This document shows, one piece after another, positions 1-64,000 of a DNA stretch of 64,000 bases (positions within the stretch are counted from its first letter, which is position 1; each line of letters opens with the position of its first letter). The notes beneath the pieces were generated by a model, which saw only the letters and a program-made list of their open reading frames with translations, was not told where the DNA came from and made no database searches. The stretch comes from an uncultured Acidobacteriota bacterium (GTDB lineage: Bacteria; Acidobacteriota; Thermoanaerobaculia; Multivoradales; UBA5704). The translations under genes were made by a program, and so were the position numbers. The stretch covers positions 145,058 to 209,057 of the forward strand of contig CAVXIV010000018.1 in NCBI GenBank assembly GCA_963761805.1, read 5' to 3'.

Positions 1-948
1 GACTGGACCGGCCTCGGCGCCTACACCGGGATCGGCAGCGTCATCTACACCCTCCTGCAACTCGGAACCGCCTGGCGCGAGCCGGACCTCTTCGCGGAAG
101 CCGAAGCGCTGGTCGAGACGCTGCCCGTCAAGATCGAGAAGGACGACCAGCTCGACCTGCTGAGCGGGTCGGCCGGCTGCCTGCTGGTCCTGCTGCAGCT
201 CCACGCCGTCCGCCCGTCGCGCCGGACGCTCGCCGCCGCCGTGCTCTGCGGCGAGCGGCTGCTCAGCCAGGCGAAGGAGATGGAGACCGGCCTCGGCTGG
301 CTGGTGCCCGGCGCCGGAGACAAGCCGCTGACCGGCCTCTCGCACGGCGCCGCGGGCATCGCCTGGGCCCTGGCGGAGCTGGCGGCGGTCACCGGCGAGG
401 AGCGCTTCCACGCGGCCTGCCGCGGCGCCCTGGCGTATGAAAGAAACCTTTTCTCGGCCGAGCAGAGGAACTGGCCGGATTTTCGGGAGGACACCCTGCG
501 GGAACGGCCGGACGCGGGCGTCGGCTTCATGTGCGCCTGGTGTCACGGCGCCCCGGGCATCGGGCTGGCGCGCCTGGCCTGTCTGCCGCTCCTCCCCGGG
601 CCCGAGCTTCACGCGGAGATCGCGGTCGCCGTGGAGACCACCCTCCGGGAGGGCTTCGGCACCAACCACAGCCTCTGTCACGGCGATCTCGGGAACCTGG
701 ACTTCGTGCTCGAAGCGAGCCGCCGGCTCGGGCGGGAGGACCTCGCCGCCCGTGTTCCGCGCATGGCCGCGGGCATCCTCCAGGGGATTGAAACGCACGG
801 CTGGCTCTCCGGCGCCATCGCGGCGCCCGAGATCCCGGGCCTGATGATGGGCACCGCCGGTATCGGGTATCAGCTTCTCCGTCTGGCCGCCGTGGACCAG
901 GTGCCGTCGATCCTCATGCTGGGGAAGCAGGAAGTCCAATGGGGGTAG
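1..948 (+). CDS. LanC-like lanthionine cyclase domain, 5'-truncated by the window edge (C-terminal domain of a LanM-type class II lanthipeptide synthetase, or a stand-alone LanC)
   Basis: Frame 1 is open from nt 1 to the stop at 946-948. The translation carries the three LanC signature blocks SHGAAGIAWAL, AWCHGAPGIG and LCHGDLGN. Confidence 0.85.
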   Translation, partial: DWTGLGAYTGIGSVIYTLLQLGTAWREPDLFAEAEALVETLPVKIEKDDQLDLLSGSAGCLLVLLQLHAVRPSRRTLAAAVLCGERLLSQAKEMETGLGWLVPGAGDKPLTGLSHGAAGIAWALAELAAVTGEERFHAACRGALAYERNLFSAEQRNWPDFREDTLRERPDAGVGFMCAWCHGAPGIGLARLACLPLLPGPELHAEIAVAVETTLREGFGTNHSLCHGDLGNLDFVLEASRRLGREDLAARVPRMAAGILQGIETHGWLSGAIAAPEIPGLMMGTAGIGYQLLRLAAVDQVPSILMLGKQEVQWG

Positions 949-1068
949 CCGATGGGTAGCCGATGATGTGGTAACCTTCTCCCGCACTTCTTGACATTGA
1001 ATATCGGGCTGCGGAGGACGTTCCCGGGAGACCCTGCGCTCTCCGGAAGCCCCATGGCGGAGGGGGAG

Positions 1069-2838
1069 ATGGTGATGGCTCATCGACGGCTGGCGCGGCT
1101 CGCTCTCTGGGCGTTGCTGCTGACGGTCTCCAACCCGGCCGTCCGGGCCCAGGCCCAGGCACCGGCATCGGTGCCTCCGGACTCGGACTTCGACGTGGTC
1201 CAGGTCGATCTGGAGGGGCAGCTCTTCAATCGGGTTCTGCCGTTCGACGTGCCGTTCATCCTCACCGGCACGATGCCCACAGGCTCCAACACCCTGGAGA
1301 TCCGGTGCTGGGAGCTGCCGCCCGACCGGGCCAAGAGCAGCGGCCATCCCGCGACGGCGGAGGACGTGACGTTGCGGCAGGATCCACGCAGCGAATGCTG
1401 GCCGGAAGGGAAGCCCCTGATCTGGCGCAACACGATCGACCCCAAGGCCGCCAACCCTACCTTCCGCCTGCTGGTGCCGAGGCTCGACGCCGAGAAGTTC
1501 TATCAGTTCAGGTTCAGCTTCGAGAAGAAGGTCACGCCGGAGGACGCCCAGGCTTTCGCCCAGGAGGTCCAGACGGTCGTCGACGGGACTCTGTGGGGGG
1601 ATCCGGGCAGCACCGCGGACCTGCCCTTGAGCGGCGATCTCACGGTGGACGAGATGCGGGCGATCCGGGACGGGCTCATCCAGGGGCTCCAGCAGGTGAC
1701 CGGCGCGGACCGCGTGACGGAGCCGGAGACGGTTTTCAATCCGGACACCCCTTTTGAAGCGGTCCGCGACGAATTCAACCGCCTCCTGCGCCCCGTTCGC
1801 AACGTCCAGGGGCAGGTCGCCGACGCGACGGAGGATTACGAGGACGAGATCGCGGATCTCAACCCGTCGCTGGCGCGGCTGCGGGCCGATCCGCTGCTGC
1901 AGAAGCTCGCCGCGGCCCTCGCGGCCCGGGCGGCGTCCGACCCCAGCGCCCAGGACCGTTCGGAAGAGGTGGCCGCCGCGCTGGCCGTGAAGGATGCGCC
2001 GGTGCTGCGGCGCAGCGACCGCCAGAGCGCGAACGCGCTGACGGGCTTCGTACAACGGAGCGCGCCCTACTTCGCCGATGCCGCGGCCAGGATGTCCAAA
2101 CTGCAGGACCTGCTCGCCAACAAGCTGGTGGGGGACGACGGCGCGCCCCGGCCCTTCGCGCAACCCCTCGTCGCCTCCGGCCAGCTCACGGCGGACGACC
2201 TCGCGCGGCTGGCCGACATGGGCCAGCCGGCCCAGCCGGTGGGCAGCGCGAGCCGGGCCCTGACGCGAGCGGGCGGGCTCCTCAGCAACCGTCTCGCGGG
2301 GAGCCTCGGCAGCCGCGCGTCCACGATCGCCGCCGCGGCCGAGGCGTACCGCACGCTGGTGGAGGGCATCTCCCTCATCGCGGGCTCGACCACCGGCAGC
2401 TTCCAGACCCAGAGCCGGAACTACATCAGCGCCGATACCGGCGTCGTCTGCACGCCCGAGCTCAGCGAGTGCAACACCTACGTCGGCACCAACATCTATT
2501 TCCGGCCGGTCAACAAGGCGGCTCCGTTGAATCAGTTCGGAGGGTTCTTCCAGACGCTCGACCGCAGGGTCTCGGTCACGCTCGGCCTCACCGTCCAGGG
2601 CGTGGGCGACGAAAAGACCCGCGACGACCTGTTCAACAACCAGTCGCTGATCGTGGGGCTGGGCGCCCGCATGACCAACTCGGTGCGGTTGACGGCGGGC
2701 GGCCTGCTCTTCAAGAAGCGGGACCCCAACCCGCTGGTCGACGATGAGTCGCTGACCACGACGTATTTCTTTTCGTTCTCCTTCGACATCGATGTGGCGC
2801 CGGCGATGCAAGGGATCGGCAGCCTCTTCAAGCAGTGA
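1069..2838 (+). CDS. hypothetical secreted protein, about 590 aa
   Basis: Long ORF (track 991-2838, TTG at 991). ATG at 1069/1075 follows GGAGGGGGAG and opens a signal-peptide-like segment RRLARLALWALLLTVSNPAVRAQAQA. No family recognised. Confidence 0.55.
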   Translation: MVMAHRRLARLALWALLLTVSNPAVRAQAQAPASVPPDSDFDVVQVDLEGQLFNRVLPFDVPFILTGTMPTGSNTLEIRCWELPPDRAKSSGHPATAEDVTLRQDPRSECWPEGKPLIWRNTIDPKAANPTFRLLVPRLDAEKFYQFRFSFEKKVTPEDAQAFAQEVQTVVDGTLWGDPGSTADLPLSGDLTVDEMRAIRDGLIQGLQQVTGADRVTEPETVFNPDTPFEAVRDEFNRLLRPVRNVQGQVADATEDYEDEIADLNPSLARLRADPLLQKLAAALAARAASDPSAQDRSEEVAAALAVKDAPVLRRSDRQSANALTGFVQRSAPYFADAAARMSKLQDLLANKLVGDDGAPRPFAQPLVASGQLTADDLARLADMGQPAQPVGSASRALTRAGGLLSNRLAGSLGSRASTIAAAAEAYRTLVEGISLIAGSTTGSFQTQSRNYISADTGVVCTPELSECNTYVGTNIYFRPVNKAAPLNQFGGFFQTLDRRVSVTLGLTVQGVGDEKTRDDLFNNQSLIVGLGARMTNSVRLTAGGLLFKKRDPNPLVDDESLTTTYFFSFSFDIDVAPAMQGIGSLFKQ

Positions 2839-2859
2839 AGCGGATGGGAGGAAATCCTG

Positions 2860-3210
2860 ATGGCGATCGTGATCGATGAAAATCTGACGGCGTCTCCCAC
2901 GAACACGCGCCTGCCCAGCGGTCCGATCACCCTGCGGCAGACCCTGCGTTCCGACCTGGGGAACGAAACGGTCAGCATCACCTACACGCTCGACGGGCGC
3001 CACAACGTCTGTTTCCAGACGGCGAAGGGGCAGGTCAAGCAGATCCAGATCAACGGCCTGAAGATCCCCGGCGCCGCCATCGAGCGGTCCGACACCGTGG
3101 CGCTGGTGGAGGTGGGTGGCGGCACCGAGATGGGCCAGATCATCATCCGGCAGACGATCCGCGGCGAGAACACCGCCCGCGACAGCGTCACCCTCACGGT
3201 CCTGGAATGA
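2860..3210 (+). CDS. hypothetical protein, 116 aa
   Basis: ATG preceded by GGGAGGAAA, 21 nt after the upstream stop. No motif recognised. Confidence 0.45.
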   Translation: MAIVIDENLTASPTNTRLPSGPITLRQTLRSDLGNETVSITYTLDGRHNVCFQTAKGQVKQIQINGLKIPGAAIERSDTVALVEVGGGTEMGQIIIRQTIRGENTARDSVTLTVLE

Positions 3211-3235
3211 TCGGGAAGAGATGGATGAAGACGTC

Positions 3236-4270
3236 ATGAAACACCGTCGTTGCATCGCCCTGGCGCTGAGCGCAATCTTTTTCGCCGCCTGCTACGACTC
3301 GTCGGATTACTCGCCGACCGGGACGCTGGTGGACCGTATCGTGGTGCTGAACGTCGCGAACGGCGCCACCAGCCTGCCGGCGGACGGCTTCTCCCGCCTG
3401 CGCATCGAGGCCCGGCTGCAGGGCGATCCCGATTTCGCCAAGCGCAATGTCGTCTTTTCGACCTCCAACGGCACGCTCGAGGGCGGCACGGCGGTCGCCA
3501 ACTGCAACGGCTGCCGGACGGTGCCGGCGGACGGCAACGGCGTCGCTACAATCGACCTGGTGAGCTCGCAGCAGTTGGGGAGCGCGGTCGTCCGCGCCTG
3601 GCCGGCGGATGCGCCGGGCATCACGGCTTCCCTGAACCTCGACTTCGGGCCGGCCCAGCCGGATCAGACCGTCCAGTTTGTCGCGGCTCCCGACCGGGCG
3701 CCCGCCGACGGGGCTTCGATTTCCACGTTCACGGTCGGGATCTCGCCGTCGCTGCCCGCCGGGGCGCGCAAGGTGACGTTCCAGACGACCGCCGGCACCT
3801 TCGCGCCCGCCAACACGGCGTCGGTCCAGGTGGACGCCGACGCCGGTGGGCGCGCCTCGGCGGACCTGGTGAGCCCGCGGCAGATCACAACGGCCCGGGT
3901 GACGGCCACGGTGAACGGCGTGACCCGCGAAGCCTCGATCCGCTTCGAGCGGGCCTTGCCGAACACCATCACGGCCGCCGTGGACACGCCGGTCGCCACG
4001 GCCGCCGCCAACACCAAGATCCATGTCACCGCGACCCTGCTGCGCAACGTGGGCGCCGTCAGCGACGGGACGGTGGTGACCTTCCGGGCCACGAAGGCGG
4101 ACGGTACGCCGATAGGTATCTTCACCAACGTCACCACCACCACGAACGGCACCGCCGCGGCGGATTTCCTGCCCAACACCACCGAGGCGGGCACGGTGAC
4201 GATCACCGTCGGCGCGCAGGACACCAGCGTCACGGGCACCGTGACGGTCGTGCTCACGGCTGGAAGCTGA
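3236..4270 (+). CDS. lipoprotein with repeated bacterial Ig-like (invasin/Big-type) segments
   Basis: Internal ATG at 3236 gives MKHRRCIALALSAIFFAAC (lipobox-like FAAC). The rest is repetitive T/A/V-rich beta-strand sequence typical of Big domains (e.g. SAVVRAWPADAPGITASLNLDF, ARVTATVNGVTREASIRF). Confidence 0.6.
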   Translation: MKHRRCIALALSAIFFAACYDSSDYSPTGTLVDRIVVLNVANGATSLPADGFSRLRIEARLQGDPDFAKRNVVFSTSNGTLEGGTAVANCNGCRTVPADGNGVATIDLVSSQQLGSAVVRAWPADAPGITASLNLDFGPAQPDQTVQFVAAPDRAPADGASISTFTVGISPSLPAGARKVTFQTTAGTFAPANTASVQVDADAGGRASADLVSPRQITTARVTATVNGVTREASIRFERALPNTITAAVDTPVATAAANTKIHVTATLLRNVGAVSDGTVVTFRATKADGTPIGIFTNVTTTTNGTAAADFLPNTTEAGTVTITVGAQDTSVTGTVTVVLTAGS

Positions 4271-4282
4271 TAGAAGGGCTGC

Positions 4283-4753
4283 ATGACGCACACACCCGAT
4301 TACCAGGCCATCGATTACCAGGCCATGCTCCGCGTGGCCATCGAAGAGGCGCGGCAGGGGCTCGCCGAGGGGGGCATCCCCATCGGCGCGGCCCTGTTCG
4401 ATCGCAACGGGCGTCTGCTCGGACGCGGGCACAACCGCCGCGTGCAGGAGGACGACCCTTCCATCCATGGCGAGACCGACGCCTTCCGCAAGGCCGGCCG
4501 GCAGGCCAGCTACCGCGACACGATCATGGTCACGACGCTGGCGCCCTGCTGGTACTGCAGCGGGCTCGTGCGCCAGTTCAAGATCGGCACGGTGGTGGTG
4601 GGGGAGTCGGTCAACTTCGCCGGCGGCGTCCACTGGCTGCGCGAGAACGGGGTCGAGGTGATCGACCTCGAATCGGAGGAGTGCGTCCGCATGCTGGCGG
4701 ACTTCATCGCGGCCAACCCCGCGTCTGGAACGAGGACATCGGAGAGGATCTGA
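4283..4753 (+). CDS. cytosine deaminase-like CMP/dCMP-type zinc deaminase (yeast FCY1-like)
   Basis: HGETDAF and PCWYCSG zinc-binding motifs. Overall collinear with FCY1-type deaminases as I remember them. The expected C-terminal WNEDIGE is read in a different frame (track ORF 3250-4800), suggesting a frameshift near 4720. Confidence 0.8.
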   Translation: MTHTPDYQAIDYQAMLRVAIEEARQGLAEGGIPIGAALFDRNGRLLGRGHNRRVQEDDPSIHGETDAFRKAGRQASYRDTIMVTTLAPCWYCSGLVRQFKIGTVVVGESVNFAGGVHWLRENGVEVIDLESEECVRMLADFIAANPASGTRTSERI

Positions 4754-4796
4754 AGAGTTTCCGGCTTAGAATGTCCGCGCTCCGAAGGAGACGCGC

Positions 4797-5691
4797 ATGA
4801 AGCCGGCCCCGTTCGAGTACCTGGCGCCCGACTCGCTGGACGCCGCCCTGGACGTCCTCGCCTCGCAACGGCGGGGACGCGAAGCTGCTGGCCGGGGGGC
4901 AGAGCCTGATCCCGGTGATGAACTTCCGGCTGGCGCAGCCGGCCCTCCTGATCGACCTGAACCGCCTGCGCGAGCTCGACTACGTCCGGCGCGACGGTCA
5001 GGACGGCGGCCTGCGCATCGGCGCCATGACCCGCCAGCGCAGTCTGGAGCGCGATCCCCTCGTGGCGGAGCTGGCGCCGCTGCTGCGCGAGGCCGTTCCC
5101 TTCATCGCCCATCCCCAGATCCGCAACCGGGGCACCATGGGCGGCAGCCTCGCCCACGCCGATCCCGCCGCCGAGCTGCCGGCCGTGGCCGTGGCCCTCG
5201 GCGCCCGGTTCCGGCTCCGGCGCGGCGCCGGCGAGCGCTGGGTCGAGGCCCGCGACTTCTTCTCCGGACTGCTCTCCACCGTCCTCGAGCCCGACGAGAT
5301 GCTGGTCGAGGTGGCCCTGCCGCCGCCCGCGCCGAGCACCGGCTGGGCCTTCCTGGAGATCGCCCGCCGGCACGGCGACTATGCCCAGGTGGGAATCGCC
5401 GCCGGGATCACCCTCGACGAGGCGGGCCGCTGCCGGGAGGCGCGGCTGGTCTATCTGAGCGTGGGGGACCGCCCGGTCGAGGCGCGGGAGGCGGCCCGGA
5501 TGCTCGCGGGCGCCGAGGTTACGGACGAGGCGATCACGGCGGCGGCGGAGAAGGCGGCGTCGGACGAGATGGACCCGCACGGCGACATCCACGCCTCGGG
5601 GGACTTCAAGCGGCACCTGGCCCGCGTGCTCACCGGCCGGGCGCTGCGGCGGGCCGTCGCCCGCGCGAAAGGAGAGGCGACACCGCAATGA
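4797..5691 (+). pseudogene. xanthine dehydrogenase/CO dehydrogenase family FAD-binding medium subunit (CoxM-like), one frameshift near 4865-4915
   Basis: N-terminus MKPAPFEYLAPDSLDAALDVLA is in frame 0; the continuation ...MNFRLAQPALLIDLNRL...GTMGGSLAHADPAAELP is in frame 1 (track ORF 4915-5691). SD AAGGAG lies before ATG 4797. Confidence 0.8.
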
Positions 5692-6176
5692 CGGCTCCGC
5701 ACCGGGTCTCCTGCACTGTCAACGGCAAATCCTGCGAGCGCGAGGTCGAGCCGCGCCTCCTGCTCTCGGACTTCCTCCGCCACGACCTCGGGCTGACCGG
5801 CACGCACGTAGGCTGCGAGCACGGGGTGTGCGGCGCCTGCACCATCCTGGTGGACGGCGAGCCGGTGCGCTCCTGCCTGATGCTGGCCGTGCAGGCTGAA
5901 GGCCGCGAGCTGACCACGGTCGAGGGTCTGACGCCCGTCCCCGGCGAGCTTCATCCGCTCCAGCAGGCCTTCTGGGAGGCGCACGGACTCCAGTGCGGCT
6001 TCTGCACGCCCGGGTTCCTGATGACCCTCGTGCCCTTCCTGGAACAGAACCCCGATCCGACCGAGACGGAGATCCGCCACGCGATCTCCGGGAACCTCTG
6101 CCGCTGCACCGGCTATCAGCACATCGTGGACGCGGTGAAGCTGGCGGCGGAGAGGGCGCGGCGGGGGACGGAGTGA
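5688..6176 (+). CDS. [2Fe-2S]-binding small subunit of xanthine dehydrogenase/CO dehydrogenase family (CoxS-like)
   Basis: MTAPHRVSCTVNG..., CEHGVCGACT and CGFCTPG...CRCTGY cluster motifs. The ATG overlaps the upstream stop (ATGA). Confidence 0.9.
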   Translation: MTAPHRVSCTVNGKSCEREVEPRLLLSDFLRHDLGLTGTHVGCEHGVCGACTILVDGEPVRSCLMLAVQAEGRELTTVEGLTPVPGELHPLQQAFWEAHGLQCGFCTPGFLMTLVPFLEQNPDPTETEIRHAISGNLCRCTGYQHIVDAVKLAAERARRGTE

Positions 6177-7363
6177 TCGCCGATCTGGAGAGCCTGGAAG
6201 CCCGGTTCGCGGCACGCGAGCCGTCCGTCCAGGCTTTCCTGCCCGAGGAGGGCCGCTTCGAGCGCCTGCGCCGCGAGGCCGGTTCGCCGGACATCCTCCT
6301 CGGGGTCAAGGACATCTTCCATGTGGACGGCTTCCCGACCCGCGCCGGCAGCCGCCTGCCCCCGGAGGAGCTGCGCGGGCCGGAGGGGCCGGCCGTCGCC
6401 GCCCTGCGGAAGCACGGCGCCCTGATCGTGGGCAAGACGGTTTCCACCGAGTTCGCCTACTTCGCGCCGGGACCCACCCGCAATCCGCACGACCCGGAGC
6501 GCACCCCCGGCGGATCGAGCAGCGGCTCGGCGGCGGCGGTGGCGGCGGGCCTCTGCACGCTGGCGCTCGGTACGCAGACCATCGGATCGATCATCCGGCC
6601 GGCGGCCTTCTGCGGCGTGGTCGGCTTCAAGCCCAGCTACGGCCGGATTTCCACCGAAGGCGTGATCCCGCTCGCTCCGTCGCTCGATCACGTCGGCACC
6701 TTCACCGCCGACGTGGCGGGCGCGGCTCTCGCGGCGGCGATCCTCTGCCGGGACTGGACGCCCGTGGAGCCGTCCCGCCGGCCGGTGCTGGGGATTCCCG
6801 AAGGCCCGTATCTCGACCGGCCTGCGGAGGAGGGCAAGGCCTGCTTCCGCGCCACCTGCCAACGGCTCGCGGACGCCGGCTTCGAGGTCCGGTCCGCGCC
6901 CACCATGCCGGGCTTCGAGGAGATCGTGACGCGGCACCGCCGGCTGGTCGCGGCCGAGGCCGCGCGGGTCCACCGGGACTGGTTTCCGCGCTTCCGCGAT
7001 CTGTACGCGCCGCAGACGGTGGAGCTGATCGAGCGCGGTCAGGAAGTCTCGGAGGAGGAGATGGAGCGCGACCGCGCCGGGCGGGAGTCGCTGCGCCGGG
7101 AGCTGACCGCCGCGATGGACGCGCACGGGATCGACCTCTGGATCTCGCCGCCGGCCCTCGGCCCCGCGCCCCGGGGACTCGGCAACACGGGCGATCCGAT
7201 CATGAACCTGCCCTGGACCCACGCCGGCCTGCCGACCCTCGGCATCCCCGCGGGCCTGAGCGCCGAGGGGATGCCCATGGGGCTTCAGGTCGCCGGCCGC
7301 TGGTGGGAGGACGCGGCCCTGCTGGCCTGGGGGATCGATATCGAAAGGGCGCTGCGGCCATGA
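6173..7363 (+). CDS. amidase (amidase-signature family, GatA-like)
   Basis: GGSSSGSAAAVAAG signature. GTG at 6173 overlaps the CoxS stop (GTGA). Confidence 0.85.
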   Translation: MIADLESLEARFAAREPSVQAFLPEEGRFERLRREAGSPDILLGVKDIFHVDGFPTRAGSRLPPEELRGPEGPAVAALRKHGALIVGKTVSTEFAYFAPGPTRNPHDPERTPGGSSSGSAAAVAAGLCTLALGTQTIGSIIRPAAFCGVVGFKPSYGRISTEGVIPLAPSLDHVGTFTADVAGAALAAAILCRDWTPVEPSRRPVLGIPEGPYLDRPAEEGKACFRATCQRLADAGFEVRSAPTMPGFEEIVTRHRRLVAAEAARVHRDWFPRFRDLYAPQTVELIERGQEVSEEEMERDRAGRESLRRELTAAMDAHGIDLWISPPALGPAPRGLGNTGDPIMNLPWTHAGLPTLGIPAGLSAEGMPMGLQVAGRWWEDAALLAWGIDIERALRP

Positions 7364-9032
7364 TTCTGGGAGAGATGATTCCGGGCGAGGTCACGCGCTG
7401 CGCCGTGCGCGCCGGCTCCTACCACGACTCGATCGTGCTGATGCGGCTCCAGCAGGCGCTCGCCACGCTGCCCGGGGTGCTCGACGCCGGGGTGGTGATG
7501 GCCACGCAGACCAACCTCGAAGTGCTCGCGGCCGGCGGACTGGAAGTCGATGTGAAGGCTGGCCCGGACGACCTGCTGGTGGCGGTCAGGGCCGAGAGCG
7601 ACGAGGCGGCGGCCGAGGCGCTGTCGCGGGTGGACGCCCTGCTGCGGGTGCGCGGCGCGTCCGCCGGAGCCGCCGGCGAGCACCGGCCCCGCAGCCTGGC
7701 CACGGCCCTCAAGCAGCTCCCCGAGGCACGCTGGGTCCTGGTCTCGGTCCCCGGCCGCTACGCCGCGGACGTGGCCCAGGAAGCCCTCGACCGCGACCGC
7801 AACGTCTTCCTGTACAGCGACAACGTGCCGCTCGGCCGCGAGGCGGCGCTCAAACGTCAGGCGCGGGAGAAGGGCCTGCTCGTGATGGGGCCGGACTGCG
7901 GCACGGCGTGGCTCGGCGGCGTCGGGCTCGGCTTCGCCAACCGGGTGCGCCGCGGATCGATCGGTCTGATCGGCGCTTCGGGCACCGGGCTCCAGGCTGT
8001 CATGAGTGAGATCCATGCCCACGGCTCCGGGATCTCGCAGGCGATCGGCACCGGCGGACGCGACCTGTCCCCAGACGTCGGCGGGATCACGGCCGTCCAG
8101 GCGCTCGATCTCCTCGGCCGGGACCCGGAGACGCGCGTGATCGTGCTGATCTCCAAGCCGCCCGCTCCGGAGGTCTCCGCCCGCCTGCTCGCCCTGGCCC
8201 GGTCCACGGGCAAACCGGTCGTGGTCCAATTCCTCGGCGCACCGCTCCCGGGACGCCAGATTGGAAACCTTATTTCGCCGCCACCCTGAGCGAGGCGGCG
8301 GAGACGGCGGTCCAGTTGGACAAGAGGTGGAGACCGGAGCCGGACGATCTGTTGCGAAGGCAAGGATTCCTGCGCGGCCTGTTCTCCGGCGGCACGCTGG
8401 CCTACGAGGCGTTGCTGGGGCTCTCGGCGATGCTTGCCCCCATCTATTCGAATCTTTCCTCCAGGCCGGAGTCCCGAGGGGGGCACGCCATCCTCGACCT
8501 GGGCGCGGACGAATTCACCGTCGGCCGTCTGCATCCGATGATCGATCAGGACCTGCGCCTGCGGCGTTTGCGCCAGGAGGCGGCCGACCCGGAAGTCGGC
8601 TTGATCCTGCTGGACGTCGTCCTCGGCGAGGGGGCGCACGCCGATCCGGCCGGAGAGCTGGCGCCCGTGATCGCCCAGATCCTCGCACACAGGGATCTCG
8701 ATGTCGTCGTGATCGTGATCGGCACGGAGGACGACCCCCAGGGCCTGGCGGTCCAGATCGAGACGCTGGAGACGGCCGGCGCGCGGGTCTTCCGCACGGT
8801 GACGGACGCGGTGGCGTGGGTTTCCGAGAGACTGGCGGCCACCGCCGAGCCTGAAGGAGCCGCCGTACCGCTGGAGACGGTCCAGGGTCCCCTGGCCGCC
8901 GTCAACGTCGGCCTGGAATCGTTCCACGCCAGCCTGCTCGCCCAGGGCGCCGCGGCTATCCAGGTGGACTGGCGTCCGCCCGCCGGCGGCGACGAGCGGC
9001 TGGCCGGCATCCTCGCGAGGATGAAGCGATGA
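7360..9032 (+). pseudogene. fdrA: FdrA-like acyl-CoA synthetase (succinyl-CoA synthetase alpha-like fold), one frameshift near 8265-8285
   Basis: MILGEMIPGEV...GLIGASGTGLQ...AIGTGGRDL are in frame 1; the continuation TLSEAAETAVQL...FSGGTLAYEA...LHPMIDQDLR is in frame 0 (track ORF 8316-9032). The join reads NL(Y)FAATLSEAA if one base is restored. Confidence 0.8.
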
Positions 9033-10277
9033 TCGACATCGAGAGCGCCAACCGCGCCGCCATGGAGCGCATGACGTCCACGCGGCCCGTCCTCACCGGC
9101 CTGGGCTCCGCGCGCGACGTGATCCCCGGCATGCGCGACAACCTGCTGCTGCACGCCGGGCCGCCGATCGAATGGGAGCGGATGTCGGGGCCCCTGCGCG
9201 GCGCGGCGATCGGCGCGCTGATCTACGAAGGGCTGGCGCGGGACGAGGCCGGCGCCGTCGCGATGGTCGAGCGGGGCGAGGTCGCCTTCGAGCCCTGCCA
9301 CCATCACGGCGCGGTCGGTCCCATGGCCGGCGTGATCTCATCCTCCATGCAGGTCTACGTCGTCGAGGACGAGACCCACGGCCGCCGCTCCTTCTCCAAC
9401 CTCAACGAGGGCTATGGAAAGGTTTTGCGCTACGGCGCCTTCAGCGGCGAGGTCCTGGACAAGCTGCGCTGGATGAACGGGCGGTGGCGCCACCGTCCTC
9501 GCCCGCGCGGTCGAGCGCCTGGGCGGCATCGACCTGCGGGCGCTGATCGCCGAGGCGCTGCACATGGGCGACGAGGGGCACAACCGCAACAAGGCGGGCT
9601 CGCTGCTGTTCCTCAAGCTGCTGGCGCCGGCCATCGCCCGCGTCGCGCCCGAGAGCTCGCTCCAGGCCGAGATCCTGCGAGTTCCTGGGCGAACAATCCG
9701 CTCTCGGTGCTCAACCCGGTCATGGCGGCCTGCAAGGCGATGGCGGACGCGGCGCACGGCGTGGAGGGGAGCACGATCGTCTCCACCATGGCGCGCAACG
9801 GCACGGATTTCGGCATCCGGGTGAGCGGCCTGGGCGACGCGTGGTTCACCGCCCCGGCCCAGGTGCCGGACGGCCTCTACTTCCCCGGCTTCACGTCGCG
9901 ACGACGCCAATCCCGACATCGGCGACAGCACCATCACCGAGACCGCCGGCATCGGCGCCTTCGCCATGGCGGCGGCGCCGGCGATCGTCACCTTCATCGG
10001 CGGCTCGCCCCAGGACGCCCTGCACGCCACCCTGGAGATGTACGAGATCACCGCCGCCGAGCACGAGCACTTCAACATCCCGGCCCTGGGCTTCCGGGGC
10101 ACGCCCGTGGGCATCGACCTGCGCAAGGTGGTGGAGCTCGGCATCACGCCGCGGGTCAACACCGGCATCGCCCACCGGCAGGCCGGCGTCGGCCAGGTGG
10201 GCGCCGGGCTGGTGCGGCCGCCGATGGCGGTCTTCGAAGCGGCGCTGGTCGCGTTCGCGGAGCGCTATGGGTTCTGA
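9029..10277 (+). pseudogene. DUF1116 (YlbE-like) protein, usual partner of FdrA, with at least three frameshifts (about 9480, 9690, 9900)
   Basis: Collinear pieces lie in three frames: MIDIESANRAA...HHHGAVGPMAG; GGATVLARAVERLGGIDLRALIAEALHMGDEGHNRN; NNPLSVLNPVMAACKAMADAAHG; DANPDIGDSTITETAGIGAFAMAAAPAIV...ERYGF. Confidence 0.7.
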
Positions 10278-10294
10278 TCCCGAAAGGAGGAGCG

Positions 10295-11123
10295 ATGTTC
10301 GTCCCCTATGACATGAGCAAGGTGAAGGTCCTCGATCTCTCGCAGAACTTCAGCATGGATTCGCCGTCGTTCGCGTTCTACGAGGGCCCGACGGTGAAGT
10401 GGGTGAAGCGGCTGGCGTTCGAGGGGGTGAACGCGCAGTTCATCTCGACCACCAACCACATCGCCACCCATCTCGACTCGCCGATCCACTTCTACGATCC
10501 GGGTCCGGACATCGCGGGCATCCCGATCGATACGCTGGTCGGGCCGGCGTGCATCGTGGACATCTCGCAATTCGGCATCGGCGACTACCAGATCTACGGC
10601 CCCGAGCACTTCGAGGAGTGGGAGCAGCAAGACCGGCATCACGATCGAGCGCGGCGACATCCTGGTGATCCACACCGGCTATCACCACTACTACAACGAG
10701 GATTGGTACAAGGTCCACAACCAGGATCAAGCCGGACCTGCCGAAAATGCTTCCTGAAGCACCCCGGACCGCGCAGCGTGTTCTGCCGAGTGGATCCTCG
10801 ACCGCGGCATCCGCTGGCTGGCGGTGGACTGCATCGCCGCGGACCATCCGTTCAACACCAACGTGCGCAAGGCGCGGCCGGACCTCATCCCGGAGGTCGA
10901 GGCGGCGATCGGCATGTCGCTCGACGAGGCCTTCCCGTGGCCCGCGGACTACCAGTGCATGCACGTGAAGCTCTTCCCGCACGGCGTCTTCCACGCCGAG
11001 AACGTGGGCGGGCAGATCGACGAGGTCCTGGATCAGCGGGTCTGGCTCGGCTGCTTCCCCTTCCGTTTCAAGGGCGGAGAGGCGGCCTTCGCGCGCATCG
11101 TGGCGTTCGTGGAGGAGAGATGA
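10295..11123 (+). pseudogene. cyclase-family protein (kynurenine formamidase-like metal hydrolase), two frameshifts (about 10625 and 10740-10800)
   Basis: NHIATHLDSPIHF matches the HxGTHxDxPxH cyclase motif. Pieces TGITIERGDILVIHTGYHH and WLAVDCIAADHP...FARIVAFVEER lie in other frames. SD GGAGGAG lies before ATG 10295. Confidence 0.7.
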
Positions 11124-11277
11124 GGCGTCTAAGGTGCTCGTCCGTGTATGAACTAATGATAGAAGGTAAATGATCGAGCCTGTTGACGCTGGGCGAAACG
11201 CTTCGCAAAGAAGGAATTCTGTCACAGACTGCTGCTGGTCGACGTAAAGGCACAGCCATGCGGGTAGGAGAACGACT

Positions 11278-12192
11278 TTGGAAGTAAGGCTCTTTAGCTT
11301 GAACCTCAACCGACCTTTTGGCGATTTCCAACGAGCTATGCAGCGCTCTCTGGATTTGGTGGCCCTTGGCCTCTTGGCACAAAATGTCGAGGTTGAAGCG
11401 ATCGAATTGCCAGTTTTCCCCCGCCGCGACGTTGGTAGTCACCTTCCAGAAGAGACCCTCCGGGGAGAGTATCCTCGTTGGCTAATTGGCCATGGACTCA
11501 ACGACTGTGTGGAAGCGCTCGAGCCACTCTTCCTGGAAGTCTGGCGGGCATGCCACCTTCCAAAGGTTCAGACGGGCGAGATTTCGAAGGAGTCTCTCCG
11601 AGAGCTTCTAGCAGCCCTTGAGGCAAACAAGTTCTCAAAACAGCCGGTTGGCGCGAAAATCGACGCGTTCCGGAGAGAGTTCCCCGACGTTCTTTCAGCC
11701 GAATGGGAAGCTCCTTTGAGAGCCTTAAACAAGCTCCGAGTTTGCCTAACTCACGCAGGCGGAGTCGTACGCAAAAAGGACTGTACCACGGAGTCGTCGC
11801 TTGAGGTAGGACTTCTCTGGAGGGAGGTTGTATTTGTTGACAAAGAGGGTCACGAGCAGGTGGTAACCAAAGGCATGTACACTGAAACCGAAGGCTACAT
11901 AGGGCTTAAGACAATCAGGGCCCCTAAGGTTGTACAGATCGGAGAACGTGTTGACGTCGGCCCCGCGGAGTTTCTGGGGATCTGCGAGACTCTCCTTCAA
12001 TTTGCGATTGAGTTGAGGCAGTCTGTTGTCGATTACCTTAAGAACCATAGCCTTGTGCCCGCAGAGTTCACATTGGAGCCTCCTCAACATAAGGTATATG
12101 CGACTTTCGGGTCGCCTGAACAGGAAGACAACACTGGAGAACCTGCAGAGGTCTCCGCCACCCCAATTCATGACGTGCGGGCTAGCTCGTGA
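11278..12192 (+). CDS. hypothetical protein, 304 aa (possible HEPN-like R-x4-H motif)
   Basis: Intact ORF in a lower-GC patch. TTG at 11278, or ATG at 11338. Contains LNKLRVCLTHAGG (R154-x4-H159). No other motif recognised. Confidence 0.5.
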   Translation: MEVRLFSLNLNRPFGDFQRAMQRSLDLVALGLLAQNVEVEAIELPVFPRRDVGSHLPEETLRGEYPRWLIGHGLNDCVEALEPLFLEVWRACHLPKVQTGEISKESLRELLAALEANKFSKQPVGAKIDAFRREFPDVLSAEWEAPLRALNKLRVCLTHAGGVVRKKDCTTESSLEVGLLWREVVFVDKEGHEQVVTKGMYTETEGYIGLKTIRAPKVVQIGERVDVGPAEFLGICETLLQFAIELRQSVVDYLKNHSLVPAEFTLEPPQHKVYATFGSPEQEDNTGEPAEVSATPIHDVRASS

Positions 12193-12214
12193 ATTGGTCG
12201 GGAAGGAAAGCGCG

Positions 12215-12514
12215 ATGACGGCACAACAGCTCGGTAAACGCATCAAACGCAACGAAGACCCCTGCCTCCTGACCGGGCGGGCGTTGTTCGTGGACAACAT
12301 CGACCTGCCAGATGACGATGCCTTCCCGTGGCCCGCGGACTACCAGTGCATGCACGTGAAGCTCTTCCCGCACGGCGTCTTCCACGCCGAGAACGTGGGC
12401 GGACAGATCGACGAGGTCCTGGATCAGCGGGTCTGGCTCGGCTGCTTCCCCTTCCGTTTCAAGGGCGGAGAGGCCGCCTTCGCGCGCATCGTGGCGTTCG
12501 TGGAGGAGAAGTAA
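12215..12514 (+). pseudogene. chimeric ORF: 5' about 100 nt copied from the CoxL-like gene start, fused in frame to a copy of the last about 190 nt of the cyclase gene
   Basis: 12215-12313 aligns to 13970-14068 at roughly 85% identity by eye. 12314-12511 aligns to 10923-11120 with 3 mismatches seen. Confidence 0.7.
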
Positions 12515-12572
12515 GGCCCCGGGGAAGGAGTTGGGCGGAGCCCCGGGGATCAGAAAGATGATCGGCGTCTGG

Positions 12573-12815
12573 CTAGAACATGCAGGGCGAGGTGAGGCAG
12601 CGGAACTGCGTGCAGCACGTCGGGCCGTTGCAACAGGTCCGCCGCTGGTACAGCTTGGTGTTGGCGGAGCAGCAGCCGTAATACTGCCAAGTGCCGCAGC
12701 CGATCGACGCGCAGGTCTGGGCGTCCACGGGTTCCGGCTGGCTCAGGAGCGACACGAAGGACAGGGCGACGGCAAGCAGCATGAGAACGATACGGGTCTT
12801 GCTGGGCTTGGACAT
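12573..12815 (-). CDS. small secreted cysteine-rich peptide (80 aa precursor, about 48-aa mature part with 10 Cys)
   Basis: ATG at 12815 is preceded by AAGGAGA. Signal peptide MSKPSKTRIVLMLLAVALSFVSLLSQPEPVDA; mature part QTCASIGCGTWQYYGCCSANTKLYQRRTCCNGPTCCTQFRCLTSPCMF. Confidence 0.6.
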   Translation of the reverse strand: MSKPSKTRIVLMLLAVALSFVSLLSQPEPVDAQTCASIGCGTWQYYGCCSANTKLYQRRTCCNGPTCCTQFRCLTSPCMF

Positions 12816-12992
12816 CTTGGTCTCCTTGATTTGGATCATGGTCATCGAATGAACCCGAGGCTCGCCCATCTACAATGGACATGGTGCGGCCCAGCCCTCT
12901 AGCGTGTCACGGCGGGCTTTTTCGATCGCCTGTGCCAGGATCGCGGTACCGTTACGCGGATCGTAACCAGCAGAGGAGAATCAGGATTGAGA

Positions 12993-13808
12993 TCAGCTAG
13001 CAGGGGAGTCGCGGAGATTCTGGATCGCGCTCCAGAAGCCCGCGCGAAGATCTTTCTTCAGGTTCTGGTGTCCTTGCAAAGAGCCAAGAGAACGTTCAGC
13101 GGCAAGCAGGAGTTGGGCGTCGAGCTGATTCGGAATGACTGGGGCCTCGTCGAGAAGTCGCCGAATCTCGCCTGGGGTCGCCAACCGGCTCCATTCGAGG
13201 GCGAAGGTCTGGCCGGCGAGCCTTGCGGAATCTCCGTCCATGGGGACCCCTGGCAAGACCGTCTGCGTTGGGGGTTCCTGAGGCAAGAAGAAGGGAGCCA
13301 GGAAAGCCGTTTCGAGCACCACATGCTCGTCGGACTCCCGGACCAGGGTTTTGGCTTGGTTCCCCGATCCTGTCGTCGGGATACCGACCACGACGACCTC
13401 TACTCCCATCTCTTGAGCAGCGACAACCCCTTCCCGCAGGTCTTCGTCACCTCCGAGCAGGAAGATCGTGGTGACGGCGCGCTCTCGGGCGAGGGTCATC
13501 AGGTCCCTGACGATCAGCGAATCAACGCCTTTCTGTCTCCTTCCCACCAGACGGCCGAGGCGCAGCTTGACATGGTCCAACTCGGCAATCGCGAGTTGCT
13601 CCGGAGTCGGTATCCCGTCAGGGGCGGCGTCGTACCAGTAGAGCCTGAGGATTGGAAGCTGGCAGCGGCCGGTTGCGAACCCGGCGAGCGCGTCGATCAG
13701 GTGTTCATAGGCGCACTGGAAGTTCTTCCTCGCCGACGTGCCGCAGCACAGCTTGCCCCCCTCGGCGAGAAGGTGCCCAGCGTCCACGAACACGGCGCAC
13801 CGATCCAT
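12993..13808 (-). CDS. NYN-domain (LabA/DUF88-like) predicted RNase with an extra C-terminal region
   Basis: MDRCAVFVDAGHL...GVDSLIVRDLM...IFLLGGDEDL pattern is typical of the NYN/LabA fold. Confidence 0.75.
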   Translation of the reverse strand: MDRCAVFVDAGHLLAEGGKLCCGTSARKNFQCAYEHLIDALAGFATGRCQLPILRLYWYDAAPDGIPTPEQLAIAELDHVKLRLGRLVGRRQKGVDSLIVRDLMTLARERAVTTIFLLGGDEDLREGVVAAQEMGVEVVVVGIPTTGSGNQAKTLVRESDEHVVLETAFLAPFFLPQEPPTQTVLPGVPMDGDSARLAGQTFALEWSRLATPGEIRRLLDEAPVIPNQLDAQLLLAAERSLGSLQGHQNLKKDLRAGFWSAIQNLRDSPAS

Positions 13809-13969
13809 TCGCCCTCCTTAAAACAAAAAGGCCCCGTAGCGGGCCCAACAAACACGAGCCACCGTTCCAGGACGGCGACATCGCTTACAGAGTATTCTAG
13901 AGACCGTGAATCCGTCTGTCAAGTCAAGATTCCCGGCATGAATGCCCTCGGGCCGATCGGAGTTCCAGA

Positions 13970-16309
13970 ATGACAACACAGCCTCTCGGGGAACGGATCA
14001 AGCGCAACGAGGACCCCCGCCTGCTGACCGGGCGGGCGTTGTTCGTGGACGACATCGACCTGCCGGACATGCTGCACGTGGCCTTCGTGCGCAGCCAGCA
14101 CGCGCACGCTCGTCTGCTCGGGATCGACACGTCCCAGGCGCTGAAACGGGAGGGCGTCGTGGCGGTCTACACCGCCGAGGACCTCGGGGACTACTGGCAG
14201 CACGGGCCGCTGCTGGTGCCGCCGCCGCCGGTTGAGGGGATGGTCTTCCACGAGCGCACGCAGGTGCCGCTGGCCAAGGGCAAGGTGCGCCACGTCGGCG
14301 AGCCCGTGGCCCTGGTCGTCGCCGTCTCGCGCTACGTGGCCGAGGATGCCGTCGAGGAGGTCTTCGTCGACTACGAGCCGCTGCCGGCCGTCGTGGACCT
14401 CGAGAAGGCCCTGGAGCCGGGCGCCGCCCTGATCCACGAGGACGTGGGCTCGAACGTCGCCGCGTACGTGCCCCAGAAGAAGGGGGATTACGAGGCCGCC
14501 CGCGCCCGTGCCGACGTGGTGATCCGCCGCCGCTTCTCCTACGACCGCGGCGCCTCGGCGGCCATCGAGAACCGCGGCGTGGTCGCCCAGTGGGACGCCC
14601 GCGCCCAGCGGCTGACGGTGTGGGACACCACCCAGGCGCCCATCCCCGTGCGCAACGGCCTGGCGGCCATGCTCGGCCTCTCCGAGCACCAGGTCCGCCT
14701 CGTGGCGCCGTTCATCGGCGGCGGCTTCGGTCCCAAGATCATGATGTTCTACCCCGAAGAGGTGCTCGTTCCCTGGCTCGCCATGCGCTTGGAAAGGCCG
14801 ATCAAGTGGATCGAGGACCGCGCCGAGAACTTCTTCGCCACCACGCAGGAGCGCGGGCAGATCCACGACGCCGAGATCGCCCTCACGCGCGACGGCGTCA
14901 TCCTGGGCGTCAAGGACTCCTTCCTCCACGACTCCGGCGCCTACGATCCCTACGGCCTCACCGTGCCGCTCAACAGCCAGTGCACGCTCATGGGGCCGTA
15001 CCGCATCCCCGCCTACGCCAGCGAGTTCCGGGCGGTCTTCACCAACAAGACCATCGTCACTCCCTACCGCGGCGCCGGCCGCCAGCACGGCGTCTTCGTG
15101 ATCGAAAGGCTGATGGACCTCGCGGCCCGCGAGCTGGGGATCGACCGCATCGAGATCCGGCGGCGCAACTTCCTACTGCCGGAGGAGTTCCCGCACGATC
15201 ACGTGATCATCTATCAGGATTTCGCGCCGCTCTATTACGACAGCGGCAACTACGATCCGGTGATGGACCAGACCCTGGAGCGGATCGGCTACGAGCGTTT
15301 CCTCCGCGAAGAGCAGCCGCGCCTGCGGGCCGCGGGCAAGTCGGTGGGGATCGGCGTCGTCGCCTACGTCGAAGGCACCGGCATCGGTCCTTTCGAAGGC
15401 GCGCGCGTGCAGGTGCAGACCAGCGGCAAGGTGACCGTGGTCACCGGCGTCGGCACCCAGGGCCAGGGGCATTACACGGTGCTGGCGCAGGTCGCCGCCG
15501 CAGCAGCTCGGCGTGCTGGTCGAGGACGTGGAGGTGGTCACGGGCGACAGCGATCAGTTCCACTGGGGGACCGGCACCTTCGCCAGCCGCGGCGCCGTGG
15601 TGGCCGGCAACGCCGTGAACGAGGCCGCCGAGGAGCGTGCGCGAGAAGGCGGTCCGGCTGGCCGCCGAGCGGCTCGGCGTCGCCGAGGACCAGATCGAGC
15701 TCGCCGGGGGACAGGCGCGGGTGGCGGGGGAGCCGGAGAAGTCGATCGCGCTCGGCGAGCTGGCGAAGCTGGCCAACCCCATGCGCGGCGCGGTCAAGCC
15801 CGGCACCGAGCCGGGCCTGGAGGCCACCCGCTACTTCGGCCCCTTCCGCGGCGCCACCGCCAGCGGCTGCCACGCCATGATCGTCGAGGTGGACCCGGAG
15901 ACCATGCAGATCGAGATCCAGAAGTACGTCGTGGTCCACGACTGCGGCCGGGTGCTCAACCCGCTGCTGGTGGACGGCCAGGTGCACGGCGGCGTGGCGC
16001 AGGGGATCGGCAACTGCTTATTTCGAGCAGCTCGTCTACGACGACAACGGCCAGCTCCTGAACGCCAGCTTCATGGACTTCCTGCTTCCCACGGCGCTCG
16101 ACGTGCCGCGCGTCGAGGTTGGCCACGAGGAGACGGTCTCGCCGCTCAACGCGCTCGGCACCAAGGGCGCGGGCGAGGCCGGCGCGATCCCGGTGGGCGC
16201 GCTCTTCGCCCAGGCGATCGAGGACGCGCTGGCCATCCCCGGCCTGGAGATCCTCGAGATCCCGCTCAAGCCCAGCCGGCTCTGGGAGCTGGCCCGGGAG
16301 GCCCGATGA
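13970..16309 (+). pseudogene. xanthine dehydrogenase family molybdopterin-binding large subunit (CoxL form-II-like), three frameshifts (about 15497, 15635, 16020)
   Basis: Collinear pieces lie in three frames, ending ...GTKGAGEAGAIPV...LWELAREAR. The active-site loop reads PYRGAGRQHG, not the AYXCSFR of true CO dehydrogenases. Confidence 0.85.
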
Positions 16310-16428
16310 AGATCCAGATGAACCAGCAGCCCGCACGTCCGGCGTCTCCCGCGAAGCGGCCGTGGCTGATCGGCGGCGCGCTCCTTCTCGCGCTGATCCT
16401 GTTCCTCTTCGCGCGGTCCTTGGAATGA
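16306..16428 (+). CDS. possible 40-aa single-pass membrane peptide
   Basis: The ATG overlaps the CoxL stop (ATGA). MKIQMNQQPARPASPAKRPWLIGGALLLALILFLFARSLE has one hydrophobic helix. No other support. Confidence 0.3.
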   Translation: MKIQMNQQPARPASPAKRPWLIGGALLLALILFLFARSLE

Positions 16429-16523
16429 CCGGGGTGAGGGAAAAGAGCGGTTCCCTTCGTTCTCTGGTGCAAGGCGGTCCAAGACGGGCTGCGACACCAA
16501 AGCAACTAAGGGAGGGAACGAAA

Positions 16524-16610
16524 ATGACCAAGATCGTGCGTGCACTGAAGTCGGCGCTGGCCATCCGCCCCAAGGGCGTTCACTACTGGTGGGGATACCA
16601 CCAGATCTGA
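16524..16610 (+). CDS. candidate RiPP precursor peptide, 28 aa, aromatic C-terminal core (MTKIVRALKSALAIRPKGVHYWWGYHQI)
   Basis: Not listed separately in the track (it is the tail of ORF 16119-16610). GGGAGGG lies 7 nt upstream of the ATG. The stop is 15 nt before the first P450 start. Confidence 0.55.
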   Translation: MTKIVRALKSALAIRPKGVHYWWGYHQI

Positions 16611-16625
16611 CCGGAGAGGGGCCTG

Positions 16626-17747
16626 ATGGCGGACGGAGAATCTGAGGTCGACTTTCATCGGGCCCCGCTGCAGTTCCTCGATCAGGCGTTCCCGGCCGCC
16701 GGGGACGCCGTCTGGCTTCCGGGACGCCAGCTCTGCCTCTCGGAGGCGGCGGCTTCCAGGGCCGTCCTGGTCAACGGCGAAGACCTCTACGAAGACCATT
16801 CCGATTTCTTCCATACCCGGCGCGGCAACTTCGGCCCGCGCTCCGTCCAGGAGGAGATGGGCCGCGCGGCGCGGGCGCTGCTGCGGGCGCACCTCCGCGA
16901 ACGATCGGACAAGCTGCCGGCCGCGGTCCAGGCCCTGGCGCCGGTCAGCGATTGGCCGGACGCCGGCAACTGGCTGGCCTACCGCCATTTCGCGGACGCG
17001 CTGATCGCGCCCGACAGTCCGGCCCGGCTGCGTCATGCGGTCGAACAGATCGTGCGGCGCGCCGTCCTGGCCGGAGCCCGCGACCGCTACTCCCGTCTGA
17101 CCCGCGCCGTGTTCCGGTTCCGCGTCATGCGCGAGCTGGGACGGGCGATCAAGGAACGGCGTGCCCGCAGCGGCGAACCCTTGGACGTCCTCGACGTCGT
17201 GGCCCGCGCGGCGGGACCGGAGGCTCCGGTGGCGGAGCTGGCGGAGGTCTTCCTGTCGTTCCTGTTCGCCGCCGCGGGCTCGGTGGGATTCGTCCTCGGC
17301 TGGTCTCTCTACCTGATGGGCACGCACCCGGGCGCCGAGGCCGAGCCGTCCAGGGTGGTCCGCGAGGCGCTGCGCCTGTGGCCCGTGGCCTGGTTCCTGT
17401 CGCGCCGCCCGGCCCGGCCGCACGAGGTCGCCGGCGTCGCCGTCACGCCCGAGGACGAGGTGATCGTCTGCCCCTACGCCGTCCACCGCAACCCGCGGCA
17501 CTGGGAAGATCCGCACGACTACCGGCCCGAGCGGTGGGCCGCGGACCATGACCCGCAGGCGTTCATCCCCTTCGGCTGGGGACCGCACCGCTGCATCGCG
17601 GGCACGCTGTCCATGCAACTGGTGGAGGACGTCCTCGAGATCCTCGCCGGCGACTACCGCCTCACCGTCACACCCCTGGAAACCCAGCCATGCGTCCGCG
17701 CCGCGCTCGCGCCGCCGCGGTTCACGCTGGCTCTGGAGCCGCGCTGA
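16626..17747 (+). CDS. cytochrome P450 (373 aa)
   Basis: Heme-ligand loop FIPFGWGPHRCIAG. ExxR in REALRLWP. I-helix-like AAAGSVG. Confidence 0.85.
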   Translation: MADGESEVDFHRAPLQFLDQAFPAAGDAVWLPGRQLCLSEAAASRAVLVNGEDLYEDHSDFFHTRRGNFGPRSVQEEMGRAARALLRAHLRERSDKLPAAVQALAPVSDWPDAGNWLAYRHFADALIAPDSPARLRHAVEQIVRRAVLAGARDRYSRLTRAVFRFRVMRELGRAIKERRARSGEPLDVLDVVARAAGPEAPVAELAEVFLSFLFAAAGSVGFVLGWSLYLMGTHPGAEAEPSRVVREALRLWPVAWFLSRRPARPHEVAGVAVTPEDEVIVCPYAVHRNPRHWEDPHDYRPERWAADHDPQAFIPFGWGPHRCIAGTLSMQLVEDVLEILAGDYRLTVTPLETQPCVRAALAPPRFTLALEPR

Positions 17748-18974
17748 TGGCCGTGTCGCCCCGAGAACAGGATGCGTTGCGCGATCTGCGCGCCAGGAGT
17801 TACGCGGAAGGGGGCGTCTTCTGGGTCGGCGAAGACACGCTGGCCGCGTTCGACGGCGAGGTGGCGCAACAGATCAACGCGAGCAATTTCGCGCGACCTG
17901 ACTCTTCCCGACAACCTGAGCGACCTGCTGCGCGGCCGCGACAGCAAGGTTTTCCACTGGAAGCAGGTCCGCGCCGCCTGGCTCGCACGGATGCGGGACC
18001 TTTCGGACCCCGCGGGAATGGAGAAGCTCGCCGCCCATATGAGCGCCCTGCTCGACGAGCGGCTCGGCCGGTCGCTCGATCTGGTCTGGGCGGCGCAGGA
18101 GGTGGTCTCGCAAGCGCTCGTCCCGGTGGTGGTGGACGGCCTCGGACCGGCCGGCACGGCGCGCGTCGTGCGCGATCAGAGCTTCAAGATCGACGAGCTG
18201 ATGGCCACGGGGCCCACGCGCCAGACCCTGCGGGAGAAGCTCCGCGCGGTCTGGATCCAGATCAGCGCCGGCTGGGCCGTACGCCGGGAGCTGCGAGGGC
18301 GCGCGGCCGGCCGCCGGCCGCGCCGGTCCGACCTCACCGATCCGATCGTCGACCTGCTGCCGGAATTGGGGCTGGACCGCGCCGTCGACGCGGTCACCGG
18401 CGTCCTGACCGCCATCGCCGGCCCGCCGGGGACCACCGCGGCCTGCCTGCTCTACGAGCTGACCCGCCGGCCCGACTGGTCGGAGCGGCTGGCCGCCGAG
18501 CTGGCGCCGGTCCCCCTGGCGGACCTCTACGCCGCGCCGACCCGCGTCGCTCCCGCGGCCCACCGCTTCGTCAAAGAGACCCTGCGCATGTGGAGCCCCA
18601 CGCCGCTGGTGCACCGCGCGGTCCGCACCGAGATCCACCACGAGCGGGCCTGCCTCAAGCCCGGCCAGGGTTATCTGCTCAGTCCCGACATCCTCCACCA
18701 CGACCCGCGGCTGTGGAAGGACCCCGACACCTTCGATCCGGACCGCTGGCTCGAAGACGAAGCGTGCCCCGTCTCCGGCGCCCGCTACGTCCCCTTCGGC
18801 TGGTCTCCGAGAGGCTGCATCGGAGCCGGCCTGGGCACCGCGCAACTGATCCTGCTGTGCCACCTGATGACCACCCGCTACCGCATCCAGCTTTCCGATC
18901 CGGAAGCGCTCCGTATCGCGCTGTTCTCGGTGCCGGTGCCCCGGAATTTCAGGGGCACGATCACGCGGCGGTGA
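17747..18974 (+). pseudogene. cytochrome P450, second copy, one frameshift near 17885
   Basis: ATG 17747 overlaps the upstream stop (TGATG). N-terminus MAVSPREQDALRDL... is in frame 2; the rest (KETLRMWSP, YVPFGWSPRGCIGAG) is in frame 0 (track ORF 17772-18974). Confidence 0.8.
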
Positions 18975-18986
18975 CAAGGACTTCCT

Positions 18987-21900
18987 TCAGACCTCGAGGC
19001 GGCGACGGGCGAGCAACTCGTAGATGATCAGAGGATCGACCGGCTTGGTGAGGTGATGGTCGAATCCGGCCTCGCGCGAGAGACGCTGGTCCTCCTCCTG
19101 CCCATAACCCGTCAAGGCCACGAGCAGCGCTTTCGCGGTCCGCCGCCGCCGGCGCAGCCGGCCGGCGACCTGGTAGCCGTCCAGCCCGGGCAAGCCGATG
19201 TCGAGCAGGACGACCTCGGGATGGAACGAGCCGGCCTTTTTCAGCGCCGCCAGCCCATCGTGGGCCGTCTCGACGTCGTGTCCCCGCAAGCGCAGGAGGA
19301 GGGCCAGGCTCTCGGCCGTATCCACGTTGTCGTCCACCACCAGGATGCGGCGCGGCAGCGCCGCGACCCGCGATGGTGCTGCCCGCGGCCTCGCCGTAGC
19401 GCTCCGGCGCCGTGTCCGCGGAGGTTTGGACGGGCAGACGCACCACGAGCTCGCTGCCCTGTCCCAGTCCTTCGCTGCCGGCTTCGACGCTGCCGCCGTG
19501 CAGCTCGACGAGGCGGCGCACCAGCGTCAGGCCGATTCCCAATCCCCCTCCCTTGCGGTCGTACGAGCGGTCCGCCTGCATGAACAGGTCGAAGATGCGC
19601 GGCAGCGTTTCCGGCGCCATGCCGCTGCCGTCGTCGCGGACCCGCACCACGACTTCGCCGGGAGCCTCGCCCTGTCCCAGCTCCGCCGTCACCCAGAGAT
19701 GGCCGCCGTAGGGAGTGAACTTGGAAGCGTTGTTCAGCAGGTTGCCGAAGATCTGATCCAGACGGGTGGGGTCGGCGTCGACGTAGACCGGCTCGCGCGG
19801 CAGCGTCAGCGCCAGCTCCTGGCCGCGCCGCCGCCATGAGGGGCTGGGTCTGCTCGACCACCCGCCTGAGCAAAGTCCGCCAGCTCGACCCGCTCCCTGC
19901 GCAGGCGGACCTCGCCCCGGGTGATGCGGGAGACGTCGAGCAGGTCTTCGATCAACCGCGACATGTTTTGAATCTGCCGGTTCATCATGTTCCGCGCCTG
20001 CTCGACCGCGGCGGCGTCGGCGCCGGCGGCCTCCAGCACGTGCGCGGCGTTGCGCAGGGGAGCCAGGGGATTGCGCAGCTCATGGGCCAGCAGGGCCAGG
20101 AACTCGTTCTTGCTGCGGTCCGCGGCGGCCAGTTCCTCGACGCGCTGGAGCAGAGCCGTTTCCAGCTCCTTGCGCGTGGTGATGTCTTCGATGGCGAGCA
20201 GGGTCAACGACCTCTGGCCGCTCTCCTGAAAGAACCGCCGGGCATTGAGGAGCATGGTCTTGCGGCCGATGCGCGGGAACTCCCGCTCCACCTCGTAGCC
20301 TTCCACGCCGCTGTCCTGAGGCCTCATCTCCTCCAGGAGCCGGCGCAGCTCGGGGATGTTCCATTGACCGTCTCCGAGCTCGTAGAAGAACCGGTGCTCC
20401 GTGGTCTCGGGCGTCTCCTCGAAGGTCTGATAGAACGACCGGCTCGCCGTCTGCACGCAGAGGTCCGCGTCCAGCACGAGGAGGGATTCGCGCACCGTCG
20501 CCACGATGCTTTCGGCATATTCGCGGGCGCGCCGCAGCATGTCGATGTCGACGAGCATGATCACCGCGCCGTCGATCTTGTTCTCCAGGGTCTTGTAGGG
20601 CTGGATGCGCAGCGAGTACCACAGCCCCTGGCGGTCCTGGACCTCGCATTCCCTGGCGCTGACCGTGTCGATCACCTCCGCCAGCAGCGGCTCCAGGTCG
20701 GGGACGCTCGAGGTTGAGCTTGATGTCGCTGATCGGCCGGCCGATGTCGGTGGGGATCAGGTTGAACAGCTTCTCCGCCATCGGCGTGAAGCGCCGGACG
20801 CGCAGGTTCTGCCCGAGGATGACGATCGCCATCTGGACGCTGCCGAGCAGGTTGACCAGGTCGTTGTTGAGCCGGTTCAGCTCGGCGTTGCGGTTCTGCA
20901 GCTCGTCGTTGACCGTGGCCAGCTCTTCGTTGCTCGACTGGATCTCCTCCTTGGAGGTCTCCAGCTCTTCGTTGATGCTCTGCAGCTCCTCGTTGGCCGA
21001 CTGCACCTCCTCGTTGGCGGACTGCAGCTCCTCGTTGGCGGCCTCCTGCTGCTCGATCACCGACTGGAGGTATTCGCGGGTGGCGGCCAGCTCCTGCGCC
21101 AGGCGGGCGTTCTCTCCTTCGGCGAGCCTCGTTCCCGCCGCGGCGGCCCTGGCGCTTCTTCCCTCGCGGGAGTCGGCGGCGCCGCGGCGGAGCGCGGCTC
21201 TTCGAACAGGACCAGGAAGCCGCCTTCCGCCCGCCGAGCTTCCCTTGACGGGAACCACTTCCAGATGGACTTCCCGGGTGCCGCCGTCGGACTGGACCCG
21301 CAGTCCCTCCTCGCGGACCGGGGCCTCCTCCTTGCCGGGCCTTGCCGAGCGCGGCCCGCAGCGCGACCGCCAGCCCCTCCCGCACCATCTTGAGCAGGTT
21401 CAGGCTGGCCTTGCCCGGCGCCGGCGCCAGGTACGGCCCGGTGTCCCCGCGGAACTGCAGGATCTCCAGATCGGCGTTGACCAGCACGCCGGGCGGGGCG
21501 TACCTCGCCAGGAGGATGCGGTCGGCCTCTTTCTGCACGTCGGTCGCCGGCACGGCCGCGAGCGGACCGGGATCGTGCCGGGCTCCTCCCGGTCCCGGTG
21601 GAAATTGGCGGCCTGGCCGAAGGCCGACCGGCGGGCGGCGGGCTTCTTGGCGTAGATCTTGTGCCTGGCGTCCGTCGCCTCGAACAGGTCGCGGTAGGAG
21701 CCGATCGTCTCCGAGCTGCCCAGCAGAGGAAGCCCGCCGGCTTCAGGGCGTAGTGCAGGAGCGGCACGACCTTCTGCTGCAGCGCCGGCTCCAGGTAGAT
21801 GAGCAGGTTGCGGCAGCTGATCAGGTCCATCTGGGAGAAGGGCGGGTCGGTCAGCACGTTGTGCCGGGCGAACACGCACATGTCGCGGATCGACTTGCTG

Positions 21901-23152
21901 ATGCGGTAGCTGCCGTCCACCTCGGCGAAGAAGCGCCGCAGGCGCTCCGGCGAGACGTCCTGCGCGATGCTCTGCGGGTAGACGCCCGCGCGGGCCTTCT
22001 CGATGCCCGCTCCGTTCAGGTCGGTGGCGAAGACTGGACCGGCAGCCGGCTGCCCGTGGCCTCGGCGAGCTCGGCGAAGGCGATCGCGAGGGAGTAGGCC
22101 TCCTCGCCGGTCGAGCAGCCCAGCACCCAGATGCGCACCGGCTCGTTGCGCGGAGCGGTCCTTGAACAGCTGGGGAAGCACCTTGGCCTTGAGCGCCTCG
22201 AACGCCTCCGGGTCGCGGAAGAACCTCGTGACGTTGATCAGGATGTCCTGGTAGAGCGCTTCCACTTCCCGGGGTGGTGCGCGCAGGAAGCGCACGTACT
22301 CCCGCAGCTCCTCCATCTTGTGCAGGACCATGCGGCGGGTGATGCGGCGGTAGAGGCTGTTCGCCTTGTAGTGGGTGAAGTCGACGCCCGTGGCCGTGCG
22401 CAGAGTCTCCAGGATCTTGCCGAGGTCCTCCGGCTCGCCCGCGGGCGCCTTGCGCCTGGCCGGCGGCGCCTGGGCCACGTAAGGGTGCCGGGCGATGCGC
22501 GCGAGCTCCCGGGCGATCTCCGTCCGGGGGGAGCACGAAGTCCACGCAGCCGCTGGCGACGGCGCTGCGCGGCATGCTGGTCTGCTGGGCCGTGTCGTCC
22601 TGGGCGAAGGTGATCCCGCCCTCGGCCTTGATCTCCTCCAGCCCGAGGGTGCCGTCGGTGGCCGTGCCGGACAGGATCACGCCGATCGCCCTGTCGCCCT
22701 GGTCCTCCGCCAGCGAGCGGAGGAAGAGATCGATCGGCCGGTGCTGTCCGCGGGCCTGCTCCCGGGGCAGCAGTTGCAGGACCCCTCCCGAGATGATCAT
22801 GTTGCGGTCGGGCGGGATGACGTAGACGTGGTTCGGCTCGACCCGCGGCTCGTCCTGGACCTCGGTGACCGGCATCGTCGGTGGTCCGGGACAGGATCTC
22901 CGCCAGCAGGCTGGCGTGCGTGGGGGCGAGGTGCTGCACCAGCACGAAGGCCATGCCGGTATCGGCCGGCAGCGCGCGGAGCAGCTGCGTGAAGGCCTCG
23001 AGCCCGCCGGCCGAGGCGCCGATGCCGACGATGGGGAAGGAGGGTGTCACAATCGGACCAACTGCCTTACCTGGAGTTTCCGCCGCGGGGGGAGGAGGAC
23101 GCGGGGTCTCGGCAGGCCGAGAGGCGGCCGGTCCCCTTCGTGGGTTGGGCAT
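18987..23152 (-). pseudogene. multidomain CheB methylesterase - CheR methyltransferase - coiled coil - PAS - HisKA/HATPase - receiver protein, at least about 10 frameshifts
   Basis: Collinear pieces spread over all three minus frames: FPIVGIGASAGGLEAF; ILSGTATDGTLGLEEIK; FFRDPEAFEAL; VWVLGCSTGEEAYS (read by me); NLLIYLEP; the ANEELQS.NEEL coiled coil; PAS; HELRNPL; DDGSGM...GGLGIGL; ILVVDDNVDTAESL...TKPVD. Confidence 0.8.
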
Positions 23153-23329
23153 CTATGGGAAGGATATATCAAATCGGCTAAAATAGATAGGCTGGCGCAG
23201 ACCCCCTTGAAGCTCCCGCCGCAGATCCGCTGGACATAGGCGCGGCATTCCAGGCGATCCGGCCCGAGGACGCGAAGAACCGCCGGGTGGAAGTCGTGAT
23301 GGGATTTGTGCAGGTGAGGTCGCGGAAGA

Positions 23330-24046
23330 TTACCGCGCGAGGTCTCTCAGCAGGACGCCGACGAGATAGGCCAGGCCCGCCGCGGCCGAGCCGACCAGGA
23401 GCGTCTCCAGCCCCGACCGCCACCAACTTATCGTCGACCACCGGCTTCTGACGGACCCGATGGCGAAGAAGACCGCGCCGGTGAGGAGGGTGGAGAACCG
23501 GAAGGCGTCCGCCATGCCGAAAAGGAAGGGGATCAAGGGCGCCAGCCCGCAGAGCAGAAAGGCGCTGAATGTGCTCGCGGCGGCCAGCCAGGCGGAGCGC
23601 ACCTCGCGCGGCAGGCCGTACTCTTCCGTCAGCATGGTCTGCACCCACCGCTTGCGGTCGGCGGTGATCAGCGCGACGATGCGCTCCAGCTCTTCGCCTG
23701 CGAAACCTTTTTCTCTGTAGATCTGCCGCACCTCTTCCCGCTCGCCTTCCGGGACCATCTCGATATGGCGGTTCTCGACAGCCTCCAGGTGCTGAAGGTC
23801 TTCCCGCTCCGCCCGGGTGCCCATGTAGTTGCTGGCCGCCATGGAGAACCCGTCCGCGATCAGGTTGGCGAATCCCAGCACCAGGATCACCGCCGGCGAA
23901 AGCTCGGCGCCGACGACGCCGGAGACGATGGCGAAGGTCGTCACCGAGCCGTCGATGCCGCCGTAGATCCAATCGCGTACGTAGTTGTGGCGCGGTCCGG
24001 CGGCGAGCCGTTTCCTGATCGATTCCGCCGAGTGCTCGTGCTCCAT
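23330..24046 (-). CDS. VIT1/CCC1-family iron/manganese transporter
   Basis: MEHEHSAESIRKRL...DWIYGGIDGSVTTFAIVSG, plus C-terminal TM helices. This is the last 238 codons of track ORF 23330-25618. Confidence 0.8.
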   Translation of the reverse strand: MEHEHSAESIRKRLAAGPRHNYVRDWIYGGIDGSVTTFAIVSGVVGAELSPAVILVLGFANLIADGFSMAASNYMGTRAEREDLQHLEAVENRHIEMVPEGEREEVRQIYREKGFAGEELERIVALITADRKRWVQTMLTEEYGLPREVRSAWLAAASTFSAFLLCGLAPLIPFLFGMADAFRFSTLLTGAVFFAIGSVRSRWSTISWWRSGLETLLVGSAAAGLAYLVGVLLRDLAR

Positions 24047-24048
24047 CC

Positions 24049-25371
24049 TCACCCCGGGAAGACGTAGTACCGCTGGCGGGCCGCGGCGAGGATCCCGGCC
24101 CGGAAGTCGGGATGGGCGATGCCGATCAGCGCCTCGGCGCGCTGGCGGATGTTCTTGCCCCAGAGGTCGGCGATGCCGTACTCGGTGACGACGTAGTGGA
24201 TGTCGCCCCGGCTCGTCACCACGCCCGTCCCCTCTTCGAAAGTCGCCTGGATACGGCTGACCGTTCCCCCCTTGGCCGTGGCCGGCAGGGCGATGATCGG
24301 CCGGCCGCCAAGGCTGCGCGCCGCGCCGCGGATGAAGTCGACCTGACCGCCGATGCCGGAGAAGAACCGGCCCCGCACCGTGTCCGCGGCCACCTGGCCC
24401 GTGAGGTCGACCGCCAGCGCCGAGTTGATCGCCGCCATCTGGTCGTTGCGGGCGATTTGAAAGGGGTCGTTGGTGAAGCCGCTCGGCCGCATCTCGATCT
24501 GCGGGTTGTCGTGCACCCAACGATAGAGCCGGCGCGTGCCCATCACGAAGGAGGTGACGATCTTGCCGGGCAGGAAGCTCTTGCGCCGGCCGGTGATGAC
24601 GCCCGCCTCGGCGAGGTGCATCACGCCGTCGGAGAGCATCTCGGTGTGGACTCCCAGGTCGCGCCGGTCGGTCAGGGCGGCGAGGGTGGCGTCGGGGATC
24701 CTGCCGATCCCCATCTGGAGAGTGGCGCCGTCCGGGATCAGCGACGCCACGTTGCGGCCGATCTCGCGGCAGACGTCGTCGAGCGGCTCCGGAGTGAGCT
24801 CCGGCAGGGGCGCGTCCACCGGCACGAGCTGCGCGATGCGGTCCACGTGGAGGAAGGAGTCGCCGAGGGTGCGCGGCATGTTGGGGTTGACCTCGGCGAG
24901 GACGAGGTCGGCGGTGTCGACGGCGGCGCGCACGATGTCGACCGACACGCCGAGGCTGACGAAGCCGAGCCGGTCGGGCGGGCTGACCTGGATCAGCGCG
25001 ACGTCGATGTGCACGCGGCCCGAGGCGATGAGCTGCGAGATCTCCGAGAGGAAGACCGGCATGAAGTCGGCCCGCCCCTCCTGCACCGCCGCGCGGACGT
25101 TGGCGCCGATGAAGAAGGCGGTGTGGCGAAAGCGCCCCTCGAGCCCCGGCTGGACGTAGGGGGCCGAGCCCAGGGTCATCAGGTGGACGACCTCGTTGCC
25201 CTCGAGGTGCGTGCCGTGGGCGACCATGGCCTCGACGAGGCTCACCGGCTCCGCGGCGCCCGAGCCGATGAGGATGCGCTTCCTGGGCGGGATCAGCCGC
25301 ACCGCCTGCTCGGCGCTGGCGATCTTGGCGGCGTAGCGGACCTGCCAGTCCGGCTGCGGATCGAGGTTCAT
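24049..25371 (-). CDS. acetyl-CoA hydrolase/transferase family protein (4-hydroxybutyrate CoA-transferase-like)
   Basis: Intact 440-aa ORF. N-terminal ...KIASAEQAVRLIPPRKRILIGSGAAEP and C-terminal GIADLWGK...AHPDFR are typical of the family. Confidence 0.8.
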   Translation of the reverse strand: MNLDPQPDWQVRYAAKIASAEQAVRLIPPRKRILIGSGAAEPVSLVEAMVAHGTHLEGNEVVHLMTLGSAPYVQPGLEGRFRHTAFFIGANVRAAVQEGRADFMPVFLSEISQLIASGRVHIDVALIQVSPPDRLGFVSLGVSVDIVRAAVDTADLVLAEVNPNMPRTLGDSFLHVDRIAQLVPVDAPLPELTPEPLDDVCREIGRNVASLIPDGATLQMGIGRIPDATLAALTDRRDLGVHTEMLSDGVMHLAEAGVITGRRKSFLPGKIVTSFVMGTRRLYRWVHDNPQIEMRPSGFTNDPFQIARNDQMAAINSALAVDLTGQVAADTVRGRFFSGIGGQVDFIRGAARSLGGRPIIALPATAKGGTVSRIQATFEEGTGVVTSRGDIHYVVTEYGIADLWGKNIRQRAEALIGIAHPDFRAGILAAARQRYYVFPG

Positions 25372-25553
25372 ACGTGCGCGGCCCGCAGACGGTCGGGAGG
25401 CCGCCGCGTTCGGGTGAGCGAAGGGCAGACGGCGAGGGTCTGCAAGGGTTTCGACATGATCGTTTCTCCTCTGTCCACCATTCTCTCACGGCAGGCGGCT
25501 TCCCGGGCGGTGTCCCCGTGCTGGCGGACACCGAAGCGTTCTGAGGGGACGGG

Positions 25554-25781
25554 TTAACAGAGAATTTCGGCGTCGCCGGCGCAGACGCCGCTGAAGGTGC
25601 CGCAGCTCCACCGGGCATAGGCGCAGCATTGCGACGCCGACAGGGTCCACGGGCAACTGATGATGACCTCGTTGGCGCCGCAGGCGCCTTCGCAGGACGC
25701 GGACGCGGCCGGCGCGGGGGCGGTGGCGGCGATCACCATCAGGACGGCGACGAGAAGAAGGGCGGCTTTCCTGATCTTCAT
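25554..25781 (-). CDS. small secreted cysteine-rich peptide (75 aa precursor, 8 Cys in the mature part)
   Basis: AAGGAGA lies before the ATG. Signal peptide MKIRKAALLLVAVLMVIAATAPAPAASA; mature part SCEGACGANEVIISCPWTLSASQCCAYARWSCGTFSGVCAGDAEILC. Confidence 0.6.
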   Translation of the reverse strand: MKIRKAALLLVAVLMVIAATAPAPAASASCEGACGANEVIISCPWTLSASQCCAYARWSCGTFSGVCAGDAEILC

Positions 25782-25949
25782 GGCATTCTCCTTTTGAGAG
25801 CGAAGCGTCTAAAAGGAACGGGTGCGCGGCCGGCGGGCGATGGAGACAAGGGGAGAATTCTGAAACCTGGGGAGGACCCGTCAGGCTCCACGCGCGGACC
25901 TATAATCCCTGGGCCGGCCGACTCCTTGCCGGCAAGGAGCCGGCCGTCG

Positions 25950-26216
25950 ATCAACGCGGTGGCGGAGACCTACGACCTGGCGGTGACGATGCCGTCGGAG
26001 AAGGATTTCGAGAGCGAGGAGACCGGGGCGCTGCTGCGCAAGTATCTCAAGGGGCGGGCGGACATCCCGGCGGAGACGCGGATGCGGATCCTGCGGCTGA
26101 TCGAAAACATGACGCTCGGCCGCAACGCCGTCGGTTATCTCACCGAGTCGATGCACGGCGCCGGCTCGCCGCAGGCGCAGCGCATCCAGATCGGCCGGCA
26201 GATGGAGCTGGAATAA
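25950..26216 (+). pseudogene. C-terminal remnant of a 4-hydroxybutyryl-CoA dehydratase / HpaB-family gene
   Basis: Only the last about 90 codons are recognisable (LRKYLKG...RILRLIENMTLG...GYLTESMHGAGSPQAQRIQI). No N-terminal 400 aa upstream. In-frame KKLARRLAGVDEIEG follows the TAA. Confidence 0.55.
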
Positions 26217-26345
26217 AAAAAGCTCGCCCGCCGGCTCGCCGGCGTCGATGAGATCGAGGGAAAGAGGCGGAGCCTGAGGCGGGCGGGTATTTCGAGCGCG
26301 TGTTCGAGCCGGAAGGGTCCTGAGAGGGTGTTGGAAAGCCGCAGC

Positions 26346-26487
26346 CCCCACTGTAGAGACGCCCCGTGGGGCGTCTCCGAGGCGGCGCCTGCGTAACGAG
26401 AAACCTCACCCTGCCGCGGGGCGCTATACCTGTTCGTCGCCTCCACCCCGATCCGGAGACGCCCCACGGGGCGTCTCTCAGTGGGGT
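26346..26487. repeat. pair of inverted 32-bp hairpin units (CCCCACTGTAGAGACGCCCCGTGGGGCGTCTC and its near-exact reverse complement) 78 bp apart; MITE/REP-like
   Basis: Read directly: 26346-26377 versus 26456-26487. Each unit also contains the self-complementary GAGACGCCCC-N4-GGGGCGTCTC. Confidence 0.6.
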
Positions 26488-26594
26488 ACCCGACGGCCAG
26501 CCGACTTTCCAAAACTAGAAACGCTGCCGGCCCGGGAACCAAGGGGGGCTTGGTTGAAGGTCCCGGACCGGCCCAGAAAAGTGCTGCGGGAGCG

Positions 26595-27097
26595 CTAGAA
26601 GCCGGGGCCGCCGTGCGGGAAGAAGCCCGGGAATGCGTGGGGCGCTCGGGGTCGCCGTGACGCTCGTGGAACTGCTCCAGCTTCTCCTTCTGCTCGTCGG
26701 TCAGCAGAGCGGTGAAGCGGGTCTTGAAATCCTCGTGCAGCGCCTTGAGCTGGGTGCGCGTCTGGTGGGCCGCGATGACCTGGTTGCCGACCGTGGCGGG
26801 GTCGGGATTGGCGCCGTCCAGCATCGTCTGGAGCGCCTCGTGCCGCTCGCGCACCTGCTCCATCAGGGGCTCCGCCTTGGCCCGCAGCTCCTCGTGGAGC
26901 TGCTTCGCGGCGGCCTTCTGGTCCTCGGTGAGGCCGAGGGCGGCGAAGTGGGCCTCCATCATCTCGCCGTGCATCTCGCCGTGCCCGCCGCGCATCTTCA
27001 TCTTGCCGTGGGGGCCGCCGCCCGGATGGGCCGCCATCGCCACGGCGGCGAGGGCGAGGACGAGGACCGCGCTGATACCGATCAAAATCTTCTTCAT
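26595..27097 (-). CDS. Spy/CpxP-family periplasmic chaperone-like protein (LTxxQ motifs); the C-terminus probably needs a frame correction near 26640
   Basis: Signal peptide MKKILIGISAVLVLALAAVAMA. LTEDQKAAAKQLHEEL and LTDEQKEKLEQFHERH. The track ORF runs on to 26135 through repeat DNA; an alternative frame ends ...APHAFPGFFPHGGPGF at TAG 26595-26597. Confidence 0.6.
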
Positions 27098-27218
27098 GGT
27101 GGTTTCTCCTTTGGAGCGCCGCAGAATGGCACGGAGCTCATCACTGGAAAGAGTCTAGCTCCCCACGGGGCCGGGGTCCTCAGGGATTCGCAAGATGTTT
27201 GTAAAGAATGTAAAGCCG

Positions 27219-27935
27219 TCAGCCGCCGAAGCGGTAGCCGCGCCCATGGACCGTCAGGATGTGCTCGGGCCGCGACGGGTTCCGCTCCAGCCTTTGCCGC
27301 AGCGAGGCCACGTGGACGTCCACCGTGCGCGTGGTGGGCATGGCGTCGTAGCCCCAGACCTTGTCGAGCAGCTCGTCGCGGGTCAGCAGCGCTCCCCGGT
27401 TCTGGATGAAGAAGGCGAGCAGCTTGAACTCCAGGGCCGAGAGCGTCACCGGCGCGCCGTCGCGGAAGACCTCGCCGCTGCGGAAGTCCACCCGCACGTC
27501 GCCGAAGGCGTAGGTGCCGGCCGGGGAGGAGAGGGGAGAGCGGGCGCGCCGGAAGATGGCCTCCATGCGCGCCAGCAGCTCGATCATCTCGAACGGCTTG
27601 GTCACGTAGTCGTCGGCCCCCAGCTTCAGGCCCACGACGCGGTCGACCACCTGGCCGCGCGCCGTCAGCATGACGATGGGGATCTGGAGGCCGCGCTGCC
27701 GCAGCTCGCGGCAGACCTCGAAGCCGTCGCGGCCGGGGAGCATGACGTCGAGGAGGACCATGTCGAACGAGCCGGTGACGGCGCGGTCCACGGCGGTGTC
27801 GCCGTCGCCCACCGCCTCCACCTCGTAGCCCTCGCTGATCAGCCGGTCGGTGAGGGTGAGGACGAGGCTGGGCTCGTCCTCGACGAGCAGGATCCGCCGC
27901 GCCGGGGCGGAGGTCTCGGGTCCGGGCGCGCTCAT
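27219..27935 (-). CDS. OmpR-family response regulator
   Basis: RILLVEDEPSL...DMVLLDVMLPGRDG...DDYVTKPF receiver, plus LTRDELLDKVWGY...VDVHVASLRQRL...TVHGRGYRF winged helix. Last 238 codons of track ORF 27219-29531. Confidence 0.9.
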   Translation of the reverse strand: MSAPGPETSAPARRILLVEDEPSLVLTLTDRLISEGYEVEAVGDGDTAVDRAVTGSFDMVLLDVMLPGRDGFEVCRELRQRGLQIPIVMLTARGQVVDRVVGLKLGADDYVTKPFEMIELLARMEAIFRRARSPLSSPAGTYAFGDVRVDFRSGEVFRDGAPVTLSALEFKLLAFFIQNRGALLTRDELLDKVWGYDAMPTTRTVDVHVASLRQRLERNPSRPEHILTVHGRGYRFGG

Positions 27936-29623
27936 ACGGCGGCTTCGGGAGCGATCGGGAGGTGGAGGGTGAACGCCGCGCCCTGGCCCGCGCCGCCGGC
28001 CTCCACGCTGACCCGGCCGCGGTGGGCCTCGGCGATGCGGCGGACCACGCTCAGGCCCAGGCCGCTGCCGGGGATGCCCCCGGTCTTGACCTCGCGCCCG
28101 CGGTAGAACGGCTCGAACAGGTGCGGCAGGTCCTCGCGGCGGATGCCCGGCCCGCGGTCCTCGACCGTGACCGCGACCTCGTGCCCCGCGGCGCGCGCCC
28201 GCACGCCGATCCACGGCGTCCGGCCGCCGTACTTGACCGCGTTCTCGACCAGGTTGCGCAGGGCGCGCCGCAGGGCCCCGGCGTCCCCCAGCACGGCCGG
28301 CAGCGCGGGATCGACGTCCGTTTCGACGCGGGCCTGCCGCTCGTCGAGCAGCCAGCGGCAGTCCGCGAGCGCGCCGTCCAGGGCCGCGCCGACTTCGGTC
28401 GGCCGCAGGGTATAGGTCGCCTGCCCGGACTGCAGGCCGGCGAGCTCCAGCATCTGCCCGACCATCCGGGAGAGGCGCTGCCCCTCGGTCTCGATCACCT
28501 TGCCGTAGCGCTTCACCTGCGCCGGATCGGCGACCACGCCGTCCGCCAGGTTCTGGCCCGCCGAGCGGATGGCGGTGATCGGCGTGTTGAGCTCGTGGGT
28601 GACGCCCGCCACCAGCTCCATCTGCTGGCGCGCCAGCTTCCGCACCCGCTGGGTGGAGACCATCACCATCCCCATGGCCGCGGCGAGGAGGATCAGGATG
28701 CCGCCGCTGATCGCGAGGTTCTTGTACCGGAAGTGCGCGATCGCGTGTTCGAGCGTGCCGCGCCGGCGCACGAGCACGAGTCTCCAGGCTCCGTCCGCCG
28801 CCTGGCGGTGGATGGCCATGGCACGGCCGAACACGGGAGGCCCATGGCGCCGCGGCATCTCCGCGGGCTGCAGGCTGAACATCGGCAGGCTCGCCTCGCC
28901 GCCGGAGCGGAGGGCCGCGGGAGACACGCCGGGATCCGACTGGAAGATCACGCGCCCGGGAGGGTCCGCAGCCACGACGGTCACCGAGTACTCGCGTTCC
29001 TGGTCGTCGCCGAAGTAGCGCCGGCTCAGGGCGGGCAGGATCTCGCCGGCGATCACGCGCTGGTCGAGCCGGAGGATGAGGATCTCGCCCCGGACATGCC
29101 TGCGGCCCGGTGGCGGATGGTTGGAGAAGCTCGGGATCATCAGGGCCGGGACATCTCCCAGCACGGGGCTGTGGCGGCGGCCCGGGGCGTGCGCGAGGAG
29201 CCGGCGCACGGGCTCCAGATCTCCCGGATCGGGGACCGGCGCGAAGTGACGCGCTCCGGGCCGCAGGACCTCGGCGTCCAGGCCGCCCTGCGGGTTCGGC
29301 CGGACGCGGACGACGTCGCGGACGAGCCGCGGATAGGGCGCTTCGACGCGCCAGCGGTCCATCCGTTCCGCCAGGCTCTCCGGCCCGGTTTCGCCGTCCC
29401 GCCGGTCCGGCAGGAAGTGGGTCCAGGCCCGCGTCATCTCGCGGTCGAAGTCCTCGGCGAAACCGGCGCCCGCGGAGAACAGGGTGAAATGCATGCGGTG
29501 GCGCTGCACCATGCTCACCTCGCCGATCCACTTGTGCTGGAGCGTGCCCAGCACCACCAGCAGCACCGCCAGCATCACGGTGACCAGGAGGAGGGCATGG
29601 CGGGAGAAGAATCGGCGGATCAT
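27932..29623 (-). CDS. sensor histidine kinase (two TM segments, HisKA, HATPase_c)
   Basis: H-box THELNTPITAIRS. N, G1 and G2 boxes: LVENAVKYG, DRGPGI, GSGLGLSVV. The stop overlaps the regulator start (ATGA). Confidence 0.9.
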   Translation of the reverse strand: MIRRFFSRHALLLVTVMLAVLLVVLGTLQHKWIGEVSMVQRHRMHFTLFSAGAGFAEDFDREMTRAWTHFLPDRRDGETGPESLAERMDRWRVEAPYPRLVRDVVRVRPNPQGGLDAEVLRPGARHFAPVPDPGDLEPVRRLLAHAPGRRHSPVLGDVPALMIPSFSNHPPPGRRHVRGEILILRLDQRVIAGEILPALSRRYFGDDQEREYSVTVVAADPPGRVIFQSDPGVSPAALRSGGEASLPMFSLQPAEMPRRHGPPVFGRAMAIHRQAADGAWRLVLVRRRGTLEHAIAHFRYKNLAISGGILILLAAAMGMVMVSTQRVRKLARQQMELVAGVTHELNTPITAIRSAGQNLADGVVADPAQVKRYGKVIETEGQRLSRMVGQMLELAGLQSGQATYTLRPTEVGAALDGALADCRWLLDERQARVETDVDPALPAVLGDAGALRRALRNLVENAVKYGGRTPWIGVRARAAGHEVAVTVEDRGPGIRREDLPHLFEPFYRGREVKTGGIPGSGLGLSVVRRIAEAHRGRVSVEAGGAGQGAAFTLHLPIAPEAAV

Positions 29624-29759
29624 GGCTCGGAGGGCAGTTTAGCAGCCCTCCGGAGGCGGAACGCGGAGGCGGGCGGGGTCTTTACATTCCTTACAATCTT
29701 CTTGCACGGGTATGACAATCCCCCCTCGCCCCGCTCCCGCGGGGAGAGGGGGCGACGCC

Positions 29760-30698
29760 TCACTTGGCCTCGTTCAGATACCGCAGCAACTCGCTGTCCG
29801 TCGACAGCACCAGCACCGTTTCGCCGTCGATGCTCTGGGTGAGCGTTCCCATCGACTTGAGGAAGCGGTAGAAATCGGGGTCGCGGTTGTAGGCGGCGGC
29901 GTAGATGTCGGCCGCCTCGGCGTCGGCTTTGCCGCGGATCTCCTGCGCGGCGCGGTAGGCCTCCGACTCGATCACCTGCAGCTCGCGTTGCCGCTCGCCC
30001 GCGATGCGCGCCGCCTCGCCCGCGCCCTCCGAACGGTAGCGCTCCGCGATCCGCTTCCGTTCCGAGATCATGCGGGCGTAGACCTCCTGCCGCACCTCGT
30101 CCACGTAGTTGATCTGCTTGATGCGGAAATCGAGGATCTCGATGCCGAGGTCGCCGGTGCGGCGGCGGGCGTTCTGGAGCACCTCCTGGGTCAGCTTCTT
30201 ACGGCCATGCTCCACCCGCTCGGCATCCTCCGGCTGGCTCAGCTCGGCGACGTCTTCAGCGACCACGAACGGCCGGTTGGTCGAGCGGACGAGATCGATG
30301 AGCTCGTGCTTGGCGATCGTGTTTCGCGTCTCGCCGTCGAGGATGTCGTCGAGCCGCGACTGCGCGCCGTTCTCGTCGCGGAGGCGCTGGAAGAACAGCA
30401 AAGGATCGGTGATGCGCCAGCGCGCGTAGGAATCGACCCAGATGAAACGCTTGTCCTTGGTCGGGATCTGGTTCGGGTCGCCAGCCCATTCGAGGAAGCG
30501 CTTCTCGAACGCGTGCTCCGTCTGGACGAACGGCACCTTGATCTTCAGGCCCGGCGTCGAGACCGGTTTTCCGACCGGCTTGCCGAACTGCGTGATGACG
30601 ACCTGCTCCGTTTCTTTGACCGTATAGAGCGCGCTCGAGAGGGTGATGAAGGCGGCAATAGCAAGGACGATGAGGGCTACGCGGCGGATGTTCTTCAC
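29760..30698 (-). CDS. hflC: HflC (SPFH/band-7 protease modulator)
   Basis: N-terminal TM, then YTVKETEQVVITQFGKP...PGLKIKVPF. Directly downstream of, and overlapping, hflK. Confidence 0.85.
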   Translation of the reverse strand: MKNIRRVALIVLAIAAFITLSSALYTVKETEQVVITQFGKPVGKPVSTPGLKIKVPFVQTEHAFEKRFLEWAGDPNQIPTKDKRFIWVDSYARWRITDPLLFFQRLRDENGAQSRLDDILDGETRNTIAKHELIDLVRSTNRPFVVAEDVAELSQPEDAERVEHGRKKLTQEVLQNARRRTGDLGIEILDFRIKQINYVDEVRQEVYARMISERKRIAERYRSEGAGEAARIAGERQRELQVIESEAYRAAQEIRGKADAEAADIYAAAYNRDPDFYRFLKSMGTLTQSIDGETVLVLSTDSELLRYLNEAK

Positions 30699-31690
30699 GG
30701 CTTCACCTCCGGCTGGTTCTGAAGCGGCAGCAGGGGAAGGACGCCCTTCAGGCTGTCGTCGAGCACGATTTTCCTCTTCACCTTGGGATAGATCTCGCCC
30801 ATCGTCTCCAGATACATGCGGCGCCGCGTCACCTCCGGCGCCCGGCTGTACGCGGCGTGGACCTGGATGAACAGCTCGGCGTCGCCGCGGGCGCGGTTGA
30901 CGCGGTCCGTGGCGAAACCCTGCGCCTGCTCCAAGGTCTGCTCCGCCTGCCCCCTGGCGCGCGGAATGATCTGGTTATAGTCGGCGCGCGCCTGATTGAT
31001 CAGTTTTTCGCGCTCCTGCTGCGCCTGGTTGACCTCGTTGAACGACGGCTTGACGGGGTCCGGCGGGTTCACGTCCTGCAAGACGATCTGCTCGACCTTG
31101 ATCCCGTTCTCGTATTGATCGCAGAGCGCCTGCAGCCGCTGCTCCACCTCCGCCGCGATCTCCTGACGGCCGACCGTCAGCACCTCGTTGACGCTGCGGT
31201 CGCCGATCACCTCGCGCATGATGGTTTCGTTCATGTCGCGGAACGTCTTGCCGACATTGCGCACCTTGAAGAGGTACTTGTAGGGATCGCGGACGCGGTA
31301 CTGCGCCGTCCATTCGACCACGGCCACGTTGAGGTCGCCGGTCAGCATCAACGACTCCTCGGAGAGGTCCTCGGAGGAGTAGGTCGTGCGGCCGCTGCCT
31401 ACCTCCTCGGTGCGGAAGCCGAACTCCTCCTTCAACTGCCGCTCGACCGGCACCTTCACGACGGTCTCGACCGGCCAGGGGAGCTTCGTGTGCAGGCCCG
31501 AGGGGACCTGCCGCACGAAACGGCCGAAGCGCAGCACGAGGCCCGCCTCTTCGGGATCGACGGTGAACCCGATCGTGAACAGGAAGGACGCGGCCAGGAC
31601 GAGAAGGAGAATTCGCGGAATGAATCGTCCCGGAAGGCGCGGTGAGCGGAATCTACGGATGTTGTCGGCGTTGGGTATCTTGAAATCCAT
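30695..31690 (-). CDS. hflK: HflK (SPFH/band-7 protease modulator)
   Basis: TM, then VDPEEAGLVLRFGRFVRQVPSGLHTKLPWP... and a C-terminal coiled coil with QAEQTLEQAQGFA. Confidence 0.85.
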   Translation of the reverse strand: MDFKIPNADNIRRFRSPRLPGRFIPRILLLVLAASFLFTIGFTVDPEEAGLVLRFGRFVRQVPSGLHTKLPWPVETVVKVPVERQLKEEFGFRTEEVGSGRTTYSSEDLSEESLMLTGDLNVAVVEWTAQYRVRDPYKYLFKVRNVGKTFRDMNETIMREVIGDRSVNEVLTVGRQEIAAEVEQRLQALCDQYENGIKVEQIVLQDVNPPDPVKPSFNEVNQAQQEREKLINQARADYNQIIPRARGQAEQTLEQAQGFATDRVNRARGDAELFIQVHAAYSRAPEVTRRRMYLETMGEIYPKVKRKIVLDDSLKGVLPLLPLQNQPEVKP

Positions 31691-31792
31691 GGGAAAACCT
31701 CTTTTCTAGGGGCCAGGGCCGCTGACCGGATACTAGCAGGCTGTCTACTCGTACGACGTCCCCGAAGCTCATTCCGGGATTCTGAAGGGCCG

Positions 31793-31906
31793 CGCCCCCG
31801 CCCGGGCATAAATGCCCGGGCTAGTCAAAAGAGCCCCCTGAAGGGGACTCCAGCAGTCGGGTTCACCCGGCTGTTTCGCATAGCCCGGGCATTTATGCCC
31901 GGGCGG
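31793..31906. repeat. MITE-like element copy 1 (about 113 bp) with hairpin termini CCCGGGCATAAATGCCCGGG ... CCCGGGCATTTATGCCCGGG
   Basis: Near-identical to 34210-34325 when read side by side. The terminal 20-mers are inverted repeats of each other and each is itself palindromic. Confidence 0.7.
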
Positions 31907-31965
31907 TCGTCCGGCGGCGAGGAGGGCCCGCACGGGTATGACATGATCGCGAGGGAGACTGGACC

Positions 31966-33003
31966 ATGGCATCGGAAAACAGGCTGCCCCCGGGTCAGGC
32001 CGAAACCCGGAAATTTCCTCTGGTCGGCGAGACGTCCCCCGCCCCGGAGGCCCTGGATCTCGCGCGCTGGAGCCTGAGCCTGGAGGGGCTCGTCGCCCCC
32101 CCGCGTTCGCTGACCCATGCCGAGCTTCTCGCCCTTCCTCAGCGGGAGCGCGTGGTGGACATCCACTGCGTCACCGGGTGGACCCGGTTCGGGATGCGCT
32201 TCACCGGCCTGCCGCTCGCGTCTCTCCTCGCCGAGGTGGGAGCGAGCCCGTTGCCGGAGGCCCGCTTCGTCCGCTTCGTGGCCCGTTCGAAGAGGAGTCA
32301 CGACACCTCGCTGCCTCTGGATCTCGCCCTGGCCGACACCTGGCTGGTGCACAGCGCCGACGGCCAGCCCCTCTCGCCCGAGCATGGTTATCCGCTGCGC
32401 ACCCTGACCCCCTCGCGCTACTTCTACAAGAGTCTGAAATGGGTGCACAGGATTGAATTCCTGGCCGAGGACCGGCTCGGTTATTGGGAGCGCGAATCCT
32501 TCTACCACAACAACGCGGACCCCTGGCCGGGAAACGAACGCTACGTCAGCGGCTCCGTCTCGCCCGAAAAGCTGGAGACTTTCCGGAACGCCACCAGCTA
32601 CGTGCCCTACCGCGGACCCAGGAAGCTCCTCCTGACCGCCGATCTGCGAGGCTGGGCGCCCGGCGTCACGGACCTGGGGGACCTCCACATCAAGGATTCC
32701 GACCTGCGCGGCGCCCGGCTCGACGGCGCCGACCTCCGGGGAGCCAACCTGACGCGCTCGCGCTTCGACGGCGCCAGCCTGGTAGGGGCGGATCTCCGGG
32801 GAGCGGACCTCGAAGGCGCGTCTTTCGTCGGCGCCGATCTCACCGGCGCCGATCTGCGCGAGACCGCGCTCAGCGCGACGCGATTTTTCGAGCGTGATCC
32901 GGAGGGACGGATCCGGGGAGCGAAGATCGGCGGACTCCGTTGGGAGGGAGCGGCGGGGTTGTTGGAGGACCAGGAGGATTACTTGCTAGGAAAGATCGCA
33001 TGA
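31966..33003 (+). CDS. sulfite-oxidase-family molybdopterin-binding oxidoreductase domain fused to C-terminal pentapeptide repeats
   Basis: VDIHCVTGWTRFGMRFTG...GYPLRTLTPSRYFYKSLKWVHRIEF (Mo-co domain), then DLRGARLDGADLRGANLTRSRFDGASLVGADLRGADLEGASFVGADLTGADL. Confidence 0.75.
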   Translation: MASENRLPPGQAETRKFPLVGETSPAPEALDLARWSLSLEGLVAPPRSLTHAELLALPQRERVVDIHCVTGWTRFGMRFTGLPLASLLAEVGASPLPEARFVRFVARSKRSHDTSLPLDLALADTWLVHSADGQPLSPEHGYPLRTLTPSRYFYKSLKWVHRIEFLAEDRLGYWERESFYHNNADPWPGNERYVSGSVSPEKLETFRNATSYVPYRGPRKLLLTADLRGWAPGVTDLGDLHIKDSDLRGARLDGADLRGANLTRSRFDGASLVGADLRGADLEGASFVGADLTGADLRETALSATRFFERDPEGRIRGAKIGGLRWEGAAGLLEDQEDYLLGKIA

Positions 33004-33566
33004 TGCAGCCCCCTGAAGAGATCGCCGCCGCCACCCGCGCCTGGCTGGAGAAGGCCGTCATCGGCCTCGACCTGTGCCCGTTCGCCAAGGCGGTCTACCT
33101 GCGGGACCAGATCCGCTACGCGATCAGCGAGGCGGAGACCCCGGAGGACCTCCTGGAGCATCTGATCGGCGAGTTGCGGACGATCGCGGCGGCGAGCCCG
33201 GAGGAGATCGACACCACGCTGCTGATCCACCCGCAAGTGCTCACCGACTTCCTCGACTACAACGATTTCCTGGACGTGGCCGAGGACGCCGTGGTCCGGC
33301 TGGGACTGGAAGGGGAGATCCAGGTCGCCAGCTTCCATCCGGACTACCGGTTCGAGGGCGCCGGGCCGGACGACATCGAGAACTACACCAACCGCTCGCC
33401 ATATCCGATCCTCCACCTGCTGCGCGAGGCGAGCGTCGAGCGCGCGGTGGCGGCCTTTCCGGATACCGACGCGATCTTCGAAAAGAACATCGAGACGATG
33501 CGCCGCCTGGGCCACGACGGCTGGCGGCGTCTGGGACTGCCCGCCCCCAAGACCCGCCGGCGATGA
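33000..33566 (+). CDS. conserved hypothetical protein (DUF1415-like, from memory)
   Basis: The ATG overlaps the upstream stop (ATGA). WLEKAVIGLDLCPFAK...ASFHPDYRFEG...NYTNRSPYPILHLL. Confidence 0.55.
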   Translation: MMQPPEEIAAATRAWLEKAVIGLDLCPFAKAVYLRDQIRYAISEAETPEDLLEHLIGELRTIAAASPEEIDTTLLIHPQVLTDFLDYNDFLDVAEDAVVRLGLEGEIQVASFHPDYRFEGAGPDDIENYTNRSPYPILHLLREASVERAVAAFPDTDAIFEKNIETMRRLGHDGWRRLGLPAPKTRRR

Positions 33567-34198
33567 CGATGGTCCGGGGACGAACGGTCCGGGGGCGCTT
33601 CAACGCCTGGCTGCTGGATCTCGCGGACGAGGCCATGGACCGGCGGTACGGCGCGCGCAAGCGCCTCCTGTTCCGGGACCTGCCGGCGGAGATCGTGGAG
33701 ATCGGTCCCGGCGCCGGGGCCAACCTGCGCTACTACCCGCCAGGGACGCGGGTGATCGCCGTCGAGCCCAACCTCGCCGCCCACGGCCGTCTGCGGGACC
33801 GCGCGGCCCGGCGCGGCGTGGACCTGGAGATCCACGGCCTCCGGGGCGAGGCGATCGGCCTGGCGGACGCCAGCCGCGACGCCGTGGTCGGCACCCTGGT
33901 CCTCTGCTCGGTGGAGGACCCGCGGCGGGTGCTCGCGGAGATCCACCGGATCCTGAAGCCGGGCGGCCGGTTCCTCTTCTGCGAGCACGTGGCCGCGCCC
34001 CCGGGAACGGCGGCGCGCCGCGCGCAGGACGCGCTGCACCGTCCCTGGCGCTGGCTCTTCGACGGCTGCCACCTGAACCGGAGCACCCCCGCTCTCCTGC
34101 GCGAGGCCGGCTTCGCGTCCGTCGAGATGGACTGCTTCCGCCTCCGCCCGCCCTTTCTGCCGGTCGCGCCGCACGTCTTCGGCGTCGCGGTGAAGTAG
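33563..34198 (+). CDS. class I SAM-dependent methyltransferase
   Basis: Motif I VEIGPGAGANL. LKPGGRFLFCEH. The ATG overlaps the upstream stop. Confidence 0.8.
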   Translation: MTMVRGRTVRGRFNAWLLDLADEAMDRRYGARKRLLFRDLPAEIVEIGPGAGANLRYYPPGTRVIAVEPNLAAHGRLRDRAARRGVDLEIHGLRGEAIGLADASRDAVVGTLVLCSVEDPRRVLAEIHRILKPGGRFLFCEHVAAPPGTAARRAQDALHRPWRWLFDGCHLNRSTPALLREAGFASVEMDCFRLRPPFLPVAPHVFGVAVK

Positions 34199-34209
34199 CC
34201 CGGCCCTCA

Positions 34210-34325
34210 CCCGCCCGGGCATAAATGCCCGGGCTAGTCGAAAGAGCCCCCTGAAGGGGACTCCAGCAGTCGGGTTTACCCGGCTGTTTTCGTGGTAGCC
34301 CGGGCATTTATGCCCGGGCGGGGGG
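34210..34325. repeat. MITE-like element copy 2, same orientation as copy 1
   Basis: CCGCCCGGGCATAAATGCCCGGGCTAGTCGAAAGAGCCCCCTGAAGGGGACTCCAGCAGTCGGGTTTACCCGGCTGTTTT...TAGCCCGGGCATTTATGCCCGGGCGG. Confidence 0.7.
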
Positions 34326-34458
34326 CGCGGTGCCCCTCCCCCCCGACCGCCGGGAGAGGAGGGGAGACAGGAACCAGCTTTCTCTAAACAGCCTTGTCAG
34401 GCCCGGACGAAGGGAGTACATTCATCGCCTTGTGCATCTTTCTTTAAAGGAGGAAGCG

Positions 34459-35127
34459 ATGGAGATCGCCTGTCGTCGGAGAATCGTAGCGTTGGGCGTC
34501 CTGGTTCTCTTGGGTGTGCTCGCCGCCGCCGGTCCGGGAGCGGCGGCCGAGGCGGCGGCCGGGTTCGGGGATGGGGGGCCGGGGTACTGCGTCGGGAACA
34601 GCTTCTGCGACGACATGGCCTGCTACGCGCCGGAGGCCCCGATCTCGCAGGTGGCCTGCCGGTGCAAGCTGATCGATCCTTTGTGCGGCATCGGCGAGTG
34701 CGTGAACGGCAGCGCCTACTGTGAAGGTCCGTTCTGCCCGGCCCCGGTGTGCTACGACTCGACCTCGGTCATCTCCCAGGTGCTCTGCCAGGGCGCCGAG
34801 CTCGACGACAACTGCCAGATCGAAAAGAAGGGCTGCGGCCCGGGCTATTGCGTCGGGGACAGCTTCTGCGACGACTGCGCGTGCTATGCCCCGTGGGCTC
34901 CGATCTCGCAGGTGGCCTGCCGTTGCCATCTGATGGACCCCGCCTGCGGCATCGGCGAGTGCGTGGGCAACGGCGCCTACTGCGAAGGTCCGTTCTGCCC
35001 GGCGCCGGTCTGCTACACCCAGACCCATCCGATCTCGCAGGTGCTCTGCCAAGGCGGCACCCTGGGAGCCGACTGCAAGCTGAACAGCGGTCCTGTCGTC
35101 ATCGGCGACGATCCGGTGGAGAAGTAA
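34459..35127 (+). CDS. secreted protein made of two tandem cysteine-rich domains of about 86 aa (12-13 Cys each)
   Basis: AAAGGAGGA lies before ATG 34459. Signal peptide MEIACRRRIVALGVLVLLGVLAAAGPGAAA. The repeat GPGYCVG(N/D)SFCDD.ACYAP.APISQVACRC.L.DP.CGIGECV...AYCEGPFCPAPVCY....ISQVLCQG occurs twice. Confidence 0.65.
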   Translation: MEIACRRRIVALGVLVLLGVLAAAGPGAAAEAAAGFGDGGPGYCVGNSFCDDMACYAPEAPISQVACRCKLIDPLCGIGECVNGSAYCEGPFCPAPVCYDSTSVISQVLCQGAELDDNCQIEKKGCGPGYCVGDSFCDDCACYAPWAPISQVACRCHLMDPACGIGECVGNGAYCEGPFCPAPVCYTQTHPISQVLCQGGTLGADCKLNSGPVVIGDDPVEK

Positions 35128-35167
35128 GGTGGAGTGAGGGCCTGCGGCCGGGCCCTCACTACCCCGG

Positions 35168-35200
35168 CCCTCCTCTCCCAGCCTCACCGGGAGAGGAGGG
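35168..35200. terminator. perfect 12-bp GC-rich hairpin between convergent genes (possible bidirectional terminator; no U tract)
   Basis: CCCTCCTCTCCC-agcctcacc-GGGAGAGGAGGG, read directly. Confidence 0.35.
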
Positions 35201-35228
35201 GAGGACCGCCGCCGTAAATCGATCAGGG

Positions 35229-35645
35229 CTAGTCGAGACCCCAACTGACCGTGCAGTTAATGAAACCGGTCCCCGAAATCTTCTGGAGAGCGACCCTGAT
35301 GCTGCTTCCGAATCGGATGTTCATGGGAACCATATCCGAATAGTAGACGGTGCCATCCGGGCTGGTGTGATAGAGCGCCTGCGCAAAATCGAGGGTCTGC
35401 GCCGCGCCGCCGTCCACGTAGAAATGTAAACGTGTACTGAGGATGACAGCATCCTGCGAACACTGGAATCCTTTAATGTTCCCGGAGCCGCTGGTGAGAG
35501 GAATCACGTCGACGGTGGTGTTCGAGCTGACATTATTGGAGCTGAGACGAGGCTTCGTCTGTCCCTCATCCACGGCCCAGGCGCCGGAAGCGATGGACAG
35601 AGCCAGAACAATAGCGGACAGGATGCTGAGTCGAACGGTTTTCAT
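35229..35645 (-). CDS. hypothetical secreted protein, 138 aa
   Basis: ATG at 35645 after GGAGA. Signal peptide MKTVRLSILSAIVLALSIASGAWA. No family recognised. Confidence 0.5.
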   Translation of the reverse strand: MKTVRLSILSAIVLALSIASGAWAVDEGQTKPRLSSNNVSSNTTVDVIPLTSGSGNIKGFQCSQDAVILSTRLHFYVDGGAAQTLDFAQALYHTSPDGTVYYSDMVPMNIRFGSSIRVALQKISGTGFINCTVSWGLD

Positions 35646-35924
35646 GGAGTCTCCTTCTGGGAAGCGGCTTCCCAAAGATGGTCCCCGGACCGCCTCGGCC
35701 TGAGGCTATGCCTCACGATGGCCGCGGGCCGAGAAGTCGATGACCAAAACCTTCCTGAAAAACTTACCTTAATTCATCATTCTCCCTCTTGCTGTTGTAG
35801 TGCCGCCCGCCTCTGGAAGCGGGACGGGGCTTCCTGGAACACTCCCGGCCTCTCTCGTCCTCCCTCGCCGGGAGAGGAGGGGAGACCTTTCCGCCGCGCC
35901 GTTAATCTGCCGCGAGCCGTCGCC

Positions 35925-36505
35925 TGGAGATTCTGGCCTGGAGAAGTTGGCGACGAGCCGGAGTCCCGGGACTTGGGTCTGGAGAAGTTGACGCCGGCTC
36001 AGAGTCTGGAGACTCTGGCTTGGAGATGTTGACTCTGCGCCGGAGTCAGGAGACTTTGCGCCGGAGATCTCGACTTCGCCTCAGAGATCTCGACTTTGCG
36101 CCGGAGACGTTGACTCTGCATCAGAGTCCCGGGACTTTGCGCCGGAGAGGTTGACGCTGGCGCAGAGTCTGGAGACTCTGGCCTGGAGATCTTGACGTTA
36201 CGCCAGAGTCAGGAGACTCTGGCCTGGAGATCTCGACTTCGCCTCAGAGATCTCGACCTTGCGCCGGAGACGTTGACTTCGCCTCAGAGTCCCGAGACTT
36301 TGCATCGGAGATGTTGGCGCTGGCGCAGAGTCAGGAGACTTTGCCTCAGAGATCTTGGCTTCGCCTCAGAGATCTCGACTTTGCGCCGGAGATGTTGACT
36401 TTGCATCAGAGTCCCGAGACTCTGCATCGAAGGCGTTGACGCTGGCGCAGAGTACGGGGACTCTGGCTTGGAGGAGTTGACGACGGGTCGGAGTCCCGGG
36501 CAACG
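35925..36505. repeat. tandem array A: about 28 degenerate units of 20-21 bp, each with a short palindromic core (GAGTC-N4-GACTC, GAGATCTC) or GGAGNNGTTGAC
   Basis: Units parsed by hand, e.g. cgccggagatctcgacttcg / cctcagagatctcgactttg / cgccggagacgttgactctg / catcagagtcccgggactttg. Stops in all frames (only short ORFs in the track). Confidence 0.8.
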
Positions 36506-36595
36506 GCTCTGACTGGACCGCCGCCCGCTCCTCCGGCAAGCCGCGGCGAAGCACCTGGCCCCTATCCCGTCGCCTTTATCCCGCCGCCCTGGGGG

Positions 36596-36751
36596 CTAGC
36601 ACGTCTCCAGGCCGGACCTGCCGCACTCCTGCACACAGGTGATGTTGCCGCAATTGCTGCCGCTGCCACCGATGACCATGAAACCCTGGCTGTCGTTCAG
36701 CTTCAGCAGGGTCTCCTTCGCGAGGGTGATCTTCTTGACCTGCTTCTTCAT
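36596..36751 (-). CDS. candidate RiPP/bacteriocin precursor, 51 aa, double-glycine leader (MKKQVKKITLAKETLLKLNDSQGFMVIGG / SGSNCGNITCVQECGRSGLETC)
   Basis: Below the track size cut-off; translated by hand from the minus strand. GGAG lies 5 nt upstream of the ATG. The leader resembles K-rich ...L.KETL..L....GG leaders. The core has 4 Cys and 5 Ser/Thr. Confidence 0.6.
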   Translation of the reverse strand: MKKQVKKITLAKETLLKLNDSQGFMVIGGSGSNCGNITCVQECGRSGLETC

Positions 36752-36874
36752 GGCGGCTCCCTGGATAAGGGCAGGGTCGCCATTGACCCCACCCTTTCAT
36801 CCAGGGAATCGTAACGCGAAAACCTCCGGCGCCTACTGGGGCGGCCATTGATGCCCCGGCTGGCATCTCACCCA

Positions 36875-37335
36875 CCGACCTTTCGGCGTCAACCGGCAAC
36901 GTTCGGGGACCAACCCGGAAGGTTCGCTGACCAACCCGGAAGCTTCGCGGATCAACCCGGAAGCTTCGCGGACCAACCCGGAAGCTTCGGGGATCAACCC
37001 GGAAGCTTCACGGTTGACCTCGCAAGCTTCCCGGTTGAAGCCGGAAGGTCCGGGGATGACGCCGCAAGCTTCCCGGTTGAAGCCGCAAGCTTCCCGGTTG
37101 AAGCTGGAAGCTTCGGGGATGAACCCACAAGCTTCCCGGTTGACGCCGAAAGCTTCGCGGTTGACCTCGCAAGCTTCCCGGTTGAAGCCGGAAGGTTCGG
37201 GGATGAACCCGCAAGCTTCGCGGTTGACCTCGCAAGCTTCCCGGTTGAAGCCGGAAGCTTCGGGGATGAACCCGCAAGCTTCCCGGTTGAAGTCGGAAGG
37301 TTCGGGGATGAACCCGCAAGCTTCGCGGACGACGC
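36875..37335. repeat. tandem array B: about 22 degenerate units of exactly 21 bp around an AAGCTT core (e.g. ccggaagcttcgcggatcaac, cgcaagcttcccggttgaagc)
   Basis: Parsed by hand. The 21-bp period keeps five of six frames open, which explains the stacked track ORFs at 36833-37690. Confidence 0.8.
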
Positions 37336-37754
37336 TCGAACAGGAACCCGGCCCCGACCATCCCCAGAGCCCCAACGGGGCGCCGGCGCCATCGCCGCCG
37401 CCAGCCGGCCGCCAAGTGCCTGGCATCCACGCCGCACCCACGGACCGCGGGAGCGGCGGCTGAGCTCTCCGTCCCGCGATGCCCTCCCGGCAAGGCCCGG
37501 CCTCCCCGCCCCAGGTTGAAACCATGGGGCTACCCACGGTTGTCCCTGAAGGGACGATTAAGAGGAAGGCTATTTCAGAACGGGAGGGGAGACCCATGCC
37601 CCAACGGGGCAAAATTTGAAGAGCCCGGCGCTTCAGCGCCGGGTAGGCGATTCCCCCCGAATCCCCATCCGCCCCGGGGGCGGAACCCACCGGTCCGATA
37701 CCTGGACGCCGAAGGTGCCGCTCCTTAGAGCACCTGACAGAAGCGGTGGCAGAC

Positions 37755-37998
37755 CGGCCTGAAGGGCCGGGAGAACTAGCCCAGGGATGAGGCCGAAGGC
37801 CGATTCCCTGGGTGAGGGAATAGGGAGCATCAAAGCGGCCTGAAAGGCCGCGAGAACCTCGGCTGAATAGCAGTTGAGCTGATCCCGGCAGAGATTCTCG
37901 CGACCCTTCAGGCCGCTGAAATCGAGGGGGTCTTTCTTACCCAGGGCATTGGCCTTCGGCCTCAGCCCTGGGCTAGTTCTCCCGACCCGTTGGGCCGG
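37755..37998. repeat. about 245-bp imperfect palindrome (arms of about 105-120 bp), MITE-like or structured RNA
   Basis: The left arm ccggcctgaagggccgggagaactagcccagggatgaggccgaaggccgattccctggg... matches the reverse complement of the right arm ...cccagggcattggccttcggcctcagccctgggctagttctcccgacccgttgggccgg. Confidence 0.65.
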
Positions 37999-38225
37999 TT
38001 TGTAGCCGGTCGCCGCCGCTCCTTCGGAGCTATCTATAGAGGATGGGGGACCGCGCTCTCCCTGGGGCTCGCGCCTCCAGGCTACAGGCCCGCACCTCTC
38101 CGAGGCGCATCCCGGAAGAAGAACCCTCATCGGACAGCCTTCCTGGAGACACTGTAGGGGCAGGGACGGTCCCTCCTCCCAAGGTGGGAGGCCGCGGTGC
38201 CGTACCCGACGAAAGGAGCTCTCCT

Positions 38226-38504
38226 ATGGTCCCTCTTCGACGGAGCTTCGTCCTGATCGTCTCGCTCTCCCTCCTGGGCACTCCGGCCTTTGCGGCCCCG
38301 CGAGCGCAGACCGCGCCAGAGACTTCCCTGGCCCGCGGGATCGCCTTGCGGGTCCTCCACATCCTGACTCCGATCCTGGAGAAACTCGGCGCGGGTATGG
38401 ACCCCCTGGGCGCTCCCGAACCCCAGCCCGTCGATCCCGCGTCCAGCGCCACGCCCCAGGGATCGTCGGGGGATCTCGGAGCCGGCATGGACCCGCTCGG
38501 TTGA
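38226..38504 (+). CDS. small secreted protein (92 aa) with the nonapeptide LGAGMDPLG present twice, the second copy at the exact C-terminus
   Basis: AAAGGAG lies before ATG 38226. Signal peptide MVPLRRSFVLIVSLSLLGTPAFA. The two repeat copies differ at 6 of 9 codons, all synonymous. Confidence 0.6.
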   Translation: MVPLRRSFVLIVSLSLLGTPAFAAPRAQTAPETSLARGIALRVLHILTPILEKLGAGMDPLGAPEPQPVDPASSATPQGSSGDLGAGMDPLG

Positions 38505-38514
38505 TTCGTGGCAC

Positions 38515-38555
38515 GCCGGCCTGACGTTGCTTCAGGCCGGCGTTTCTTCCCTCTT
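38515..38555 (+). terminator. intrinsic-terminator-like hairpin after the peptide gene
   Basis: GCCGGCCTGA-cgttgct-TCAGGCCGGC followed by gtttcttccctcttcgctttc. Confidence 0.45.
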
Positions 38556-38622
38556 CGCTTTCATGGAGTTGCAGACATGCGGTATAACTGGCACCTCCTG
38601 CACGATCCAAAGAGGGAGCGCC

Positions 38623-39915
38623 GTGTCCGATATCCATATCACCCGCGAGCTTCTGCGCGCCGTCGAGTCCGGCGAGTTGCCGGCCCGCGTGCTCACCGAG
38701 ATCGGCTGGCAGCACCTCCTGAGCCTTTGTCCTTCCTGCCGGGGCGAGCTGGACGCATGGCGCCGTGAAAGAGCGGCTTTCCGCGGCTCCGACACCGCCC
38801 TCAAGGTCCTGCCGTTCCTCCTGGAACGCCACGTGGAGGAGGTAGAAGAGCGGCATGAGGCGGCCCGGCGGGATCTCCGGGCTCTCCTCAAGCTTTCCCA
38901 CGAAGAACGCCTCACCAGAATCCGCCGTGCCTCCAGGCGATTCCAGGGGACCGCCCTCGCGGCGATCCTCCTCGAGGAAGCCAGGAACGCCATGCCGGAG
39001 CGGCCCCGGGATCTCTATGAGTTGGCCGAGACCGCCACCGCCGTACTGTTGCGCACTCCAGACCTGCCCGGCCTCTACGATCTCCTCGTCCGCGCTCGCG
39101 CCTACCAGGGCAACGCCCTGCGGGCCCTAGGCCAACTCGCCGAAGCAGTGGAAGCCCTGCGGGGCGCCCGTGCTCTCCTGCGCACCCAGGGCGTGACCGA
39201 TCCGCTTGTCTTCGCCGAGGTGGACTGGATCGAGGGGGCGCTGCGCAAGGACCGGCGGCAGTTCCCGGAGGCGGAGGAGCTCCTCGTGCGGGCGGCCAGC
39301 CTCTACTCGCTGGCCGGGGAGAAAGGGCAGGCCGCCGAACCCCTCCTCACCCTCGGACTCCTCTACTACGACACCGGCGAGACCCGGAAGGCCATCGAGG
39401 TCACGGAGACAGCGGCGGCCCTCATCCATCCGGAGCGGAACCCCCGCTCGTACCTGTGCGCCCGGCACAACCTGACGCTTTTCCTCATCGAGGCGGGGGA
39501 GTACGCCGTCGCGGCCGAGGCCCTCTCCGACGATGAGGATCTCTACCGGCGCTTCTCCGACCCCTGGACGCGGCTGCGCCAGATCTGGCTCCAGGGCAAG
39601 GTCGCCTTCGGCCTGGGCCACCTCGAAGAGGCCGAACGAACCTTCCTGGAAACCCGGCAGGGCTTCCTGGACCAAGGCGTCGGCTATGATGCCGCCCTCG
39701 CGTCGCTCGACCTCGCGATGGTCTACGCGAGGCAGGGAAGAACAGGTGAGCTGAAGCAACTCGTCGGAGAGCTGGCGGCGGTCTTCGGGGCCGATGATCT
39801 CCCCCGAGAGGCGGTCGCGTCGCTCGTCCTCTTTCGGCAGGCGGTTGAGGAGGAGCGGGTCACGGTGGCGGTGATTGAGGAGGTGGCCCGTCGCTTGAGG
39901 TGGGCGGTGGGATAG
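38623..39915 (+). CDS. cytoplasmic zinc-finger (H-x5-C-x2-C) plus TPR-like helical-repeat protein, about 430 aa
   Basis: GTG at 38623 after AGAGGGAG. N-terminus VSDIHITRELLRAV...HLLSLCPSCRGEL is paralogous to 46800-47333. TPR-like segments, e.g. AYQGNALRALGQLAEAVEAL, LGLLYYDTGETRKAIEV, LAMVYARQGRTGEL. Confidence 0.65.
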   Translation: MSDIHITRELLRAVESGELPARVLTEIGWQHLLSLCPSCRGELDAWRRERAAFRGSDTALKVLPFLLERHVEEVEERHEAARRDLRALLKLSHEERLTRIRRASRRFQGTALAAILLEEARNAMPERPRDLYELAETATAVLLRTPDLPGLYDLLVRARAYQGNALRALGQLAEAVEALRGARALLRTQGVTDPLVFAEVDWIEGALRKDRRQFPEAEELLVRAASLYSLAGEKGQAAEPLLTLGLLYYDTGETRKAIEVTETAAALIHPERNPRSYLCARHNLTLFLIEAGEYAVAAEALSDDEDLYRRFSDPWTRLRQIWLQGKVAFGLGHLEEAERTFLETRQGFLDQGVGYDAALASLDLAMVYARQGRTGELKQLVGELAAVFGADDLPREAVASLVLFRQAVEEERVTVAVIEEVARRLRWAVG

Positions 39916-40187
39916 GGACCGAACTGCGCCCGGATCGCTCGGCCGACCGGCGACGAAGTGCCTGGCACCCGTCCGGGCCGCCCGGGCCGGGAATCCGGAT
40001 GACTCGGCCGATGAAGGCCGGGCTTGCCCCGGAAGCCTTGGGCGGTGCGGGACCTGTTGATGGCTTAAGGGAGTATACTAGGCGTAACGGGAGCGGACCC
40101 TGGATGCTTTGAATACCAGGGTGTAGGGCGAGGCACATTTCGAGGAGGCTTATCTGCGCCACCGCCCGTAATCTTTGGAGGACTCCT

Positions 40188-41042
40188 GTGCCGGACAACG
40201 AACAGCTCGGAAGATTGCTTTCCCTTTACTCGACTCAGAAGCTTTTGCAGCACTTTCAGTCCTCGAAAAGGACTAAGGATTCGATGATTCAGGATATAGT
40301 CGAATCGGCTACGCCGGAAGAGATTATAAATTTCGCCTATACCTACCACCCCACTACTAAGCACCATCTTCACCTGTTTTCGCATAGCGCCGAGCAAATA
40401 AGTTCTTTGCCTGACGAGCCTTTGGGGTTGCTGAGTCTTGTTCGGTCAGAGCGGACGGCCACCCAAGCTCTTTGGTTTTACCTGATTGAACTTTCCTATA
40501 ACGTGGTGCTTCGCGATCCTCTGGAAATTGTCCCGGTTAAATTCCCCTGGCCGGTGCTCATTCGCTGCACTAACGACCTGCTTACGCTACGGTTCACGAT
40601 TATGGAGCCAAGTATGGCGTCTCGGTTTGACTCTGGCCGCATCGTGAAAGCAACGCGAGAGATTGATGAGTCTACAGTCCAGGCTCAGGCGCTAGGCAAT
40701 CTCGGCCTCTCCAATGTTACTGCCCTCGACCTTAACAAGGGTGTAAAAGGTCTTTGGTCAGACGACATGATCGACTCTCCTTCCGTCCAATGGAAAAAGG
40801 CGCGCGCCACGACACGGCAAGTCATGGATGGCGACTACTTGGTGAAGCGAGACGATCCCGATCTGTACCAAGAGCTTGTCGATAAGCCCTTATTCGGCGC
40901 CTTGTTTCGGTGGGTTGGCGACAGCATTAGTCTTGAGCACTTCACGGTAGAGGCAACGCAAGGGACGTTTACGTTCAGAACTTTCTCCGACCTAGATAAG
41001 GGGGCAGACTATGTGGTTCGAGAGATTCTTGAACGCAATTGA
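40188..41042 (+). CDS. hypothetical protein, 284 aa (low-GC island)
   Basis: Intact ORF, GTG start after GGAGGA. No motif recognised. Confidence 0.55.
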   Translation: MPDNEQLGRLLSLYSTQKLLQHFQSSKRTKDSMIQDIVESATPEEIINFAYTYHPTTKHHLHLFSHSAEQISSLPDEPLGLLSLVRSERTATQALWFYLIELSYNVVLRDPLEIVPVKFPWPVLIRCTNDLLTLRFTIMEPSMASRFDSGRIVKATREIDESTVQAQALGNLGLSNVTALDLNKGVKGLWSDDMIDSPSVQWKKARATTRQVMDGDYLVKRDDPDLYQELVDKPLFGALFRWVGDSISLEHFTVEATQGTFTFRTFSDLDKGADYVVREILERN

Positions 41043-41415
41043 TTCTAGCTGGGTAGGCAATGCGATCGAGCGTCGCATGAAGCTGATCGAAAGAACCGAC
41101 CCTGAGAACATCTACGTGGAGAATATACGGAGTTTTTTTAACATGCCGTTCCGGATTGCAAAGTTCTTCTGCGATCTAGCTGTCAGAGAAGGGATTTTCT
41201 TCAAGAAGATCGGATATCTGTGTCCCAAGAATAAAAACATCATACTGTATGCAGTACCCGGCGAGCCTCTTCCGGATACGGTTACCTGCCGAGTGTGCGA
41301 AGAAGGAGGCGAGGAAGAGTTCGAGTTTGACCCCAGGAAGCTTCAGACAATTGAAGTCTACAGCATTGTCGCCACGCGGTTAGATAATAACTCCGCCGCC
41401 GTTCACGAAAGCTAA
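41011..41415 (+). CDS. hypothetical protein, 134 aa, possible Cys-based metal site (C-x27-C-x2-C)
   Basis: Overlaps the upstream gene by 32 nt (alternative ATG at 41077). YLCPKNKN...TCRVCEEGGEEEFEF. Confidence 0.5.
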   Translation: MWFERFLNAIDSSWVGNAIERRMKLIERTDPENIYVENIRSFFNMPFRIAKFFCDLAVREGIFFKKIGYLCPKNKNIILYAVPGEPLPDTVTCRVCEEGGEEEFEFDPRKLQTIEVYSIVATRLDNNSAAVHES

Positions 41416-41418
41416 GCC

Positions 41419-41631
41419 GTGGCAATCACCAAAGAAAAGGCGGCAGTGTATCAGTTGATGGCCGATGTAGTCGTTAAGTTTGCGCTTGGCATGGCCGTGT
41501 GCGGGGTATTCGTGGCGATCGCGGTCAAGCTTATCCGCGATCCTAGCTGGCCAGTAGCAGCATTTGGATCGTTTTTGTCGGCCACGGTGTTTCTAGTGTT
41601 CCGTCACTATTTCCATACAAAAAAGAAGTAG
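41419..41631 (+). CDS. small membrane protein, 70 aa, two predicted TM helices
   Basis: GTG 3 nt after the upstream stop. VVVKFALGMAVCGVFVAIAVKLI and WPVAAFGSFLSATVFLVF. Confidence 0.5.
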   Translation: MAITKEKAAVYQLMADVVVKFALGMAVCGVFVAIAVKLIRDPSWPVAAFGSFLSATVFLVFRHYFHTKKK

Positions 41632-41649
41632 CCTCTCCCCCGAGAGGGA

Positions 41650-41955
41650 CCGGCTACGTAATCTTGACGTCTTCCCAAAGGCAACTAAGGCGAATACTCC
41701 TGTAGTCTTGCCTCCAGAGCTCGTTCGCCTGCACGTCCTGGACGAGACCGCCTTGACCACCTCCGTCAGCATCCGCTCGCACCGCTCACCTACCTGGACG
41801 AGCAGGCGAAGGATGGTCTTCTTTTCGGTGCCGGTGATCCGCTCAATGGCCCGGATCGAGCTACCCTCACGAAGCCGGTTCAGATAGAGCAACGCCCGGC
41901 AGGTGCATAGCTTCACCACCCTAAGCCATACTTTTATGCTCTTCTCAGGAAGCAC
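41650..41955 (-). pseudogene. N-terminal helix-turn-helix fragment of an IS-type transposase (remnant)
   Basis: LREGSSIRAIERITGTEKKTILRLLVQVGERCERML resembles the L.EG.S.R...R..GV...TV.RLL...G..C HTH of several IS transposases. No catalytic domain follows. Family not assignable by eye. Confidence 0.4.
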
Positions 41956-41973
41956 GCCGAACAGGGGGTAGAT

Positions 41974-44496
41974 TCAAGGACCAACGTCGGATGCCTTCCG
42001 GAAGGTGCCCACTCGCCTAGGTGCCCCAATCTCTCCGGTAAGGCGAGCGACGCGCCGACGTAGTTCGTCGAGGGAGCCAAGAACGAAGACCTCTTTGGTT
42101 TCAGTAACGTGTAGCATTCCACTACTCGCGCGTGCCAGATCATTAAGCGCGCGTTCGACATCAGGAGTATCTACGCTCTCAAAGCCTTCACAACGGCTAA
42201 TCTCGGCGGCTATGAGGTAGACGTTGCGGGGGGTATTGCGGAGGCGCGGCTCCAGGTCGGCCAAGGCGCGCACTACTCCCTGGTATAGATCGACGTTGTC
42301 AAAGCTGGGATCGGAGAGAAGCCGATCTACCTTGGTGACGACATCGGGAGGAGCAAAGGCGCTAACTACAATCTCTTGTAGGCTCCGGGCATTGATCTGG
42401 CGGCGTTCAGCGGTTTCCACCACGCGAGCAAGTTGTTCGATTGTCCAGCAGCTAACATACTGTTGTCGGGCGCGCTCGCTCACCTCGCTGTGTGGGTCCT
42501 CGGCACCAGGGTACGCAGGAGCTACAAGCAAGCAGCCATTTGCGCCGTTCTTTTCATAGTGTGACCGGAGTCCTGCAAAGTCGAGATGGCCAAGTGATGG
42601 AACATCACTACTGCTCTTCGCTTCCAACGTAAATGTATAGTTCTCAACGCCATGGATCAGATATCGGGCGATGCCATCAGGCGTTCCAGAGCCCCCAATG
42701 TGGCGTGAGCTGAAGCCGAGTGCACGTAATGCGCCTACAAGAGCGATCTCTAAGTCATTTGCGCTGCTCGATGCTTCACGAAGCGACGCTGCAAGAGCCT
42801 GTAGAGAATAAGCTTCGTCGAGTGCAAGACTTCTAAGAAGGGCGTCGCGTTTCTCAAGTAAGTCATTGACGATCTCTGCTTCAACGCCAGCAGCGTGAAG
42901 GTATACCTCCAGCAGTGCCTCTGCAACCACCAACGCTTCAAGGAGTCTCTTGCTGTCGGGTTTTTCTGCGAACTCCCGTACAAGCTCATGATCTTCGTTT
43001 ACAATAAACGTTGCTGTACGGGCATTGAGGCGAGCCAGCGGTTCAAACTCGCCCGCAGGAGAGTACTTAAAGGTGTAGCTACGCTCCTTTCTCTCTGTAG
43101 AGTACAGTTGCTCAACGAGAGCCTGCAGTTCTTCAAGGCCGCTGACGGGCTCGAGTAATCGCCAACTTGATAAAGCTGCCCCTTCCGTTGTCTCTGTGGG
43201 AAAGTCCGCAGCACCCGCAACCAGAACGTCTGCGAGAGGGCGTTCAACGAGTTCGGTGCTAACATAGTCCCGTATACCTTCTTTCTTGCGCTTGTTCTCT
43301 GCTTCGTCGGCTTTTACCCGCTCTTCATACCGATCACGTGCTTGGTTGAAGAGCTGGATAAGTAGCTCCCGGAGCTTTTTTTTGACCTGTGACTGCTCGA
43401 CATCATCGCGTGCTGCGGTCACATACTTATTAAGGTCCGGTGCCTCAACAATCGCAGCAAAGCGATACCATGTTGTAAACGACAGCGGTCGTGCACCGAA
43501 GAGAGGGTCGGTTTCGTTAATGAGGCGATTGTGGACACGGACAAAGAATCCGTGGCTTCGCCCAAGATCCTCACTTTTGCCACCCTCGGCATATAGTGAT
43601 CGTTTGGTTACATAGACCTCACCGATAACGCCTGAAGGAAAGCTGGGAGAGGAAAGGCCGCCCGGAACCTTTGTCCATGTTTCACCTGTGACGGGGCTTA
43701 GGTCCGTTATTCGCTCATCGTCAAGTTCGTCGACCGTGAAGTGTACAATTTTTTCATATCTCTCTTTCGAAGAAGTTATGCGATCTCCATTCAGGTGTAA
43801 AGCGAAGTCGCTTGCGAGAGGCATTGCCGTCTCAAGGACCCACCTCAGGCGCCCAGTGGCGAGTTGATGCGCCTTTTCCTTTAGGTCTTCTAGTACGACG
43901 AGCGTCCAAGTGGGCGTTGCCTCTAGATCCTGTGGATTCGGCTTGGTTGCAAGCACAGCTCTTGCAGCTTGGAAAGACCGGCTGTTCTCCAGTAAAGATG
44001 TACTATCGAGCCTCCGCAGCGTGAGTGCGACAGGCTGAGCGGTGCCAGTTGCATCAGTGGCTGCTGCGAAGGCTTCAAAGTTGATAGATACTGCGTGGAT
44101 GCCCTGAGATGTCCGACTTAGGTATGTGGCATGCCTAGCAACGGCGTAACTGGCAAGTTTGCCTATACCAAACTTGCCAATTTGTTTTCGTCGTGAGGAA
44201 ATGGCTGGCTTATTGCTAACCCCAATATGCCAGAGGTTCTCAAGTTCTTCGAGCGTCATACCTTTGCCATTATCAAAAACCACTATGAGAGGTCGCTCGC
44301 CATCCAAATCAACATGCACAGAACACACACTAGCCTCAGCGTCCCAACTATTAACTACTAGTTCCTCTATTGCCTTTACCGGTGTGGCGTACAGCTGCTC
44401 ACTGAAAAGCTTTATTACTTCATAAGAGATCTGAACATTTACAGTTTTGGTCTCGATGCCAATGGCTTCTACATCATCAGCGAGTCGGAGTGCCAT
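41974..44496 (-). CDS. GHKL (MORC/paraMORC-type HATPase_c_3) ATPase fused to a C-terminal Mrr-like PD-(D/E)xK nuclease domain, 840 aa
   Basis: N-terminal ELVVNSWDAEAS...FDNGKGMT...GKFGIGKLA (Bergerat fold N, G1, G2 boxes). C-terminal LVGALRALGF...GGSGTPDGIARY...FTLEAKSS (PD...EAK). Confidence 0.75.
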   Translation of the reverse strand: MALRLADDVEAIGIETKTVNVQISYEVIKLFSEQLYATPVKAIEELVVNSWDAEASVCSVHVDLDGERPLIVVFDNGKGMTLEELENLWHIGVSNKPAISSRRKQIGKFGIGKLASYAVARHATYLSRTSQGIHAVSINFEAFAAATDATGTAQPVALTLRRLDSTSLLENSRSFQAARAVLATKPNPQDLEATPTWTLVVLEDLKEKAHQLATGRLRWVLETAMPLASDFALHLNGDRITSSKERYEKIVHFTVDELDDERITDLSPVTGETWTKVPGGLSSPSFPSGVIGEVYVTKRSLYAEGGKSEDLGRSHGFFVRVHNRLINETDPLFGARPLSFTTWYRFAAIVEAPDLNKYVTAARDDVEQSQVKKKLRELLIQLFNQARDRYEERVKADEAENKRKKEGIRDYVSTELVERPLADVLVAGAADFPTETTEGAALSSWRLLEPVSGLEELQALVEQLYSTERKERSYTFKYSPAGEFEPLARLNARTATFIVNEDHELVREFAEKPDSKRLLEALVVAEALLEVYLHAAGVEAEIVNDLLEKRDALLRSLALDEAYSLQALAASLREASSSANDLEIALVGALRALGFSSRHIGGSGTPDGIARYLIHGVENYTFTLEAKSSSDVPSLGHLDFAGLRSHYEKNGANGCLLVAPAYPGAEDPHSEVSERARQQYVSCWTIEQLARVVETAERRQINARSLQEIVVSAFAPPDVVTKVDRLLSDPSFDNVDLYQGVVRALADLEPRLRNTPRNVYLIAAEISRCEGFESVDTPDVERALNDLARASSGMLHVTETKEVFVLGSLDELRRRVARLTGEIGAPRRVGTFRKASDVGP

Positions 44497-44498
44497 AA

Positions 44499-46112
44499 TT
44501 ATGACTCCTTCTCTGGGACCTGGCAGAACTGTTCTTCTCCGCTTGCTGCCGTAGATCTTCGAAGAACAAGAACATACTCTGTCAAGATGTCTGCTCCATT
44601 ATGACGTGTGTAGGACATATAGCGATTCTTTACGGGATAGCTGAGGAGGTTCTCGAGATGAAACCAGTCGCCAGCCAGTTCCTCAAATAGAGTAGAGGTA
44701 GGTATCTCCGCACTATTCCAGCTACTATGGCCAACAACGAACACAGCAGGGGATCCATGCTTGAGTAATTGGGAAAGCCCTTCAAAGACGCGGGTCATTG
44801 CTAGTATATAATGCCGGAACGAGTCCGCACGCTTTGCAGAGACCTCGCGGATACGACTTTCCCATTCCTTTGCAAGCGTATTTCTGAGGACCGCGCTTTT
44901 AAGTAGAGAGTCGCGTTGCGGTACTTGTGGCCGACCGATATATTTGTCCAATAATTGCAATCGTTGCTGATGATTGGTTGTTAGTCCTAGCCAAAACATC
45001 TCAAGCTTGTGGCGACGATAGTAATCCACGGCGCCGTGATAGGGTGGTGATGTAATGACAGCGTCAACAACCCGTGAAATGTGATCTCCGAGGTGAACTG
45101 CATCACCGAGCATTACCCGAGTAGAAACGGACTTGACAGTTGCCTTGTAGAGTCCTTCTGCTGCATCGAGCGCCTTTGTCATTGCTTTGGAGAATAAGGC
45201 GAAAGGGTTAATGAGACGGCCTTGTTCTTCGAGGCGTTTCATATGTGCCGTTACTTCGAGGCCAGATACCGGCACAGGATCAGCATTGGACGAGTTGCGG
45301 ATAATCGACGCGAAAACAGCATTGAAAAACTTGCCATGGGTGGCTGGGATTGGAGCTCTGGCTATAGCACGACGAATATTCGCAAGGTCCACGACAACGT
45401 AACGTCGGAACCAGTGATTAAGGTTGGGGATCGCGGGAATAAAGTCGGTTAACTCACTTTGCTCGCTCTCAAATTCACTATCAGATAGATCTTCGAACAT
45501 CATTTTTTTGTATTCAGATTCTGGACGAGCATATAGCTGAGCTGATTCGATTACAGTCTGCGCAGAGGTGCGAAGTCGCGCAGGTTGGTAACGGTGAGTC
45601 TTCGCGGATGCCACAGCAGTAGCAACCGGGTCAACGTCGAGGCCTATGGAGTGGCGCTGCATACGGAGGGCCTCGACCAGCAAAGTTCCGCTGCCACAGA
45701 ATGGATCTAGAACAACCTGATTGGGTTGTGTATATCGCTCCAAGAGGGTCTGTACGATTGGCGGATGAAACTTCGCAGGATAGCGGAAGAGGTAATGCGT
45801 GAGTCGGTCGAAACGCTGATTGTCGGTGGCGAGTGGTTCTATCCCTATGCGGGACAGGCCTAGTGCGTTGCTTTTGACAAGAGGAGACGGGACCATGGCT
45901 GCGGAGTGTACACAGTTTGATTCGGGCAAAGATAGCCTCAGCCGAGCTCCATATACTAGATACTGACCCCTGTCAAGGCTGTCGACAAGCTTCCTCCAGC
46001 CCTGACGACCTCGCGAGATGTTTCTGCTGGCCAGAAGCGCAGGCTGTGGCGGGGGTAGGATCTCTCCCAGAGAACCTCTGGCAAAGTGCCCCCCACTGTC
46101 GCCGTGCGGCAA
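44499..46112 (-). CDS. N6-adenine/N4-cytosine DNA methyltransferase (motif I before motif IV with about 200 aa between them)
   Basis: DPFCGSGT (motif I) and ITSPPYHGAVDYY (motif IV). 2 nt upstream of the ATPase-nuclease gene. The true start may be ATG 45896, because codons 1-72 read through a higher-GC gene remnant. Confidence 0.8.
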   Translation of the reverse strand: MPHGDSGGHFARGSLGEILPPPQPALLASRNISRGRQGWRKLVDSLDRGQYLVYGARLRLSLPESNCVHSAAMVPSPLVKSNALGLSRIGIEPLATDNQRFDRLTHYLFRYPAKFHPPIVQTLLERYTQPNQVVLDPFCGSGTLLVEALRMQRHSIGLDVDPVATAVASAKTHRYQPARLRTSAQTVIESAQLYARPESEYKKMMFEDLSDSEFESEQSELTDFIPAIPNLNHWFRRYVVVDLANIRRAIARAPIPATHGKFFNAVFASIIRNSSNADPVPVSGLEVTAHMKRLEEQGRLINPFALFSKAMTKALDAAEGLYKATVKSVSTRVMLGDAVHLGDHISRVVDAVITSPPYHGAVDYYRRHKLEMFWLGLTTNHQQRLQLLDKYIGRPQVPQRDSLLKSAVLRNTLAKEWESRIREVSAKRADSFRHYILAMTRVFEGLSQLLKHGSPAVFVVGHSSWNSAEIPTSTLFEELAGDWFHLENLLSYPVKNRYMSYTRHNGADILTEYVLVLRRSTAASGEEQFCQVPEKES

Positions 46113-46119
46113 CGGTCGT

Positions 46120-46320
46120 ATCCTTTCGCGCTCCCTGCCACCGACATAAGCGCGGACGGAGACGTGTGATGAGGCTTCGAAGCCGGCGGCGGCGCTCGAA
46201 ATCGAGAAGCGACCAGATGGCCAGGACAGCCCCAGGCGTCAAGGTGTTCCAGAGGCGGTCCAGGCCGGCGGGAGTGTAGAGGCGGTTGTTGGCGCGCAGG
46301 GTGTACGCCCCGGGACCGTC
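46120..46320 (-). pseudogene. possible remnant of a spermidine-synthase-like methyltransferase C-terminus
   Basis: Minus-strand reading DGPGAYTLRANNRLYTPAGLDRLWNTLTPGAVLAIWS... resembles the ...LY....L......L.PGGVLA.WS tail of that family. No N-terminal part is present. Confidence 0.3.
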
Positions 46321-46405
46321 TGCATCGAGGCACTCTTAGGGACAGGAGCGCCCCCTCCCTCCCATGGTGGGGCGAGAGCGGAAGCAGCTCCGGAAAGGTT
46401 CCTCT

Positions 46406-46681
46406 ATGCGCAGCGTTTCCTTCCGTGCCCTCACCTTCGTTCTCACTGTCCTGCTCCTCGCCTCGCCTGTCCTTGCCGCTGGCGCCCGGCTCCCTCGGGC
46501 AGAGGAGGCGCCGGGGGTTTTCGCCGAGCTTTGGCAGGTGGTCCGGCAACTCGTGCCGACTCTGATGAAGGGCCGCGCCGGCCAGGATCCCAACGGAAGT
46601 CCGCTTCCTGAACCGACCGGTTCAGGGGCGACCAGCGAGCCTGACACCGAGGGCCGGGCTGGTCAGGACCCCAACGGATAG
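46406..46681 (+). CDS. small secreted protein (91 aa), paralogue of 38226-38504, with GRAGQDPNG present twice, the second copy at the exact C-terminus
   Basis: ATG 46406 after GGAAAGG. Signal peptide MRSVSFRALTFVLTVLLLASPVLA. The repeat copies differ at 4 of 9 codons, all synonymous. Confidence 0.6.
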   Translation: MRSVSFRALTFVLTVLLLASPVLAAGARLPRAEEAPGVFAELWQVVRQLVPTLMKGRAGQDPNGSPLPEPTGSGATSEPDTEGRAGQDPNG

Positions 46682-46799
46682 ATCGAAGACGGTTCGCGTC
46701 TTGAAGTGTCCGCCGGCATGGGCTGGCGGACTTTGCGCCTTCTGTCGTTCCTGAAGTAAGATCGATGTAACAGAATGAGAGCACGTCAGGGAGGGAAGA

Positions 46800-47333
46800 A
46801 TGGCGGAGTGGCACATCCCGGAGGACTTGTTCGAGCGGTTTCTCCGAGTGGAGACGTCGAGTGAGGAGGCGCGGAAGCTCGTTCGCCATCTCTTGAGCGG
46901 GTGTCCGGATTGTCCGGAATTGGCGTACCGGGTGACCGCGGGAAGCGGCCTCTTCCCCGCCCTGGAAGGGACCGGCCAACCCGGCTGGGAGCAGGTCCAT
47001 GAAGAGGTCTTCACGCGGGCGTTTGCCTGGGAGAGCCAGGAAGAGGCCCGGCTGGCGGTGGAGAAGCTCCGTGGATGGGGTCAGTGGGCCGAACTGGCGC
47101 CGATGAGCCCTCTGTCGCGCCTGGAGAGGGTGGAGTCGGACCCGCGTTTCCATACCTTCGGCCTCTATGAGCGGCTCCTCGAAGCGGCCCGCTGGTACAG
47201 CCGCATCGAGCCGAGGGAAGCCGTGGATGTGGTCCGCCTCGCGATTGTCGTGTCCGAGCGGCTGGACCCGGCCGCCCTGGGCGAGCAGCGGGTGGCCGAC
47301 CTCCAGGCCGCGGCATGGGCGGAGCTCGGTTAA
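46800..47333 (+). CDS. zinc-finger/TPR-like protein, paralogue of 38623-39915, truncated after 177 aa
   Basis: MAEWHIPEDLFERFL...RHLLSGCPDCPEL aligns with the N-terminus of the 38623 gene. The 118-nt spacer to the peptide gene is identical in length. The ORF ends ...AAAWAELG where the paralogue continues for about 250 more residues. Confidence 0.6.
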   Translation: MAEWHIPEDLFERFLRVETSSEEARKLVRHLLSGCPDCPELAYRVTAGSGLFPALEGTGQPGWEQVHEEVFTRAFAWESQEEARLAVEKLRGWGQWAELAPMSPLSRLERVESDPRFHTFGLYERLLEAARWYSRIEPREAVDVVRLAIVVSERLDPAALGEQRVADLQAAAWAELG

Positions 47334-47385
47334 GGGACGGCAAGGGCGCGAAGGACCAGGTGACCATGCTGCCGGCGTCCCTGAA
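47330..47385 (+). pseudogene. possible short remnant of a tyrosine recombinase (integron-integrase-like box)
   Basis: RDGKGAKDQVTMLPASL resembles the R.GKG.KDR..MLP.SL box I recall from IntI/Xer-type recombinases. Similarity is lost after about 17 residues. Confidence 0.25.
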
Positions 47386-47854
47386 AATCGTCGGACAGGT
47401 CCCCGAGCACCGCCGCCATGACTCTGTCGCTTATGGTCCTATTGCTCTGTTTCACCGCTTTATCGCAGAGCCAGGGATTCGTGTGCTCGGTCGGAGTCCT
47501 GAGGTATAATCGTCGACACGAAATCGTGGCGGAGATCCCTCGACACGGAGCCATTCTCTTCGCGCAACGGGATTCTGGACTCTTGGCAACGGCTGGCGGG
47601 GCGGGTGGGTAGGGCAGCATTGTCGCGCGAGAAGCGCCTGCGAGCGATTGAAACTCCATAGGACCGACTCGGACTCCCCCGCGGCTTCGTTCAACCTGGG
47701 TCTATCTGAAATTCTCCCTGGACGTTGGAGGATCTCGGTCGTCTTCTCGGGAGGACTTCAGATAGACCCTTTGGGGCGATCGAGGCGAAGAGTGCTTGCA
47801 TTGTTCTGCCGGTTAAATTCTGAGCGTATAGGCACAAAATAATAGGAGGTGATC

Positions 47855-48025
47855 ATGACGTGCAAACAGCAGCCGATCATGTCTAGATTCATCTTCGCCA
47901 CTGTCCTTTGGGCGTTCTGTGCTGGACGCGTCAGTGCCGACACGGTCCATGTGGCTTCGGACACCAACATCAATCTTGCGACCAGCCCTCCAATGCCGCT
48001 TACTCAGTGCTTTCGTCCTCGGTAA
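47855..48025 (+). CDS. possible 56-aa secreted peptide or truncated N-terminus of a larger secreted protein
   Basis: Below the track cut-off. AGGAGG lies 5 nt before the ATG. MTCKQQPIMSRFIFATVLWAFCAGRVSA signal-like segment. Confidence 0.3.
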   Translation: MTCKQQPIMSRFIFATVLWAFCAGRVSADTVHVASDTNINLATSPPMPLTQCFRPR

Positions 48026-48076
48026 TCTTACTCAAGTCCGCATGCCACCTTCCACACGTATCGAAAGGAGAGAGCC

Positions 48077-48403
48077 ATGAAGAAAGTCCCGGTCGTTCTA
48101 GCGCTGGTCCTTCTCTGTGCCGCGCCCGCTTTCGGAGACTGCAGTCTCCTGACGAACATCACCGAGGTTGTGCCGGCGCTCCACGTGGGGGAGACCGTGC
48201 ACTTCGACTTCGAGTTCATCGGCGGGACGGAGCCCTACCACTTTGCGCTCGTCGCCGGCGAGCTGCCGCCGGGCGTCAACCTCACCGGCTCCGGCGGTCT
48301 GCGCGGCAAGGTGAAGCAGGGTGGCTTTTTCGACGCCTTCATCCAAGTGACCGACGCCGCCGGCTGCACGCTCACCGTCGCCTACAACATTCAGGTGGAA
48401 TGA
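48077..48403 (+). CDS. secreted protein with a putative Ig-like (cadherin-like, He_PIG-type) domain
   Basis: Signal peptide MKKVPVVLALVLLCAAPAFG. The pattern GELPPGVNLTGSGGLRGKVKQGGFFDAFIQVTDAAG is typical of such domains. Confidence 0.55.
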   Translation: MKKVPVVLALVLLCAAPAFGDCSLLTNITEVVPALHVGETVHFDFEFIGGTEPYHFALVAGELPPGVNLTGSGGLRGKVKQGGFFDAFIQVTDAAGCTLTVAYNIQVE

Positions 48404-48423
48404 AGATTTGAAAGGAGTCGAAC

Positions 48424-48780
48424 ATGTACGATAGCAAGTCAGGACCTTGTATTGCGGTCGGCCGCGGCGGCGTCGGCGAATCCGGAGCCTCCACGCTCAT
48501 CACGCATCAGGTGACGGGCGAGATTCAGAAGCTGATGGTACTGCGCACTACGGAAACCAGTTTGTGCCCCAATACCGGCGCGGTCGCGGTACTCGTCGTC
48601 AACGGTATCCCCACGGCCTACGGCAACATCACCGCCCAGGGCAGCTCCATTCAGACCACCGCCAATCCCGGAGAATGGGTCGCCGCCATCGTGCACACCG
48701 TGCCGCTGTTCAACGAGATCGTCTGTAAGCGCCTCGGCGAGCTGAGCGTCCAGCTCGACCAGTGCGATCTCGTCGGTTGA
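48424..48780 (+). CDS. hypothetical protein, 118 aa
   Basis: AAAGGAG lies before the ATG. No motif recognised. Confidence 0.45.
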   Translation: MYDSKSGPCIAVGRGGVGESGASTLITHQVTGEIQKLMVLRTTETSLCPNTGAVAVLVVNGIPTAYGNITAQGSSIQTTANPGEWVAAIVHTVPLFNEIVCKRLGELSVQLDQCDLVG

Positions 48781-48805
48781 GCGTTTTCCAGGCGACCGCC
48801 CGGTT

Positions 48806-50542
48806 GTGCGGGTAAACTCTCCCGCCGTGACGCCCCGCCGCGACCTCGTGCCCGCCGTCTGCCTGCTGCTCTTCGCGGCGGTGGCGGGCACGGTGCGTCT
48901 GAAGGCGTACGACCTCTTCTGGCATCTGGCGAGCGGGCGGTGGATCCTGGAGCACGGGGAGCTGCCGCGGACCGATCCGTTCCGCTTCACGTCGCACGGG
49001 GTGCCCTGGGTGGACCACGAGTGGCTCTTCCAGGCGGTCGTCGCGACGCTGGAGCGGGTCTGGGGACTGCCGTCCCTGGTGGTGGGACTGGCGGCGCTGG
49101 TGGTGGCCCTGGCGGCGCTGCTGTTCACCTCGCTGCGCCGGGCCGGGGCGCCGGCGGCCGGGGCGGCCCTGGTCGTGCTGGTCGCGATCCTGGGTGCCCG
49201 CGGACGCTTCTTCCTGCGGCCGGAGCTGGCGAGCCTGTTCCTGCTGCCGCTGTCGATTGCCCTGCTCCAAGGGTTCCGCCGGACGAGGAGCCGGGTTCCG
49301 GTCCTGATCCTGCCGGTCCTCGTGGTGCTGTGGGTGAATTTCCATCCTGGAGCCCTGCTGGCGCCGGTCGTGACGGCGGCGTATCTGGTGGGGACGCGGC
49401 TGCCGGGCGGCTCGCGCGGAGGGCGTCCGATCCCCTGGACATGGGTGCTGGGATTGCCGGCGGTCACGGCCCTGGCGCTGCTGGCGAATCCCTACGGAGC
49501 GCGGCTCTTCACGGTCCCGTTCGGCATCGCGGAGGCCCTGCGCGGCCTGCCGGGGACGAACCCGGAGTGGCTGCCGGTGTGGCAGCGGCCGGAGCCGTTC
49601 CTCTTCTTCTTCTGCGGGCTGACGGCGCTCCTCGCGCTGGCTGTGGCCGCCGGCGTCAAGGCCCGGCGGCTCGATCCCGCGACGGGGCTGGTGGCGCTCG
49701 CCCTGGCGGTCCTCGCTTCGACGGGGTTGCGGCACCTGGGGCTGTTCTTCGTGGGCGCGGCGTTCTTCGCGGGCGAGGCGCTGGCGGATCTGGCGCGCGT
49801 TCGCGATCCTCTGCGGGAGGAGAGGCGGCTGGGGAAGCTCCTGGTGCCGCTCGCCTGCCTGCTCGCCGCGTTCTGGTGCGTGCTGCCGCCGTCGCGGGGA
49901 CCTCTGCGTCCGCGCCAGGGCGCGTTCCGGCCCGGCTTCGGCATCGAGCCGGGGCGTTTCCCGGAAAAGGCGGTGGACGATCTCGCCAAACGGCAGGGCG
50001 TGGGGAACCTCTACAACGACGTGGCGTTCGGCGGCTATCTGCTCTGGCGCCTGTATCCGCCGCGGCAGGTCTTCATCGACGCCCGTAACGAGGTGAATCC
50101 GGGGCTGTTCCACGAGCTGGCCGCCGCCCGCGGCAGCGAGGAGCGGTGGACGGCGCTGCTGGCGCGCTACGGGATCGACGGGGCGCTGGTGCGCTACGAC
50201 GACCGGCCCCGGGCCGTGCTCTCGCCGCCGGCCGTGCCCGGAGGGCCGCCGCGGGTGGAGCATCACACGACCAACGCGCTGTTCTTCCCCCGCGAGCGTT
50301 TCGCCCTGGTCTACTGGGACGACGTGGCGATGATCTTCCTGCGCCGCACTCCGGAGAGGGCGGCGCTGCTGGAGAGGGAGGAGTACCGCTACGTGCACCC
50401 CGAGGACTGGCGGGCCATTCTGGCCCAGGCGGAAGCCGACCCGCTCTTCCGCGCCGCCGTCCTGGAAGACGTCGAGCGCCGTCTCCGCGAAGACCCCGGA
50501 GTCGTCCGGGCGCTCCAGCTCAGAGCGGCGCTCGCGCCTTGA
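48806..50542 (+). CDS. polytopic membrane protein with a C-terminal soluble domain (function unknown; GT-C-like glycosyltransferase is only a guess)
   Basis: About 10 hydrophobic segments in the first 400 aa. DLFWHLASGRWILEHGELPRTDPFRFT...WVDHEWLFQ near the N-terminus. Confidence 0.55.
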   Translation: MRVNSPAVTPRRDLVPAVCLLLFAAVAGTVRLKAYDLFWHLASGRWILEHGELPRTDPFRFTSHGVPWVDHEWLFQAVVATLERVWGLPSLVVGLAALVVALAALLFTSLRRAGAPAAGAALVVLVAILGARGRFFLRPELASLFLLPLSIALLQGFRRTRSRVPVLILPVLVVLWVNFHPGALLAPVVTAAYLVGTRLPGGSRGGRPIPWTWVLGLPAVTALALLANPYGARLFTVPFGIAEALRGLPGTNPEWLPVWQRPEPFLFFFCGLTALLALAVAAGVKARRLDPATGLVALALAVLASTGLRHLGLFFVGAAFFAGEALADLARVRDPLREERRLGKLLVPLACLLAAFWCVLPPSRGPLRPRQGAFRPGFGIEPGRFPEKAVDDLAKRQGVGNLYNDVAFGGYLLWRLYPPRQVFIDARNEVNPGLFHELAAARGSEERWTALLARYGIDGALVRYDDRPRAVLSPPAVPGGPPRVEHHTTNALFFPRERFALVYWDDVAMIFLRRTPERAALLEREEYRYVHPEDWRAILAQAEADPLFRAAVLEDVERRLREDPGVVRALQLRAALAP

Positions 50543-51479
50543 GGGGGTGATTTGTCAGGCTGTCGGCGAAGAAGTTCCAGAGGTGGACGGTGTAGAAGAC
50601 CGGAGAGTGGTCCAGCAGGTCGATGTCCGAGACCTTGCGGAGGACGTCCAGGACTCGTCTCCCCACGGTGCCGTTTTTGCGGAGGCGGCCTTCGCGATCG
50701 AAGGCTACGATCTCTCCTTCCGGCCGGTAGCGGCCCAGAAAGGGAGGACGGGGTGGCACGAGAGGGGCAAAGGCCAGCAGCCGCGTGACCCAGTCGCTCC
50801 CATGAACGAAGCGGACGGAGCGCGCCGGGAAAGCCTTTCCAAACCTGGCATCCCCCACGCTCGGCGCGCCGAAGGTGTAGACGCCCTGGACTCTTCCCGC
50901 GGGAAGCCGCGCCGCCGCGAGGATGGCCAGGGCTCCCCCCAGGCTGTGTCCCGTGAGCCAGAGCGCCCGGCCTCTCAAGGGCAGATCGCGGAGATCACCG
51001 AAGATCTCGTCGAGCGCGGCGAGAAAGCCTGCGTGGATCCGGCCCCGAGCCGGATCCGGGGCCTCGACAAGGCCGAAACGAGCGTCTGTCACGGAGTCCA
51101 CGATGGTTCCGCGGATCGCTTGCAGAGCCAGCCGGAGATCCTGGTCCCGTCTCGGCACGAAGAGCTCGGTCCCGCGCAAAGCGACGATGACGCAGTCATC
51201 TCTCTCGGCCACGAACCCCTGGGTAATCTTCCCCTTCAGCGGCTTTGCCAGCGTGATATCCACCTTCCCAAGCTCGGACGCGATTTCGTCGGGCTCGTTG
51301 TAGGCCAGCAGAGAGAGCTCCGCCAGCCACCAGGCGTTCAACGGGTGGTGGCCGGGGGCTGCCGGGGGGCGGGCCACGAAGGGATGCTCGCGCGCCCTCT
51401 CGTGGAAGCGGTGCTTCTCGGGATCGACGGGCGGGAACAGCTCGATCGACAGGCGATGGGGTGGAATCTCTTTTCGCAT
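50520..51479 (-). CDS. class 3 lipase-family alpha/beta hydrolase
   Basis: Nucleophile elbow TGHSLGGALA. Preceding VALRGTE strand typical of Lipase_3. Confidence 0.75.
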   Translation of the reverse strand: MRKEIPPHRLSIELFPPVDPEKHRFHERAREHPFVARPPAAPGHHPLNAWWLAELSLLAYNEPDEIASELGKVDITLAKPLKGKITQGFVAERDDCVIVALRGTELFVPRRDQDLRLALQAIRGTIVDSVTDARFGLVEAPDPARGRIHAGFLAALDEIFGDLRDLPLRGRALWLTGHSLGGALAILAAARLPAGRVQGVYTFGAPSVGDARFGKAFPARSVRFVHGSDWVTRLLAFAPLVPPRPPFLGRYRPEGEIVAFDREGRLRKNGTVGRRVLDVLRKVSDIDLLDHSPVFYTVHLWNFFADSLTNHPLKARAPL

Positions 51480-51493
51480 GGCAGACTTTGACG

Positions 51494-52609
51494 CTAGTTT
51501 CCGAGCTGAGAAACACCCCTGACCACTGCCGGAGTCGGAAGGATGGTCATGCCCTGCAACCGGCCCGGATTGTTCTCCCGGTCATTGACGACGTCACGGA
51601 TCCTGATCTCCAGCACCTGATCACCGAACTGATCCTTGATCTTGCGGTAGACCTCGGGGTCTTTCTCGCCGGAGTCGCCAATCAGGATGAACTTCCTCCC
51701 ACGGAATCTGCGCATGATCTCGCTGATCTGTGAGAGCTTCTGATCCATCGTGGCGTTCTCGTTGGTGACGAGCACCTTGAGATCTTCCCAGGTATTGATG
51801 CTGAGGAGATTCTTCCTGACGTTCTTCATGTGGAAAGTGCCTTCGGGGAACCCGATGCCTTCACTGAAGAGAAACTGGGAGAGCGGCTCATAGAGTTGCC
51901 AGGGGCCGCCGGAGACGTAATGAAAAGAAGCTCCCTGCAATCCCTGGTACATAGCCGCCATGTCGGGCGCGGCCACGAAATCACGGAAGAACGTATTTCT
52001 GACTATGATTTTCGAGCCGGCGGGAATTTCGGTGACTTTGATGGTGTCGTCAACGTCCGAAATCACCGACAGGCCCGAAGACTCCAGCAGCCGGACCCGG
52101 CCCGTGCCGGAATGCCCATCTGAGGTAGCGCGAAAGGTCAGCCAGCCGTCCCGCGAGCTTTGCCGGCTCAACAGCTCGCTGGCTTTTGTGGCCGGGATCT
52201 TGATCACGCCCTCGATAAGGCCGTTCTGGTCGGTCTTGAGCGATGCCCCGAGGCTGTTCTGCACGCTATACCTCTGGTTCGCCGGGTCGCTGTCAAACAC
52301 AAAGGTGACCGTCTCGCGGGATTCGCTGTCCGCCACGAAATCCCGGGTGCGGGACCGGAAGTTGTTGATTTCTACGAGCCCAAGATCACCCATGCCCTCC
52401 GCCACCTCGTTGGACAAGCTTTCACTCAAGGTGCGGCGTTCCCGGACCCAGACGCGCATCGGGATCACCCAGTTGTTCCCTTCCTTGAAGCCGTAGGTCG
52501 GATAGAAGGTTACTTTCTCTTCCCTGGAAATCAGCGCGTAGGCCGGGTCGGAAAGGTACGGGCTACCGACGAGAGAGAAGATGAATAGAAAAGTCAGTAC
52601 AGGTCTCAT
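51494..52609 (-). CDS. App1-like phosphatidate phosphatase (DUF2183, HAD-type DxDxT)
   Basis: Signal/anchor MRPVLTFLFIFSLVGSP. VISDVDDTIKVTEI catalytic motif. LIGDSGEKDPEVY. Confidence 0.65.
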   Translation of the reverse strand: MRPVLTFLFIFSLVGSPYLSDPAYALISREEKVTFYPTYGFKEGNNWVIPMRVWVRERRTLSESLSNEVAEGMGDLGLVEINNFRSRTRDFVADSESRETVTFVFDSDPANQRYSVQNSLGASLKTDQNGLIEGVIKIPATKASELLSRQSSRDGWLTFRATSDGHSGTGRVRLLESSGLSVISDVDDTIKVTEIPAGSKIIVRNTFFRDFVAAPDMAAMYQGLQGASFHYVSGGPWQLYEPLSQFLFSEGIGFPEGTFHMKNVRKNLLSINTWEDLKVLVTNENATMDQKLSQISEIMRRFRGRKFILIGDSGEKDPEVYRKIKDQFGDQVLEIRIRDVVNDRENNPGRLQGMTILPTPAVVRGVSQLGN

Positions 52610-52650
52610 GGCGAGCCTCCGTGGTCTCTACAGGACAGGCGCCCGGCGTT

Positions 52651-53235
52651 TCATTTTGTTACCGCTTCTGTCGCCGCCGGGGTCCGCCCCGCCACGCCCA
52701 TCACATGATGCGTGTTGTGATACAGCGTGAACAAGAGCATCTCCCGGACGGTGAGCAAGCCCAGGCCGGGGTGGGGGAGGCGGGCCCGGTCCAGGGCTTT
52801 CTCCGGCCAGCGCCGGAGCGTGCTCCCCAGCGCGTCGAAGGTGCCGGCCAGGTCACGGAGAACGCGCTCGCGGTTCTCGTCCGTCTTTTCTCCGGCCGGG
52901 ACCGGCGACGCGGTGAACCGCCCCGCCTTCAGGCCGGCGCCCAGAGCATCCTTGTAGGTCGAGAAGATCTCTGAATACCCGCGCGAGGGCCGGCGGGCGA
53001 GACCGAAGCGGAAGTAGAGGACGATGCGCGGCAGACCCAGGGCGTAGGCGACCGGGCGGTTCGACTTCACCAGGTGGCGCACGTTGTCCGCCGGCGACCA
53101 CGCGTCGCCGAGGGGCGCGAAGAACCCGGAGGTCTCGAACTGGCGCCAGAATTCGAGGCTCCAGTCGCGGACCGCTTCCAGGTCGCGCAGGATCTCCGAC
53201 TTCGTGAACGGCTCTTGGATGGGGCTGGGTTTCAT
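52651..53235 (-). CDS. DinB-superfamily four-helix-bundle protein
   Basis: WSPADNVRHLV...LLFTLYHNTHHV His triad-like pattern. Confidence 0.55.
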   Translation of the reverse strand: MKPSPIQEPFTKSEILRDLEAVRDWSLEFWRQFETSGFFAPLGDAWSPADNVRHLVKSNRPVAYALGLPRIVLYFRFGLARRPSRGYSEIFSTYKDALGAGLKAGRFTASPVPAGEKTDENRERVLRDLAGTFDALGSTLRRWPEKALDRARLPHPGLGLLTVREMLLFTLYHNTHHVMGVAGRTPAATEAVTK

Positions 53236-53276
53236 GGTCCGCCCATCCTACACGCGCGGGGCTGGGACGCTTACTT

Positions 53277-54287
53277 TTAGTCCGCCTTTGTCGCGACGAC
53301 CACGTCGAACGCGCCGGGGATCACCTGGATATCAATGAAGCCGAGCGCGGCGAGGGCTTCGGTGTACCACTCCACTTCGCGCAACCGGCTCGTGCAGGCG
53401 TCGGCGCCGATGAGGAACCAGGTCCAGAAGAACTGGACGGCGAGACGGTCGCAGGTGCGGAATTCTTCGCAGATCACGAGCCGGCCGCCCGGCGGGAGCG
53501 CTTGTTTCGCTTTTTCGAGGAGCATGCGCGCCGCGTCGGCCGGCCAGTCGTGCAGCACGCGCACGAAGGACAGCACGTCGTAGCCTTCCGGGAGCGGCCC
53601 GGCGAGGAAGTCGCCGCCGACGAATCCGAGCCGGTCCGCGAGGCCGGCGGCGCGGGCGCGCTCCGCGACGAGCGGGGCCACCGCCGGCAGGTTGAAGATG
53701 TCGCAGGTGAGCCGCGGGTCGGCGCGCAGCAGCGTCCCGGCGACGGTGCCGTCGCCGCCGCCGACGTCCAGCCATCGCGTGCGCGAGCCGAAGGCCTCGT
53801 CGCGGGCCGCCGCCAGCGCCTCGTTGATCGGACCGCATCCCGCGGCCATGCTGCGCTCGAAGGCGCGCACGTCTTCGTCCGTCACCGGCGGCCAGTCGAA
53901 CTTCGTGTCGAGCCCGCCGGCGAGGACCTCGCCCAGCCGGCCGTGGAGGTCGCGCCATGGATAGCGGTCCCGATCGCGCTCGATCGAGCCTTCGCCCAGC
54001 ACGGCCTCGAACGCCGGCGTGAGCGGCTCCGTGGTGACGTACTCGGCGGCGAGCAGGTCGTCCGACGCCTGCCGGCGTTCGATCAGTCCGAGGCTCTCCA
54101 GGCCGTCGAGGAACTTGTACAGGCGCAGCGGGCGGGCGCCTACCGCGTCGGATAGCGCGGCGAGGGTGACCGGTCCGGTGTCGAGCCGGGACAACAATCC
54201 GAGATCGTTCGCCGTCCGCAGAAGATCGAGGGCCTTGTCGGCGTTGAACAGCAGCGCCAGGAGGGATCTTGCGTTCATCCCGTTCAT
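53277..54287 (-). CDS. SAM-dependent O-methyltransferase with an N-terminal winged-helix dimerisation domain
   Basis: LGLLSRLDTGPVTLAALSDAV...LESLGLIERR, then motif I WLDVGGGDGTVAG and VLHDWPADAA. Confidence 0.8.
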   Translation of the reverse strand: MNGMNARSLLALLFNADKALDLLRTANDLGLLSRLDTGPVTLAALSDAVGARPLRLYKFLDGLESLGLIERRQASDDLLAAEYVTTEPLTPAFEAVLGEGSIERDRDRYPWRDLHGRLGEVLAGGLDTKFDWPPVTDEDVRAFERSMAAGCGPINEALAAARDEAFGSRTRWLDVGGGDGTVAGTLLRADPRLTCDIFNLPAVAPLVAERARAAGLADRLGFVGGDFLAGPLPEGYDVLSFVRVLHDWPADAARMLLEKAKQALPPGGRLVICEEFRTCDRLAVQFFWTWFLIGADACTSRLREVEWYTEALAALGFIDIQVIPGAFDVVVATKAD

Positions 54288-54294
54288 GCGGATG

Positions 54295-55116
54295 TCACGC
54301 CTCCGCGCGCAGGCCCGAATAGGGGCAGACCGCGCCGCGCCGCTCGCCGGGGGCGTATCCGCCTTCGCGCGACCAGGACTGCGTCATCTCGACGCGCACG
54401 TTCCACAGCTCCGCGAACAGCGGCTTGGTCGCCCGCCCGATGAGCGCCGCGGTGGGGAAGCCGTCGAGCGCGCGCACGCTCTTGTCCACCCCCATGGTGC
54501 GCCGGACGAGCATGAAGTGCTCGACGAGCCAGGCCTGGACCGCGCTGTCCCAATCGACGAAGCGCTCGGCGAGGCGGTGCAGGTCCGGGTGGGCGTCCGG
54601 GTCCCGGTAGATCTCGAGCAGCGTCGCGCCGCGGCGCGCGATCAAGCGGCCGAGCGCGCTCCCGGCCGCGGCCGCCGCGGTGAGGATCTGGTTGTAGCCG
54701 GGCGATTCGAGGCCGCTGCCGTTGCCGATGCTGCGCCGGATGACCTGGAACCGCGCTGGCGACAGCGTGGCCAGCACGCGCATCTGGTCCCGCAGGACCT
54801 GCGCGATGTGGACGACGCGGTCGAGGGACGCCAGGGCGGCGAACAGCTCGACCCGATCGATCTGCTCCACCAGGTTCGTGGCCTCGAACGCCGCGCACTT
54901 GAGCCACAGCTCCTGGGTCTGATGGATCACCACGAACAGCATCTCGTCCGGCACGACCAGCTCGTCCGGGGAAGGCTGCAGCGCCAGGAGCTCCTGGGTG
55001 CGCACGTAGATTTCATAGTCGAGCTCGCCGCGCCCGACCTCTTTATGCAGGACTTTGTTGTAGATCGGGCATCCCAATGCCTCCCGCAAGGACGCCGCTT
55101 CACTGCCGTGGTTCAT
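54295..55116 (-). CDS. tryptophan 2,3-dioxygenase-like heme dioxygenase
   Basis: LDYEIYVRTQELLALQ...PDEMLFVVIHQTQELWLK...SPARFQVIRRSIGNGSGLESPGY. ATG 55116 after GGAAAGGAA. Confidence 0.75.
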   Translation of the reverse strand: MNHGSEAASLREALGCPIYNKVLHKEVGRGELDYEIYVRTQELLALQPSPDELVVPDEMLFVVIHQTQELWLKCAAFEATNLVEQIDRVELFAALASLDRVVHIAQVLRDQMRVLATLSPARFQVIRRSIGNGSGLESPGYNQILTAAAAAGSALGRLIARRGATLLEIYRDPDAHPDLHRLAERFVDWDSAVQAWLVEHFMLVRRTMGVDKSVRALDGFPTAALIGRATKPLFAELWNVRVEMTQSWSREGGYAPGERRGAVCPYSGLRAEA

Positions 55117-55222
55117 GTTGAGGGTTCCTTTCCCGATCCGGTCCGTTCCTACTCGGAGGTCGAAACGGCCGGGAGGAGGGTTTCCCCTCACTGGCGAGGC
55201 TGGCGGCGAGATCCGCTATCGA

Positions 55223-55750
55223 TCAATTCGCCGTCGGAGTCACATCGAGATCCCCTTGCGCCAGCGGACCGGTGCCGTAAGCCACCCGCTTGCCCATGCC
55301 GTCGAAGACAAGGAAGCTGGCCACGTCCGGGGTGCCCGAGACGGCAGCCTTCTTGTTGTTGGCGATCATCAGCCAATAGCGGCAGCCGCTGACTCCGGTC
55401 GCCGTGCAGCGGCCGTTCACATAGAGCGTCGGGCTGTGCTTGCCGGTCGAGGTCATCTGCTCGAAAGTCGTCGCGGTGACGTGGCCCTGGACGATCGAGT
55501 CGGACATGTTGATGGCGGCGATGGTGAGGCTCCCCGTGGGGAAGCCGCTCGCGGGATCGCACTTGACCTGGAGCCGGACCCTGAAGGAACCGTTGTGAGC
55601 GGCATCCGCGCGGCTCGCGATCTTGACGAGCCCCTCTCCTTGGGCGGACGTCTGGTTGCAGACCTGGAGAGTGGGAATCTGGGGCTGCTGGGCCAGAGCG
55701 GCCCCGGCGGCCAGGACGAGAGCCATGAAAACAGTGATCCTTGATTTCAT
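55223..55750 (-). CDS. hypothetical secreted protein, 175 aa
   Basis: Signal peptide MKSRITVFMALVLAAGAALAQ. 4 Cys. No family recognised. Confidence 0.5.
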   Translation of the reverse strand: MKSRITVFMALVLAAGAALAQQPQIPTLQVCNQTSAQGEGLVKIASRADAAHNGSFRVRLQVKCDPASGFPTGSLTIAAINMSDSIVQGHVTATTFEQMTSTGKHSPTLYVNGRCTATGVSGCRYWLMIANNKKAAVSGTPDVASFLVFDGMGKRVAYGTGPLAQGDLDVTPTAN

Positions 55751-55969
55751 GGGGAAATCTCCTTTCGCAAGATTAGGCGCCGCGAATCGTGAGACGTTAC
55801 CCGGCTCAACGACGTCCGGCCCACCGACGACTACATCCGTCCGTCCCGGTTCACCGCCCTAGTACTACCTTGGTCCCTCCGTCGTGCCATTTCATGGCGC
55901 GCTTTTTCTTGGCCTGGCACCTTTACTTAATGACGGTGTTTCACCAACCACGAAAGGGAGGTCAAGCGT

Positions 55970-56602
55970 ATGGACCGTAAGATGCTGAGGTCGTTTGGGA
56001 TCGCCGCCGTGGCCCTGGCTGCCCTGGGGACCGGCGTAGTCTTCCTGCTGCCGCAGTCGACCGCCGAGGCGCAGATCGGGCCGCTTCCGGGCACGACGTG
56101 CTTCCGTGCGGCTTCGATGTCCCACATTTTCAGGCCCTGGGGCCTGCAGTCGGGCCCGCTGGCCGCCACCGCCGGCTCGATCGGGGCTCAGGTCGGCCAG
56201 CCGATCACGACGTCGGACGGCCGCTCGGGATTCACGTTCTCCGTCGTGGCCTTCAACTCCGGCGGGTCTGTCGCGGGGCTGGGCAATGTGAACATGACGT
56301 TGGACAGTTCCCGCAAGCCTTCGACCAGCACGTTCATCTCCAACAGCCCGTCCACCGCCACCGTCAGCGCCAAGGCGGGCTCCGGCTCCACCCAGCGGAT
56401 CAACCTTTTCATCAACGTCGACATCGACGGCCGGAGGTATCGTTCGCAGGGCGAGGTCACGCTTCTGAGCACGGCGGTGCAGGCCTTCCCGCCGCCCCCG
56501 GGCACGGTCTACGAGCTGACGAGCAACGTCACGCTGCTCGATGCGAGCGGCCGGCCGGCGTTCGTCCTGCCGCCGGGTCAAGCCGCCAAGATCGAAGGCT
56601 AG
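55970..56602 (+). CDS. hypothetical secreted protein, 210 aa
   Basis: AGGGAGG lies before the ATG. Signal/anchor FGIAAVALAALGTGVVFLL. No family recognised. Confidence 0.5.
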   Translation: MDRKMLRSFGIAAVALAALGTGVVFLLPQSTAEAQIGPLPGTTCFRAASMSHIFRPWGLQSGPLAATAGSIGAQVGQPITTSDGRSGFTFSVVAFNSGGSVAGLGNVNMTLDSSRKPSTSTFISNSPSTATVSAKAGSGSTQRINLFINVDIDGRRYRSQGEVTLLSTAVQAFPPPPGTVYELTSNVTLLDASGRPAFVLPPGQAAKIEG

Positions 56603-56689
56603 AGCCGTTGGCGTGGGGAGGCCGGCTCGCGCGGCGGGCCTCCCGCGCCGTTTTCCTGGACCGAGCCGAGCTTGCCGTCCCCACGATCC

Positions 56690-57124
56690 ATGGAGCGCCG
56701 GATGGCGGCGCTGTTCATCCTGGCCCTGCTGCTGATCCTTTGGCAGTGCTGGCGGACCCGTCCCCTGCCCGCGGTGGGCTTCACCATGGTGTACGAGCCC
56801 GGCGGGCAGATCCTCCCCATCGCCGTCCCTTCGTGGGGCGAGCCTCCCGATCTTCCCGCGGACCGGCAGGAGCGGCTGCGCTTCCTGGAAGCGAGATCGA
56901 TCAGCGCCGGCGGCGTCTCCGGCAGCTCCCCCTGCCGGCTGTTCCTGCGTGTTTCCGTCCACCACTGGCTCCAGCGCCCCGTCTCCGGCCTGGCGCCGGG
57001 CGTCTTCCACTTCCTGCCTGAGTCGCTGCTGGACGACGACGACGGCGACGGCGATCCTCTCGACCCGGGCGAGCTGGCGTCCGGCGCGGCGAGGGGCGCC
57101 GAGGCGGAAGTCTTCTGCGGATGA
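56690..57124 (+). CDS. hypothetical membrane-anchored protein, translationally coupled to the MMPL gene
   Basis: MERRMAALFILALLLILW anchor. The stop overlaps the ATG of the next gene (ATGA). Confidence 0.45.
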   Translation: MERRMAALFILALLLILWQCWRTRPLPAVGFTMVYEPGGQILPIAVPSWGEPPDLPADRQERLRFLEARSISAGGVSGSSPCRLFLRVSVHHWLQRPVSGLAPGVFHFLPESLLDDDDGDGDPLDPGELASGAARGAEAEVFCG

Positions 57125-59325
57125 GCCGGCTCGGCCTCTACCGCTGGGCTCTGGCCGGAGCCCTCGCCGCGGGCCTGCTCGCGTGCGCCTACCTGGCCCT
57201 GCCGCTCCGGGACCTGAAGATCCGCGTCGACGACCTGGAGCTGCTGCCGCGGAGCAGCGAGGTCCTGGCCGTGGACGAGGCGGTCCGCTCGACCTTCGGC
57301 TCGGACGACCGTCTGATCATCGCCGTCGAGGCGTTGCGCGGCGGCGTCACGGACGCGGAGCTGCGGCGCGACATCCGCTTTTTCGCCGGCCGGATCGCGG
57401 AGAGCCCGAACCTCCACCTTCTGTTGTTCGACCGTCTGTACCGGCCCCGCTTCCAACGCGAGGCGGTGCCCGGCGAGCCCTACCTTCTCCACGAGCCCGG
57501 CGCCGCCTGGATCCACCGGGCGCTGCGGGCGACGGCGGTGACGGGCCAGACCGCGGCCGGCCGGTCCCGCCGCACGGTCCTGCTGGAGACGCCGGCCTTT
57601 TCCCCCTCCGGTGTGGAATCGATCGCGGTCAGAGTGCGGGACGCCGCCGGCCGGCTCGAAGCCCGCAGGCCCGGGGCCTACCGCGTGCGGCTGATCGGCA
57701 AGGACGTGGTCCTCAACGAGCTCGGACGGGCGATCTTCGAAGACCTGCGGCGCCTGCTCCCCTGGAGCTTCCTGCTGATCGGCGTCCTTTTCTGGTTCCT
57801 TTTCCGCTCCTGGGTGCTGGTGGCGCTGGCGGTGACGCAGTCGGTGACCACGGTCGTCCTGACGCTCGCCATCCTGGCGCGGCTCGGCCATCCGCTGTCG
57901 CTGATGACCGCCATGATCCCGGTGCTCGTCACCGTCATCGGCATCGCCGACGAGATCCACATGTTCGGCGAGTTCCTGCGCCTGCGGGCTGTTCATCCAG
58001 ACCGTCCGGCTCCCGCGCTGGCCTGGGAAACCCTGCGCCGCCTCTTCTTCCCCTGTACGGCCATCACCCTGACGACGATCATCGGGTTCTCCTCGTTCCT
58101 CGCCACCGACGCCCCCGCGCTGCGGGTCTTCGGCCTGCTGGCCGGCATCGGCCTCGGGATTTCGTGGATCATCAGCGTCACCCTGGTGCCCGCGGTCCTG
58201 GCGCTGGCGCCGATCCGTTCCCGGCCGCGCTGGAGCGAGCGCGCCTGGTCCCTGGAGGCCGCCGTGCCGTTCCTGCGCCGCCGGGCCTTTCCGATCGGTT
58301 TGTCCCTGCTCCTGATCCCCGGCATCCTGCGCCTCGACATCGCCGACGGCTGGACGCGCAACTTCCGGCCCGATCATCCGCTCGTGCAGGACGTCCGCTG
58401 GTTCGAAAAGGAATCGGTCGGCCTCTATCAATTCGATCTGATGCTTACCCGCCGGGACGGCCGGGCATGGACCGACCCCGAGCTGCTGCGGGGCCTGTCC
58501 CGCTTGCAGCAGGAGGTCGCGGCGGCGCCCGCCGTGACGGCTTCGATCTCGGTGGCCGACCTGGTGCGCGACCGCGCGTGGGAGCTGGGGGACCCCGCCG
58601 CGCCGAGGCCGGCGATCCCGGCTTCGACGGCGGAGGTGGCCCGGCTGCTGGAAACCTATCGGATTTTCAACGAGGGGCCGCTGAAACGGCTGTTCCTGGG
58701 TCCGGAAGGCGCCTCCACCCGGTTGATGTTCGGCGTGGCGAGCGACGACTACGCCACCGCCGAGCGTGTCCGCGGCGTGCTGGACGGCGCGGTGGGCCGC
58801 CATTTCGATCCCGCGGAGGTGGAGGCGCGGATCGGCGGCAGCGCGGAGCGGGGGAGAGTGCTGATCGAATCCATCGTCACCAGCCAGGGGACCTCGGTCG
58901 GTTTCTCGCTGCTGGCTTCGATGTTCGCGCTGGGGTTCACCTCGGGCCGCTGGGGGCGGACGCTGAAGTGCATCGCGGCGAACGTCTGGGCCCTGCTGCT
59001 GACCCTGGGAGCGGCCGGCTGGCTCGGCGTGGAGATGGGCGTCGCCACCTCGTCGTTCCTGGCGCTGGGGGTGGGCGTCGGCCTGGACTACGCGATCCAT
59101 CTGGCCTTCGATCCGCGATCGGCGGAGGGTGGCCCGGGGGTGGTCTTCCTCCGCGTGATGGCCAACGTGGTGGTGGTGGGAGCCGGCTTGGCCGTCCTGA
59201 CGTTCTCCACCAATCCCACGGTCGCGAAGCTGGGCCTGCTGATCGTGATGAGCCTGGTGGCCTCCGGCTACACCTCGATCGTGATCTTCGCGCGGGACGC
59301 TCGGCTCGCCGCGGCTCAGCCGTGA
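57121..59325 (+). CDS. MMPL/RND-superfamily transporter (two sterol-sensing-like TM bundles)
   Basis: Intact 734 aa. Two blocks of about 5-6 TM helices separated by a soluble loop. FRSWVLVALAVTQSVTTVVLTLAIL...LMTAMIPVLVTVIGIADEIH is typical of MMPL. Confidence 0.8.
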   Translation: MSRLGLYRWALAGALAAGLLACAYLALPLRDLKIRVDDLELLPRSSEVLAVDEAVRSTFGSDDRLIIAVEALRGGVTDAELRRDIRFFAGRIAESPNLHLLLFDRLYRPRFQREAVPGEPYLLHEPGAAWIHRALRATAVTGQTAAGRSRRTVLLETPAFSPSGVESIAVRVRDAAGRLEARRPGAYRVRLIGKDVVLNELGRAIFEDLRRLLPWSFLLIGVLFWFLFRSWVLVALAVTQSVTTVVLTLAILARLGHPLSLMTAMIPVLVTVIGIADEIHMFGEFLRLRAVHPDRPAPALAWETLRRLFFPCTAITLTTIIGFSSFLATDAPALRVFGLLAGIGLGISWIISVTLVPAVLALAPIRSRPRWSERAWSLEAAVPFLRRRAFPIGLSLLLIPGILRLDIADGWTRNFRPDHPLVQDVRWFEKESVGLYQFDLMLTRRDGRAWTDPELLRGLSRLQQEVAAAPAVTASISVADLVRDRAWELGDPAAPRPAIPASTAEVARLLETYRIFNEGPLKRLFLGPEGASTRLMFGVASDDYATAERVRGVLDGAVGRHFDPAEVEARIGGSAERGRVLIESIVTSQGTSVGFSLLASMFALGFTSGRWGRTLKCIAANVWALLLTLGAAGWLGVEMGVATSSFLALGVGVGLDYAIHLAFDPRSAEGGPGVVFLRVMANVVVVGAGLAVLTFSTNPTVAKLGLLIVMSLVASGYTSIVIFARDARLAAAQP

Positions 59326-59960
59326 ACCGCCGGCGAGATTCCGAGGCCTCGCGCGAGGTGGGCCTCGAATTCCAGCCAGCTCTGGAAACGGGAGGCGAGC
59401 GCTTCCGCGTCGGTCTCGCGGCCGGCGAGACGATGGAAGAGCTCCCAGTGGCGGCGCTCCGCGGGGCCGAGGTCGGCGAGGAGGCGCGCGACCTCCTGGT
59501 CTTCCACGACCTCCAGGAGACGTGTGAACCGCTCGCAGCTCCGCGCCTCGATGATGGCGCCGAACAGCAGGCGGTCGATCTTCGTCCAGGGCTCGCGGCC
59601 GGGAACGATCCGCGCCCGCAGGCTCTGGGCCCAGGGGTTCTTCCGCCGTCCTCCGAGCGGCCAGCCCCGCTTCCTGAGGATCGCCACCACCCGCCGGAAA
59701 TGCTGCACCTCCTCAGCGGCCAGCGCCGCCGCGCGCTCGACGAGCTCGGCGTCGTCGGGATAGTAGCCGGCGAGCGACAGGGCATACACGGCCACCTGCT
59801 GCTCGCAGACCGCGTGGTCGGCCAGGAATTCGGGCAGGCTGGCCGCCGCGAGCTGCGCCCACGAGCGGGGCGTCGGGTGGAGCAGGGGAAGCGCGGCGAA
59901 CACCTCCTCGAAGTCGATCGGAGCGGTCGGGTCGCTCTCCGGGCCGGCGGGGCTTCTCAT
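59316..59960 (-). CDS. miaE: tRNA-(ms2io6A)-hydroxylase MiaE-like di-iron protein
   Basis: FLADHAVCEQQVAVYALSL, AAEEVQHFRRVVAILRKRG, GAIIEARSCERF and AERRHWELF match the helix-bundle E/H ligand pattern of MiaE. Confidence 0.7.
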   Translation of the reverse strand: MRSPAGPESDPTAPIDFEEVFAALPLLHPTPRSWAQLAAASLPEFLADHAVCEQQVAVYALSLAGYYPDDAELVERAAALAAEEVQHFRRVVAILRKRGWPLGGRRKNPWAQSLRARIVPGREPWTKIDRLLFGAIIEARSCERFTRLLEVVEDQEVARLLADLGPAERRHWELFHRLAGRETDAEALASRFQSWLEFEAHLARGLGISPAVHG

Positions 59961-60012
59961 GGCCCGGATCATACCTTTCTGCCGTACACTAGGATATCGA
60001 CCGGAGAGACAG

Positions 60013-60534
60013 ATGAACATCGATATTCCCGTGTGGGCGCTGAGGACGGCTACGCCTGAAGATCAGTCCCTGGCGCGCGAGGCGCAGCGCCTGGGCAGAC
60101 TGCGGCTCCGGTGGCCGGATCGCAAAGCCTTACGAGCCTGGGCCAGGGAGCATGGATGGCCGGCGCCGTGGCTGGGGTTCGAGGAGGCCTTCGCCGCCAG
60201 GATGCTCGAAGACGAGGAGAGCTTCGAGCTGGCCCTCGGCGCAAGCGGCATCGAGGTTCTCCTTCCCAGGGGGGACTACACGATCCCGGCTGAAAAGCTC
60301 CGGGAGCTCGACGCTCTGTACGAGGAGCGGTCGGCCGATGGGCGACCGACGAGTTGGGGCTTTCTGGTCGCGGAGCTCCGGGAGATCCGCCGGGCCGTAG
60401 AAGCGGGCGTCGTGGTGAAGGTGGAAGAGGCGCGGGAGCTCGGGACCTGGCAGGGCTTCTACGACTGGGCTCATGGACGCTACCATGCGCTCGAAGACGG
60501 CTACGACCACTGGATAGGGGACGACCGCTCGTAA
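60013..60534 (+). CDS. hypothetical protein, 173 aa
   Basis: Internal ATG 60013 of track ORF 59959-60534. No motif recognised. Confidence 0.45.
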   Translation: MNIDIPVWALRTATPEDQSLAREAQRLGRLRLRWPDRKALRAWAREHGWPAPWLGFEEAFAARMLEDEESFELALGASGIEVLLPRGDYTIPAEKLRELDALYEERSADGRPTSWGFLVAELREIRRAVEAGVVVKVEEARELGTWQGFYDWAHGRYHALEDGYDHWIGDDRS

Positions 60535-60601
60535 CGGCGACGCGGGCGGCGAAGCGGAGGAAGGAGGACGGTGCTCACCGCCCTCCTTCCAAGCGAGGGT
60601 G

Positions 60602-61051
60602 TCAGCTCTTCCGGCCCACGATATCCTTGCCTTTCGGTATCGCGTCCATCACGACCGCCGGAATGTTCACGATCTTGTCCCAGCCGAACTGGTACTGGTC
60701 GAACGTCTTTGCATCGCCGATCCAACGCTTGACGAGTGCGTTGGCGCCCTTCTCCGGGTTCACGTCGAGCAGATAGATCGGACCTGTTCCATCGGCGATG
60801 AGGAGCGCGTCTGGCCGGACGGGGCTGCCCTCCAGGATGGTGGAGGTGTCGAACGGAGTGACCGCATGCCCGTCCCTGAAAAGGTTCCAATTGGAAAGAT
60901 AGCGCTTGAGGCCGTTGTCGACCATGTAGCATTCATGGCCGCCCATCCTCTGGAACACCATCGCGTTGAGATCGGGACGCGGCTCCGGCGTTGCTCCGAC
61001 CTTGTCGAGGGAAGGGTTCGAGGCCGTTGGCTGGACGTCTGCAATGGACAT
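60602..61051 (-). CDS. hypothetical protein, 149 aa
   Basis: Intact ORF with somewhat lower GC. No motif recognised. Confidence 0.45.
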   Translation of the reverse strand: MSIADVQPTASNPSLDKVGATPEPRPDLNAMVFQRMGGHECYMVDNGLKRYLSNWNLFRDGHAVTPFDTSTILEGSPVRPDALLIADGTGPIYLLDVNPEKGANALVKRWIGDAKTFDQYQFGWDKIVNIPAVVMDAIPKGKDIVGRKS

Positions 61052-61185
61052 GGTGATTCTTTCCTTTCTCGTGAGGTGGCGAGCAGCGCGCCGGTGAGTC
61101 CGCCGGATCGCTCATTCCACGTGTACCGAGAAAGTGCCCGACCCGATCGATCTATCTCAGGCAAAATCGAACGAAATCGATTTTT

Positions 61186-62025
61186 CTACGGCCGCTCGGT
61201 CACCCGGAACGGATAGGCCCCGATCGCGGCGCCTTGGCCCTCCCCCTGGATCGTCAGCTCGTAGACGCCGGGGGAGAGCATGCTGGAGGGAAGGAGGATG
61301 GTGAGGGTGTCCCTTTCGTCCGCCTCGAGGCCTGAGGATCGCCAGATCTCCTGGCCCTTGCCGTCGCGCAGGGAGGCGCGGAAGGCGGGGAAGTCCACGG
61401 TGGCCAGCTCCATCGTGAGGAGCACAGGCTGGCCCGCCGCGGGCAGGGGGATGCGGTTCACGGGCTCGCGGCCGGCCTCGTCGCCGCCGCGGACGGCGGC
61501 GAGGAGGAAGACGGGGACGTTCACCTGGGGGCGGTTCTCCGCGGTTGTCTCTTCCGACTGGGCCTGGCGCGCCTTGGCCAGCTCGTCCTCCAGGCGCCGG
61601 CGGTCGCCGGCGCCGGATTCCCGGGCGGCTTTCAGCTCGGCTTCCAGGCGTGCGATGCGGGGATCTTCGGCGGCCGCCGGAGCCGCCGTCCGGGCCGCGG
61701 CCAACTGGCGTTCGAGGCTCCGGTTGCGGGCCAGGACGAGCCCGAGGGGGAGCGCCACCAGGAGCAGGAGAACGGCGGCCCATGCGATCCGGCGTTTCCA
61801 GGACACGGCCGCGAGGATGCCGAGGCTCGCCCTGGCCGTCTCTGCGGCGGCGACGTCGCGCATCCCTTCCCGGAAGTCGTTCGCCATCTCCAAATGCGCG
61901 AGGCACGTTTCACAGGCAAAGAAATGGGCTTCGAACGCGTCGCGCTCGCTCTCGCTCAGTCGCTCTTTGAGATAGGCCTCGACGAGGCCGTGCTCTTCGG
62001 CGTAGGCGTGATCCACGGCGGTCAT
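61186..62025 (-). CDS. anti-sigma factor (zf-HC2) with one TM segment and a periplasmic domain
   Basis: AHFFACETCLAHLE (H-x3-C-x2-C). TM WAAVLLLLVALPLGLVLA. The ATG overlaps the sigma-factor stop. Confidence 0.75.
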   Translation of the reverse strand: MTAVDHAYAEEHGLVEAYLKERLSESERDAFEAHFFACETCLAHLEMANDFREGMRDVAAAETARASLGILAAVSWKRRIAWAAVLLLLVALPLGLVLARNRSLERQLAAARTAAPAAAEDPRIARLEAELKAARESGAGDRRRLEDELAKARQAQSEETTAENRPQVNVPVFLLAAVRGGDEAGREPVNRIPLPAAGQPVLLTMELATVDFPAFRASLRDGKGQEIWRSSGLEADERDTLTILLPSSMLSPGVYELTIQGEGQGAAIGAYPFRVTERP

Positions 62026-62618
62026 GGGTTCCCCCGCCACTTCTCGAACAGCTCTTTATACCGCTGCCGGGCGCGGAACAGCACGCGGTTGAAGTGGAGA
62101 TCGGAGAGCTCGAGGTCGCGGCAGATCACGTCTTTGTCCTGGTCCGCGATGTAGTACCGCGAGAGGATCTCGCGGTCGCGGTCGTTTTTCAGCTCGGCCA
62201 GCACCTGGCGGACCAGCGCCGACCGTTCCCTGGCCAGGAGCTTCTGGAGCTGGCCCGGGGCCGGATCGGGCGCGGTCTCGGTGGCTTCGGGATCTCCTTC
62301 CCATTTCTGACGCCGGCCGCCGCGGCGGACGGAACCGAGGAAGAGGTTCCGGGCCAGGCTGCTCACGAATCCCGGCAGCCGTTCCGCTTCCCGCAACTCG
62401 CCCCGCCGGACCTTCTCGATCACCAGCCGGAAGGTCTCCTGGTACAGGTCCTCCGCCGCGGCTTCGTCCCGGGTCAGCCGCCCCAGCAGGAACTTCAGCG
62501 CGCGGCTGAACCGTTGGACCAGCTCGGTCTCCGCCTCCGGTTCGCCGGAGAGGATGCGCCGGACCAGGTCCGCCATCGGGTCGGCGCCCGGCCGCGGATG
62601 CCCGGCGGGCTCGTTCAA
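62022..62618 (-). CDS. ECF (group 4) sigma-70 family RNA polymerase sigma factor
   Basis: Region 2 DLYQETFRLVIEKV...PGFVSSLARN and region 4 REILSRYYIADQDKDVICRDLELSDLHFNRVLFRARQRY. Confidence 0.85.
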   Translation of the reverse strand: MNEPAGHPRPGADPMADLVRRILSGEPEAETELVQRFSRALKFLLGRLTRDEAAAEDLYQETFRLVIEKVRRGELREAERLPGFVSSLARNLFLGSVRRGGRRQKWEGDPEATETAPDPAPGQLQKLLARERSALVRQVLAELKNDRDREILSRYYIADQDKDVICRDLELSDLHFNRVLFRARQRYKELFEKWRGNP

Positions 62619-62757
62619 GCCCGCCTGCTCCGAAAGTGCCGCACGGCCCCGGAAAATCTCAGGGACAGCCCGTTCATGGTCCCCTCTTTCCTAGATGGGA
62701 CCGATGATACTGGAAACAGGGGCTGTCCGGACATGAGGCCCGGGCGGAGACGGCTGC

Positions 62758-63174
62758 CTATTCCGCGGTGCTCGTCCCCATTCCGTCCTTGGGTTCATAA
62801 GGCGGCGGCAGCGGATCTTGTTGGGCGATGAAGACGCCGGTATTGCCTTCGTGGATACCTTCCCTATGGAACTTACCGTACCACCATGAAGACTCCAGCA
62901 AATAAGGTATGGTTATTGCCAGTACGGGAATGTTCGTCCCGTCTTCAGCGAGGACCTTGGCGCTGGAATTCTGCAGTTGCCGGTTCGTCTCGTTCCAGAA
63001 TAAGTTGGTGGAATACATAGGCTTCTCAAGTGGCCAGGAAAGCCGGTATTCCTTATCTTCAATGTTCTCGATCTTGATCTTGGTGCCCGGCGGGAAAAGA
63101 GCGTGAGGGCAGACACCGTTGGGAATCCAATCTTTGATCTCTAGACAATGACATGGCAGGGGTTCGGGGATCAT
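62758..63174 (-). CDS. hypothetical protein, 138 aa
   Basis: Intact lower-GC ORF. No motif recognised. Confidence 0.45.
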   Translation of the reverse strand: MIPEPLPCHCLEIKDWIPNGVCPHALFPPGTKIKIENIEDKEYRLSWPLEKPMYSTNLFWNETNRQLQNSSAKVLAEDGTNIPVLAITIPYLLESSWWYGKFHREGIHEGNTGVFIAQQDPLPPPYEPKDGMGTSTAE

Positions 63175-63247
63175 GTCGTTCTCCTTTTCCGAAGACGCGC
63201 GGGTTTGCCGTCGCCCGACCTGAAGTGCCTCTGGCCCGGCGGCTATC

Positions 63248-64000
63248 TCACTTCCAGTCGCCCTGAAGCACGAAGCCGCTCCAGTAGTAGGGGGACCGCC
63301 AGCGCTTGTCTTTACGGACCGCGAGCTGCGCCAGGCGCAGGGCCGCGGCCGGAGGCCGGCCTTCGACCAGCAGGCCGCGGTAGAAGCGGGACATCAGCTC
63401 CGCCGTCGCCCGGTCCTCGACCCGCCAGAGGCTCGCGGCGACCTGCTTCGCGCCGGCGTAGAGGAAGCCCTGGGTCAATCCCACCAGGCCCTCGCCCCGC
63501 ACTTCCTTGCCCAGCGCCGTCTCGCATCCGGAGAGGACGACGAGGTCGGCTCCAAGCCGCAGGTTGTAGACGTCGCCGAGGCCGAGGAACCCATCGACCG
63601 GAGCTCCCTTTTCTCCCACGCGGGAGAGCATCAGGCCGGAAAGGGCGGGCGTCTGGGAATCGATGAGGCCATGGGTCGCGAAGTGGACGATCCGGTAGCG
63701 GGCAAGCTCGGGCGACAGGGCCGTCTCCCGGCTGGCCCGGAAGTCGAGGGCCAGGAGCGACGTACCCGGGGGGGCGACGGCGGTGATCGCCTCGGCCTCG
63801 CGGCGCGTCCAGGGAAGCCGGAGGAGCGGACCGTCGCCGGGCGCCGAGCGGAGGGGCGGCGCGGCTGAAGGGGGCGCTCCGGCAGAGGCCGAAACCCTTG
63901 GCGGGACGCGTGGGTCCTGGGGATCGAACACGGGATCGGCCAGCACGGCCACGGCGCCCGGTACGGGCTCGCGGCGAGACAGCCGCCGCCGGAGGGCCAC
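63248..64000 (-). CDS. CHAT-domain (caspase-like) protein, C-terminal part; the N-terminus lies beyond the window
   Basis: IVHFATHG (His) and LVVLSGCETA (Cys) dyad. C-terminal PYYWSGFVLQGDW is typical of CHAT. Confidence 0.8.
   Translation of the reverse strand: MALRRRLSRREPVPGAVAVLADPVFDPQDPRVPPRVSASAGAPPSAAPPLRSAPGDGPLLRLPWTRREAEAITAVAPPGTSLLALDFRASRETALSPELARYRIVHFATHGLIDSQTPALSGLMLSRVGEKGAPVDGFLGLGDVYNLRLGADLVVLSGCETALGKEVRGEGLVGLTQGFLYAGAKQVAASLWRVEDRATAELMSRFYRGLLVEGRPPAAALRLAQLAVRKDKRWRSPYYWSGFVLQGDWK

Follow-up and report, generated by a model that had tools for sequence, protein, structure and literature searches.

The 64,000-nucleotide stretch of DNA analyzed here (the window) carries on its forward strand three adjacent genes: a GpeA-like precursor peptide gene (positions 16524 to 16610), a gene encoding a 373-amino-acid cytochrome P450 of the GpeC type (P450 no. 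1; 16626 to 17747), and a gene encoding a GpeB-type cytochrome P450 of approximately 408 amino acids when intact (P450 no. 2; 17747 to 18974). The precursor open reading frame (ORF) begins with an ATG at 16524, ends with a TGA at 16608 to 16610, forms the in-frame tail of a longer mechanically defined ORF (16119 to 16610), and translates directly into the 28-residue peptide MTKIVRALKSALAIRPKGVHYWWGYHQI. A Shine-Dalgarno sequence, GGGAGGG, can be read at 16510 to 16516 on the same strand, 7 nucleotides 5' of the precursor ATG, and 15 nucleotides separate the precursor stop codon from the ATG of P450 no. 1. The stop codon of P450 no. 1 overlaps the start codon of P450 no. 2 in the sequence TGATG at 17745 to 17749. 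A preliminary description of this DNA had reported the 87-nucleotide ORF within the tail of a longer one, its strong Shine-Dalgarno sequence and spacer, the 15-nucleotide gap, and the overlapping P450 genes, all of which were confirmed. A scan of positions 16200 to 19300 yielded no promoter-like site and one terminator-like site, the latter at chance level.

The precursor ORF is, as judged from its conservation, a true gene and not a chance reading frame, because, of 33 non-redundant related loci of the clade (identity of no less than 53%), 32 have a homologous precursor next to the same pair of P450 genes. The preliminary description had asked whether orthologous P450 pairs are always accompanied by a short ORF with an aromatic C terminus; they are, with the exception of the one remaining locus. 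When all stop-to-stop segments of the window were compared with a profile of the related precursors, this ORF matched with an E value of 1.4e-17, and the runner-up scored 0.3. Of 41 homologous precursor genes, 40 have a GGAG, GAGG, or AGGA element no more than 18 nucleotides from the start codon, and all three stop codons are found at the same position of the precursor genes across loci. Counts by codon position, made on ungapped alignments of the precursors, were uninformative because the leaders vary in length.

The P450 genes are at least as constant in their association, with an orthologue of P450 no. 2 adjoining in all 33 loci, and the two enzymes form a conserved pair. The related loci were found in Acidobacteriota, Myxococcota, Chloroflexota, and one Rhodanobacteraceae (Gammaproteobacteria) metagenome-assembled genome (MAG). 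The cassette is also present in three separately fetched loci from a Pseudoalteromonas, a Saccharothrix (P450 no. 2 homologue, 48% identity), and a Streptomyces, and precursor homologues occur in the gpe cluster as well. The distribution therefore covers five phyla as counted here (Acidobacteriota, Myxococcota, Chloroflexota, Gammaproteobacteria, and Actinomycetota) and contradicts the earlier expectation of a mostly actinobacterial or myxobacterial family. An all-against-all search, with spurious ORFs that overlap the P450 genes masked, showed every other neighbor to be shared by 4 of 37 loci at most, and the flanking genes are unrelated between loci. In the window, no protease or transporter gene adjoins the cassette, as had been stated; the sole methyltransferase nearby is a CheR domain belonging to a chemotaxis-type sensor gene, which is unrelated and runs on the opposite strand.

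The precursors share a basic, conserved leader of the form M-x-K-I-x-R-A-x-x-x-A-L-x-I-R; this conservation is strong, although GpeC works on leaderless peptide. The C-terminal core in the window, Y-W-W-G-Y-H-Q-I, carries the WxxY cross-link motif, spanning Trp(-7) to Tyr(-4), and neither of these residues varies among the 44 distinct precursors. A third aromatic residue is present in 43 of the 44, at position -9 in 38 and at -8 in 5; most relatives have it at -9, and in the window core it is Tyr(-8). Cores are nearly identical across phyla, with YRWYVYHHI, for example, common to Pyxidicoccus and Saccharothrix. Measured against the pattern W/Y-x-W-x-x-Y-H/N-H/N-I, which is the clade-1 logo in the supplement of the preprint on GpeC (Liu et al., bioRxiv 10.1101/2024.10.06.616194), the window core H-Y-W-W-G-Y-H-Q-I agrees in W-x-x-Y, in His(-3), and in the Ile that ends it and departs from the pattern at -9 (His), -8 (Tyr), and -2 (Gln). 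The Trp at -6 makes a WxY or other cross-link register conceivable.

P450 no. 1 was recognized by its Pfam p450 domain (E value, 1.4e-25), the motif FIPFGWGPHRCIAG, and its homology to GpeC. A phmmer search of the PDB aligned residues 11 to 371 with residues 10 to 373 of GpeC (9ULW_A; E value, 1.1e-80), and the two proteins are approximately 40% identical over 362 amino acids (tblastn). GpeC is a characterized macrocyclase for peptides that are made on ribosomes and modified posttranslationally (RiPPs), which forms a biaryl bond between Trp-C7 and Tyr-C3 in the WMLY segment of GpeA2 (bioRxiv 10.1101/2024.10.06.616194). Its native precursors end in WFWMLYHHM, i.e., W-x-W-x-x-Y-H-H-M; a leaderless 9-mer is accepted; and the upstream aromatic residue is left untouched, as seen in the unchanged b2 ion WF (bioRxiv 10.1101/2024.10.06.616194). 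GpeC activity is lost on mutation of H57, D59, F60, A256, or C325 (bioRxiv 10.1101/2024.10.06.616194), and in the HMMER alignment these residues correspond to H58, D60, F61, A255, and C323 of P450 no. 1, all of which are invariant in a 12-sequence alignment. P450 no. 1 is accordingly predicted, by homology to an enzyme whose chemistry is known from the literature, to perform the GpeC reaction on the window core. The earlier proposal that the peptide is a RiPP-type precursor for aryl cross-linking by P450s is strongly supported, the closest characterized enzyme acting on just such a peptide, and the product of the cassette is most likely an aryl-bridged cyclic peptide.

The locus as a whole is probably a minimal Gpe-type cluster for a cyptide, a RiPP cross-linked by P450s, in which P450 no. 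1 couples Trp to Tyr and P450 no. 2 carries out a further modification. The 28-residue peptide would be translated from its own strong ribosome-binding site, and P450 no. 1 would oxidatively join the Trp(-7) indole with the Tyr(-4) phenol ring within the W-W-G-Y segment of HYWWGYHQI, most likely through a Trp-C7 to Tyr-C3 biaryl bond with a mass change of -2 Da. P450 no. 2, translationally coupled to P450 no. 1, would then act on the same peptide, most plausibly by linking the third aromatic residue upstream of the Trp, here Tyr(-8), into a second fused ring; hydroxylation is an alternative reaction for this enzyme. The cassette contains no RiPP recognition element, protease, or exporter, and because it lacks a dedicated protease or exporter, leader removal and export would be left to functions of the host.

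For P450 no. 2, sequence comparison with the PDB gave no close relative, the best match being CYP51 at an E value of 5e-14, and a Foldseek search of the PDB with an AlphaFold2 model of an orthologue (pLDDT, 80.7) returned generic P450s only, namely, CYP17A1 (TM score, 0.64 to 0.67), CYP51, and BM3, with TM scores of about 0.6 to 0.67, at most 19% identity, and no functional hint. We tentatively propose, as a possibility that falls a little short of an even chance, that the GpeB-type P450 forms a previously undescribed second aryl bridge from the aromatic residue at -9 or -8 to the Trp/Tyr rings, giving a fused bicycle, and that the conserved leader serves as its recognition element. GpeC leaves the conserved third aromatic residue unmodified, so the precursors contain a cross-linkable residue that has no assigned enzyme. 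One competing explanation, which we regard as unlikely but worth weighing, is that P450 no. 2 is not a cross-linker but a tailoring oxygenase, hydroxylating Trp, Tyr, or His, for example, or else an accessory protein whose part is to bind the leader and present the peptide. Hydroxylation of Trp by RiPP P450s has precedents, including AscB/MmsB, which act at Trp-C5 (PMC13185096), and the roseovertin enzyme; the identity of P450 no. 2 to P450 no. 1 or to GpeC is only approximately 25 to 29% and covers partial stretches; and the absence of a close solved relative and a leader that is maintained in spite of the leader independence of GpeC also fit a tailoring or presenting role. Against this stand the near-universal aromatic residue beside the Trp, which GpeC does not modify, and the heme-thiolate ligand loop and ExxR motif, both invariant in 35 orthologues of P450 no. 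2, which mark the protein as a catalytic P450 rather than simply a chaperone.

A second competing explanation, that the cassette is decaying, arises from the assembled sequence of P450 no. 2 itself. Alignment by tblastn with the intact orthologue from the related locus L001 places amino acids 1 to 49 at 17747 to 17893 (96% identity) and amino acids 50 to 408 at 17895 to 18971 (91% identity), and DNA alignment attributes the change of frame to one extra base at approximately 17894, TTTCGCG[C]GACC, which breaks the frame after codon 49; the preliminary description had placed the break near 17885, which was nearly right. A 91%-identical orthologue is encoded on contig DASVAS010000014.1. If this frameshift were real, only P450 no. 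1 would be active and the product would be monocyclic, or the pathway would be dead. We consider this improbable, since 3' of the shift the correct frame remains open as far as the native stop codon, and the bridged reading is free of stop codons and retains every one of the 40 residues shared by all 35 orthologues, including FGWxPxxCxG and ExxR. Comparable 1-nucleotide breaks occur in a xanthine-dehydrogenase-family gene of the same window, where a CheB-CheR-PAS-kinase gene is likewise broken into 5 or more ORFs, and matches to P450 no. 1 are similarly split in the long-read MAG loci L012, L034, and L035. The intact downstream frame, the other split genes, and the split long-read loci together point to indel errors in the assembly, and because it carries many of these, the extra base at approximately 17894 is probably an error as well. 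The remaining explanation, that the P450s oxidize a small molecule and the short ORF is a chance or regulatory feature and not their substrate, would suit the lack of a recognition element, protease, and exporter but is effectively refuted by the conservation data, in which the ORF, with its frame, ribosome-binding site, and aromatic core, is maintained beside the P450 pair in five phyla despite unrelated flanking genes, and it sits poorly with the direct modification of such a peptide by GpeC.

A Gpe-type cassette in the window extends a recently characterized family of peptide biaryl macrocyclases to the Thermoanaerobaculia, an uncultured acidobacterial class, and adds the variant core YWWGYHQI to the GpeC family. 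The GpeC-type enzyme almost always occurs together with a second P450, of the GpeB type, and a leader under strong conservation, on which the published text is silent, and for this reason this widespread cassette probably yields a mature product of greater complexity than the monocyclic "Gpertide." The GpeB-type P450 is a possible new biocatalyst, and if it does form a second bridge, the natural product would be a fused bicyclic cyptide.

Among known systems, the closest is the gpe cluster itself. The core and the pairing of two P450s had been put forward as a candidate new type, but by homology the cassette is Gpe-type, belonging to the GpeC family, and does not constitute a new class. P450 no. 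1 is homologous to GpeC over its full length and keeps the residues critical in that enzyme, and the precursors of both clusters have a basic leader and W-x-x-Y-H-x-[I/M] at the extreme C terminus. The clade-1 logo fits the precursors of the window's clade, as does the 9-mer YRWYLYHHI, which is named in the supplementary figure list of the preprint (bioRxiv 10.1101/2024.10.06.616194) and is the C terminus of three precursors identified in this analysis. Both clusters also have a second, GpeB-type P450, which in the gpe locus (L070) is a 406-amino-acid protein encoded directly upstream of GpeC and 33% identical (E value, 7e-79) to the P450 no. 2 orthologue that is intact in L001. Searches of the preprint text and supplement gave no mention of GpeB, of a second or another P450, or of a transporter, and searches of the main text gave none of two or additional P450s (bioRxiv 10.1101/2024.10.06.616194). 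Literature searches for the precursor core strings and for P450 RiPPs with Acidobacteria/Myxococcus or Pseudoalteromonas found nothing relevant. The two clusters differ in gene order, which is precursor, GpeC-type, and GpeB-type in the window but precursors, GpeB-type, GpeC-type, and ABC transporter in gpe, and in the number of precursors (one in the window and two in gpe). The ABC transporter is present in L070 and L072, whereas it is absent beside the window cassette and not conserved in the acidobacterial and myxobacterial clade, and it is probably not a defining feature of Gpe-type clusters. Unlike gpe, the window core has its extra aromatic residue at -8 instead of -9, an aromatic residue at -6, and Gln at -2. 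The hosts differ as well, the window deriving from a Thermoanaerobaculia-like acidobacterium and the gpe locus being flanked by Gram-negative lipopolysaccharide genes.

Other P450-cross-linked RiPPs resemble the cassette in part. Biarylitides (BytA/BytO, P450Blt) and cittilins (CitA/CitB) likewise have minimal clusters, consisting of a precursor and a P450 that cross-links aromatic side chains. The biarylitide precursors are 5-amino-acid peptides of the form MxYxH (or MxHxH), and the 28-residue window precursor with its conserved leader does not belong among them; P450Blt did not appear in the top 60 matches of P450 no. 1 to solved structures. The Y-x-Y-Y core of the cittilins is absent from the window peptide, and this class was rejected for that reason. 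The actinomycete rubrin/pru-type cyptides of the Kim group share the W-x-x-Y motif, their W1-x-x-Y4 being linked from Trp-C7 to Tyr-C3 by one P450 according to PMC11659900; they are described with a single P450, whereas the window has two. One precursor with two P450s is the arrangement of the actinomycete tsu and oli clusters of the Ge group, as outlined in PMC11659900, and RiPP clusters with two P450s were thus known before. In these clusters, the first P450 makes three links in a tryptorubin-like W-Y-x-W-Y core and the second adds an aryl bridge to that scaffold (PMC11659900); the window core HYWWGYHQI lacks W-Y-x-W-Y and is not of this atropitide type. The AscB YxWxH cyptides, compared here by description, differ in having the motif YxWxH, versus Y(x)WxxY in the window, and a single P450 for both steps. 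In these peptides the Tyr two residues before the Trp is bridged from Tyr-C3 to Trp-N1 while the Trp bears a second ring, forming a fused cyclophane (PMC13185096), which provides a precedent for the fused bicycle proposed around Trp(-7).

The cassette opens with an 87-nt precursor gene on the forward strand (16524-16610, ATG to a TGA at 16608-16610), which encodes MTKIVRALKSALAIRPKGVHYWWGYHQI and forms the tail part of a longer mechanical open reading frame (16119-16610). A Shine-Dalgarno element, GGGAGGG (forward strand, 16510-16516), lies 7 bases before the ATG, and 15 bases separate the precursor stop from the start of P450 no. 1 (GpeC type; forward strand, 16626-17747), a 373-aa protein matching the Pfam p450 model (E 1.4e-25) and carrying the heme loop FIPFGWGPHRCIAG. 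P450 no. 2 (GpeB type) opens on the same strand at ATG 17747, its start overlapping the stop of P450 no. 1 in TGATG. Sequence, translation, and Pfam analysis reproduced exactly the layout given in the preliminary description, namely, a 28-aa frame with its Shine-Dalgarno element and spacing, followed by two overlapping P450s. A profile built from related precursors, run against all stop-to-stop segments of the 64 kb, scored the frame at 16524-16610 at E 1.4e-17, with the runner-up at 0.3, and profile searches found no additional precursor or P450 elsewhere in the 64-kb window. Farther downstream, positions 40000-46200 form a low-GC island (GC 0.50-0.54 versus about 0.69 elsewhere) with genes on the minus strand for an N6/N4 DNA methylase (44499-46112) and an 840-aa HATPase_c_3 protein (41974-44496), and it resembles a restriction-modification or defense-type module gained by horizontal transfer.

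Among solved structures, P450 no. 1 has a single strong match, aligned end to end, to PDB 9ULW (E 1.1e-80); the remaining matches are generic P450s with E values of 1e-17 or worse. PDB 9ULW is GpeC, a biaryl macrocyclase discovered through mining for co-occurrence of short peptides and enzymes; within the WMLY stretch of GpeA2, its native 27-mer precursor, it joins Trp-C7 to Tyr-C3, as assigned from a -2 Da shift, MS/MS, and NMR (bioRxiv 10.1101/2024.10.06.616194). GpeC is leader independent, the 9-mer WFWMLYHHM being sufficient, and loses activity in the H57G, D59G, F60A, A256F, and C325H variants (bioRxiv 10.1101/2024.10.06.616194). These residues correspond in a HMMER alignment to H58, D60, F61, A255, and C323 of P450 no. 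1, which are invariant across 12 aligned clade members. On sequence grounds, the cassette is a Gpe-type cyptide cluster, i.e., a GpeC/WxxY P450-RiPP (P450-cross-linked RiPP).

Among the scored candidates, 578 were close relatives of P450 no. 1, of which the best 120 listed were 62-91% identical; the named sources among those listed were mostly Thermoanaerobaculia MAGs, along with Pyxidicoccus, Myxococcus, Hyalangium, and Herpetosiphonaceae. The nearest relative, on Thermoanaerobaculia contig DASVAS010000014.1 (91% identity), has two precursor copies 5' of the P450 pair, MTRIVRALKSALNIRSKGENYWWLYHQI and MTKIVKALRSALSIRPKGALYWYNYHQI. The precursor homologues of Pyxidicoccus parkwayensis (MAKIFRSVMAALAIRRKDPAYRWYVYHHI) and of a Herpetosiphonaceae MAG (ending in SNDRWYMWYVYHHI) are instead placed between the two P450 genes, and the three loci described here have mutually unrelated flanking genes.

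A locus scan limited to a single genome for each species yielded 65 loci, and the clade set comprised 33 nonredundant loci at ≥53% identity, spanning Thermoanaerobaculia, other Acidobacteriota, Holophagales, Myxococcaceae, Herpetosiphonaceae, and one Rhodanobacteraceae MAG. The P450 no. 2 orthologue adjoins P450 no. 1 in all 33. Whether orthologous P450 pairs are always preceded by a short frame with an aromatic C terminus had been posed as a question; 32 of the 33 loci contain at least one such precursor homologue (two or three in some), sometimes between the P450s, and the sole exception is interrupted by a contig end. Counting from the C terminus, Trp(-7) and Tyr(-4) are invariant in 44/44 distinct precursors, and the final residue is always hydrophobic (44/44). 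Position -9 is aromatic in 38 precursors, with the aromatic at -8 in five more, including that of the window; -6 is aromatic in 34/44, and -3 is His in 32/44. The leader is conserved as K-I-x-R-A-x-x-x-A-L-x-I-R, and 40 of 41 precursor genes have a Shine-Dalgarno element no more than 18 nt from the start codon. All three stop codons are used at an unchanged position, and the Tyr(-4) codon varies between TAC and TAT. Judged from this conservation, the small frame is a real gene. No further neighboring gene was shared around the cassette by more than 4 of the 37 loci, and the unit therefore consists of the precursor and the two P450s.

Several loci carry multiple precursors, as at L032 (4261, 4414, and 4567) and L007 (4250 and 5431). 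In Acidobacteriota MAG BP_59 (L019), a precursor ending in YGWWGYHQI lies upstream (2201) and one ending in YIWYLYHHI lies between the P450s (4243). Such loci, some with differing core types, suggest that a single pair of enzymes acts on several cores. Pyxidicoccus (L002, 7165-7252) and Saccharothrix (L073, 4616-4705) share an identical core, YRWYVYHHI, though the P450s have diverged, suggesting that the peptide is under strong selection or that the cassette has been transferred horizontally.

The frame break previously suspected in P450 no. 2 was confirmed, with the frame changing after about 49 codons. Alignment with the DNA of the nearest relative (97% identical) places a single additional base in the window at about 17894 (AATTTCGCG-C-GACCTG versus AATTTCGCGGACCTG). 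An assembly error is the most likely cause, since the bridged frame is intact and similar breaks occur in neighboring genes and in long-read MAG loci; a true recent inactivation is less probable. Read across both frames, P450 no. 2 is a stop-free protein that keeps 40/40 of the residues that never vary among 35 orthologues, the F-G-W-x-P-x-x-C-x-G and ExxR motifs among them. A comparable one-base insertion splits the neighboring gene for a xanthine dehydrogenase family Mo subunit at about 15636 (13970-15880 and 15637-16428), a CheB-CheR-PAS-HisKA-HATPase chemotaxis-type sensor gene (minus strand, 18961-23152) is broken into at least five frames, and AllG and cyclase domains are fused into one frame (9029-11173). 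The many single-base frameshifts across 9029-23152, in otherwise well-conserved genes, are typical of uncorrected long-read indels, and split matches within P450 no. 1 at three long-read MAG loci resemble the break in the window.

The GpeC sequence, taken from the PDB alignment, led through a 98%-identical protein to the contig of the gpe cluster, which encodes, in order, two precursors, a 406-aa P450, GpeC, and an ABC transporter. The precursors end in WRWVMYHHM and WFWMLYHHM and correspond to the preprint's GpeA1 and GpeA2, and the 406-aa P450 matches an intact P450 no. 2 orthologue over its full length (33% identity, E 7e-79). This layout recurs in a Pseudoalteromonas genome. The cassette is also present in Actinomycetota: Saccharothrix variisporea has the order P450, MAKLIHAALVALNIRKSDGQYRWYVYHHI, P450, the second enzyme being 48% identical to the intact orthologue at L001, and in a Streptomyces species a precursor ending in HHFWYLYHHI is flanked by two P450s of the same kinds. 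The two-P450 arrangement, which the preliminary description had taken as novel, is thus ancestral to the whole family rather than specific to the window. A text search of the preprint's main text and supplement found no mention of GpeB, another or second P450, or a transporter, and "two P450," "two P450s," and "additional P450" are likewise absent from the main text (bioRxiv 10.1101/2024.10.06.616194). A late-2024 review lists tsu and oli as the only two-P450 RiPP clusters (PMC11659900). No description of a role for the GpeB-type enzyme was found in the searchable literature; the enzyme occurs beside GpeC-type enzymes in five phyla.

Single-P450 relatives in Nonomuraea and Streptosporangium (L038-L060; 34-40% identical to P450 no. 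1) are without a second P450; many have, some 70 nt ahead of the P450 at locus position 3001, a short frame ending in AWGRWE or AWGRWG that may be a WxxW-type precursor, and others have nonaromatic variants. Amycolatopsis and Actinocatenispora loci (L062, L063, and L065-L068; about 30% identity) carry a different conserved precursor 5' of the P450, M-R-T-L-R-F-F...W-[RQ]-x-Y-Y-[EV]-[IV]-Y, and probably represent another cyptide class.

By homology to GpeC, P450 no. 1 would couple Trp(-7) with Tyr(-4). P450 no. 2 may then act on the same peptide, because the aromatic at -9/-8 is the only universally conserved one left unused by GpeC, in whose product the N-terminal W-F is unmodified by MS/MS (bioRxiv 10.1101/2024.10.06.616194), and because the leader is strongly conserved though GpeC dispenses with it. 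Position -6 is nonaromatic in gpe-type precursors, although GpeB is present there, and is therefore not a universal target. The main alternative is that P450 no. 2 is a hydroxylase rather than a bridge former; its predicted structure returned generic P450 matches only in a fold search. As a bridge former, P450 no. 2 could join the -9/-8 aromatic to the Trp or Tyr ring system, giving a fused bicycle. AscB, which makes a Tyr-C3 to Trp-N1 bond and a second ring on Trp (PMC13185096), is a precedent for such a bicycle, as are OliC/TsuC, where a second P450 contributes a bridge (PMC11659900), for bridge addition.

The call of a P450-RiPP precursor with its P450s was right, as GpeC homology and precursor conservation indicate, but the class, thought unrecognized, is the known GpeC/WxxY kind, and this exact clade had been mined earlier. 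The supplement gives the precursor pattern of GpeC-relative clade 1 as W/Y-X-WXXY-H/N-H/N-I, and its figure list includes a GpeC assay with YRWYLYHHI, one of the "bioinformatic-guided" 9-mers, spelled YRWLYHHI in the Fig. S31 caption (bioRxiv 10.1101/2024.10.06.616194). YRWYLYHHI is the exact precursor C terminus at three of the compared loci, L009 (Myxococcus sp.), L015, and L034. The window core, H-Y-W-W-G-Y-H-Q-I, shares with the clade pattern the W-x-x-Y element (W-W-G-Y), the following His, and the terminal Ile, but differs in the extra Tyr directly beside Trp, in Trp at -6, and in Gln at -2; the window adds a Thermoanaerobaculia-like member with a variant core to the GpeC/WxxY cyptides.

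Follow-up and report, generated by a model that had tools for sequence, protein, structure and literature searches.

The two tandem arrays, termed A and B, that flank a small peptide gene in the 64-kb window (the whole stretch of DNA that was analysed) are probably two unrelated insertions of lineage-specific, dispersed families of non-coding minisatellites of soil Thermoanaerobaculia (Acidobacteriota) on either side of an independent peptide cassette, in an intergenic zone that on this reading is repeat-rich and rearranging. Each unit is a short, imperfect palindrome that spans about two turns of the helix, and the arrays have defined end motifs (Table 1). Arrays occur at many unrelated chromosomal sites, with unit numbers that vary between copies and between relatives, and they have grown by duplication of multi-unit blocks, namely a 163-nt block in A and the amplification of a two-unit seed in B. 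The best reading is that the arrays are selfish minisatellites of a REP/BIME- or MIRU-like kind, any putative role in RNA structure or protein docking aside. In the following, W denotes the array copy in the studied window, and L001, L003 and similar labels denote related loci.

Table 1 Features of the two arrays and of the peptide cassette between them (positions in the window)
Feature	Position	Strand	Description
Array A	35914..36489	+	About 27 head-to-tail units, strictly 20 or 21 nt
Left terminal motif, array A	35914..35924	+	GAGCCGTCGCC; family consensus RAGCCGTCGTC
Right terminal motif, array A	36479..36489	+	GACGACGGGTC; family consensus GTTGACGACGRSY
Precursor cassette, stand-alone class-I-lanthipeptide type	36596..36838	-	51-aa gene and about 90 nt of conserved upstream region, ending CAGTAGGCGCC
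51-aa gene	36596-36751	-	
Element B	36847..37341	+	44-nt left arm (ATTGATGCCCCGGCTGGCATCTC...), 21-bp array, right end CGCGGACGACGCTCGAAC; sharp boundaries
Array B	36891-37335		21 units, each exactly 21 bp long, with AAGCTT as the core
Ancestral seed within left part of array B	36889-36901		TCAACCGGCAACG
Left six units, array B	36891..37016	-	AACCCGGAAGCTTCGCGGAYC; inverted relative to the remaining units
Right 15 units, array B	37017..37335	+	Two alternating types, AAGCCGGAAGCTTCGGGGATG / AMSYCGCAAGCTTCCCGGTTG

Both of the tandem arrays described in the initial annotation were recovered with Tandem Repeats Finder. Array A was detected from 35938 to 36453 with a period of 41 nt (12.7 copies, 71% matches, 7% indels), a sub-period of 20 and a higher-order period of 163 nt (2.4-2.9 copies, 82-87%). 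Parsing of the array into units confirmed the three palindrome-bearing types that had been named earlier and gave about 27 units, every one of them 20 or 21 nt long; the 20-nt form reads YYGGAGAYSTTGACTCYGGS and the 21-nt form YCRGAGTC-N4-GACTYTGSS. The units have directional heads and tails and are all arranged head-to-tail in a single orientation. A 163-nt block of the type PgPbbgPg is present in about three copies in W and in roughly one in L001. The terminal motifs on the left and right are inverted complements of each other. Array A carries 2-6 stops in each frame, in line with the earlier statement that no frame is open. The unit counts in W (27 in A and 21 in B) are as given by the assembly.

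Array B was detected from 36902 to 37330 with a period of 21 (20.4 copies, 76%, 0 indels), and the match rises to 80-81% at periods of 42 and 63, the higher-order periods that arise from the alternation of two unit types. A separate repeat search placed 18 copies in an exact 21-nt register. The left third (36868-37008) is inverted relative to 37024-37164, with 70% complementarity, and the B units contain only an 8-10-bp dyad centred on AAGCTT. It had been claimed that array B is open in five frames. This holds for three frames, which are open throughout; of the others, two minus frames are free of stops across the right-hand 15 units alone, and one plus frame is closed by stops in almost all units. 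No conserved repetitive protein reading through B was found, and the arrays are non-coding, as had been proposed.

The unit motifs occur far above chance, with 29 observed against 0.56 expected, 18 against 0.68 and 18 against 3.8 for the three motifs. In the 64-kb window, the first two are found almost exclusively in the arrays (28 of 29 and 18 of 18 matches), and the short third motif has five one-mismatch matches outside them, which is about the chance level. The GTTGA(C/A) element described as common to both arrays is present in each of them, and the shared sequence extends to GTTGAnnCCGG. The same unit types were found in an independent metagenome-assembled genome (MAG), in an ENA contig and in Logan contigs of soil runs; hence, as a sequence type, the arrays did not arise by misassembly. 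They were also correctly described as other than CRISPR, since the 20-21-nt units are all variants of one another and unique spacers are absent. CRISPR arrays resemble them in being regular and partly palindromic; they differ in having a period of about 60-70 nt, and no cas genes lie near the present arrays.

When 185,579 species genomes were scanned with the di-unit pattern, 12 multi-unit loci were found, all in a single MAG (Thermoanaerobaculia SMAG_U1959), and otherwise only four single matches, which were taken as chance. Together with two mini-arrays, SMAG_U1959 contains at least 14 A-type arrays of 4-30 units, all intergenic. Their neighbours are unrelated to one another and include dnaX/SRP RNA/tRNAs, glycosyltransferases, an APP1 phosphatase and a tyrosine recombinase; among these arrays, the peptide gene was found beside L001 only. 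L001 is the syntenic orthologue of the array A locus, with flanks 90.4% identical over 1762 nt and a peptide 94% identical to that of W, whereas the arrays themselves are only about 72% identical and have 19 units in L001 as against 27 in W. The parsing of 221 units of the family gave 141 of 20 nt and 80 of 21 nt, and GAG...(TT)GAC was invariant across them. The left end motif RAGCCGTCGTC was found in about half of the A-type arrays (W, L001, L003, L005b, L006 and L012) and the right end motif in about 10 of 14 members; where both are present, they form an 11-nt inverted pair, RAGCCGTCGTC / GACGACGGCTC. Almost every frame of every array in the family contains stops, and seven of the nine arrays with a clear context come after a co-oriented gene. 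An AT-rich conserved leader was observed in some members.

Element B is also present in at least two genomic contexts. The ENA metagenome contig L027 carries it with identical ends, with 9.4 units, between different flanks and with no peptide gene. Relatives of B were found solely through a match to a spurious open reading frame; the di-unit pattern of array B gave 0 matches in genome contigs and 0 in JGI metagenome contigs. Loose ends and flank reads in the soil runs match the flanks of L027. A form of B shorter by 210 nt in these runs was considered as an allele of the W locus and rejected, as it matches the L027 context and is thus another copy. In the soil runs, the peptide locus of a close relative lacks B, with a replacement of 619 nt by 73 nt and not a clean excision; this is the only 'empty' B site in a relative. 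L001 has only about two seed units of B at the orthologous spot and a separate seven-unit array of 21-nt repeats on the other side of the seed; the 21-bp arrays of L001 and W are independent amplifications.

The gene between the arrays encodes, as had been noted, a 51-aa GG-leader peptide with array B in its upstream region. The peptide matches the family NF038153 (lant_leader_L1a) with 26.3 bits against a cut-off of 22, and a look-up by identity returned no record for it. The cassette has 19 relatives of 80-89% identity in differing contexts, which share its upstream region and lack arrays. At five other loci, a cassette of this identity with the same upstream region has no arrays, from which it follows that the arrangement in W is a mosaic of independent modules. 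Element B starts 8 nt past the conserved upstream region of the cassette, and that adjoining region of about 90 nt, and not the arrays, is the conserved control region of the peptide gene. The link between arrays and peptide gene implied by the initial annotation was not borne out, given that the A family lies beside unrelated genes, that B occurs in L027 without the peptide and that these five cassettes are free of arrays. On the preferred reading, neither of the arrays serves this gene as a dedicated regulator. A 21-bp array was also observed in a distant precursor cluster, L017.

The stems of the A units are 8-9 bp long, with Watson-Crick pairing at 564 of 720 and 629 of 1128 stem positions and G·T pairs in addition, and fold energies of the A arrays are -0.5 to -0.6 kcal/mol per nt. 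Among the non-Watson-Crick stem positions of the family, G·T pairs (338) far outnumber A·C (48), and the + strand gave a more stable fold than the - strand in 12 of 12 A arrays (mean difference 38 kcal/mol), counts that are not independent events since a common ancestral unit has passed on part of both the G·T excess and the folding bias. A contribution from strand-biased C-to-T mutation pressure is also conceivable. The A/G and T/C columns of the stems vary independently, apart from tolerance of wobble pairs, and compensatory change is therefore unsupported. The strict conservation of GAG, GAC, TTGAC and an A·A mismatch, combined with phasing every two turns, is also compatible with a binding protein that recognises a specific sequence.

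With respect to transcription, metatranscriptome contigs extend from inside array A to the stop of the peptide gene at a depth similar to that of the gene; these contigs are unstranded, assembled and from a relative, and DNA carry-over is a possible source of them. Metatranscriptomes X13, X14, X15 and X17 gave matches to the coding part of the peptide only, from other paralogues or relatives. No sigma-70 promoter was found near the arrays in W, L007 and L003. Comparison with Rfam gave, inside the arrays of W, only sub-threshold chance matches (VA, mir-4427) and none at the gathering score in 11 related loci.

These observations bear on several other explanations. A-type arrays could be structured-RNA genes or parts of them, in which a closed string of about 20 hairpins would sequester protein, or would stabilise or terminate transcripts from a 3'-UTR or intercistronic position. 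The strand-specific pairing, with C/T variation almost only opposite G, the better fold of the + strand in all 12 arrays, the ability of the end motifs to pair and close the array, the co-oriented gene in front of seven of the nine arrays and the coverage of the right end of array A by metatranscriptome contigs would agree with this. It is nevertheless judged unlikely, as no sigma-70-like promoter is found at the conserved leader, a canonical terminator separates the upstream gene from the array in L003 and L007, the flanking genes in W and L001 lie on the strand opposite to the better-folding one, no Rfam match was obtained, and the RNA evidence is thin and unstranded. To be doubted just as much is the proposal that the arrays are docking sites in double-stranded DNA, where dyads phased every two turns would each bind a dimeric DNA-binding or nucleoid-associated protein, and an array would nucleate or titrate many molecules of it, all on the same side of the helix. 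The asymmetry between strands, both in G·T against A·C and in folding, is not predicted by double-stranded recognition, no candidate gene for a binding protein is linked to the arrays, whose neighbours are unrelated, and the units turn over fast between relatives, with B differing from the array in L001. Nonetheless, the strict period (20/21 in A, 21 bp in B, without indels), the invariant cores (GAG, TTGAC and GACT; AAGCTT in B) separated by variable linkers, the many N4 centres that are palindromic or present in both orientations and the presence of GTTGAnnCCGG in A and B alike are features that such docking would explain. A wider proposal, tentative and on balance rather improbable, is that Thermoanaerobaculia possess a functional class of 'two-turn' arrays kept by selection, either as strand-specific multi-hairpin RNA or ssDNA with closure by a terminal stem or as docking lattices for one abundant protein, some of them perhaps coupled preferentially to stand-alone RiPP precursor cassettes; the families of this class, which look unrelated and include A, B and the 21-mers of L001 and L017, would share the 20-21-bp period, a GTTGAnnCCGG-like core and ends of the GACGACG type.

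It is very unlikely that B, alone or together with A, controls the peptide gene from upstream, be it through repeated operators or enhancers or as a copy-number switch. Its start 8 nt beyond the conserved upstream region, the 21-bp repeats upstream of the gene in the L001 orthologue and the array in cluster L017 can be cited for it, against which stand the five array-free cassettes with the same upstream region, the copy in L027 without a peptide gene, the close relative's peptide locus without B and the independent amplification of the arrays in L001 and W. The suggestion of a phase-variable region survives in part, in that copy number differs between copies and relatives; nothing ties this difference to phase variation of a gene. 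It is highly improbable that array B encodes a heptad-repeat protein, for which the exact period without indels, the three frames open across B, the placement of an open reading frame in the same frame on L027 by a gene caller and a weak excess of variation in one codon phase could be adduced. In the codon-phase entropy test, B gave a weak signal that fell short of significance, and that of the coding control was weak too. The plus-frame reading frame has no homologue among 5.8 billion proteins, and the sole match of the minus-frame one covers only the array and the ends of the element (35% of the query), beyond which the sequences are unrelated. As the left third is inverted, every frame changes its repeat there; moreover, the L001 arrays give unrelated peptides, the B reading frames extend into REP-like elements that are non-coding, and the window contains, at 20895-21066, a 21-bp repeat that is truly coding and whose protein context is evident. 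The chance that the arrays are left over from a plasmid or phage iteron origin, the former of which had been put forward in the initial annotation, or from a sopC/parC-like partition centromere is practically negligible. The unit size is near that of iterons, and there is a higher-order unit of 41-43 bp with a dyad, which resembles F sopC; however, a blastn comparison with 72,556 plasmids revealed no similarity, no rep/par genes or domains lie beside the arrays, at least 14 copies are present on the chromosome in one genome beside housekeeping genes, and the 20-30 units far exceed the size of iteron sets. A role as a restriction-site decoy was also considered and rejected, as AAGCTT, GANTC, AGATCT and GTTGAC are not avoided outside the arrays.

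Among known systems, REP/BIME sequences share with A imperfect palindromes of about 20 nt, stems of 8-9 bp and loops of 3-4 nt. They are likewise extragenic, mostly downstream of genes, present in many copies per genome, lineage-specific and capable of forming RNA or ssDNA hairpins, and clusters or arrays of them are known too. REPs carry an unpaired GTAG or CGTC tag at one end, and head-to-tail dimers of them are negligible (PMC3733652). Such a tag is missing from the present units, with CGTC/GACG in the terminal units only, and the present arrays contain 4-30 units head-to-tail whereas REPs are singletons or head-to-head or tail-to-tail dimers. No RAYT (Y1 HUH) transposase gene was found in the fetched array flanks. 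Similarity to mycobacterial MIRU and bacterial VNTR loci lies in the non-coding tandem units of tens of bp at many intergenic loci in one genome, in the variable copy number and in growth by slippage or block duplication. As in minisatellites, the units are arranged head-to-tail, fall within 10-100 bp and lie in non-coding DNA, and their number varies, with 27 (W) against 19 (L001) and 4-30 in the family for A and 21 against 9.4 (L027) for B. MIRU units are 40-100 bp long, are not hairpins and often carry small in-phase ORFs between the genes of an operon; the present units, in contrast, are 20-21-nt palindromes in arrays with specialised ends. Conserved end modules around variable tandem units are also known from the pneumococcal BOX elements, boxA-(boxB)n-boxC, which are similarly intergenic, dispersed and predicted to fold stably. 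In BOX elements, boxB is 45 nt long and present 0-8 times, and the end modules are long; the present elements reach 30 units of 20-21 nt, end in very short motifs and have no sequence similarity to BOX. Plasmid iterons, F sopC and R1 parC also consist of phased direct repeats (about 20 or 43 bp) that contain dyads; they are present in 3-12 copies beside rep/par on their replicon, unlike the present arrays, which are chromosomal and found at many sites. Since each array is a copy from its own scattered family and only happens to adjoin the peptide gene, the two represent a variety of the common interspersed repeats of bacteria and are not purpose-built for that gene.

As selfish minisatellites, the arrays have probably spread and expanded via hairpin-prone single-stranded intermediates, through slippage, template switching or unequal recombination, a route that has been suggested for REP/BIME and MIRU-type repeats. 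Neither a transposase nor the target-site duplications and clean empty sites expected of MITEs were found for A or B, and no direct repeats flank either; hence, mobility is deduced only from their distribution and sharp boundaries. Pairing in array A is favoured on one strand, and any effect would most likely be exerted at the single-strand level, as a string of RNA hairpins. Array A separates the peptide gene from the gene that follows it on that gene's strand and could there be an intercistronic stabiliser or attenuator. Other peptide cassettes carry a hairpin terminator, for which array A would stand in.

For annotation, the arrays should be marked as interspersed non-coding repeats and not as CRISPR, genes or origins, and the gene-caller reading frames across array B (e.g. 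P0020) are spurious. The A family, with its strict 20/21-nt hairpin units, specialised ends and strand-biased pairing, is a clean and easily searched example of a bacterial satellite in a poorly studied class of soil bacteria. It could serve as a marker for strain typing, and it offers a tractable case for studying how hairpin minisatellites originate, how they spread and whether they affect transcript ends.

Two tandem arrays, A and B, were confirmed in the window by inspection of the sequence and by Tandem Repeats Finder, and the small gene which the initial annotation had placed between them was found as a 51-aa gene on the minus strand (see table; the unit counts given for the window are those of a short-read-type assembly). 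Array A has a sub-period of 20 nt and a higher-order period of 163 nt (82-87%). In a repeat search of the window, array B keeps a register of exactly 21 nt, and its left third is the inverted complement of a neighbouring segment (70%); its matches reach 80-81% when the period is taken as 42 or 63. Three unit motifs were counted 18-29 times each, where shuffles gave an expectation of 0.6-3.8. Within the 64-kb window, motifs 1 and 2 are essentially array-only, and the short motif 3 has five one-mismatch matches outside the arrays, about chance level.

Features of the window and of related loci
Feature	Position	Strand	Remarks
392-aa ORF	window 20080-21258	minus	contains coding control
Coding control	window 20895-21066		21-bp tandem repeat
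113-bp element	window 31790-31906		97% match, inverted, to L001 6291-6407
113-bp element	window 34210-34325		hairpin-ended; abuts indel
Gene indel	window 34367-35166		800 bp; double 12-Cys secreted protein; absent from L001
148-aa secreted protein	window 35229-35675	minus
Array A	window 35938-36453		period 41; 12.7 copies; 71% matches; 7% indels
51-aa peptide gene	window 36596-36751	minus
Peptide cassette	window 36596-36838	minus	51-aa gene and conserved upstream region
Element B	window 36847-37341
Array B, left third	window 36868-37008		inverted complement of 37024-37164
Seed	window 36889-36901		TCAACCGGCAACG
Array B	window 36902-37330		period 21; 20.4 copies; 76% matches; zero indels
Depth spikes	window 37462-37548, 37723-37800		5-30-fold in soil metagenomes
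Acido-Lenti-1	window 37597-37643	minus	29.5 bits; gathering score 37
Acido-Lenti-1	L001 3613-3659, 3684-3730		47 and 41 bits
A-type mini-array	L001 4149-4230
Seed-like units	L001 4433-4478		~2 units of 21 nt
A-type array	L006		neighbours: GT2-TPR protein, APP1 phosphatase
A-type array	L010		neighbours: dnaX, SRP RNA, tRNAs
21-nt array	L010 5508-5606		AATGTTCGGAGCTCCCGGCCA x 4.7
A-type array	L016		neighbours: GT1 glycosyltransferase, tyrosine recombinase
21-nt array	L017 4431-4584		GATTCAGGTGCTGAAGCCTGA x ~7; indel-free

With 26.3 bits (cut-off 22), the peptide is recognised by NF038153, a model of class I lanthipeptide leaders, and 19 proteins are 80-89% identical to it. Five independent peptide loci were examined (L019/20, L021/22, L023, L024-26), and their neighbouring genes are quite different. 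An upstream region of ~100 nt (…CAGTAGGCGCCGGAGGTTTTCGCGGTTACGATTCC…) is kept at the four with a readable upstream flank; at L023, where the gene call extends further at the N-terminus, the flank shows only the start of this region. A clear hairpin terminator directly follows the stop codon at three of the five (L019/20, L021/22, L024-26), and a tandem array is found at none. Judged from these neighbourhoods, precursor and upstream region behave as a self-contained cassette, present in at least five settings, of which the arrays are no part. In the window the cassette ends 8 nt from element B and array A starts ~90 nt past the peptide stop; hence three modules, A, cassette and B, abut one another as a mosaic at this locus. 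Neither here nor in L001, the syntenic site of the related MAG Thermoanaerobaculia bacterium SMAG_U1959, is the gene followed by the usual terminator hairpin.

A search of relatives for the unit consensus had been proposed, and it returned A-type arrays of varying unit number at 12 loci of SMAG_U1959. The di-unit pattern GAGTC-N4-GACT-N7-9-GGAGA-NN-TTGAC was scanned in one genome for each of 185,579 species; all 12 multi-hit loci belong to this MAG, four further single matches in unrelated genomes equal the expected chance level, and the A family is thereby known from one related genome only in the scanned collections. L001 has flanks 90.4% identical to the window's over 1762 nt and a peptide 94% identical; its array occupies the position of array A but is only ~72% identical, with 19 units versus 27. 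The other A-type arrays adjoin unrelated genes, with the peptide gene at none of them, and two more mini-arrays of 4-7 units occur in L001 and L005. Four of the loci (L006, L007, L014, L016) share a ~100-nt element (…GCCCCCGGAGTGGGGCGACGGCATGTAGCCCCGGGCTTCAGCCCGGGGTACC) 3' of the array, which includes a GTAG-tagged REP-like hairpin and in L016 stands before the tyrosine recombinase gene (Phage_int_SAM_4 and Phage_integrase). At L010 a different 21-nt array lies immediately upstream of the A-type array, in the stretch that separates two tRNA genes from the SRP RNA/dnaX genes.

From the 12 arrays 221 clean A units were parsed, of which 141 have exactly 20 nt (consensus YYGGAGAYSTTGACTCYGGS) and 80 exactly 21 nt (YCRGAGTC-N4-GACTYTGSS). 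The two lengths alternate within higher-order blocks. Most arrays use the 102-nt block PggPg; the 163-nt block PgPbbgPg is present ~3 times in the window versus roughly once in L001, which accounts for the eight additional units of array A. Each unit is a hairpin over almost its full length, with GAG, (TT)GAC and GACT invariant and an A·A mismatch kept in 130 of the 141 20-nt units. Nearly all variable positions are C/T facing G, and the non-Watson-Crick stem positions comprise 338 G·T and 48 A·C. C and T swap freely facing G, T facing A never turns to C, and this is what would be expected were pairing on one strand important. On RNA folding, the plus strand of each of the 12 arrays was more stable than its minus strand, the mean difference being 38 kcal/mol; these stem and folding counts are not independent events, as the units share ancestry. 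The N4 centres of 21-nt units are found in both orientations (AGTT 24, AACT 10; CCGA 8, TCGG 5) and are self-complementary in 14 of 80.

Most A-type arrays are closed by a special end unit, GTTGACGACGRSY, and about half are opened by its inverted complement, RAGCCGTCGTC. Six A-family loci have in common a leader of ~40-70 nt (…TTCAGCCGCCGCGAC…GAAATTAAAT…), a sharing due in part to duplicated gene-plus-array segments (L015/L016, L003/L007); in L007 and L003 the co-oriented upstream gene has a canonical intrinsic terminator, which stands before the leader. No target-site duplication was seen around the arrays, and the scan detected no sigma-70-like promoter at those of the window, L007 and L003.

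Element B was delimited with the help of L027, a 758-bp ENA metagenome contig found through P0020, an ORF called across its B-type array. Its left arm (ATTGATGCCCCGGCTGGCATCTC…TTTCGGCGTYAACCGGCAACG) and right end (…AAGCTTCGCGGACGACGCTCGAAC) are identical to the window's, and both flanks are unlike the window's; these shared ends fix the limits of the element. The L027 array has only 9.4 units and the peptide gene is absent. In the soil runs X1-X3, loose ends CCCGAAGGGGGCGA before 36846 and CTTGGCCGACGAGGTGCC… after 37341 both match the L027 flanks, and a contig with a relative's peptide gene lacks element B, since 73 other letters replace 36839-37457. By short anchors, the seed is common to the window and L001, where only ~2 seed-like 21-nt units stand at this site and a seven-unit 21-nt array (CTCTCAACGGCCCGTTCAAGG, 93% matches) lies on the opposite side of the seed. 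Hence, the two 21-nt arrays are independent local amplifications. Two strict scans for the B di-unit, in species genomes and JGI metagenomes, gave zero matches, so that B is rare and narrowly distributed. On the distant soil contig L017, which encodes two class-I-lanthipeptide-like precursors, a 21-nt array flanked by genes for an AMP-ligase and a UbiA-like membrane protein has a core, CTGAAGCCTGA, similar to array B's GTTGAAGCCGGA.

The zone around the mosaic also differs from L001, by the gene indel, the extra L001 mini-array and several multi-copy REP-like elements. The depth spikes indicate multi-copy repeats, and the Acido-Lenti-1 RNA motif, below its gathering score in the window, coincides with a hairpin element ending in GTAG. 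The 148-aa protein, encoded downstream of array A, weakly matches NF053514 (BLB8/JUQZ-1 family, labelled 'ocin') at E = 0.007, far below cut-off, and might form a functional pair with the peptide.

Stops are present in every frame of array A, as had been claimed (2-6 per frame, all six frames). Array B had been described as open in five frames; three are fully open, two more only over the right 15 units, and one is closed. It was rejected as a gene, no conserved repetitive protein reading through it. A search of 5.8 billion proteins found nothing related to the plus-frame ORF. The minus-frame ORF matches P0020 alone, and this match covers just the array and element ends (35% of the query), beyond which the two sequences diverge. 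The inverted left third alters the repeat peptide in all frames, and peptides from the L001 arrays are unrelated to it. Variation is grouped in the 4-nt linker and not at each third base, and a codon-phase test was not significant. The coding control consists of NEELQS-type heptads, typical of chemotaxis methylation-type proteins.

A CRISPR nature, already denied by the initial annotation, is ruled out as the arrays have no spacers. Its suggestion of a plasmid iteron-like remnant was abandoned, as were centromeres, given the many copies on the chromosome and the lack of plasmid matches and of rep/par neighbours. A role as restriction-site decoys is ruled out, since the sites are not avoided elsewhere, and no known RNA family matches at the arrays. 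Docking sites for a DNA-binding protein are a less probable reading, which the strict phasing and invariant cores of the units would fit; no protein gene is linked to the arrays. The units of A resemble REPs, the short dispersed extragenic palindromes of bacteria, in having 8-9-bp stems and 3-4-nt loops (PMC3733652), but the window arrays lack two defining features, per-unit tags and inverted dimers. They were therefore filed as interspersed hairpin/minisatellite repeats and not as REP members. No published description of either family was found.

A and B are non-coding, lineage-specific, multi-locus repeats with defined ends and variable unit number, which gain units through duplication of blocks or amplification of a seed. 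Their behaviour would be that of selfish minisatellites, in which the tendency of the units to form hairpins would promote slippage, template switching and unequal exchange. The strand bias of A suggests that any effect of A is exerted via single-stranded hairpins. A relative's unstranded metatranscriptome contigs extend from within A (36305) as far as the peptide stop, with a depth near that of the gene, and weakly suggest transcription of the right end of A. Intercistronic REPs shield the upstream message and damp read-through. Array A separates the peptide gene from the next gene on the minus strand and, by analogy, could protect the upstream message and damp read-through in the same way.

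Follow-up and report, generated by a model that had tools for sequence, protein, structure and literature searches.

A conserved gene pair of Acidobacteriota, encoding a small DPxG-repeat protein and a soluble zinc anti-sigma-like TPR protein, suggests a possible peptide-dependent sigma switch

Why a small, apparently exported protein should carry the same nonapeptide twice, and what it has to do with the TPR protein encoded next to it, are the questions raised by two adjacent genes of an uncultured Acidobacteriota bacterium. Both lie on the forward strand, as do the parts of both cassettes described below, of a 64,000-nucleotide stretch of DNA (the window), and a first-pass annotation had proposed them as a peptide-signalling pair reminiscent of RRNPP quorum sensing. 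Members of the Thermoanaerobaculia/Acidobacteriota are an abundant soil group that has hardly been cultured, and, to our knowledge, cytoplasmic TPR receptors for re-imported peptides (RRNPP) have been reported from Firmicutes and their phages alone. No paper combining RRNPP and Acidobacteria came up in a full-text search of the literature, and literature searches yielded no description of this gene pair. ECF sigma/anti-sigma pairs, which also enter the argument, rank among the principal means of signal transduction in bacteria, and the inputs of their soluble anti-sigma factors are, as far as we know, mostly unknown. Soluble variants of anti-sigma factors have probably been under-detected (Casas-Pastor et al. 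2021, PMC7826278).

The first gene (38226–38504, ATG start) encodes a DPxG-repeat mini-protein of 92 residues, a putative exported precursor, and is preceded by the Shine-Dalgarno sequence AAAGGAG (38212–38218), 7 nt 5' of the ATG. By inspection, the N-terminus of the protein is of the canonical Sec type (MVPLRR, a hydrophobic core, and AFA followed by Ala), with a signal peptide predicted for residues 1–23 (38226–38294) and cleavage after AFA. An amphipathic helix comprises residues 33–53 (SLARGIALRVLHILTPILEK, 38322–38384) and corresponds to residues 440–461 of an AF2 model of the two proteins fused together, where its pLDDT is about 50; it is the counterpart of a helix conserved in the family with the pattern xxLWxAVxxL, the Trp of which is absent from the window copy. 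The helix is followed by the first copy of the motif LGAGMDPLG (residues 54–62, 38385–38411), a Pro/Ser/Gly-rich spacer of 21 residues (38412–38474; 23 residues between the heptapeptides), and the second copy (residues 84–92, 38475–38501), which is preceded by Asp and forms the C-terminus. The product is thus confirmed as first described, with a predicted signal peptide, one helix, and a duplicated motif whose second copy is C-terminal. The two copies are encoded by CTC GGC GCG GGT ATG GAC CCC CTG GGC and CTC GGA GCC GGC ATG GAC CCG CTC GGT, respectively, so that six of the nine codons differ, all of them synonymously, as had been claimed. A DNA repeat search does not see the two copies, which is expected of a repeat that is kept at the peptide level alone.

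The small protein, whose close homologues are P0001–P0006, matches no Pfam or NCBIfam family. Its wider family is defined by the motif [D/E]-L-G-x-x-[M/I/L]-D-P-x-G, present in one to three copies per protein: at least two copies are found in 54 of 70 small proteins and three copies in 11 of the 70, and the duplicated C-terminal motif is therefore kept in homologues. In 57 of the 70 members the protein ends exactly with the last DPxG, and D or E occupies motif position −6 in 59. A hydrophobic 12-mer (Kyte-Doolittle mean of at least 2.0) precedes the first motif in 63 members, the trimmed sequences display n-h-c regions and AxA sites, and the Trp-helix pattern is present in 61. The spacers between motifs are rich in G/P/S/T throughout the family, with a median of 13 residues and a range of 2–76. 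Gene callers often leave the small ORF uncalled.

The motif varies between lineages, whereas its copies within one protein are alike and their DNA has diverged; motif identity amounts to 7.4/9 within a protein versus 5.3/9 between proteins. Examples include VSPSFDPDG, duplicated with six synonymous differences, and LRPWWDPNG, duplicated with four. Family-wide, the comparison of copies within proteins yields 246 synonymous versus 121 non-synonymous codon differences, which bears out the initial proposal that selection acts on the peptide and not on the DNA. The faithful copying of lineage-specific variants fits recognition by a single co-evolving partner. A sub-clade of small proteins of about 40 residues (loci L060, L064, L068, L070, and L092), in which the Trp-helix stands right at the start, has no separate canonical signal peptide, suggesting that Sec export may be dispensable for function. 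A relationship with the RTX/beta-roll nonapeptide GGxGxDxUx was also considered, since LGAGMDPLG superficially fits xGxGxDxUx, and it was ruled out: position −2 of the motif is G in just 48 of 135 copies, and the one to three copies, joined by linkers of 2–76 residues, do not form tandem arrays.

The linkage between the two genes proved to be conserved. Among 87 distinct loci, which represent the surroundings of homologues of the large protein in Thermoanaerobaculia/Acidobacteriota, 75 hold a small DPxG ORF just 5' of the TPR gene, and in these 75 loci the small signal-peptide ORF ends a median of 121 nt before the large gene (IQR 115–129). The spacing in the window is exactly 118 nt, as annotated, measured to the GTG at 38623. 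The reverse lookup, starting from the small proteins, found a gene for a TPR protein of 442–453 residues 130–155 nt 3' in four of five cases. An orphan small ORF is found at L116, and five loci that are more distant have the small gene just 3' of the TPR gene. Three loci (L001, L009, and L048) have no small ORF and hold damaged TPR genes, and the small ORF and an intact TPR gene tend to be lost jointly. The small ORF and the zinc anti-sigma-like/TPR gene are, consequently, a conserved two-gene module. All 27 matches in species-representative genomes belong to Thermoanaerobaculia or other Acidobacteriota. The cassettes occur in two to three copies per genome, with different motif variants, in variable neighbourhoods rich in mobile elements or defence genes. 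Ten locus neighbourhoods share no gene beyond the pair, and hence no conserved maturase, protease, or transporter; no oligopeptide permease is linked to it. A prolyl peptidase was considered as a further part of the module and discarded, as an S9 peptidase gene follows the pair in three loci (L114, L115, and L117) and in no other locus, the window included.

Each gene of the pair has a regulatory region of its own. The leader of the small gene (38150–38225) holds a conserved box, CACTGTA (38150–38156), a hairpin with a C-rich and a G-rich arm (CCTCCCA at 38175–38181 and TGGGAGG at 38185–38191), and the Shine-Dalgarno sequence. In 31 leaders, a box GCAC(T/C)NT(A/T) lies about 75–80 nt 5' of the ATG and is followed by a GC hairpin, whose arms vary by lineage (CCCTCC/GGAGGG versus CCCGCC/GGCGGG). 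A long GC hairpin is common to the leaders in single-sequence folds; RNAalifold on MAFFT alignments gave an absent or inconsistent consensus structure. The mean MFE z-score of the leaders is −2.0, and the two copies in the window score −0.4 and +0.7, both not significant. No conserved −35 element was found in the leaders, and a sigma-54 promoter reading of the GCAC box was dismissed by inspection, as no TTGC stands at the distance required. Rfam holds no family matching the leader or the intergenic region.

Downstream of the small ORF, a GC-rich hairpin with a 12-bp stem and a 7-nt loop (38513–38524/38532–38543) is followed by a pyrimidine-rich tail, and the first 75 nt 3' of the stop codon fold with −27.3 kcal/mol. 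The terminator-like hairpin that had been noticed here stands as far as its 12-bp stem is concerned, but its T-run is weak and a consensus terminator scan does not call it. Strongly negative MFE values were obtained for all 30 intergenic regions folded (28 loci and both cassettes of the window), most of which have a GC hairpin just 3' of the stop codon, many with a T-run after it.

The second gene (38623–39915, GTG start) encodes a protein of 430 residues with zinc anti-sigma-like and TPR domains. The protein is soluble as predicted from the start, since none of its 19-mers exceeds a Kyte-Doolittle mean of 1.16, which leaves no candidate for a transmembrane segment. Its family comprises 2,803 clusters (50% identity, E ≤ 1e-30). 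The N-terminal domain (residues 1–60, 38623–38802) had been credited with an H-x5-C-x2-C motif, which needs correction: the residues are H31-x4-C36-x2-C39, and an upstream histidine, H5, is invariant too. The whole pattern H5-x25-H31-x4-C36-x2-C39, containing the four candidate zinc ligands, is invariant in alignments of 26 and 18 diverse sequences. The best PDB match of the N-terminal profile is ChrR (2q1z_B), at a marginal E = 0.005 and 20.5 bits; the alignment places H5, H31, C36, and C39 on the first His of the ChrR residue 5–6 pair, the His of THL, and the Cys pair of CDEC. We take the zinc ligands of ChrR to be H6, H31, C35, and C38, which correspond to the aligned candidates. The NCBIfam model anti_sig_RseA matches with E = 3e-4 and 20.9 bits against a cutoff of 165, Pfam zf-HC2 does not match the domain, and no HTH family matches the 430-residue protein. 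The AF2 model of this domain is of low confidence (pLDDT 48–77). At the level of its sequence, the N-terminal domain resembles a ChrR-type zinc anti-sigma domain.

This resemblance is joined by gene order in distant relatives. In L104 and L107, ECF sigma genes (Sigma70_r2 and r4) overlap the start of distant homologues of the large gene, with the stop codon of the sigma gene and the start codon of the ZnF-TPR gene overlapping, and these sigma-linked relatives share the H-x4-C spacing. L107 contains, in addition, a gene for a small secreted DPLG protein. Searches by tblastn with the sigma proteins of L104 and L107 detected no linked sigma gene in the window or the main-clade loci, and the sole ECF-like sigma factor of the window is encoded 22 kb away (62022–62618). 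The output of the large protein is likely to be sigma-factor sequestration rather than the DNA binding of RRNPP regulators.

The remainder of the protein forms a TPR superhelix of 16 helices (approximately residues 110–430, 38950–39912; mean AF2 pLDDT 86.9), and the TPR repeats recognized at the outset are supported by a TPR_2 match of 33.7 bits against a cutoff of 27. Foldseek searches against the PDB returned LGN/Pins TPR domains first and then Rap proteins, with target TM values of about 0.55–0.69; the Rap matches (RapJ 4gyo, RapI 4i1a, phi3T Rap 8rst, and pLS20 Rap 6t46) span approximately 0.55–0.66. Solved structures of these closest folds (LGN, Rap-Phr) hold peptides in their groove, and C-terminal peptides are classic TPR ligands, as in the case of Hop-EEVD, PEX5-PTS1, Phr, and PapR. 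The suggested analogy with RRNPP systems holds as regards the TPR model, which resembles Rap receptors, but not as regards DNA binding, for want of an HTH, or sequence: a profile search of PDB sequences gave RapJ with E = 0.066 and 5dbk ("Transcriptional regulator/TPR domain protein") with E = 0.052, neither significant, and no RRNPP-specific family is found among the Pfam/NCBIfam matches. As the TPR fold is generic, TPR repeats and a Rap-like fold are a weak criterion for an RRNPP receptor.

Contact between the two proteins was approached in two ways. In the fused AF2 model of the 430-residue protein and the mature small protein (window fusion, with unpaired TPR homologues and four small proteins as input), the peptide has a pLDDT of 25–57, so that no docking is predicted from this single chain with its shallow peptide alignment. 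In a mutual information analysis, the top signal connects peptide position +2 with TPR residues W202/I203/A206. On a neighbour-joining tree this signal comes down to approximately a single change, which separates a hydrophobic clade (L/A/W/G) from a polar one (N/D), and L032 contradicts the proposed pattern of size swaps between position +2 and the TPR residues. Peptide–TPR co-variation was accordingly rejected as evidence, because it follows phylogeny and L032 is off the pattern.

The window holds a second cassette, which had been invoked in favour of cognate specificity between peptide and receptor. Its small ORF of 91 residues (46406–46681) does exist and carries a different motif, GRAGQDPNG, at 46571–46597 and 46652–46678, with four codons differing between the copies, all synonymously. 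However, its partner is truncated, which weakens that support: the paralogous anti-sigma/TPR gene is cut off at 177 residues (46800–47333), keeping HLLSGCPDC and having lost the TPR domain. The ORF spans only about the first 170–190 residues of the family, tblastn with five family members matched only their first 167–194 residues to it, and no further TPR remnant of this cassette was detected within the window.

We tentatively propose, at somewhat less than an even chance, that a soluble anti-sigma factor has the DPxG peptide as its ligand and that an ECF-type sigma factor is controlled in this way. The first gene would provide a Sec-exported mini-protein that, once its signal peptide is removed, would consist of the amphipathic helix and one to three lineage-specific decapeptides, parted by disordered Pro/Ser/Gly linkers and ending in a last copy with a free C-terminus. 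The second gene, presumably read from its own promoter region after the terminator-like hairpin, would yield a soluble cytoplasmic protein combining a ChrR-type zinc anti-sigma domain with a Rap/LGN-like TPR superhelix. The peptide would occupy the TPR groove, either as a whole tail or once it has been processed and has returned to the cytoplasm, and would thereby decide whether the anti-sigma domain retains an ECF-type sigma factor or lets it go. The gene for that sigma factor would lie elsewhere in this lineage, whereas deep-branching relatives have it immediately 5' of the large gene. In function, the scheme would amount to a Rap/Phr-like peptide switch with an anti-sigma output. The analysis shows the gene pair, its motif, selection on the peptide, the kinds of domain present, and the sigma linkage in relatives; within this scheme, we infer peptide–TPR binding, processing, import, the sigma partner, and any role in cell–cell signalling; since the small and the large protein are predicted in different compartments, either import or contact before export must be assumed. 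Also speaking against the proposal are the lack of a linked sigma gene in the window and the main-clade loci, the H-x4-C spacing and marginal ChrR match of the N-terminal domain, the intact small ORF beside a truncated partner in the second cassette, and the orphan small ORF of L116. A full peptide-pheromone system, in which exported DPxG peptides re-enter, bind the TPR domain of the zinc anti-sigma factor, and free the ECF sigma factor, is a more demanding proposal that we consider rather unlikely; the diversified paralogous cassettes would then be separate pherotypes, possibly on mobile elements.

Other roles for the small protein have to be weighed against a ligand. It might never touch the TPR domain and be an envelope product or accessory of the same circuit, either a periplasmic effector or a target gene of the controlled sigma factor, with the TPR domain sensing something else. 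The predicted separation of the two proteins by compartment, the separate regulatory regions (the box and leader hairpin 5' of the small ORF and the terminator-like hairpin 3' of it), the position of the small gene variously 5' or 3' of the TPR gene, and the failure of the fused model to dock the peptide are all consistent with such a role, and ECF operons often include envelope accessory genes. What it leaves unexplained is why the copies should be identical within a protein and diverse between lineages and paralogues, and why the motif should stand at the extreme C-terminus; a small disordered tail without a fold would also be an unusual effector. We give this explanation a minor share of the probability. 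An encounter before export is proposed by a further model, in which the TPR domain would capture the precursor by its DPxG tail while it is still in the cytoplasm and release of the sigma factor would report the capacity or rate of Sec export, by analogy with TPR class II type III secretion chaperones (IpgC/MxiE) and with FlgM export. Re-import would be unneeded, both partners would meet in one compartment with no importer invoked, there are known cases of TPR proteins that bind a secretion substrate and afterwards take part in transcription, and the sub-clade of about 40 residues, with no separate canonical signal peptide, would find a place. Nevertheless, Sec substrates normally leave quickly, a housekeeping role is hard to reconcile with the several paralogous cassettes of one genome and their diversified motifs, and no docking was predicted, so we regard this secretion sensor as improbable.

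Least probable by far is that the small ORF encodes a multi-core RiPP or bacteriocin precursor, with the TPR protein as its biosynthetic scaffold or immunity factor. Identical core-like repeats with linkers do recall multi-core precursors, the TPR protein has a weak NCBIfam match to HaaT, a TPR protein of cyclophane RiPPs (E = 5.7e-5, far below cutoff), and a lanthipeptide-leader-like ORF lies 1.5 kb upstream; yet no maturase, protease, or transporter is conserved beside the pair, a Sec signal peptide takes the place of a RiPP leader, and the large protein begins with an anti-sigma-like domain.

Of the known systems, those of the RRNPP type in Firmicutes come closest to the pair, above all Rap-Phr (others being NprR-NprX, PlcR-PapR, and the phage system AimR-AimP). 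In both cases, a small gene for a putative or known pro-peptide with a signal peptide stands next to the TPR gene, the active part would be the C-terminal end of the pro-peptide, and the TPR protein is soluble and cytoplasmic, a superhelix of about 370–440 residues. Like Rap proteins, the large protein has an N-terminal domain that does not bind DNA and would bind another protein, and the two genes form a stand-alone cassette, of which a genome contains several diversified versions, frequently within mobile or variable regions. Unlike Rap proteins, that domain is zinc anti-sigma-like, with neither an HTH nor the Rap three-helix bundle; furthermore, the host belongs to a diderm Acidobacteriota lineage, and the peptide motif, with its invariant D-P-x-G core, is repeated one to three times.

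Among zinc-binding anti-sigma factors (the ZAS family), which include RsrA and RslA, the closest is the soluble ChrR of Rhodobacter sphaeroides (2Q1Z, 2Z2S). Both proteins are soluble and end in a C-terminal sensor domain, a cupin in ChrR and TPR repeats here, and distant homologues of the 430-residue protein are, like ChrR, encoded directly after ECF sigma genes. However, the H-x4-C-x2-C motif has one residue more than the H-x3-C-x2-C of the canonical ZAS pattern, H/C-x(23-26)-H-x3-C-x2-C, and in the clade of the window the secreted-peptide gene stands where the sigma gene would. Lantibiotic-sensing pairs are known from microbisporicin (MibX/MibW) and planosporicin (PspX/PspW). The proposed switch would be analogous to them in that the cell's own ribosomal peptide feeds back on an anti-sigma factor and releases an ECF sigma factor, whereas MibW and PspW are membrane anti-sigma factors thought to sense the peptide outside the cell, and the peptides concerned are heavily modified and encoded within large biosynthetic clusters. 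The pair resembles Hop TPR1/2A-EEVD-COOH and PEX5-SKL-COOH in its short acidic motif, which stands at the very C-terminus, and LGN/Pins proteins, the nearest solved folds, hold extended peptides in their inner groove. Nonetheless, these systems serve as chaperones or in targeting in eukaryotes and lack an anti-sigma output, and homology is limited to the TPR fold.

The module joins a gene-encoded, diversifying peptide with a putative soluble anti-sigma factor bearing a peptide-receptor fold. A peptide ligand would offer the first handle on cell–cell or self-signalling in Acidobacteriota, and a compact, orthogonal peptide-to-sigma switch testable with synthetic peptides; were the pheromone system also true, it would constitute a new class of quorum sensing, with an RRNPP-like input and a sigma/anti-sigma output. 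Should the peptide have another role, the DPxG mini-proteins would nonetheless constitute a conserved family that has yet to be named.

As to the surroundings of the pair in the window, the neighbouring genes for an OmpR-type regulator, an LTXXQ/Spy-like protein, and a Band 7 protein are present as annotated. A role in defence was considered and set aside, as PADLOC matches neither protein of the pair. The lanthipeptide-leader-like ORF found 1.5 kb 5' of the pair is separate from it, and the low-GC island adjoining the cassette is a separate restriction-modification-like pair.

Cassette 1 opens with a small ORF on the forward strand (38226-38504), which starts with ATG behind an AAAGGAG and encodes MVPLRRSFVLIVSLSLLGTPAFAAPRAQTAPETSLARGIALRVLHILTPILEKLGAGMDPLGAPEPQPVDPASSATPQGSSGDLGAGMDPLG. 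As the first-pass annotation had proposed, this secreted-type protein holds two identical copies of LGAGMDPLG (nt 38385-38411 and 38475-38501), and a recount agrees that six of the nine codons are unlike and that every change is synonymous; a DNA-level repeat search did not pick up this repeat. The terminator-like hairpin described behind this ORF stands only in part: a 12-bp GC hairpin is present 3' of the stop codon (38513-38543, forward strand), and the 75 nt after the stop fold with an energy of -27.3 kcal/mol, but the T-run is weak and a consensus terminator scan did not call it. Exactly 118 nt past the stop, also on the forward strand, a large ORF starts with GTG at 38623. Its 430-aa product was correctly recognised as a TPR protein without transmembrane segments, since its Pfam matches are TPR families only (TPR_2, 33.7 bits versus a cutoff of 27) and no hydrophobic segment is present, the highest Kyte-Doolittle mean over 19 residues being 1.16. 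The genes named as its context, coding for an OmpR-type regulator, an LTXXQ/Spy-like protein, and a Band 7 protein, were also found.

The pair drawn from this single stretch recurs in many others. The small protein alone retrieves six close relatives, and the 430-aa protein leads to a large family with members of about 440 aa, comprising 2,803 clusters at 50% identity (profile search, E <= 1e-30). Given source names and all 27 of the 27 loci from species-representative genomes point to Thermoanaerobaculia or other Acidobacteriota, with two or three cassettes per genome that bear unlike motif variants. Loci around large-protein homologues (27 from genomes and 80 from metagenomes, cited here by L numbers) were fetched and their upstream DNA was read. 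Among the 87 distinct loci with enough upstream sequence, 75 hold a same-strand small ORF that ends a median of 121 nt upstream of the large gene (IQR 115-129); its product opens with a hydrophobic stretch of signal type and contains D-P-x-G one or more times. In five of the 12 exceptions (L091, L097, L098, L100, and L109) the small gene lies just 3' of the large gene; in L107 it is found farther upstream, beyond a sigma gene; L085 is truncated where its contig ends; the large genes of L001, L009, and L048 are damaged; and no small gene was seen in L067 and L104. In the reverse direction, a profile built from 31 diverse small proteins retrieved 54 database proteins, and four of the five that were looked up on longer contigs have a gene for a 442-453-aa TPR protein 130-155 nt downstream, the small ORF of L116 being an orphan. 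Small DPxG ORFs are present in the DNA of L028 (9500-9900) and L111 (9500-9900) but missed by public gene calls, so this family is under-annotated.

Among 70 small proteins, a strongly hydrophobic 12-mer (signal peptide) is present in 63, and in the trimmed sequences the n-regions are rich in Arg and the cleavage sites are of the AxA type. Of the 70 proteins, 61 have an amphipathic helix, in most cases with a conserved Trp (xxLWxAVxxL). The duplicated C-terminal motif of the window is kept in its homologues: 16 of the 70 proteins have a single copy and 54 have two or more, 11 of these having three, and the last motif forms the exact C-terminus in 57. Its consensus is [D/E](-6) [L](-5) G(-4) [P/S/A](-3) [G/E/S/T](-2) [M/I/L](-1) D P [N/D/L/W](+2) G, and the linkers between copies are rich in Gly, Pro, Ser, and Thr and span 2-76 aa. 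A positional bias was observed, in which the internal copy is often DPDG and the C-terminal one DPNG (about 15 proteins versus about 5 reversed); Asn-Gly is prone to deamidation, and the Asp-Pro bond is acid-labile. In one clade (L046, L049, L052, L054, and L058), Cys residues flank the motif copies, as in CESGSIMDPNGC and CDRGSIMDPNGC, which points to loops closed by disulfides around the DPNG turn after arrival of the protein in the periplasm.

Selection on the peptide, claimed at first from one protein, extends to the whole family: 684 within-protein codon comparisons comprise 246 synonymous versus 121 non-synonymous differences. Residue identity between motif copies reaches 7.4/9 within one protein versus 5.3/9 overall, and 4.4/6 versus 2.3/6 at the variable positions. 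Duplication is faithful despite silent divergence, as in VSPSFDPDG (twice in one protein, 6 silent differences), LRPWWDPNG (twice in one protein, 4), and LGPGMDPLG (twice, 5-7), and GSIMDPNG is found three times in one protein. The peptide is under selection, the copies in each protein being held to one lineage-specific sequence.

An AlphaFold2 model of the large protein, built with 26 homologues, is all-helical and confident (mean pLDDT 86.9), with the first 60 residues at low confidence. Against the PDB, Foldseek ranks TPR domains of LGN/Pins at the top, followed by Rap receptors (RapJ-PhrC 4gyo, RapI, phi3T Rap, pLS20 Rap, RapF, and RapH) and MalT domain III, with TM scores of about 0.55-0.69 on the target. 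The LGN/Pins domains, the nearest solved folds, hold extended peptides in their inner groove. Sequence searches, on the other hand, return generic TPR proteins only, with RapJ at E = 0.066.

The N-terminal metal motif, earlier given as H-x5-C-x2-C, is in fact H31-x4-C36-x2-C39. Both a set of 26 family members and a more diverse set of 18 keep H5, H31, C36, and C39 without exception. In the PDB, a profile covering residues 1-90 matches ChrR, an anti-sigma factor, best (2q1z_B and 2z2s_B, E = 0.005); in the alignment the four residues fall on ChrR's first His of the pair at positions 5-6, the His of THL, and the two Cys of CDEC. The zinc ligands of ChrR are H6, H31, C35, and C38. NCBIfam gives a sub-threshold match of this domain to the mycobacterial anti-sigma factor RseA, and Pfam zf-HC2 does not match the large protein. 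Independent support from gene order comes from distant homologues with 32-36% identity, in L104 and L107, which are preceded by ECF-type sigma genes (Sigma70_r2 and r4) that end on or overlap their start codon, the classical sigma/anti-sigma arrangement. Because the invariant residues align to ChrR and ECF sigma genes lie beside these homologues, the former "zinc finger" is better read as a putative zinc anti-sigma domain of the ChrR type whose motif is longer by one residue. In the metagenome locus L107 (2300-8900), three ECF sigma genes stand in an array with three genes of the zinc-domain/TPR family and one small secreted DPLG protein (5041-5349) with a single IRIDPLG motif; this locus may represent an ancestral three-part arrangement. 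No sigma gene of this kind was found in the window or in any locus of the main clade. An unrelated ECF-like sigma gene (62022-62618, reverse strand; Sigma70_r2, E = 9e-9) lies at a distance of 22 kb from cassette 1; behind it, on that strand too, comes an unassigned ORF of 249 aa (61157-61906), possibly its own anti-sigma factor.

We class the module as a putative combination of a peptide/TPR receptor with a zinc anti-sigma factor, both of which are known kinds. Like Rap-Phr, it would unite three elements: an N-terminal domain that binds another protein, a TPR domain that senses a peptide, and, encoded next to them, an exported pro-peptide whose signal is C-terminal; unlike Rap-Phr, its output would be a sigma factor. 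The RRNPP analogy of the first-pass annotation holds for the layout and the Rap-like TPR fold, but not for the type of effector domain or for detectable sequence homology. Its N-terminal domain resembles those of ZAS anti-sigma factors, of which it is a marginal member on sequence statistics alone, and, unlike them, the clade of the window lacks an adjacent sigma gene. According to the paper that reclassified ECF sigma factors (PMC7826278), soluble anti-sigma variants are probably under-detected. Pfam and NCBIfam hold no family for the small protein and no specific family for the large one, and literature searches returned no description of the gene pair.

The second cassette also proved real, with a 91-aa paralogous small ORF (46406-46681) that carries a different peptide, GRAGQDPNG, twice with four synonymous differences. 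The match of its neighbour (46800-47333) to the family is confined to the N-terminal 170-190 residues, and the TPR part is absent from the window. This intact small ORF beside a truncated partner weighs against strict interdependence of the pair, as does the orphan of L116.

Four points are established: the pair is conserved, its repeated C-terminal motif is constrained at the peptide level, one domain resembles anti-sigma domains, and the TPR domain resembles peptide receptors. In the most parsimonious model, proposed tentatively, the DPxG peptide would bind the TPR domain as its ligand, and this binding would govern whether the zinc domain sequesters an ECF sigma factor. The simplest cause of the matching between copies would be one co-evolving partner that recognises them all. 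A single-chain fusion AlphaFold2 model gives the peptide part a pLDDT of 25-57, and co-variation between peptide and TPR domain is confounded by phylogeny. That the small protein is an accessory envelope product without direct contact is the less likely reading. Under the ligand model, an exported peptide could reach a cytoplasmic receptor through re-import, the route of RRNPP systems, or the two could touch before export takes place, in the manner of TPR secretion chaperones. In L060, L064, L068, L070, and L092, small proteins of only about 40 aa open with the Trp-helix (MLRTLWGSLQALF...) and have one C-terminal motif and no separate canonical signal peptide, which shows that such a predicted signal is not universal in the family and makes pre-export and non-Sec routes possible; a secretion-coupled model for the pair as a whole appears improbable. 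Comparison of the neighbourhoods revealed nothing in common beyond the pair, and a RiPP or bacteriocin nature of the small proteins seems very remote. Transposases, toxin-antitoxin, or restriction-like genes are often nearby. In a single sub-clade (L114, 5477-6387; L115, 5392-6312; L117, 5684-6303), the TPR gene is followed after 0.5-0.9 kb by a gene for a secreted S9-family (DPP IV/prolyl oligopeptidase-like) peptidase; this gene was not found in the window, and elsewhere gave one weak match, in L042 (29% identity).

Folding of 30 intergenic regions (28 loci and both window cassettes) gave strongly negative minimum free energies in all. Most hold a GC hairpin directly 3' of the small ORF, many with a T-run after it, and many a TATA(A/T)T-like element before the large gene; because of this hairpin and this element, transcription of both genes is probably separate or attenuated. 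Upstream of the small ORFs, the leaders of the window (38150-38225 and 46329-46405) and of about 30 loci bear a box and a GC-rich hairpin. The box, GCAC(T/C)NT(A/T), is common to 31 leaders at about 75-80 nt 5' of the ATG, and the arms of the long hairpin after it co-vary between lineages (CCCTCC/GGAGGG versus CCCGCC/GGCGGG). Compared with shuffled controls, the leaders fold on average 2 SD lower in energy, a shift that the two leaders of the window do not show. No consensus leader structure emerged from RNAalifold on sequence alignments, and Rfam has no family in the leader or intergenic region. Box and hairpin may constitute a cis-regulatory RNA or a promoter element.

Between both cassettes lies a low-GC island (40100-46200; 48-55% GC versus about 68% in the flanks), where neither a tRNA gene nor a flanking direct repeat was found. 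It holds three ORFs without assignment (40188-41631, forward strand) and, on the reverse strand, an 840-aa GHKL-ATPase protein with restriction-enzyme-like matches (41974-44496) and a type II-like DNA methyltransferase (44499-46112). On the other side of cassette 1, a 51-aa ORF (MKKQVKKITLAKETLLKLNDSQGFMVIGGSGSNCGNITCVQECGRSGLETC; 36596-36751, reverse strand) matches the NCBIfam class I lanthipeptide leader NF038153 (26.3 bits versus a cutoff of 22) and, weakly, TIGR04149, an rSAM-modified RiPP family; its core is rich in Cys, Ser, and Thr, and no LanB or LanC match occurs among the scanned neighbouring ORFs. Just upstream of cassette 1 are two non-coding-looking tandem arrays with spurious long ORFs on both strands, one at 35938-36453 (period about 41 nt, also 20 and 163; about 12 copies) and the other at 36891-37330 (period 21 nt, about 20 copies, consensus TTCGCGGACCAACCCGGAAGC). 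The Rfam sRNA Acido-Lenti-1 is matched below threshold at 37597-37643 on the reverse strand (29.5 bits, E = 0.002; gathering score, 37), which would fit an Acidobacteriota origin.
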